Of a stretch of DNA of 15,752 nucleotides, positions 1 through 15,752 are shown one piece after another (the stretch's first letter is position 1; each line of letters begins with the position of its first letter). The position numbers and the translations under genes were made by a program. The notes under the pieces were generated by a model. The model searched no databases. It saw only the letters and a program-made list of their open reading frames with translations, and was not told the origin of the DNA. Source of the DNA: an uncultured bacterium (GTDB taxonomy: Bacteria > Myxococcota_A > UBA9042 > PHBI01); contig CALHXW010000350.1 of assembly GCA_938040325.1 (NCBI GenBank), positions 1 through 15,752 of the forward strand. The letters are read 5' to 3'.

Positions 1-3000
1 CGGCGCTGGGCGTCGCAAAGCGAGATGAACTTCTGCAAGAGCTCGGGATGGGTGTGCTGGATGTCGTCGAGATAGAGCATGACGTTGTTGCCCATCTCGA
101 GGGCCAGGTTGATCTTGTCGACCTCTTGGCGCGCTGTGGCGTTGGGAGCCTCTGAGGGGTCGAGCGAGTGCACGCTGTGGCCAAGCGAGGGCCCGTTCAC
201 CTTCATGAAGACCAGCCCCAGGCGGCTCGCGACGTACTCCATGAGCGTGGTCTTGCCGTAGCCTGGTGGCGAGATCAGCAGCAAGAGGCCCATGAGATCG
301 GTCCGCTTGCCTGCCCCGAGCGCGCCCATCTGCTTGGCGAGGTTGTCGCCGATGAGGTGCAAGTAGACGTCGTTGATGAGCTTGTTGCGCACAAACGACG
401 TCAGCACCCGCGGCTTGTACTCGTCGATCCGCAGCGCGTCCTTGGCCGTGTGGACATGCTCGGTCAAGAGCTGTCGGTAGCGCGCGTACGCCGGCACTTC
501 CGTGTCGATATAGGCGCGCACGCGCGGCAGCAGCTCGTCGAGGCGCACCACGAGCTGGCGGTCCACAACGCGCGGGTGCTGCCCAAGCAGGCCTTCGACG
601 CGGGCACTCATCACCGCTTGGCTCACGTGGCGCTCAAGGCGCTCGGCCGTCAAGCACAGCACGGCTGCCTCAAGTCGGTAGTCCGCCCACTCTGAGGCGC
701 GCGCGTCATCGGACGTCGCAATCGCCGCATCGACCCAGGCAAGCGCCAGCAACACCTGCGCGTCGTGGTCGCCGCCCAGCCTCCTCAGGTCGTGCTCGAG
801 GCTGTCCGGATGCAGCTTGAGCACATGGTCGCGCAGCGTCGCGGCCGCGCCGCTCGTGATGAACTGCGGCCGGGCAGCCGTCAGCTCGTGAGCCAGGTAC
901 CGACCGGCCTCCGTCACGTCGCGCACGTCGGTCGGGATGGTCGCCGCTGCAAAGAATGACGTCATCGCCGAGCTGAGCTCCTCGGCGAGCGTGTCGAGGG
1001 CTGGAAGCTCGGAGACCACCTGGAGCTGGCCGAGGCTCAGTGCCCGCGCATGCCACCGGCCCGCCGTGTCCTCGCCGTCGTGGAACGCCCAAAAGAGACA
1101 CGCCAGCGCACGCGCGCTGGGCCCGTAACGCAAGAGCCCCGCGGTCTTGCGCAAGCTCAAGAGACTGCCGACGATCGCCGCGGCATCCGCATCGTGTAGG
1201 CCGCGCTCATAGCCTTCAGCGTAGCGCTCAGCCGCGTAGGCGCGCACCAGCTTCAGCAGGCCATCGCCTTCTTCCAGGACGGCCGCTTCGAGACGCGCGA
1301 CGCTGAGGCCGTCTTGAGACGCTTCGGCAGCGAAGAGCACCCGAGCCGCGAGATACTCGCCGCGGTAGAGCTCGGGCGACTCGGACACCACGTCCCGGCT
1401 CCAGAACCGGCGCGTGCTGAGAAAGTCGGGGTCGTCGATCGCTTGGTAGTAGTCGGTCCCCGTCGCGTGCAGGGCCATCTTGTCCCCACGCGGCACGACG
1501 GTCAGCTCCAGCGCCTGGGTGTTGACGTTGAAGCGGTGCTTTCCGAGCTTGATGACGTCAGTGCCATCTTCGAAGAGCTCAAGCTTGTCGCGTAGGCCCC
1601 GCAGGGCTTCTTGCTGGGCGGCCTTGAGCTTGGCCATCAGCTCGTCGGACTTGACGCTATCGCCAAGCTCCAGCAGCTGCTCTGCGAGCTGGCGAAGCTT
1701 GAGCACCATCGCGTCGCTGGCGAAGTAGCCGTTGAGCTCGTCTTCAGCCTTGAATGCGCGCGCACGACGACCGATGCCGTCGAGGACACGCTGGCCGGCG
1801 GTGGCTAGGTTTTGGGCTCGCCGCTGAAGCGCGTCCAAGAGCGTCTGCTTCTTGGTCGCGAACGCCTCGTAGACCTCCTCGCGCTTGTCGGCGAGGGTCG
1901 CGATGAACTCGTCGAACTCGCTGAAGCGGCTCTCAAGCTCCTCCAGCTGGACCATCATGCGCGAGAGCTGGGTGTCGCAAGCGTCGGGGCTGTCGGCCAT
2001 GGCGATGGCGCTGCCGACGGACTGCCCGAAGAGCCGAAACTGGGCAGCGAACGCGTCGCGGCCTTCGTTGCCGAGCAGGGTCTTGCGCTGGCTCTGATAG
2101 ACCGCTCGGACCCGGTTGATGTGGGAGAACGTCTCGCTGATGCCTTCGAGGATGCGGGTTCGTGCCGTGGCGTCCTCGATGTCGAGGGTCGAGACCACCT
2201 CGGTGAGGATGTTGAGCCCGGTCGTTAGGCCTTCGATCGACTCGCCGTGCGGCTCGATGTCGGCGACCTTCTCCGTCTCCTCAATGACCGCGAGCAGCTC
2301 CTCGGCACGGTCGCGAACCGGCGTCAGCGCATCGTCGCCGAGCAAGAACGTGACGGCGCCTTTGCTGATGGTGTCGAAGGCATCGCTGACTTCCTGCTCG
2401 AGCGCACCGATGCCTTCGAGGTCCACGTAGCGTAGCTCTTTCAACGTGATGAGGTGACCACGCTGGGTCCGCAGCTTCGACAGCGCCTCCATGAAGGGCT
2501 CGATCGCCTCCCACCGCGTGGGGTCGAGCCCCCGCAAGAGCTCTCGCTGAGTCTCGGTGGCAGCCTCAAGCGCTGACGCCGCCTGGGCGCGCATGGCCAG
2601 CACGCGCTCAAACTCGTCGATGATCTTTTCGGCATTGCCACGCAGAGACGCCAGCGTCGCCTTGAGGTCGCCAGCCTCCGCTTCGCCGAGCCAGTAGTAG
2701 CTGTCCTCCATTCGCGTCAGAGCCGCGACCAAGTCCTCGTAGCGCTGACGGCTGGGTTCCTGATTCTCCACGCGCCGGGCAATGGCGACCGCCTCGCTGA
2801 TGCCGCGCACCAGATCGGCATTGCCGATCTTGCCGAGCGTTCCACCCACGCCGGCCGCTTCGGCAGCGAACTCGACCGACATGAACGGCGTCTGCCAGAC
2901 CTGCATCGGGTGCACGCGGGTCGGCTCATCTACATGGCGAAAGACCAGCATTCGGCCATCGTCGAAGACCGAGTAGCCGTCGCAGTGAATCGGATTCTGA

Positions 3001-4169
3001 ACCGCCTGACGGATGAGGTTGTAGGGCAGCAGCGTGAAGTGCCCACCGTCTTGTTGGTAGAAGACGTAGAGCACGTCTTCGCCGTTCGGCGACCGGATCG
3101 CGCGCTTAAAGCTCAGGTCGGTCGTGTCGACATCAAAGACCTTGTACTCGCCGCTCTGCAGGTAGTAGCCGCCAGGAAAGATGACGCCGTGGTCTTCCGG
3201 TAGCGAGACGCACGCTTGGCCAATCGCATCGATACGGACCGCTTGGTGCGCACGCGTGTCGAACACGAGAAAGCGCCAGACGCTCTCGCGGAAGGGCAGG
3301 AGCTTGAGCAGCACGAGGGTTCCGACCTCAGCGTACTCGATCTTGAGGTCATCGAGGGACTGGCGGTCGTCGTCCACATCGGACTCAAAGACCACTCGCC
3401 CCGCTGGGGTGTTGTCCTCAACCTTGAGCCGCAGCTTGCCGCCCAGCGCGCTGACGAAGACCTTGTCGAGCACCGAGACGTAGGGCTCTTTGCCGCTGCG
3501 CTGGTCCTCACGCGTGGTCGAGGTCCAGACGAAGTCGTGACTGGGCGGAAACGTGTAGTCGCGCTCTCCGCGGTTGTCGACGTAGGTGGCCTGGCCGTCG
3601 GGATCGAGGCGCCAGCGCAAGACCTTGATGTCGCTGACCTGATTGCCAACCCGAAACACCGCCAACAGCTGGTCGCCCGCGTCGTTGAGTCGCAGATGGG
3701 CGAGTCGCGCCATCTTGTAGAACTCGACGAGCTCACGGAACTCGCGCTCAAACGCTTCGCCTCCGAAGAGCCGAGGGTTGACCTCGCCCGCAGGCACCGA
3801 TGAGAGGTCAAAGCCTTCATCGGTCTCTTCGAAGCGGTGCAGACTGAAGACTTCGTCGACTTCGGTGCGCTCGCGCAGCTGGACCTGGACGTTGTAGCCG
3901 AAGAGCAAGTGGTCGCCCAAGGCGACAATATCGCGCGGCACACAGTTGTTTTCGGTGCGCACCCGCTCGTTGCCGATCAGCGTCAGCTCGCTGGTGCCGA
4001 ATGCCTGTTGCCGCTCCAGGTTGAGCGCGTCGGCTTTCGCCCGCAGCTCTCCTGCGTCGGCCTCAAGCCTGCGGCGCAAGACCTCGTAGTTGCCGCTGCT
4101 CAGCGCATCGTCGGCGCCGGTTGTTTCTGCCCCGGCGCCGCCCTCGGAGTTGTCGGTCGTGTCAGCCAA
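1..4169 (-). CDS. Giant uncharacterised protein, at least 1389 aa within the window. The N-terminus is at 4169 and the C-terminus runs off the left edge. A AAA+/P-loop ATPase module sits near the C-terminal end; upstream are ~1250 aa of mixed beta-rich and helical/coiled-coil regions. Last gene of the yqiJ-flotillin operon.
   Basis: I reverse-complemented and translated the whole interval by hand in the frame whose codons occupy plus positions 3n..3n+2. There is no in-frame stop from 4169 to 1, and the third codon position is G/C almost throughout. Walker A ...LLLLISPPGYGKTTLMEYV... lies at ~246-290 (rc). Walker B ...GNNVMLYLDDIQHTHPELL... lies at ~50-100 (rc). The first in-frame start is TTG at 4169-4167, two codons after the flotillin TAG (4176-4178), with no ATG/GTG for ~150 codons although coding bias begins immediately. 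It is absent from the supplied ORF track because it lacks ATG and runs off the window. Confidence 0.75.
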   Translation of the reverse strand, partial: MADTTDNSEGGAGAETTGADDALSSGNYEVLRRRLEADAGELRAKADALNLERQQAFGTSELTLIGNERVRTENNCVPRDIVALGDHLLFGYNVQVQLRERTEVDEVFSLHRFEETDEGFDLSSVPAGEVNPRLFGGEAFEREFRELVEFYKMARLAHLRLNDAGDQLLAVFRVGNQVSDIKVLRWRLDPDGQATYVDNRGERDYTFPPSHDFVWTSTTREDQRSGKEPYVSVLDKVFVSALGGKLRLKVEDNTPAGRVVFESDVDDDRQSLDDLKIEYAEVGTLVLLKLLPFRESVWRFLVFDTRAHQAVRIDAIGQACVSLPEDHGVIFPGGYYLQSGEYKVFDVDTTDLSFKRAIRSPNGEDVLYVFYQQDGGHFTLLPYNLIRQAVQNPIHCDGYSVFDDGRMLVFRHVDEPTRVHPMQVWQTPFMSVEFAAEAAGVGGTLGKIGNADLVRGISEAVAIARRVENQEPSRQRYEDLVAALTRMEDSYYWLGEAEAGDLKATLASLRGNAEKIIDEFERVLAMRAQAASALEAATETQRELLRGLDPTRWEAIEPFMEALSKLRTQRGHLITLKELRYVDLEGIGALEQEVSDAFDTISKGAVTFLLGDDALTPVRDRAEELLAVIEETEKVADIEPHGESIEGLTTGLNILTEVVSTLDIEDATARTRILEGISETFSHINRVRAVYQSQRKTLLGNEGRDAFAAQFRLFGQSVGSAIAMADSPDACDTQLSRMMVQLEELESRFSEFDEFIATLADKREEVYEAFATKKQTLLDALQRRAQNLATAGQRVLDGIGRRARAFKAEDELNGYFASDAMVLKLRQLAEQLLELGDSVKSDELMAKLKAAQQEALRGLRDKLELFEDGTDVIKLGKHRFNVNTQALELTVVPRGDKMALHATGTDYYQAIDDPDFLSTRRFWSRDVVSESPELYRGEYLAARVLFAAEASQDGLSVARLEAAVLEEGDGLLKLVRAYAAERYAEGYERGLHDADAAAIVGSLLSLRKTAGLLRYGPSARALACLFWAFHDGEDTAGRWHARALSLGQLQVVSELPALDTLAEELSSAMTSFFAAATIPTDVRDVTEAGRYLAHELTAARPQFITSGAAATLRDHVLKLHPDSLEHDLRRLGGDHDAQVLLALAWVDAAIATSDDARASEWADYRLEAAVLCLTAERLERHVSQAVMSARVEGLLGQHPRVVDRQLVVRLDELLPRVRAYIDTEVPAYARYRQLLTEHVHTAKDALRIDEYKPRVLTSFVRNKLINDVYLHLIGDNLAKQMGALGAGKRTDLMGLLLLISPPGYGKTTLMEYVASRLGLVFMKVNGPSLGHSVHSLDPSEAPNATARQEVDKINLALEMGNNVMLYLDDIQHTHPELLQKFISLCDAQR

Positions 4170-4175
4170 GGCCTG

Positions 4176-6338
4176 CTACCCGAGCTTGAAGCTGTCGAGA
4201 CCAAGCTTCTTGGCATGGGCCGCAAGCTCCGCCAGCTTCGTCTTCGTGGCATCGTCGCCGCCGGTCGCAAGCTTTGCCAACACGGCAGCAATCGACAGGT
4301 TCTGAAGCTCCGCTGCGCCGAGCGCCGGCCGCGAGAGCACCTGCTTGAGGTCGGCGGGGAAGTTGGCTTCACCGCTGAGGTACTCAGACCCGAGCGTCTG
4401 AAGGGTCTCCGAGTTCTCAACCGTTGCGTCGATGGAGCGCCCCATCGACACGGCGCCGACCATCTTGTCGAAGAAGTCGCCGTCGCCGCCGACGATCTGA
4501 ATGTTGGCGCTCTCGAACGCCGCCTTCATCGCCTCGGCTTGAGCCTCCGCAATGTGCCGCTGGTTGCGGATGTGCTCGAGCTTCACGTCCTTTTCGACCT
4601 CAAGCTTGATGCGGAACTCTTCGTGCTCGCGACCGACGCCATCGAGCGCCTTCATTGCGTTCGCCTTCTCCGCGAGACCCGCGGCTTCGGCCGTAAGTTT
4701 CTCGCGGATGGCCTCGGCCTCAGCGTGGCCCTTCTTCTCGATCGCGCCGGCGTGGGCGAGCTCGACGTTGACCTTGGCGAGCCCGATTCCCTCGTCGCCC
4801 TTCGCGGCCGCCAGCTTCTGCTCGGCGATGACCGCTGCTTCCGCCAAGCCCACCTTCTCGGCGGCCTCGGCTTCTGCCTTGGTGACCGTGACTTGCGCCA
4901 GGCCCTTCTCGCGAATGACGTTGGCCTCGGCGTGACCGACCTTCTGGGTCGCGGCTGCGTCCGCTTCTTTCACTTTCACCGCTGCCAGCCCGGTTGCTGC
5001 CGCCGCCGCCTGCGTGCCTTCAGCGCGTCGGATCTCGGCCGCTGCAGCCTTGTCCGCCACCGACAGCTCGGCTTCCGCCAGCGTCAGCCGCTCTTTGGCC
5101 TTGAACTTCGCCGCCTCCTGCTGTGCCTCAGCGGCCTTCAGGTCACGGACCAGCCCCTCCTGCGCATCAGCCTCAGCGCCGATGATCTTGACGTCAGCGA
5201 GACGCTTGGCCTCAGCGTTGGCCACGAGGTCTTTGATCTTCTCTTCCTGCTCGGCGACCTCGCGGTCGACGGCAACGCGCTGGCTGACAACGTCGGCGAT
5301 GGCCTTCCGCTCAACCTCCAGCTGCTTCTCTTTGTCGATGCGCAAAAGCTCCACCTCGCGCTCGCGACCGATGGCCTCAAGCTGCGTGTCCTTGGCGACC
5401 CGCTCCGCCTCGATGCCAACGACGCGCTCGCGGTTCTTCTGGGCGACCTCGACCTGCCGTTGACGGGCCTCGTCCTGAACCGCCACTTCTTCTTCAGCCG
5501 CAATCTTTGCAAGCGCCGCACGCTTCGCCTCGGCGGCCTCGACCGCTTCGGTCTCGGCCTTCTCGCGCGCGACCATCACGGCGATCTCACGCTGCTGCTT
5601 GGCGCGGGCGTCCGCTTCTTGGCGGTCGAGCTCCATCAAGGCTTCCTCGGCCGCGACGTTCTCCTTCTTGATGGCCTTACGCTCGGTCTGCTTGAGCTCG
5701 TTGGTCATCACGTTCTGTTCGGTCGTCAGCGCTGTGATCTTTCGAATGCCCTGCGCATCGAGGATGTTCTTGGGGTCCATGTGCTCGAGGGACGTCTGCT
5801 CGAGGTAGTCGATGGCCGCTTCCTCAAGAATGTAGCCGTTGAGATTGCCCATCACCTCAATGATCTCGTCCTTCCACTTGTGACGCTCTTGATAAAGCTG
5901 CTCGAAGTCCATGCGCTTGCCGACGGTCTTGAGCGCCTCTGAGAAGCGGGCAAGAAAGAGCGTCTCGAGCGTGGCCTGGTCTGACGCGCGGCGGACGCCG
6001 ATGGTCTGGGCAACTCGCAGGACCGACTCGGACACCGGGTTGACCCGCACGTAAAACGACACCTTGATGTCGGCGCGGATGTTGTCGGCGCAGATCAAGC
6101 CGTCCTTGCCGTGCCGCTCAAGCTCGATGGTCTTGAGCGCAATGTCCATGACCTCAGCGCGGTGCACGATCGGCAGAACGACCGCCCCGGTGAAGTAGAC
6201 GTCAGGCTCGTTCTTCATGCGGTTGACGATGAGCGCCTGGCCCTGGTCGACCTTGCGGTAGAAGCGAGCAACCATGATGAGGACGCCGAGCAGCACAATG
6301 GCGACGGCAGCTAGGACGATGACCCAGACGGGAGGCAT
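4176..6338 (-). CDS. Flotillin-family (SPFH/band-7) membrane-microdomain protein, YqiK/FloT-like, 720 aa.
   Basis: The ORF runs ATG 6338 to TAG 4176. An AGGAGA Shine-Dalgarno lies 5 nt upstream (rc of 6344-6349). It has an N-terminal TM helix (MPPVWVIVLAAVAIVLLGVLIMVARF), an SPFH core (VDQGQALIVNRMKNEPDVYFTGAVVLPIVHRAEVMDIALKTIELE...IRADIKVSFYVRVN), then a ~350-aa E/A/K/R-rich coiled coil and a flotillin-type C-terminal region. Codon bias is strong. Confidence 0.9.
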   Translation of the reverse strand: MPPVWVIVLAAVAIVLLGVLIMVARFYRKVDQGQALIVNRMKNEPDVYFTGAVVLPIVHRAEVMDIALKTIELERHGKDGLICADNIRADIKVSFYVRVNPVSESVLRVAQTIGVRRASDQATLETLFLARFSEALKTVGKRMDFEQLYQERHKWKDEIIEVMGNLNGYILEEAAIDYLEQTSLEHMDPKNILDAQGIRKITALTTEQNVMTNELKQTERKAIKKENVAAEEALMELDRQEADARAKQQREIAVMVAREKAETEAVEAAEAKRAALAKIAAEEEVAVQDEARQRQVEVAQKNRERVVGIEAERVAKDTQLEAIGREREVELLRIDKEKQLEVERKAIADVVSQRVAVDREVAEQEEKIKDLVANAEAKRLADVKIIGAEADAQEGLVRDLKAAEAQQEAAKFKAKERLTLAEAELSVADKAAAAEIRRAEGTQAAAAATGLAAVKVKEADAAATQKVGHAEANVIREKGLAQVTVTKAEAEAAEKVGLAEAAVIAEQKLAAAKGDEGIGLAKVNVELAHAGAIEKKGHAEAEAIREKLTAEAAGLAEKANAMKALDGVGREHEEFRIKLEVEKDVKLEHIRNQRHIAEAQAEAMKAAFESANIQIVGGDGDFFDKMVGAVSMGRSIDATVENSETLQTLGSEYLSGEANFPADLKQVLSRPALGAAELQNLSIAAVLAKLATGGDDATKTKLAELAAHAKKLGLDSFKLG

Positions 6339-6366
6339 AGAGTTCTCCTATTGATTGGCGCAAGAG

Positions 6367-6380
6367 CGCGTTCGAACGCG
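6367..6380. promoter_or_regulatory. Perfect 14-bp palindrome CGCGTTCGAACGCG ~30 bp upstream of the flotillin RBS, in the 281-bp yqiJ-flotillin spacer. Candidate operator or protein-binding site.
   Basis: Read directly from the sequence, and it equals its own reverse complement. The same spacer holds a 10-bp palindrome GAGAATTCTC (6508-6517) and an inverted repeat CGCATC-gtt-GATGCG (6535-6549). Confidence 0.3.
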
Positions 6381-6619
6381 GTGCGCGACTTCTGACCGGC
6401 AAGCGTTGGCTAGTGGTTGACGTGTGGTGGCCTCGAACAGGGCAACCGTGTTGGCTGTTCGATGAGATGGGCTTAGCCGGCTTGGGTCGGAGAGGCAAGC
6501 GGTGCCTGAGAATTCTCGCCTCGGCCACGTCGCCCGCATCGTTGATGCGAGTGGGCTTCGCACCGCGCGAAAACGACCCGTGGGCACGATGCGATCTTGG
6601 GGCTGGCGACGCTGAGCAC

Positions 6620-7378
6620 TCAGGCGTCGTGACCGATCATCAGCTCGTCTGCCGCCTGGACCATGAAGGTCTGCGCGTCGGCGTCGTAGTCGATGATGAC
6701 GGCTTTGTCGCCGCGACCGAGGTGCGCGGCGTCGTCGGCTCGGATGTCGACCAGCAGCTCGTTGGAGCCAACGATGCAGCGACCTTGACCAAAGCGCGCG
6801 TCGACCCGCCCGGTCGTCAGCTCCACGACCTGACCGATCAGGTCGCGCTGCTGGCGTCCGGGGTGCTCGGCAAAGACCGGCGCCAGCGGTCGGATCGCCA
6901 GCGATGTGCCAAGGAGACCGCCTATACCTGCGATCCCGAGGGTGGTGATCTGGGAGATTCCGTCGGGAAGCACAGGGGCCAGCGCGTCGAGCGTGAAGTA
7001 GCTGATGACCCAGCCGATCAGCGAGAACGCGCTGAAGGCAATGGTGACTGGGACACTGCGCAGCTTCAGCGCGCTGAGCAACCCCGTCCCGGTGTCGAGC
7101 GCACCTTCCATACCCTCCGCGCCTGCCTCAAGAGCGCCGTCGGCACCGGCTTCGAGCGCACCCTCGAGCGCACCGTCCGCAGCTCCATCGAGGGCCCCGT
7201 CGAGCGCGCCGTCGAGCGCGCCATCGGCGGCACCCTCGAGTGCGCCATCGGCGCCTCCCAGCGCATCGATGTCGACCGCGCCGACCAAAAAGACCAGCCA
7301 GTAGAGCAGCGAGATCGTCAGAAAGACCGTAAAGATCCCGGTGGGCATTGCGAATATCGCATCGAGAAAGATGTCCAT
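6620..7378 (-). CDS. YqiJ/NfeD-like inner-membrane protein (DUF1449-type). N-terminal TM, acidic (DGAL)n repeat, two further TM helices, C-terminal OB-fold beta-barrel. First gene of the flotillin operon.
   Basis: The stop is TGA at 6620-6622 (rc). The ATG at 7378 gives MDIFLDAIFAMPTGIFTVFLTISLLYWLVFLVGAV. The track's longer form starts at a TTG at 7432, and another in-frame ATG lies at 7348. The C-terminal segment LIGQVVELTTGRVDARFGQGRCIVGSNELLVDIRADDAAHLGRGDKAVIIDYDADAQTFMV has the NfeD-type short beta-strand OB-fold pattern. The arrangement matches the classic E. coli yqiJ-yqiK and B. subtilis nfeD-floT pairing (established knowledge). Confidence 0.75.
   Translation of the reverse strand: MDIFLDAIFAMPTGIFTVFLTISLLYWLVFLVGAVDIDALGGADGALEGAADGALDGALDGALDGAADGALEGALEAGADGALEAGAEGMEGALDTGTGLLSALKLRSVPVTIAFSAFSLIGWVISYFTLDALAPVLPDGISQITTLGIAGIGGLLGTSLAIRPLAPVFAEHPGRQQRDLIGQVVELTTGRVDARFGQGRCIVGSNELLVDIRADDAAHLGRGDKAVIIDYDADAQTFMVQAADELMIGHDA
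7095..7262 (-). repeat. In-frame tandem ~15-nt repeat (GAGCGCGCCGTCGAG-like) inside the yqiJ-like gene, encoding an acidic (D/E-G-A-L)n low-complexity tract.
   Basis: The direct nucleotide repeats cgagcgcaccctcgag / cgagcgcgccgtcgag / cgagcgcgccatcggc are visible in the sequence. The translated tract is GGADGALEGAADGALDGALDGALDGAADGALEGALEAGADGALEAGAEGMEGALD. Confidence 0.8.
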
Positions 7379-7509
7379 TGGCCCGTCATAACACGAGCGC
7401 TGGACACGCGCAGTCGGCGCGCTGCCTCCCAAACGACCTTGACGGCTGCGAGTGAGATGGGTCGACTACCGCCGACAGCATCCCCACAACGCGACCAGCG
7501 AGGCGGCTC

Positions 7510-7851
7510 ATGTTCGAGCAAGAGAAAGCCCTAGCGAAGCGGATCCTCGCTGGCCTCGAAGACGGACGACTCGATGCCGCAGGGACGTTTCGCTACGTCG
7601 ACGAGGCCGATCCCGCCCTCATCCATCTTCTCTTTGGGTGGCTGCGCGCGTGGTACCCGCCGGGGCATGGGGCATCGGATGCTGTGTTGGGTCGACTCGG
7701 GGACCTCTGCACCCGCTACCCCAAGGCCGCGCGCCTCGCGAAAGAAGGCGCGACAGACCCGATCGTCGAGTGGTTCCTGGACGAGCACAGCTACCGCGAC
7801 CTCCGATCGGGCGAGTTCATCGATCTGGTGGTCGAAAAGCTCGAAGGCTGA
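7510..7851 (+). CDS. Hypothetical 113-aa cytoplasmic protein (W/L-rich, no TM or signal), transcribed divergently from the yqiJ-flotillin operon.
   Basis: The ORF runs ATG 7510 to TGA 7849-7851. A GAGG Shine-Dalgarno lies 6 nt upstream. GC3 bias is good (ctc, gac, gcc, cgc, ctg...). I recognise no family. Confidence 0.55.
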   Translation: MFEQEKALAKRILAGLEDGRLDAAGTFRYVDEADPALIHLLFGWLRAWYPPGHGASDAVLGRLGDLCTRYPKAARLAKEGATDPIVEWFLDEHSYRDLRSGEFIDLVVEKLEG

Positions 7852-7859
7852 CGGCACGG

Positions 7860-8894
7860 CTACTTTCGCCGCTCTCCAGTGCGCACTGCGCCGGCGTGCT
7901 CAGGTTGCCCCATGAGCTCATAGATCGCTGCGAGGCGGCTGCGCGCTGCGTGCCGACAGGCGGCGGTCTTGCAGCTCCGCGCGACAACGGTGAGCGCCTC
8001 TGCCACGGTCGGCAGCTTCGCTGCGAAGGTCCCGAGGTCACGCCGGCTCTCTGTCGCTAGCGGGGACTCGGACGCGTTGGCGTCGTCGAGCTCCCTCAGC
8101 AACGACAGCAGCTCGGTCGTGGCCGACTGGATGTGACCGGCGTTGTAGTGACACCACGCGAGCTTGTAGCGGGCGTAGCGCGAGAGCGCTGTGTCTGGGC
8201 CGGCGACGGCCTGCTGGTACGCCGCGGTTGCTGCCGACAGGCGCGCCGCGTCAAACTCAAGGTCGGCGAGCTGGAGCGCGGCGGCCTGTTGGTCTTGTCC
8301 TGTCGGACCGGCCGCGACCCGCTGCAAGGTGGTCCGCGATGTTGCACGTTCACCGAGACGAAGCTGAAGCTGGGCGTAGAGCAGGTCACGCCGAGCGTCG
8401 AGCGGGTCTGTCGTTGCTGTCGTCGCATCGGGCCAGTCCGCGAGGAGACGGAGCGCGATGCGCGCGAGGCGGCCTCGGTCTACGCGCTGGGTCTCCGGTC
8501 GGTCGACGACATCGAGCAGCTGCTCGACGGCGCTGATCAGCGACGCACGACGATCATCCTGGGCTCGCGACAGGCGCTGCTTCGGCACCGGTGTGGCCAG
8601 GACAGTCCCTGCTGGCGCCAGGAGCTCACCGCCGATGACGACGTCATCGAAGTTGTAGAACTTGGTCGTCGTCCGGGCCTTAGGGGTCGCCGTGCTGCCG
8701 GACGCTGCTGGCGGCGAGGCAAAGGTTGCGGTCGGCGCGAGAACCAGGGCCGAGAGCACTGCGACGAGAGCGCCGAGGCGGGCTGGCCGTTTGTGTCCGG
8801 ATTCCGGATCGACGAGCCGCGAAGGAATGCGCGGCAAGCGCCGAGCGCGAGGGGTGGGTGGCTTAGGTTTGTGCTCTTTTAGCGTCTTGCTCAT
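7860..8894 (-). CDS. Secreted or membrane-anchored TPR-like repeat protein, 344 aa.
   Basis: The ORF runs ATG 8894 to TAG 7860. The basic Pro-rich N-terminus (KPKPPTPRARRLPRIPSRL) is followed by a hydrophobic signal/TM segment (LGALVAVLSALVLAPTATFASP). There is a conserved-looking KFYNFDDVVIGGELLAP motif. The C-terminal half is helical and TPR-like (YARYKLAWCHYNAGHIQSATTELLSLL). The first 30 codons use poorer codons, so an in-frame TTG further downstream (LPRIPSRLV...) is an alternative start. Confidence 0.7.
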   Translation of the reverse strand: MSKTLKEHKPKPPTPRARRLPRIPSRLVDPESGHKRPARLGALVAVLSALVLAPTATFASPPAASGSTATPKARTTTKFYNFDDVVIGGELLAPAGTVLATPVPKQRLSRAQDDRRASLISAVEQLLDVVDRPETQRVDRGRLARIALRLLADWPDATTATTDPLDARRDLLYAQLQLRLGERATSRTTLQRVAAGPTGQDQQAAALQLADLEFDAARLSAATAAYQQAVAGPDTALSRYARYKLAWCHYNAGHIQSATTELLSLLRELDDANASESPLATESRRDLGTFAAKLPTVAEALTVVARSCKTAACRHAARSRLAAIYELMGQPEHAGAVRTGERRK

Positions 8895-8960
8895 CGCGGC
8901 GCCTCGTCAGGACCGGGGTTGAGCGATGCCGACAGCTCGGCGTTGAGAAAGTTCCGCAGG

Positions 8961-9210
8961 GCGGGCCTGAGCCTGAGCGTGGGCGTGGGCGCGGGCCTGA
9001 GCCTGGGCGTGGGCGTGGGCGTGGGCCTGAGCCTAAGCGCGGGCGTGGGCGCGGGTCTGAGCCTGAGCCTGAGCGTGGGCGTGGGCGTGGGCGCAGGCCT
9101 GAGCCTGAGCGCGGGCGTGGGCGTGGGCGTGGGCCTGAGCCTGAGCGCGGGCGTGGGCGCGGGCCTGAGTGTGGGCGCGGGCCTGAGCCTGAGCGCGGGC
9201 TTGGGCATGG
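8961..9210. repeat. Perfect-phase tandem minisatellite, with 6-nt sub-repeats nested in ~30-nt units: (GGCCTGAGCCTGAGC)(GTGGGCGTGGGCGCG). There are eight units of 30, 30, 30, 42, 36, 30, 18 and 30 nt.
   Basis: Read directly from the sequence. All unit-length variation is in multiples of 6. The plus strand is G-rich with repeated GGGCGTGGGCGTGGGCGTGGG tracts (e.g. 9005-9025). The region is open in three frames: plus GLSLSVGVGA..., minus ALRLRPAPTPTP... and minus PRPRPRSGSG.... Confidence 0.9.
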
Positions 9211-9288
9211 GCTCACCCGCCACCCAGCTCGCCTCACCCGGGGTGGCGGATGCGTGCGGGCTTGGTGCTTGAGACCTGCTTGTTGGGG

Positions 9289-10047
9289 CTAGACGACGTC
9301 GGCTTTGAACTGCTCGCCCTTGAGAGCGCAGGCGAGCACGTGGCCCGCGGTTAGAAGCGGGCCGCCGAGGGCCAAGAGCTTGTTTTCTTTCGGCGTCGTC
9401 TTCGTCGGGATGATGAAGAAGCGGTCGGCCCAGGACTGCAGCTGCGGGACGTTGTCGTAGACGCTGTAGCTGTAGAAGAGGCCGTCCCCCTCAGAGATCG
9501 CGTAGCCTTTGCCGCGCGTCTTGATCCGGTTGGCGAGGGGCCACAGGCCTGCGGCATGCAGGCCTAGCTTGACCAATCGACCCGCCACGCGGCCCTGGCC
9601 GAAGCGGTTGCCGTCGCTGATGAAGACCGCCTGCCGAGCCACACGACACATCTCGGCGATGACGTCTCCGGGGCGCTCGACGTGGTGTAGAACGCCGGTG
9701 ATGACCGCCATGTCGACGCTGTCGGTCTCAAAAGGCAGGGCGTAGCCGCTGCCGACCTTGAGATGGTCGGGCGACAGGCCCTTGGCGTGACCCATGGCGG
9801 CGAGCTCTGCCACGGGCTCGATGCCGTAGACGTCGGCGTCGGGCAGGTCCTCGCATAGACGCTTCATCGTGCGACCGGTGCCAGCTCCAACATCGAGGGC
9901 CGAGGTGAAGCCGTACTGGCGAGCAAACGCCAAGATCGTGCCGTAGCTGTGATCGTGGCCGCCTTCGTGCGCCATGTGCATGTCGTCGTACTGGGCGGCC
10001 GTCTTGGCGTAGTACTCGCGCTGGATCTCTTCAGGCGACAGCGGCAT
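9289..10047 (-). CDS. Class I SAM-dependent methyltransferase, 252 aa.
   Basis: An ATG at 10047 is preceded by an AGGAG Shine-Dalgarno at 7-nt spacing (rc of 10055-10059). The track's longer 276-aa form starts further upstream at 10119. Motif I is LDVGAGTGRTMKRL, the post-I acidic motif is DVYGIEP, and motif II/III is VDMAVITGVLHHVERP. The stop is at 9289. Confidence 0.85.
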   Translation of the reverse strand: MPLSPEEIQREYYAKTAAQYDDMHMAHEGGHDHSYGTILAFARQYGFTSALDVGAGTGRTMKRLCEDLPDADVYGIEPVAELAAMGHAKGLSPDHLKVGSGYALPFETDSVDMAVITGVLHHVERPGDVIAEMCRVARQAVFISDGNRFGQGRVAGRLVKLGLHAAGLWPLANRIKTRGKGYAISEGDGLFYSYSVYDNVPQLQSWADRFFIIPTKTTPKENKLLALGGPLLTAGHVLACALKGEQFKADVV

Positions 10048-10326
10048 GCGACGGCTCCTTTCGACACGATGCGATTGGCGACAGCCGAGCCAACCACCTT
10101 CGTGCGTTCCTGTCACCACATGAGTCCATTTCGCTCGCAGGTCCTCCGCGCAGGACAGCGGCCGCGACAGCGATGTCGAGGCCCTGGACCCTGGTGTGCG
10201 CAGGATCGGCGCTCGATTTGCTCAGTCTTTACATCGATGCGCGTCCGGTCTGCGTCTACTGTACACGCGACATGCCGACCTCGGATGACGCGTGGTCAAC
10301 GTCCCTTCGTTCCCTTGGAGAAGCAC

Positions 10327-10992
10327 ATGTCCACGACCTCAAGACGCACGTTCCTACGCCACATCGCCATGACGACCGCCGGGGTCATCGTTGCTCCGCA
10401 CGCTCTTGGGTGCGCAAAGGGCGGCGCCAACGGAACGCCGGCGCTCGCCCCCGCAGCGCCCCCTCCGACGCCGCAGCAGTGCGTCCCGACAAGCCCCGAT
10501 CTGCGCGGACCCTACTACCTGCCTGGCGCCCGCCAGCTCTCGCGCGGTGGCAAGCTCGCGCAGCTTGCTGGGCGACCGGTCGTGGTGAGCGGCGCCGTCC
10601 GCAACTCGCTCTGCTCCCCCGTCCATGGCGCCACCATCGAAGTCTGGCAGGCCGACGCCGACGGGCACTACCACGACGACCTGCTGCGGGCGACGCTGGC
10701 CCTCGGCCAAACCGATACCTACAGCTTCCGCACGATCGTCCCCGGCAACTACCGTGAGCCTGGCGGCTGGCGGCCGGCACACATCCACTTCCGGGTTCAG
10801 GCACCCAACCACCCAGCGCTTGAGACCCAGATGTACTTCGCCGGTGACCCGTACCTCGCCGACAAGGACAGCTGCCAGGTGTGCGACTCACACTCGCCAG
10901 ACCGCCACATCCCGATGACGCGCGGCGATGATGGGGTCGAGCACGTGCAGTTCGACATCACGCTTCGCGCCATCACCTTCGCGGCCCCTTGA
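10327..10992 (+). CDS. Tat-exported intradiol ring-cleavage dioxygenase-family protein, 221 aa.
   Basis: An ATG at 10327 has a GGAG Shine-Dalgarno 6 nt upstream. A twin-arginine signal is present (MSTTSRRTFLRHIAMTTAGVIVAPHALGCA). The intradiol-dioxygenase hallmarks are GPYYLPGA, IEVWQADADGHY and GGWRPAHIHFRV (the H-x-H iron-ligand pair). The 347-aa track ORF starting at 9949 is an upstream extension with no RBS. Confidence 0.8.
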   Translation: MSTTSRRTFLRHIAMTTAGVIVAPHALGCAKGGANGTPALAPAAPPPTPQQCVPTSPDLRGPYYLPGARQLSRGGKLAQLAGRPVVVSGAVRNSLCSPVHGATIEVWQADADGHYHDDLLRATLALGQTDTYSFRTIVPGNYREPGGWRPAHIHFRVQAPNHPALETQMYFAGDPYLADKDSCQVCDSHSPDRHIPMTRGDDGVEHVQFDITLRAITFAAP

Positions 10993-11263
10993 GATCCACG
11001 GGCGCCGTTCGCGTGATTGGTGCAACGCACCATGTTGCCAAGCGCCTCGACAGCCGCCTCGGTGTCATCGAACTGGCGGCAGAGCGCCCGTAAATCTCAA
11101 GCGTTGGGCGAAACAGGCCGAACTAGACGTACGTTCCCGTTTTCAAGCGCCCCGTTTCTCTCTCTGTCCAGGACACGCGCATCGCATCACGCCTAACGAA
11201 GACGTTGGGTTGCTCTGATTCACGAGCCCGCCAGCGGCTCGACCAACCCACGAGGCCAGACCG

Positions 11264-13285
11264 ATGAGCTTTGGCAAGCTACAGCGTTTGCTCGACGGAC
11301 CGCACACGGCCGAGTCGCTTGGCGCCGAGCGCTTAGGACGCCTGCGCGCGCTGCAGGTAGCGTCATGCTGCTTGGTGCTGGCAGCAGCGCTTTACCTGGT
11401 GCTCTTCATCTCCATGTCTGAGTGGGTCGGCGTTGCCGCTGCCTCCGTGAGTATCCTCGCCACGCCGCTCATCATCTGGCTGGCACGGTCGTCGCGCCTG
11501 ACGGTCGCCGCCCACCTCATGGTCGCGTGCGTCATGGGGTCGGTGAGCGTGGCAGTCGCTGCCGGTGGTGGACTCCAGCACCCGGTGGTCGCCTGGATGG
11601 TCATGATTCCGATCGCCGCAAGCCTCGTGCTCGGCAGCACGGGAGCACTCCAGTGGACGGTTCTGACGACTCTGGTCATCGCCAGCTTCTGGCTCTACGA
11701 GGCGTTGGGCTACACGTTCACGGTCTCGCCGCAGATGGAAGGCGACGGGGTGGTGCTGCTGGAGTGGCTCGTGCTGATGACGTGCATCGGTGCCGCTCTC
11801 TGGGCCCATGGCTTCGCGTCGCGAGCCATGCGCGACAACCTGGCTGACGCCAACACCGCACTCCGTACCGAGATCATTGAGCGGACCGACGCCGAGCACC
11901 GCGCTGTCCGCGCGGCGGCAGCACGTACGACCTTCGTTGCAACGATGAGCCATGAGATCCGCACGCCTCTCAACGGCGTCCTTGGCGTGACCGAGCTGTT
12001 GCTGGACACGCCGCTCGACCCCGAGCAACGCGAGCTCGCTGAGACGGCGCGCCGCTCGAGCTCACTGCTGCACGCGCTGCTCGACGATGTGCTCGACTTC
12101 TCGAAGATCGACGCCGGGGCCTTGGAGCTTGAGCGCGTGCCGCTTGACCTCCGTGCGCTCTGCGAGGACGTGGTGCGCATGTGGCGTACCCCGGTCGAGG
12201 AGCGCTCGCTCGCGTTTGTGTTTGCCCCGACGAAAGATGCGCCCCGCTGGGTGCTGGCCGACCCGACCCGACTGCGGCAGGTCTTGGGCAACCTCATCAA
12301 CAATGCGATGAAGTTCACCGAGACAGGCTACGTCAAGGTCATCCTCGACAGCGAGGGTGAGGACGCCATCATCGCCGTCCAGGACACTGGAATCGGCATT
12401 GACCCAGCGGCGCTTGCCGGCATCTTTGCGCCCTTCAAGCAGGCCGACAACAGCACGACGCGCAGCTATGGAGGGAGCGGACTCGGCCTGGCGATCTGCA
12501 ACGAGCTGGCAGCCGCGATGGGGGGGGACCTGAAGGTATCGTCGACGGTGGGCGTTGGCAGTCTCTTCACGCTTCGTGCACCGCTGCCGCGGACAGACGC
12601 GCCGCCCATTCCGCTCCCCGTGATCGCACCCGACGAGAAGCTCCTCGCCGGTCAGCGCGTGCTCGTCGCGGAGGACAACCCGGTCAACGTCATGGTCACC
12701 ACGCGCATGTTGACGCGGATCGGGGTCGAGGTCGTGGTCGCAGCCAACGGCGCAGAGTGCATCGACGCGTGGCAGGAGCACGCCCCGACGCTCATCCTCA
12801 TGGACTGCTCGATGCCGATCTGTGACGGCTACCAGGCCACTGCAGCGATTCGCGATCTCGGCGGCAAGCTGCCAATCATCGCGCTAACGGCCAACTCTGG
12901 GGCCGACGAGAGGCGCCGCTGTCTCGAGGCCGGCATGGACGGTCACTTGACCAAGCCGGTCCAAGCGACTCAGCTCGAGGCCGTGCTGAGCCACTGGCTG
13001 CTGGAGCGAGAGAGCGGCAACAACACGGACGTCGCTGTGGCGCTCAAGCTCGGCGACCACTGGGGCGCCTCGAAGAGCGGCCTCTTGCACATCGATGTCG
13101 CGACAGGTGCGGCAAGCCTCGCCGAAGAGTCGCAGCTCCGGCGTGCCCGCGACCGTCACACCACAGAGTCACGGGAGCTTCGGCGAAAGGCCAAGACCCA
13201 GCCCTTGCCACGCGGCATGGTCGCGCGGGCGACAGCAACGACCCTGCCGGTCCCGCTCGATAAGGTCGTCGGTGGCGACGGCTGA
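11264..13285 (+). CDS. Hybrid sensor histidine kinase. It has a six-TM N-terminal sensor, coiled-coil linker, HisKA, HATPase_c, C-terminal receiver domain and a ~90-aa tail.
   Basis: Six hydrophobic helices lie in aa 20-190. The H-box is [23 protein letters not shown]1 and G2 boxes are present ([38 protein letters not shown]). The REC domain is [19 protein letters not shown]...[21 protein letters not shown]...IIALTANS...KPV. No response-regulator gene is adjacent. Confidence 0.9.
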
Positions 13286-13513
13286 CAGCTGAGCGTGCTG
13301 CGCATGAGCCCGTCGCGCCCGGCACCGCTGGTCCCGGGGCCGACGGTGTTCACGCCACGACCATGGTGGGCGCACCCAGGAGTCACGCCGAGCAGCGCGA
13401 GAGCAGCGTGGCGAGCAAACAGGTCCGGAGTCGGCGCAGAGACATCATGCGGGCAGCGCTTTAGTCGCCGACCGACGACTCGTAAAGCGTCATCCGACGC
13501 ACGCAACCAATGG

Positions 13514-13981
13514 TTATGAGGTCTTGAGTAGGTAGGCGTCCAACAGACCGTTCGTCGTTGCCTGGATCTTGTTGCGCATAAACGAGCTCCAACCCAGGAG
13601 CAGGCCAGGAACGCCGAGCGCTTGTTTGGACCACTGCCAGAGGTCGAACGTGTCTTGGTGGCGGACGATCAGCCCGTCGATGACATCGAATGTGGCGCTG
13701 ACGTTGTTGGTCACCGGGCGCTTCTTCGGCCCGTAGGTGTAGTTGGCGACCCATGTCGCCGAGCCACCCTCGTCGTTGCCCTCGACGTTGTCGAAGGTCA
13801 CTTTCAGGCCGCTGCCTCGGCTCATCAGCATCCGCCACATGGCCTTCGCTCGATCGCCCTCAAGTGTACCGAACGCCGGATCGCTGAAGATCACGTCGTC
13901 GCTGTAGCACGCGATCATCCCTTCGGCGTCAGCGTTGGCGAAGGCGGTATAGAACGAGGTGATGAGATCACAGGTTTCCAT
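13514..13981 (-). CDS. NTF2-like / SnoaL-like (ketosteroid-isomerase fold) small protein, 155 aa.
   Basis: An ATG at 13981 has a GGAGG Shine-Dalgarno at 7-nt spacing (rc of 13989-13993). The track start at 14005 adds 8 aa with no RBS. The N-terminal signature is ITSFYTAFANADAEGMIACYSDDVIFSDPAFGTLEGDRAKAMWRML, typical of the NTF2-like superfamily. GC3 bias is good. Confidence 0.75.
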   Translation of the reverse strand: METCDLITSFYTAFANADAEGMIACYSDDVIFSDPAFGTLEGDRAKAMWRMLMSRGSGLKVTFDNVEGNDEGGSATWVANYTYGPKKRPVTNNVSATFDVIDGLIVRHQDTFDLWQWSKQALGVPGLLLGWSSFMRNKIQATTNGLLDAYLLKTS

Positions 13982-14087
13982 CGGCGAGCCTCCGGCGCAG
14001 GTCATGCAGCACGTCAGTGAGTGAGCGCCGATGGTGCCTGGGTGGTCGAGGCGTGTCTATGGCCGGCACGAGGCGTCCCTGCGACAA

Positions 14088-14117
14088 CCAAAAACGGCGC
14101 CGCAGGTGCGACGCCGT
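14088..14117 (-). terminator. Rho-independent terminator for the Cys-rich repeat gene. The hairpin ACGGCG-uCGCA-cc-UGCG-gCGCCGU is followed by UUUUU on the minus-strand transcript.
   Basis: The plus strand reads aaaaacggcgccgcaggtgcgacgccgtt at 14090-14118. It has 6-bp outer and 4-bp inner complementary arms with one U.G wobble. The A-run on plus corresponds to a U-run 3' of the stem on the minus transcript. It lies ~55 nt downstream of the stop at 14172. Confidence 0.6.
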
Positions 14118-14171
14118 TGGTGTGTCAGATCTCGGCGGGCGGCTCGGGTGCGCACACGCCGGGGCAGGCGA

Positions 14172-15506
14172 TCAGCGCGTTGGCACCAGCGCCGGAGCGG
14201 GCTCGCAGACCCCACCGCAGGCGATGAGCGCGTTCGTGCCGAAGCCGCAGCCGTTGTCGAAGTTGCAGAGCTCGCCATCGCCGCAGTCGTTGTCGCTGTA
14301 GCAAATCTCGGCCGGTGGCTCGGGCGCGCAGACGCCGGGGCACAGGATGAGCGCGTTGGCGCCGCCGCCGCCGCACCCCTGCTCGAAGCTGCAGTACTCG
14401 CCGTCGGCACAGGCATCATCGGTGTGACAGAAGGTCGGAGCCGGGGGCTCGCACACGCCGGCACAGGCGATCAGCGCGTTGGCGCCAAAGCCGCAGCCGT
14501 TGTCGAAGTTGCAGACGTCGCCGTTGTCGCAGTCGGCGTCGCTAAAGCAGCTGTCGTCGACGACCGGCTCGCAGACGCCGCCGCAAGCGATCAGCGCGTT
14601 GGTGCCGAATCCACAACCGTCGAGGTTGCAGTACTCGCCGGCGCCGCACTCGCTGTCGCTGTAGCAGAGGTCGTCGACGGGCGGGTCAACGCACTCGCCG
14701 GGGCAGGCCATCTTCGCGTTGATGGGGCCGCCGCCGCAGCCGTCGAAGCTGCAGATCTGGCCGCCATCGCAGTCGGTGTCCACGTAGCAGCTGTCGTCGA
14801 TCGGGTCCGGCTCGCACACGCCGCCGCAAGCGATCAGCGCGTTGGCGCCGAAGCCACAGCCATCGAGGTTGCAGAACTCCTCGGCGCCGCAGTCGGCGTC
14901 GCTGTAGCAGGTGTCGTCGACGACCGGCTCGCAGACGCCCGGGCACGCGAGCAGGGCGTTGGGGGTACCAAAGCCGCAGCCATCGAAGTTGCAGAACTCG
15001 CCGGCGCCGCACTCGGCGTCGCCGTAGCAGCCCTCGTCGATCGGCTCATCGACGCACTGTCCGGGGCAGGCGATCTTGGCGTTGAAGCCGCCGCCGCCGC
15101 AGCCGTTGTCGAAGCTGCAGACTTGACCCTTGCCGCAGTCGCCGTCGCTGTAGCAGCCGCTGTTGTCGGGCACGCACTCGCCGTAGCAAACGGCCGGGCA
15201 GACCGTGCCGGCGCCGCAGCCAGGAGGCGGGTTGCACACGCCGTCGCTGACGCTGCAGTGCGATCCCTCGCCACACTCGTTGTCGCTGTAGCAGCCTGTG
15301 GGCTCAGGCTCATCGCACTGGAACTCACAGCCGCCGTCCACGCAGGCCCAAGCGCCTTCGCAGTCGGGTGCCTCGAGGCCGTCGCACTCGCTCGCCGCGC
15401 TGCACTCGTCTGGCTCGGTGTCTCCGCCGCCGCAGTTGTTGTCACCGGGCGCCATGAGCAGCAGTGCTGCTGCCCCGAGAAAGAGCGCGTTCTTAAGTGT
15501 GTTCAT
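14172..15506 (-). CDS. Secreted cysteine-rich repeat protein, 444 aa. It has a Sec signal peptide, an ~50-aa N-terminal Cys-rich cap and nine tandem ~40-aa six-cysteine repeats.
   Basis: An ATG at 15506 has an AAGGA Shine-Dalgarno 8 nt upstream. The signal peptide is MNTLKNALFLGAAALLLMAPG. The repeats include CYSDADCGAEEFCNLDGCGFGANALIACGGVCEPDPIDDS, CYSDSECGAGEYCNLDGCGFGTNALIACGGVCEPVVDDS and CFSDADCDNGDVCNFDNGCGFGANALIACAGVCEPPAPTF. GC3 bias is extreme. The stop is TGA at 14172-14174. The track's 526-aa version, starting at 15752, has no signal-peptide logic and no RBS. Confidence 0.85.
   Translation of the reverse strand: MNTLKNALFLGAAALLLMAPGDNNCGGGDTEPDECSAASECDGLEAPDCEGAWACVDGGCEFQCDEPEPTGCYSDNECGEGSHCSVSDGVCNPPPGCGAGTVCPAVCYGECVPDNSGCYSDGDCGKGQVCSFDNGCGGGGFNAKIACPGQCVDEPIDEGCYGDAECGAGEFCNFDGCGFGTPNALLACPGVCEPVVDDTCYSDADCGAEEFCNLDGCGFGANALIACGGVCEPDPIDDSCYVDTDCDGGQICSFDGCGGGPINAKMACPGECVDPPVDDLCYSDSECGAGEYCNLDGCGFGTNALIACGGVCEPVVDDSCFSDADCDNGDVCNFDNGCGFGANALIACAGVCEPPAPTFCHTDDACADGEYCSFEQGCGGGGANALILCPGVCAPEPPAEICYSDNDCGDGELCNFDNGCGFGTNALIACGGVCEPAPALVPTR
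14175..15280 (-). repeat. Nine ~117-123-nt tandem coding repeats inside the Cys-rich gene, highly similar at the DNA level.
   Basis: Strings such as gcgatcagcgcgttggcgccgaagccgcagccgttgtcgaagttgcag recur with few substitutions at ~14465, ~14590 and ~14830. Confidence 0.8.
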
Positions 15507-15752
15507 GTGACCTATCCTTCGTGACGGAGCTGGGCCTGTGGAGGCGGGGCTAAACCATACAAGCGATCGGTTGTCTATCATCAGGCACCGGGCGCCCGAC
15601 GTCGGCCAGTCCCCTCTGGTCCCAAAACAAGCGCTCTTTCCGGCTGCGCCTTCCGCGATGCACTCGCCAGCAGCGTCGGTCCGCTCGCTCCGCTCACCCG
15701 AACTCGACGATGCTCGCAGGGCCTTCATTCGGCCGACGCCGCTGGCAAGCAC

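Follow-up and report, generated by a model that had tools for sequence, protein, structure and literature searches.

Organisation of the locus

The window analysed here, a stretch of 15,752 nucleotides, carries three genes on the minus strand that are predicted to encode a YqiJ-like membrane protein, an SPFH protein of the YqiK/flotillin family and the N-terminal part of a giant AAA+ ATPase (Table 1). The codon-position GC content of the three (GC3 0.78–0.84, GC2 0.37–0.48) is typical of real genes. No PspA gene, PLD gene or CesT/Tir-PspA pair was found in the window.

Table 1. Features of the three-gene cassette
Feature	Position	Strand	Remarks
YqiJ-like gene	7378..6620	-	252 aa; homologue-aligned start
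YqiJ-like gene, longest ORF	7432..6620	-	270 aa
Period-12 DNA tandem repeat	7152..7254	-	TRF
Spacer between YqiJ-like and SPFH genes	6339..6619	-	281 nt, non-coding; from sequence
YqiK/flotillin-family SPFH gene	6338..4176	-	720 aa; ATG start; AGGAGA upstream
Giant DUF3686-family AAA+ ATPase ORF, 5' part	4169..3	-	1389 codons; TTG start
Long helix of ATPase, aa 27-57	3999-4091	-	AlphaFold model
Beta-propeller of ATPase, aa 63-426	2892..3983	-	AlphaFold and Foldseek
Central region of ATPase, helical bundles and small beta domain	645..2876	-	
Start of MoxR-class AAA+ module, from about aa 1285	3..317	-	Pfam AAA
Walker A, GYGKTT, aa 1303-1308	246-263	-	
Walker B, LYLDD, aa 1365-1369	63-77	-	

The TAG stop codon of the SPFH gene (4178–4176) is followed by a 6-nt spacer, CAGGCC, and then by the TTG of the ATPase gene. 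A preliminary description of this DNA had given this distance correctly, while the translational coupling that it also asserted can only be surmised. A 6-nt spacer is also present in the closest relative (L082), and over 75 loci this junction varied from gene overlaps (-8 or -4 nt) at one extreme to gaps exceeding 100 nt at the other. The YqiJ-like and SPFH genes are kept apart by 281 nt of non-coding DNA, which corrects an earlier account. This spacer, which ends with the SPFH ribosome-binding site, had no match in Rfam, contained neither a consensus promoter nor a terminator and showed no conservation with the 201-nt spacer of L082.

The YqiJ-like and SPFH proteins

The start of the YqiJ-like gene was placed at 7378 because the methionine of 'MDIFLD' is the first residue of every one of the 19 homologues aligned. 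Hydropathy analysis indicated approximately three hydrophobic segments (aa ~10–42, 108–130 and 144–162), followed by a beta-rich domain (about 70 aa) at the C-terminus. The protein itself had no Pfam match, and was identified from its profile, which aligned with that of E. coli YqiJ in hhalign (89.5% probability, E 2e-6), and from the annotation of its Hymenobacter orthologue as DUF1449. On this evidence it is a YqiJ-like (DUF1449/short NfeD-like) inner-membrane protein. The period-12 repeat encodes an acidic Gly/Ala tract (GADGALEGAADGALDG...) between hydrophobic segments 1 and 2 that varies in length among the homologues and is missing from the gammaproteobacterial and actinobacterial orthologues.

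In the middle protein, an N-terminal membrane anchor (aa 1–30) precedes the SPFH domain, after which comes a long coiled-coil region rich in Ala and Glu. It was 30% identical to E. coli YqiK over 441 aa (BLASTP, E 9e-38) and aligned with it at 99.9% probability in hhalign, and its homologues carry the names YqiK or SPFH domain-containing protein. It did not match the Pfam Flot model, which YqiK does match, but the orthologues at two other loci (L022 and L066) exceeded the gathering score for Band_7. By homology it is therefore a YqiK/flotillin-family SPFH protein, and the NfeD/YqiJ and flotillin identities originally proposed for the first two genes hold.

The ATPase

The ATPase ORF runs for 1389 stop-free codons to the window edge, where it is cut by the end of the contig, in agreement with the protein of at least 1389 aa first reported. 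Its TTG start aligned with the first methionine of full-length homologues, and no frameshift breaks the ORF, as homologues span 98–100% of it. More than 5368 homologues were found, with full lengths of 1750–1950 aa. Pfam searches detected DUF3686 (E 5e-188, aa 41–492), DUF7902 (E 1e-24, aa 613–696) and AAA, and the homologues are called 'DNA repair ATPase' by NCBI. The domain matches thus place the protein in a named but uncharacterised family, contrary to the preliminary description, which had recognised no named family and had set MoxR aside.

In the AlphaFold model (pLDDT 86), strands occupy aa 63–426 and helices aa 432–865 and 936–1175, which bears out the beta-rich then helical layout described earlier. 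Four parts can be made out in the models: a coiled coil, a beta-propeller, helical bundles totalling about 700 aa and an AAA+ module of the MoxR class. The propeller (pLDDT ~90) lies inside DUF3686, and its best Foldseek matches were WD40 and prolyl-oligopeptidase propellers; beta-propellers are typical protein-binding modules. DUF7902 falls within the first set of helical bundles, and a small beta domain (aa 872–910) lies between the two helical regions. Hydropathy analysis detected no transmembrane segment in full-length homologues, and Pfam detected no protease domain.

The Walker A and B motifs noticed originally are present, while the remainder of the AAA+ module falls outside the window. 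A full-length homologue (P0002) scored 31.6 bits against Pfam AAA_5, above the cut-off of 22, and the model of its C-terminus was closest to the MoxR-class proteins NorQ and CbbQ (target-normalised TM-scores 0.54–0.60), with Lon and Clp weaker structural matches. A beta-hairpin is predicted for the stretch linking Walker B to sensor 1. As modelled, the AAA+ module is MoxR-class and closest to NorQ/CbbQ. The motifs PPGYGKTT, DD(I/V)Q and PDML(A/S)NRAD are kept in 76/76 orthologues, in all of which Walker B is DD and not DE, and hydrolysis may therefore be slow or regulatory.

Conservation of the gene trio

Using the ATPase alone, 80 loci were retrieved, of which 78 were informative, the other two having no upstream DNA. 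An SPFH homologue was found upstream of the ATPase gene on the same strand in 78/80 loci (78/78 informative), and a YqiJ-like gene upstream of the SPFH gene in 74/80. All 78 informative loci keep the arrangement YqiJ-like, SPFH, ATPase, with the YqiJ-like gene itself seen in 74. The same order was recovered when the search began from SPFH homologues. The linkage of the SPFH and ATPase genes is far beyond chance. The informative loci span Myxococcota, Actinomycetota, Gammaproteobacteria and Planctomycetota, and the trio also occurs on Bacteroidota and Deinococcota replicons. This comparison answers the question, raised in the preliminary description, of whether the genes co-occur beyond Myxococcales, and in other genomes the third gene does adjoin an SPFH gene. 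The cassette of three genes is confirmed.

Only the YqiJ-like, SPFH and ATPase genes make up the conserved set over all loci, and a VWA protein, the usual partner of MoxR, is not part of it. The additional genes seen at some loci are associated with membrane stress. A CesT-like protein and PspA are encoded upstream in gammaproteobacterial and Bacteroidota versions, PspA/IM30 (168 bits) together with DUF2170/YjfI was found in 17 loci, and genes for rhomboid (9 loci), PLD-like (11 loci) or TelA (9 loci) proteins are frequently located downstream of the trio. pQBR103 unites the whole yjfIJKLMC set with the trio.

These neighbours bear on the name of the family. Pfam ('ATPase involved in DNA repair'), like NCBI, implies that the protein is a DNA repair ATPase, which would make the flotillin adjacency incidental or regulatory. 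RuvB is indeed among the structural neighbours of the AAA+ module, and weak RuvB-like matches (E ~1e-3 to 1e-4) were obtained, though these are limited to the P-loop region and their scores of 18–21 bits lie far under the family cut-offs of 282–299. Pfam and Foldseek searches of the ATPase revealed no nucleic-acid-binding or nuclease domain, and the gene invariably stands with those for two membrane proteins, frequently also with PspA, rhomboid or TelA. Neither DUF3686 nor PF12458 occurred in any paper of the literature searched, in which no experimental basis for the name was thus found. A DNA repair role is highly improbable and is disfavoured relative to one in membrane stress.

An abortive-infection-type role was suggested at the outset. 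In such an anti-phage system the scaffold would sense phage perturbation of the envelope and the ATPase would set off damage to membranes or nucleic acids, for which the PLD-like hydrolase, in loci that have it, would be the effector. Historically, PspA and TelA have been tied to phage and toxic-anion stress, and the PLD-superfamily protein encoded downstream is similar to the PLD domains of DrmC and MkoB/C, but its gene is missing from most loci. The patchy distribution of the genes within Pseudomonas, from which horizontal transfer has been inferred (PMC13086221), and their presence on some megaplasmids are also consistent with defence. However, the trio was found in just 13/72,556 plasmid records, mostly megaplasmids or chromids, and in none of 50,697 phage records, and the flanking genes observed were housekeeping or envelope genes rather than defence islands. 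The core trio and the full-length ATPase matched no PADLOC model at E 1e-3, and the truncated ATPase gave only P-loop-level matches near that value. With no support from PADLOC, phage records or neighbourhoods, this role appears decidedly unlikely.

A candidate membrane-stress module

From the observed identities, architecture, order and neighbours of these genes, we suggest that the trio may be an abbreviated, PspA-less membrane-stress module that includes an ATP-driven remodeller of the scaffold, a proposal to which we give about an even chance. A membrane-related role, as envisaged in the preliminary description, is the best reading. The YqiJ-like protein, with three membrane segments and an OB-like domain, would form an oligomeric scaffold with the SPFH protein at the cytoplasmic side of the inner membrane, as other SPFH-NfeD pairs do. 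The soluble ATPase of about 1800 aa would associate physically with this scaffold, its C-terminal module may assemble into a ring, and ATP hydrolysis would assemble, disassemble or remodel the flotillin scaffold as part of a membrane-stress response. The ATPase might also act on PspA/ESCRT-III-like polymers, whose genes belong to the same operon in other lineages and possibly lie elsewhere in the genome here. The conserved order, the membrane-stress accessory genes, the solubility of the ATPase and its kept motifs, MoxR fold and propeller, together with the literature, speak for the proposal as a whole; the lack of PspA in the window and of a VWA partner, the DD of Walker B and a mild mutant phenotype speak against it. 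Deletion of PaFlo3, the SPFH orthologue of P. aeruginosa, reduced biofilm by only ~20%, and growth, motility, oxidative stress and virulence were all unaffected (PMC13086221).

Membrane-protein quality control resembling HflKC-FtsH is rather unlikely. The SPFH/YqiJ cage would corral damaged or unassembled membrane proteins and the AAA+ ring would extract or unfold them, passing these clients to a protease encoded elsewhere or to the rhomboid of some operons, and the scaffold itself would not be remodelled. A rhomboid intramembrane protease is encoded after the ATPase or within the operon in the loci noted above and in pQBR103, though these are a minority, and the propeller could bind clients. 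Yet the ATPase has neither a protease domain nor a membrane anchor, Lon and Clp are less similar in structure than NorQ and CbbQ, and MoxR-class ATPases are known as remodellers of specific partners rather than as general unfoldases. In favour of this reading, enclosure of an AAA+ machine by an SPFH cage is established for both HflKC-FtsH and prohibitin/m-AAA (cited in PMC2636767).

Comparison with known systems

The extended operons recall Vps4/ESCRT-III in that an AAA+ ATPase is encoded together with ESCRT-III-superfamily (PspA) proteins, but Vps4 belongs to a different AAA+ clade, the ATPase has no MIT domain and the window no PspA. The analogy is functional only; bacteria appear to be without a Vps4-like ATPase (2025 review, PMC7619361). 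HflKC-FtsH and prohibitin/m-AAA protease also tie an SPFH scaffold functionally to a membrane AAA+ machine. FtsH, however, is a membrane-anchored AAA protein of the classical clade that includes a protease domain, and its gene does not lie beside hflKC, whereas the ATPase here is soluble, MoxR-like, protease-free and encoded directly downstream of the SPFH gene. The AAA_5 match, the NorQ/CbbQ fold and the predicted hairpin are shared with the MoxR class (NorQ, CbbQ, RavA), whose members, of about 300 aa, function together with a partner that has a VWA domain; the ATPase, at about 1800 aa, brings its own propeller and helical domains, has no conserved VWA partner nearby and carries DD in Walker B.

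The E. coli yqiJ-yqiK and B. subtilis yuaF-floT pairs, like the window, encode a short membrane protein of the NfeD/YqiJ type and, after it, an SPFH protein of the flotillin family. Homology to the E. coli pair is direct for YqiK, which at 553 aa is shorter than the 720-aa SPFH protein of the window, and at the profile level for YqiJ, but in E. coli there is no third gene and sib/ibs loci come after yqiK.

The preliminary description considered the trio undescribed. The neighbourhood, with the same three architectures in the same order, was in fact reported by Ravi et al. (mSystems 2024, PMC11237479; bioRxiv 2020), whose Dokdonia example comprises CesT_Tir, a YqiJ-YuaF TM protein, Band-7+coiled-coil+Flotillin and beta-propeller+coiled-coil+AAA-ATPase. 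That account, a single comparative-genomics paragraph that gives no AAA+ class, Pfam family or experiment, proposed a chaperone-like, ESCRT-like role for the PspA-linked AAA+, band-7 and CesT proteins, in agreement with the reading favoured here. The window differs from the PspA-linked neighbourhood in lacking the CesT/Tir-PspA pair and the PLD gene, and Ravi et al. also noted abbreviated operons without the CesT/PspA pair, similar to that seen here.

The trio also appears to correspond to genes of the P. aeruginosa bacABCDEF operon (PA3732-PA3727 / PA14_16140-16200; Wallart et al. 2024, PMC10948618), which RT-PCR showed to be one transcript and in which BacB to BacF rose together 6-13 fold in a bacA mutant. 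The three genes match bacC (short NfeD), bacD (the SPFH protein PaFlo3) and bacE. BacE is probably the ATPase orthologue, as in related Pseudomonas loci the junction primers published for bacD/E and bacE/F fall on the 3' end of the SPFH gene and on either end, 5' and 3', of the ATPase gene. The bac operon, unlike the window trio, begins with genes for DUF2170 (BacA) and PspA (BacB) and has a sixth gene and a proposed sigma-54 promoter, a motif not found upstream of the trio here. Since it is known from Ravi et al. and apparently from the bac operon, the trio in the window is an ordinary copy.

Gene organization

The three genes lie on the minus strand (see table). The start codon of the third gene is a TTG found 6 nt after the SPFH stop codon, and the ORF is unbroken, with 1389 stop-free codons from this TTG to the window edge. 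The TTG is in register with Met1 of full-length homologues and, because homologues cover 98–100% of the ORF, there is no sign of a frameshift. The G+C content of the window is high (approximately 0.62–0.69), and the codon-position G+C of the trio is that of real genes. The likely start of the YqiJ-like gene is at 7378, rather than at the beginning of the longest ORF, because the Met of 'MDIFLD' is the first residue in 19 of 19 aligned homologues. The layout previously described was confirmed, except that the spacer between the YqiJ-like and SPFH genes is not short; the SPFH and ATPase genes, described as translationally coupled, may be so.

Features of the window and of the ATPase encoded at its left end
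Feature	Position	Strand	Remarks
YqiJ-like gene	7378..6620	minus	252 aa; longest ORF from 7432
Period-12 tandem repeat	7152-7254	minus	encodes four-residue-periodic acidic Gly/Ala tract GADGALEGAADGALDG... in YqiJ-like protein
Spacer, YqiJ-like/SPFH genes		minus	281 nt
SPFH gene	6338..4176	minus	720 aa; ATG start; ribosome-binding site AGGAGA
SPFH stop and ATPase start	4178-4176 (TAG); 4169 (TTG)	minus	CAGGCC between the two codons
Long helix	ATPase aa 27-57		AlphaFold model
All-beta domain	ATPase aa 63-426		AlphaFold model
Long helical bundles	ATPase aa 432-865		AlphaFold model
Small beta domain	ATPase aa 872-910		AlphaFold model
Second helical domain	ATPase aa 936-1175		AlphaFold model
Walker A, GYGKTT	ATPase aa 1303-1308		
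Walker B, LYLDD	ATPase aa 1365-1369; nt 63-77	minus	
Methyltransferase	9289-10119	minus	
Dioxygenase	9949-10992	plus	weak TAT-signal match
Hybrid histidine kinase	11264-13285	plus	
SnoaL-like protein	13514-14005	minus	
526-aa ORF	14172-15752	minus	ends at last window base; GC3 0.85

The YqiJ-SPFH spacer contained no Rfam match, no consensus promoter or terminator and no sequence conserved with the closest relative. Matches to a sigma-54 promoter, as proposed for bacA of Pseudomonas aeruginosa, occurred at chance level, with none upstream of the operon. A possible 113 aa gene without a Pfam match (7510–7851, plus strand) is divergent from the operon and has a natural-looking sequence with a GC3 of 0.75; an antisense ORF (7531–7857, minus strand) is statistically similar. 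Should the plus-strand gene prove real, only some 130 nt (7379–7509) would be left for the operon promoter. A TPR-like gene (7860..8894) was considered as an operon member and rejected, as it is not conserved and the possible divergent ORF lies in between. The methyltransferase, dioxygenase, hybrid histidine kinase and SnoaL-like genes look unrelated to the trio. At the far end of the window, the 526 aa minus-strand ORF is more gene-like than the plus-strand ORF it overlaps (14031–15524), and weakly resembles the cysteine-rich Dickkopf_N domain (27.6 bits).

The SPFH and YqiJ-like proteins

Scans with Pfam, NCBIfam and PADLOC gave nothing for the first two proteins, and homology was assessed via E. 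coli YqiK and YqiJ and via orthologues. The SPFH protein is 30% identical to YqiK over 441 aa (BLASTP, E 9e-38), and the profile of its family aligned with YqiK at 99.9% probability (hhalign). In a direct scan, the window protein matched neither Band_7 nor any other Pfam family, but orthologues at two further loci (L022 and L066) passed the Band_7 cut-off, and homologues are named YqiK or SPFH domain-containing protein in the sources. The protein includes one hydrophobic segment (aa 1–30), an N-terminal membrane anchor, and an Ala/Glu-rich coiled-coil region. Pfam Flot (PF15975), which E. coli YqiK matches at 6e-41, was found neither in the window protein nor in four orthologues, and the C-terminal BLASTP segment shared with YqiK was not significant (E = 4). 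No relative was found in the PDB using the sequence or its profile. The YqiJ-like gene directly upstream is an operon partner of the NfeD/YqiJ type, as expected for the flotillin/YqiK family (SPFH2). On these sequence comparisons, the middle protein is an SPFH protein of the YqiK/flotillin family.

The sequence of the YqiJ-like protein includes roughly three hydrophobic segments, and its C-terminal part is rich in beta structure. E. coli YqiJ matches both YqiJ_N (PF21001) and YqiJ_OB (PF07290) in Pfam, but the window protein and six orthologues matched neither. A profile of 20 homologues aligned with E. coli YqiJ over 123 columns (89.5% probability, E 2e-6), and an orthologue from Hymenobacter (phmmer E 5e-9) is annotated as a DUF1449 family protein, as is a homologue from Sandaracinaceae. 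DUF1449 is the YqiJ family, and the first protein is treated here as YqiJ-like, outside the limits of the Pfam families. Its Gly/Ala tract is very variable in length among homologues and is missing from the gammaproteobacterial and actinobacterial orthologues. Some homologues carry the NCBI name 'glycine zipper family protein'.

The giant ATPase

The third protein, previously thought to belong to no named family, matches DUF3686 (PF12458, 625.7 bits, E 5e-188), DUF7902 (PF25472, 86.7 bits) and AAA (PF00004, 31.8 bits), all above the Pfam cut-offs. It has the DUF3686-family architecture of N-terminal PF12458, PF25472 and a C-terminal AAA module; the contig ends at codon 1389 of the ORF, and about 400 codons at the 3′ end are missing. 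There are more than 5368 homologues, and full-length relatives are 1750–1950 aa long. A search of 1.84 billion representatives with the propeller region alone retrieved 742 clusters (50% identity), whose complete members are 1600–2000 aa long. Residues 1–1200 were modelled with AlphaFold using a 71-sequence alignment (mean pLDDT 86), and the C-terminal 573 residues of a full-length homologue (P0002) were modelled separately (pLDDT 80.5) and include the AAA+ core. No transmembrane segment was found in full-length homologues.

Both Walker motifs are found where the preliminary description had located them, but its exclusion of MoxR did not hold. The closest structural matches to the AAA+ core of P0002 were the MoxR-class proteins NorQ and CbbQ (Foldseek, target-normalised TM-scores 0.54–0.60), above RuvB and Lon. 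P0002 also scored 31.6 bits against Pfam AAA_5 (cut-off 22), while a second homologue was just under the cut-off (21.7) and the window protein, cut by the contig end, scored 16.3. The ATPase core is thus predicted, from profile scores and the modelled fold, to be of AAA_5 type and MoxR class. In the orthologues encoded at the loci fetched using the ATPase alone (L001–L080), PPGYGKTT, DD(I/V)Q and PDML(A/S)NRAD are kept in 76 of 76, and because these motifs are invariant the ATPase site must be strongly constrained. In every one of these orthologues Walker B is DD(I/V)Q rather than the usual DE, which could mean slow or regulated hydrolysis. A PDB sequence search with the ATPase found only matches at the level of Walker A and no solved structure of a relative.

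The homologues are named 'DNA repair ATPase' by NCBI, and the Pfam name of DUF3686 is 'ATPase involved in DNA repair'. A role in DNA repair was considered and rejected, as the NCBIfam RuvB scores were 18–21 bits against cut-offs of 282–299 and the models showed no DNA-binding domain. No basis for the database name was found, and it is misleading. A literature search for DUF3686 and PF12458 returned no mention of either, and no paper characterising the ATPase was found.

Conservation of the trio

Conserved ATPase peptides, searched against a single genome for each species, located at least 560 loci. The best 80 were examined by searching their six-frame ORFs with the proteins of the window; judged by record title, 30 were from Gammaproteobacteria, 22 from Myxococcota or 'deltaproteobacterial' genomes, 21 from Actinomycetota, three from Planctomycetota and four from unclear MAGs. 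Among these best 80 of at least 560 loci, a same-strand SPFH homologue was found upstream of the ATPase gene in 78, the other two having no upstream DNA, and a YqiJ-like gene was upstream of the SPFH gene in 74. When all neighbouring ORFs were clustered, the three trio genes were the only ones conserved throughout the 80, and no gene for a cognate VWA-domain partner of the MoxR type was among the conserved neighbours. In the reverse direction, SPFH homologues in a Stigmatella genome and in a 9.3-Mb genome (GCA_942493285.1) had the ATPase gene immediately downstream. The possibility that the ATPase gene is never adjacent to flotillin genes elsewhere, which would have made the cassette ordinary, is decisively contradicted. 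The linkage is real. The earlier proposal that the trio is linked was upheld, and a membrane role, also proposed there, is the most likely one.

Annotated replicons extend the trio to Bacteroidota (Hymenobacter) and Deinococcota, and the gene set spans six phyla or more and occurs in no fewer than 560 species genomes. The SPFH gene overlaps the ATPase gene at some loci (−8 or −4 nt), while at others the two are separated by distances reaching more than 100 nt; the 6-nt spacer is common to the window and its closest relative. At one further locus (L085, in GCA_942493285.1), the YqiJ-like gene (8172–8888, minus strand; 46% identical to that of the window) is inverted relative to the SPFH-ATPase pair (8992–16885, plus strand). 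The two units are divergently transcribed, and there the adjacency is without co-transcription. In Myxococcales bacterium 68-20 (L018, 3572–9935), three envelope-type genes encoding OmpA/thrombospondin-repeat, DUF11 and LamG-like proteins are located between the SPFH and ATPase genes, and a YqiJ-like gene was not detected at this locus.

Accessory genes and genomic setting

Ahead of the trio, 17 loci from Gammaproteobacteria have a DUF2170/YjfI (CesT-like) gene together with a bona fide PspA/IM30 gene, which scores as high as 168 bits. A rhomboid protease (nine loci), a PLD-superfamily protein (11 loci) or TelA (nine loci) is encoded downstream in subsets. No CesT/Tir-like (DUF2170), PspA/IM30, rhomboid, PLD or TelA gene was found in the window. 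In the Pseudomonas fluorescens SBW25 megaplasmid pQBR103 (L086, NC_009444.1, bases 84458–101867), a complete yjfI-yjfJ-(rhomboid)-yjfK-yjfL-yjfM-yjfC-like set is directly before genes for the YqiJ-like protein, the SPFH protein and the 'DNA repair ATPase'. This arrangement merges two PspA-CesT operon classes listed separately by Ravi et al. An MvaT/MvaU-family gene follows the pQBR103 trio on the opposite strand. The order in Hymenobacter is Tir-like chaperone, PspA, DUF1449, SPFH and ATPase. In a Hymenobacter plasmid (L087, NZ_CP010056.1), a LexA-family regulator gene (2577–3362, minus strand) is divergent from this operon and just upstream of it, which could hint at stress-linked regulation or be a coincidence.

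The patchy distribution, the copies found on some megaplasmids and the accessory PLD gene would suit a role in phage defence, but the SPFH protein, the YqiJ-like protein and the full-length ATPase had no match in PADLOC-DB 2.0, where generic PLD-domain models were matched solely by the accessory PLD protein encoded at other loci. No copy was present in the phage records searched and no defence-island context was seen; the flanking genes seen at other trio loci are housekeeping or envelope genes. On these searches, a defence role is very unlikely.

Possible function

A flotillin-type scaffold protein with a membrane anchor and its YqiJ-type partner are consistently encoded together with a soluble, catalytically conserved AAA+ protein of the MoxR class that carries a propeller and long helical spacers, and the accessory genes point to membrane stress. 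SPFH-NfeD pairs form large membrane cages or rings, MoxR-class rings remodel specific partner complexes, and propellers bind proteins. The N-terminal modules of the ATPase may dock onto the scaffold, and under membrane stress ATP would drive the assembly, dismantling or reshaping of the scaffold itself or of polymers of the PspA type; we regard the chances that this is correct as about even. A close variant, in which the ATPase would pull client proteins out of the membrane much as HflKC-FtsH does, seems unlikely.

Comparison with described operons

The neighbourhood, taken in the preliminary description to be an undescribed system, had already been reported. Operons joining CesT/Tir-PspA with three further genes were described by Ravi et al. 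(mSystems 2024, PMC11237479; preprint 2020), with a PLD hydrolase in some Proteobacteria versions. In the same study, abbreviated operons, made up of a flotillin and a YqiJ/YuaF protein and sometimes the ATPase, were more widely distributed, and it was suggested that they may act with PspA encoded elsewhere. The window matches this abbreviated form; it is one more copy, adds nothing further and would be unsurprising to a specialist.

The other described relative is the P. aeruginosa 'biofilm-associated cluster' bacABCDEF, in which BacA is DUF2170 and BacB is PspA (PMC10948618). The cluster is one transcript by RT-PCR, a sigma-54 site was proposed, and BacB to BacF rose 6–13 fold in a bacA mutant (PMC10948618). 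BacC is a short NfeD protein and BacD is the SPFH protein PaFlo3, whose deletion alone lowered biofilm by approximately 20% with no other tested phenotype (PMC13086221). Neither a 2009 SPFH survey nor the 2026 PaFlo paper mentions the ATPase. BacE, encoded by PA3728/PA14_16190, is very probably an orthologue of the window ATPase, since the published junction primers map onto the SPFH and ATPase genes of related Pseudomonas loci. The bacD/E forward primer is exact at the SPFH 3′ end in one of these loci (L027) and differs at 1–2 positions in four others. An uninterrupted run of 14 bases is common to the bacD/E reverse primer and L060, in the part that encodes TENNC, an invariant motif close to the N-terminus of the ATPase. 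At the 3′ end of the L041 and L026 ATPase genes, the bacE/F forward primer aligns with 4–5 mismatches. The supplementary table (PMC10948618) gives 21 bases for the bacD/E reverse primer, against 20 for each of the other junction primers shown. Without one of its Ts this primer would encode TENNCIA in frame, matching the invariant motif at the ATPase N-terminus, and the extra base is possibly a typographical error.

The trio is of a kind that has been described computationally but is experimentally unexplained, and its largest component is without a solved structure. To our knowledge, no energy-consuming partner of bacterial flotillins has been reported. Bacteria are also thought to be without an ATPase regulating PspA/ESCRT-III assemblies (PMC7619361). 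The DUF3686 ATPase might be the equivalent of Vps4 that has long been missing in bacteria. Docked on flotillin, such a MoxR-class motor would use ATP to take apart or remodel PspA/ESCRT-III-like polymers, flotillin cages or both in membrane repair, with PspA coming from elsewhere in the genome in lineages like this myxobacterium. We put this forward tentatively, as a possible but doubtful identification. An ATPase tied to the flotillin/YqiJ pair, and often to PspA too, is nevertheless a concrete candidate, open to direct test, for the energy-dependent regulator that appears to be missing for both assemblies.

Follow-up and report, generated by a model that had tools for sequence, protein, structure and literature searches.

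A tandem array of hexamers in a contig from a myxobacterium-like host may well be the body of a small ORF, specific to its lineage and read on the minus strand from a GTG at position 9223 to a TGA at position 8891, as judged from sequence. The window analyzed is the entire 15.7 kb (15,752 nt) metagenome-assembled contig. The array sits between the stop of a methyltransferase gene (9289) and the ATG of a downstream gene (8894), in a spacer of 394 nt, with everything on the minus strand (Table 1). The candidate ORF would thus be a leader in a transcribed spacer between the methyltransferase gene and an envelope-protein gene.

The array itself is real. TRF places it at 8961–9212 with periods of 6 (39 copies), 30 (8.0 copies) and 36 (5.7 copies), and hexamer parsing gives 43 in-phase hexamers over the slightly longer segment listed in Table 1, decayed edge units included. 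There are three hexamer types (CTGAGC, GTGGGC and GCGGGC on the plus strand), and these make up about eight higher-order units of 30, 30, 30, 42, 36, 30, 18 and 30 nt, a higher-order period of 30–36 nt with decay at both edges. All of the differences in unit length are multiples of 6, and there is no out-of-phase indel in the parsed array; the original prediction of eight units that change length in steps of 6 is thus borne out by the parsing. The 24-mer core of the array has 13 matches in the window (≤3 mismatches) compared to 0.01 expected, all of them within the array, and there are no further array copies in the 15.7 kb contig. The longest exact repeat inside the array is 30 nt, with its copies offset by 108 nt, and no 31-mer is duplicated. 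We found no significant local similarity that would derive the array from nearby sequence, such as the P/R-rich 5′ end of the downstream gene. Scans for promoters and terminators returned nothing, and no promoter-like elements flank the array.

Table 1. Positions of the array, the candidate leader ORF and associated features in the 15.7 kb contig.
Feature	Position	Strand	Evidence or remark
Downstream gene, 344 aa	7860–8894	-	Identical product P0001; phmmer; sub-threshold profile matches
ATGA overlap	8891–8894	-	Leader TGA (8893–8891) over downstream ATG (8894–8892); -4 coupling geometry
Candidate leader ORF	8891–9223	-	ORF list; dicodon layout; codon log-odds profile; synonymous excess
Unique 3′ tail of leader ORF (NFLNAELSASLNPGPDEAPR)	8895–8953	-	Coding-like in the -1 frame only
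Shine-Dalgarno-like GAGG	8902–8905	-	7 nt upstream of the downstream ATG, within the leader ORF tail
Compound hexamer minisatellite	8954–9211	.	TRF; hexamer parsing; motif count versus shuffles
Canonical G4 motif GGGCGTGGGCGTGGGCGTGGG	9005–9025	+	Regex scan; G4Hunter; equals PTPTPT codons on the coding strand
Second canonical G4 motif, same sequence as the first	9113–9133	+	Part of the 30-nt exact duplicate
GC-rich hairpin	9214–9252	-	Inverted repeat with 12-nt arms and 15-nt loop; 37 nt past the methyltransferase stop
Shine-Dalgarno-like GAGG	9232–9235	-	8 nt upstream of GTG 9223
Class I SAM-dependent methyltransferase, 252 aa, start MPLSPEE, stop TAG 9291–9289	9289–10047	-	Pfam

The upstream gene product matches the Pfam families Methyltransf_11, Methyltransf_25, Methyltransf_12, Methyltransf_31 and MetW, with sub-threshold NCBIfam matches only (UbiE/MetW-type), and these matches mark it as a small-molecule methyltransferase, UbiE/MetW-like. 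The exact 252-residue product is present in the protein collection, and the gene is also called on Logan contig L003. A role as a DNA methylase or a link to defence was ruled out, the enzyme being of the small-molecule type and the PADLOC matches negligible. The downstream product has an N-terminal tail rich in P, R and K, a single hydrophobic segment and a CglF-like TKFYNFDD..GEL..P motif, and its C-terminal part is TPR-like (YARYKLAWCHYNAGH); the CglF and TPR_21 matches are both sub-threshold. The description of this gene as a TPR gene suits the C-terminal part, but from its sequence the product as a whole appears to be an orphan-like envelope protein with a CglF-like motif near its N-terminus.

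The array was thought to be open in three reading frames, but four are fully open throughout 8961–9210, two on the plus strand (GLSLSVGVGA and PEPERGRG) and two on the minus strand (APTPTLRLR and PRPRSGSG). A fifth, the minus-strand AHAQ frame, which is that of the downstream gene, has a single TAG within the repeat (9035–9033). For two GC3-rich frames the openness is uninformative, because no single substitution in the consensus can make a stop. The PRPRSGSG frame is the methyltransferase frame carried on beyond the methyltransferase stop, and it does enter the downstream gene as anticipated, ending inside it at 8863. Codon statistics rule out this frame (-2, GC3 50%) and the PEPERG frame (+2) as genes, and the AHAQ frame (-0) was ruled out by the TAG within the repeat, a TGA at 8909–8907 and a non-coding tail. 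The plus-strand GLSLSVGVGA frame had been credited with only top-preference codons; GGC and AGC are the top choices, but CTG, GTG and GCG are second choices, though common. Of the functions originally proposed, a cryptic peptide gene is the best-supported option, in the AGG-rich minus-strand ALRLRPAPTPTP frame, but not in the codon-optimal plus-strand frame, which is unsupported.

In this minus-strand leader frame the hexamers read as dicodons, with CCC ACG encoding PT, CCC GCG encoding PA and CTC AGG encoding LR, and the array forms about eight (P-T/A)2–4(L-R)2–3 units. The ORF has 110 codons if started at GTG 9223 and 105 if started at an ATG at 9208. Its predicted product, MAGEPM followed by eight (P-K/A/T)n(LR)2–3 units and ending in PALRNFLNAELSASLNPGPDEAPR, has a pI of 12.0, with 27% Pro and 16% Arg, and no folded domain, signal peptide or membrane segment was found in the 110 residues. 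The predicted ATGA overlap between its stop and the downstream start is confirmed by both the sequence and the ORF list. GGAG or GAGG is present 6–8 nt upstream of seven of the nine confident starts in the contig, compared to 4.8% of all ATG and GTG triplets, and the minus strand of the spacer (394 nt) has only two such sites, one before GTG 9223 and the other before the downstream ATG. The leader start is a GTG, whereas the confident genes of the contig start with ATG. The GC-rich hairpin at the head of the ORF also counts against it, with the GAGG in the loop and GTG 9223 in the 3′ arm. The hairpin is statistically unremarkable (MFE of -27.7 kcal/mol over 58 nt, z = -0.69 versus shuffles), and it is possible that it represents a U-less terminator or a translational-control stem. 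Frameshifting that would fuse the leader ORF to the downstream gene was rejected; the 13-nt overlap window lacks a slippery site, and two assemblies agree on the sequence.

The codon statistics differ between the tail of the ORF and the array. The segment 8895–8960 (21 codons), which includes the unique tail, has a codon log-odds score of +7.6 bits in the leader frame, compared to +10.1 ± 5.7 for true-gene windows, and only 1.4% of shadow-frame windows reach this score. In the opposite-strand frame the same segment scores -7.6 bits, a level that 0.2% of true-gene windows reach. A profile of the leader frame in 12-codon sliding windows runs at -8 to -14 upstream of 9242, is about 0 at the start, reaches +2.9, +9.4 and +2.1 in the tail, and falls to -10.5 and -12.5 in windows spanning or following the stop. 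Prodigal-type gene calling on an independently assembled Logan contig (L004) also took the leader tail as a partial gene. Over its 82 codons the array has a leader-frame score of -72 bits, below every shadow-frame window, because of its 15 AGG, one AGA and 27 CCC codons; the contig has two other arrays that are genuinely coding, and these reach +0.56 and +0.60 bits per codon. The predicted reliance on rare AGG codons is plainly seen, as 16 of the 18 leader Arg codons are AGG or AGA (15 and 1, respectively), and AGG accounts for just 5 of 293 Arg codons (1.7%) in the contig genes. Outside Arg the leader codons are well chosen, with CTC ranking first for Leu, ACG sharing first place for Thr, and GCG and CCC ranking second.

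The variant positions of the array may point to the same frame. The last repeat unit, CCC GCC CTG CGG, encodes P-A-L-R in common codons, and relative to the CCC GCG CTC AGG of the array it has three substitutions, all of which are synonymous in the leader frame; read in the plus frame, two of the three are non-synonymous. Considering all ten departures from the three hexamer types, with PT and PA treated as separate types, seven are synonymous in the leader frame (3.2 expected under neutrality; P = 0.014–0.017). Of the same ten variants, five are synonymous in the plus frame (P ~0.2) and one is so in each of three of the remaining four frames. The excess hinges on the junction unit, and when that unit is omitted 4 of 7 are synonymous, which is not significant. 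Several of these tests were picked post hoc with the sequence already inspected, so their combined support for the leader ORF is overstated.

No homolog of the leader ORF was found at E ≤ 0.01 among 5.8 billion proteins, and none of the tested start variants of the ORF, nor the other repeat ORFs, is present in the protein collection. This absence is weak evidence, because a repeat-containing 252-residue gene called on Logan contig L004 is also absent from the collection. For the downstream protein, a word-indexed protein search returned only the self-match and a scan of genome contigs gave only two remote loci, and an exhaustive phmmer search recovered 136 remote relatives. The gene context around these homologs is not conserved, and in L010–L014 and one JGI contig there is neither an array nor an ORF upstream of the homologous gene. 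At one further locus (L001, from a distant relative in the Polyangia) a TPR gene with a P/A-rich, low-complexity tail end lies upstream and shares an ATGA overlap with the homologous gene. The leader tail has no significant similarity to the C-terminus of that upstream TPR protein (score 25, shuffle P = 0.34); we note that ‘LRNF’ and ‘PxPD’ occur in both. The 24-mer CTGAGCCTGAGCGYGGGCGYGGGC has five single matches in JGI metagenome contigs, all unrelated and including an ABC ATPase ‘LSLSVGAGE’ motif and a QAHAQ tract in a eukaryotic homeobox gene; viral contigs gave no matches.

The G-rich strand of the array is the template strand for the minus-strand genes, as had been stated, and it contains 25 GGG runs. 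The claim of several canonical G4 tracts holds for the one at 9005–9025, but there are only two in the window if a motif is defined as four tracts of at least three G with loops of 1–7 nt. Both fall within the array's single exact 30-nt duplicate. The potential was described as strong, and it is instead moderate, with a G4Hunter maximum of 1.44 (25 nt), under the 1.5 that defines high propensity. There are 16 G4Hunter windows of at least 1.2 in the array, and its 250-nt mean of 0.78 is the maximum for the contig. A locally stronger G4Hunter site lies elsewhere in the contig, at 10439–10474. As to the suggestion of a transcriptional roadblock, the motifs do exist on the template strand, but they are of moderate strength. 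The sense RNA of the array (250 nt) has a composition of 53% C and 26% G and holds the top 78-nt C/G window (2.32) on the minus strand of the contig. Its MFE is -94.5 kcal/mol compared to -130.8 ± 8.4 kcal/mol expected from G+C content, weaker by 4.3 residual standard deviations (about 36 kcal/mol), and there is no excess structure relative to shuffles (z = 0.33). It thus has the composition of a rut region, taken as a stretch of nascent RNA of some 80 nt or more that is rich in C, poor in G and weakly structured. The fold of the plus-strand DNA is marginal (z = -1.8), and there is no Rfam match at gathering score in the whole window. We found nothing specific in the literature on myxobacterial G4s or minisatellites, nor on the sequencing run ERR9287624.

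These RNA and DNA properties are what would be expected if the array were an untranslated slippage minisatellite in a transcribed spacer, insulating the two genes as a Rho loading region or through a template-strand G4, and we regard this, the principal alternative, as a possible though rather doubtful explanation. It accommodates the C-rich, G-poor and under-structured sense RNA, the two template-strand G4 motifs and a 250-nt G4Hunter mean unmatched in the contig, as well as an AGG-rich leader reading that is unlike genes and has no homolog; moreover, random NNS hexamer arrays are often codon-like in one frame. However, it leaves unexplained the coding-like tail that ends exactly at the stop, the gene-like spacing of GAGG before the first in-frame start and the synonymous PALR unit, and it requires three coincidences, namely the GAGG, the ATGA overlap and a tail that looks coding, while the G4Hunter values remain under 1.5. 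The difference in coding character between tail and array could also arise if 8895–8960 is the remaining 3′ end of a former ATGA-coupled gene and the array expanded in its dead remains after a rearrangement had introduced the methyltransferase. The ATGA overlap by a TPR gene at L001 and the unconserved contexts of the homologs are compatible with such a relic, but the non-significant similarity of the tail to the upstream protein at L001 is not in its favor, and it predicts neither the GAGG and GTG at the head of the frame nor the way the repeat carries on into the tail in phase and with synonymous changes. We consider a relic unlikely.

A plus-strand gene encoding a hydrophobic (GLSLSVGVGA)n peptide, starting at TTG 8919 or an internal GTG and ending at TGA 9272, has an in-array codon score that is typical of genes (+35 bits), with all of its codons common, and there is an AGGA 6 nt before TTG 8919. 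However, 40% of random NNS-phased hexamer arrays match this score, and the unique flanks score as non-coding, with -11.5 bits over 19 codons at the C-terminal side (where about +9 is expected) and -2.6 bits over 14 codons at the N-terminal side, which contains TTG, AGA and AGG; the tail itself scores -7.6 bits in the plus frame. The gene would also be antisense between minus-strand genes, 24 nt from the divergent start and without a promoter-like site, and its only database matches are VGVGVG shadow ORFs on short contigs. We rejected this ORF on the basis of its flanks, and it is barely credible. The array could in addition owe its copy number, its order, or even the join of the two halves of the contig to the assembler. 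An independent Logan assembly of run ERR9287624 is 99.84–99.9% identical and leaves the array unspanned, with one contig ending at 9278 and another beginning at 8966, and there are at least two haplotypes in the sampled population (16 SNPs). But with a longest exact repeat of 30 nt and no duplicated 31-mer, reads can order the array unambiguously, and its units are individually marked by substitutions; the flanks are alike in G+C content and codon usage, and Logan contig L004 extends into the first (junction) unit. An artefact is thus very unlikely. The same assembly breaks on both sides, in a population with two haplotypes, would fit length polymorphism at a phase-variable contingency locus in which copy number switches or tunes the downstream envelope gene, and tandem hexamers are slippage-prone in principle. 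Changes in multiples of 6 nt cannot switch the frame, however, and the array is not between recognizable promoter elements. The originally suggested slippage contingency locus is accordingly untenable as a frame switch, leaving spacer length or peptide length as all that could vary, and we think it most improbable that the array is such a locus.

We therefore return to the candidate leader ORF and how it might work. The structure of the array suggests that it grew, and probably continues to change, by slippage during replication or by unequal exchange among its hexamers. Since these steps are of 6 nt the leader frame would always be kept, and ribosomes initiating at the GAGG and GTG would always arrive at the UGA that overlaps the downstream AUG. 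Termination at the ATGA could then be followed by re-initiation, the geometry being that of -4 coupling, and translating ribosomes would cover an otherwise C-rich and weakly structured RNA. On this analysis the ORF would more likely serve as a translated leader, supplying ribosomes and averting polarity as has been suggested for the ORFs of mycobacterial interspersed repetitive units (MIRUs), than as the source of an active peptide. If it is coding, the dicodon composition accounts for both the template-strand G-tracts and the remaining open frames as side effects, with the G4 motifs present because CCC (Pro) codons recur every 6 nt.

Several known systems resemble the array in part. Simple-sequence contingency loci are familiar from Neisseria and Haemophilus, and these too have a short-unit tandem tract adjoining a surface or envelope gene, but the present unit has a length divisible by 3, which precludes frame switching. 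Pro-Thr and Pro-Ala linkers include TonB-type X-Pro spacers, the PT linkers of glycoside hydrolases and the AP-rich linkers of E2 subunits. The leader product shares with them (P-T)n and (P-A)n runs built from in-phase hexamers, lengths in multiples of the unit, and a predicted extended and disordered state. It departs from them in that the P-X runs alternate with (Leu-Arg)2–3 in rare AGG codons and in that the repeat is nearly all of the 110-residue product. The sense RNA resembles Rho rut regions in being long, C-rich, G-poor and under-structured; unlike a rut region, it would be covered by ribosomes if the leader ORF is translated. Template-strand and promoter G4s are known in bacteria. The human minisatellites CEB1 and CEB25 are GC-rich and G-quadruplex-forming (PMC3486850). 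The array is similar to such minisatellites in its G-rich strand with G3 tracts and 3-nt loops, which here is the template strand of the flanking genes, but there are only two canonical motifs, the G4Hunter peak is 1.44, and in the coding reading the G-tracts are fully explained by CCC codons.

The MIRUs of mycobacteria, also known as VNTR loci, provide a further parallel. An ORF runs through these repeats in the orientation of the gene, overlaps its start by -4 nt and passes translation on, and the units of 40–100 bp are found at tens of mycobacterial loci and are apparently mobile (PMC12548453). The array is similarly a tandem repeat between co-oriented genes, directly before a start codon and with a through-ORF that has a -4 overlap. 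It differs visibly in size, the unit being a hexamer with a higher order of 30–36 nt rather than 40–100 bp, and its 24-mer core is unique within the 15.7 kb contig, in a host that is myxobacterium-like. One could imagine a full myxobacterial counterpart of MIRU, i.e. an in-frame expandable repeat with its own Shine-Dalgarno sequence and start, acting as a tunable, copy-number-dependent coupling device in which the number of units varies between haplotypes, ribosomes are handed on to the start codon of the envelope gene, the 15 AGG codons, Pro run and G-tracts set the transcriptional and translational output downstream, and the element possibly belongs to a dispersed family. The independent assembly would then break on both sides because unit number differs between haplotypes. 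We consider this broader proposal decidedly improbable.

The array is a local curiosity, a single lineage-specific locus in one metagenomic contig, and not a new kind of element. It does offer a caution for the annotation of GC-rich genomes, as four frames are open and the most codon-optimal of them is on the wrong strand, while the likeliest frame fails codon statistics because one rare codon has been amplified. The open frames can be told apart only by their unique flanks and by the context of start and stop. If the leader ORF reading is true, a slippage-prone repeat can persist harmlessly right before a gene, with the hexamer phase preserving a coupled upstream ORF, and the logic that has been proposed for mycobacterial MIRUs would hold in an unrelated GC-rich lineage.

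The array occupies the spacer between the methyltransferase gene and the downstream, TPR-like gene (see table). The window is an entire metagenome-assembled contig of 15,752 nt; it is ~68% G+C and the array segment 79%, and TRF places the array at 8961–9212 with periods of 6, 30 and 36. Parsing resolves it into three types of hexamer (CTGAGC, GTGGGC and GCGGGC) ordered as (CTGAGC)1-3(GYGGGC)2-4, with successive units of 30, 30, 30, 42, 36, 30, 18 and 30 nt and decayed units at both edges. Edges included, 43 hexamers follow one another in phase over 8954–9211, with no out-of-phase indels among them; the copy number is that of one assembly. The units and 6-nt steps described in the original prediction are upheld by both TRF and parsing, apart from the corrections noted here. 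A core 24-mer occurs 13 times (≤3 mismatches; 0.01 expected), always within the array. A GC-rich hairpin at 9214–9252, 37 nt past the methyltransferase stop, has 12-bp arms, with a candidate Shine-Dalgarno sequence in the loop and GTG 9223 in the stem; its stability does not exceed that of shuffled sequences (z = −0.69).

Features of the contig around the hexamer array
Feature	Coordinates	Strand	Remarks
DUF3686 protein, at least 1,389 aa	1–4169	minus	runs off contig start
Uncharacterised protein, 720 aa	4176–6338	minus	same strand as DUF3686 gene
Uncharacterised protein, 252 aa	6620–7378	minus	same strand as DUF3686 gene
Second tandem array, period 12/24/36	7152–7254	minus	inside gene 6620–7378; consensus TCGAGCGCACCG
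Envelope-type protein gene, 344 aa	7860–8894	minus	
Intergenic spacer, 394 nt	8895–9288		holds array; between two minus-strand genes
Class I SAM methyltransferase gene	9289–10047	minus	
Cys-rich repeat protein, 444 aa, secreted-looking	14172–15506	minus	repeats 14200–15157

Within the contig and the databases searched, the array is neither a dispersed nor a known element. There is no Rfam match across the whole window, no further copy elsewhere in the contig and none in viral contigs, and the core matches in 241 million metagenome records are five, single and unrelated; the dispersed repeat family considered in the original prediction finds no support there. A closely similar compound hexamer array, (CTGAGC)4(GTGGGC)2(CTGCGC GTGGGC)5..., is present at 733–860 of L005, a JGI metagenome contig (Ga0314689_10033575). 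It sits inside a eukaryote-like homeobox protein, with a QAHAQAHA tract encoded on the opposite strand, and is convergent low-complexity sequence unrelated to the window.

Canonical G-quadruplex motifs, said to be several and to confer strong potential, number just two (9005–9025 and 9113–9133) and are of moderate strength, the G4Hunter maximum being 1.44. G4Hunter peaks locally outside the array, at 10439–10474 (−1.84, stronger than any 25-nt window in the repeat); this site is G-rich on the minus strand and lies within a dioxygenase gene (10327–10992). Rather than three open frames there are four that are fully open, and one TAG interrupts a fifth; the openness of the two GC3-rich frames is uninformative because no single consensus substitution can create a stop there. 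Frames were scored as log-odds with a table of 4,572 codons from the ten genes of the contig, and the scores were calibrated against both true frames and 'shadow' frames with shared third positions. The −2 and +2 frames were rejected, with poor GC3 and strongly negative scores.

The minus-strand −1 frame ORF (8891–9223, from GTG 9223 to TGA 8893–8891) gives a mixed picture that is on balance gene-like. Counting against coding, the array in this frame scores −72 bits because of 15 AGG, one AGA and 27 CCC codons, and elsewhere in the contig only 1.7% of Arg codons are AGG; for comparison, two genuine coding arrays in the contig score +0.56 (the second tandem array, whose codons are normal) and +0.60 bits per codon. 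A homolog search with the ORF found none. Codons other than Arg are good synonymous choices (CTC, ACG, GCG, CCC), so the codon anomaly comes down to the amplification of a single founder hexamer, CTC-AGG, one synonymous step away from the CTG-CGG of the junction unit, the last repeat unit before the unique 3′ tail. This tail (8895–8960) scores +7.6 bits over 21 codons, compared with 10.1 ± 5.7 for true genes, and only 1.4% of shadow-frame windows score as high; on the Logan contig, a gene caller also marked the tail as a partial gene. The score profile rises from strongly negative values upstream of 9242 to about zero at the start, is positive in the tail and drops back to strongly negative values directly past the stop, which overlaps the downstream start as ATGA. 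GGAG or GAGG lies 6–8 nt upstream of the start in seven of nine contig genes (against 4.8% of all ATG/GTG triplets), and the minus strand of the spacer contains exactly two such motifs, one 8 nt upstream of GTG 9223, the first in-frame start, and the other 7 nt upstream of the downstream ATG. The dicodon reading is strikingly regular (PT, PA, LR). The junction unit, CCC GCC CTG CGG, encodes PALR in common codons, and its three substitutions relative to CCC GCG CTC AGG of the array are all synonymous in the −1 frame, whereas two of the three are non-synonymous in the plus frame. Among ten departures from the three hexamer types, seven are synonymous in the −1 frame (3.2 expected; P = 0.014–0.017, leaning on the junction unit), against five in the plus frame and one in each of three of the other four.

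The neighbouring methyltransferase is of the UbiE/MetW-like small-molecule type and not a DNA methylase. The downstream gene has recognisable relatives only in Polyangia and Bradymonadales MAGs; together with the G+C content and the 40-residue Cys-rich repeat protein, this makes an uncultured myxobacterium-like organism the probable source of the contig. The product of the downstream gene has a P/R/K-rich N-terminal tail, one hydrophobic segment, a motif (TKFYNFDD..GEL..P) with a sub-threshold match to the gliding-motility protein CglF, and a TPR-like C-terminal part conserved in 136 remote relatives. ATG 8894 has the best ribosome-binding site (TTG 8837 and GTG 8759 are in-frame alternatives), and the first 40 codons (8775–8894) have low GC3 and score −3.4 and −7.1 per 20 codons; the leader tail, over its 21 codons, is more gene-like. 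We note that the family is poorly annotated; its members here and in contigs L001 (295–588) and L011 (491–1321) share N-terminal F/Y-x-F-D-D..G-E-L..P, with the weak CglF match, and C-terminal, TPR-like YAxYKLAWCxYNLGE. In L001 an upstream TPR gene overlaps the family member by ATGA, and in L011 the member follows an OmpA/Pal-like gene, a position that recalls CpoB/YbgF.

Elsewhere in the contig, the 252-aa protein has a hydrophobic N-terminus and ADGALEGA-type repeats encoded by the second array. Pfam, NCBIfam and PADLOC gave no match for it, and it is absent from a 15-billion-protein collection, although it is called on the Logan contig. The first of the three leading genes encodes DUF3686 (E 5e-188; 'ATPase involved in DNA repair') along with DUF7902 and a C-terminal AAA domain, and the three may form an uncharacterised ATPase system; PADLOC gave only a negligible LmuB match across the group (1–7378). 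The 444-aa protein is built from about eight Cys-rich repeats of 40 residues each (120-nt period, with a higher order of 363 nt). It has a marginal Dickkopf_N-like Pfam match and resembles the Cys-rich repeat proteins typical of myxobacteria.

The best explanation, to which we give about an even chance, is that the array forms the body of a small, lineage-specific leader ORF that would be translated, the −4 overlap coupling it to the envelope gene downstream. Any slippage would occur in hexamer phase and never break the frame, and the G-tracts and remaining open frames would be by-products. MIRU ORFs in mycobacteria are thought to work in this way (PMC12548453). A weaker but serious candidate is an untranslated C-rich spacer that would insulate by Rho loading and/or a template G-quadruplex; its sense RNA, with 53% C and 26% G, contains the window of highest C/G ratio in the contig, and its stability falls 4.3 residual sd (~36 kcal/mol) short of what its G+C predicts, with structure not above that of shuffles (z = 0.33). 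That the tail is a relic of an upstream gene, since lost, in whose 3′ remnant the array expanded is improbable, and its apparent similarity to the upstream protein of L001 is not significant. The frame-switching contingency locus is disfavoured because every length step is a multiple of 6, and we consider it very unlikely.

A plus-strand peptide gene is the least credible reading. All the codons of GLSLSVGVGA are common, but only two of the five are the top choice predicted for all of them, and the frame scores +35 bits within the array. It is rejected because 40% of simulated random NNS-phased hexamer arrays reach this level, the unique flanks score as non-coding (−11.5 bits for the C-terminal 19 codons, −2.6 for the N-terminal 14) and database 'relatives' are only VGVGVG shadow ORFs; the 21-codon tail read in this frame scores −7.6 bits. 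Mis-assembly of the array is also hardly to be expected. The Logan assembly of run ERR9287624 contains the same locus at 99.84–99.9% identity, split around the array (L003 ends at 9278 and L004 begins at 8966), with one break 68 nt outside the repeat. With a longest exact repeat of 30 nt and no duplicated 31-mer, a k = 31 assembler would not break here through exact repetition, and the breaks stem from either reduced coverage of the G+C-rich segment or an allelic difference, perhaps larger, spanning 8967–9277. Sixteen SNPs between the assemblies (11 synonymous, three non-synonymous and two intergenic) show that the population has at least two haplotypes. There is no sign of a new mechanism or of a dispersed family; the locus adds a single new example to kinds already known, namely in-frame coding minisatellites, coupled upstream ORFs and GC-rich arrays of G-tracts.
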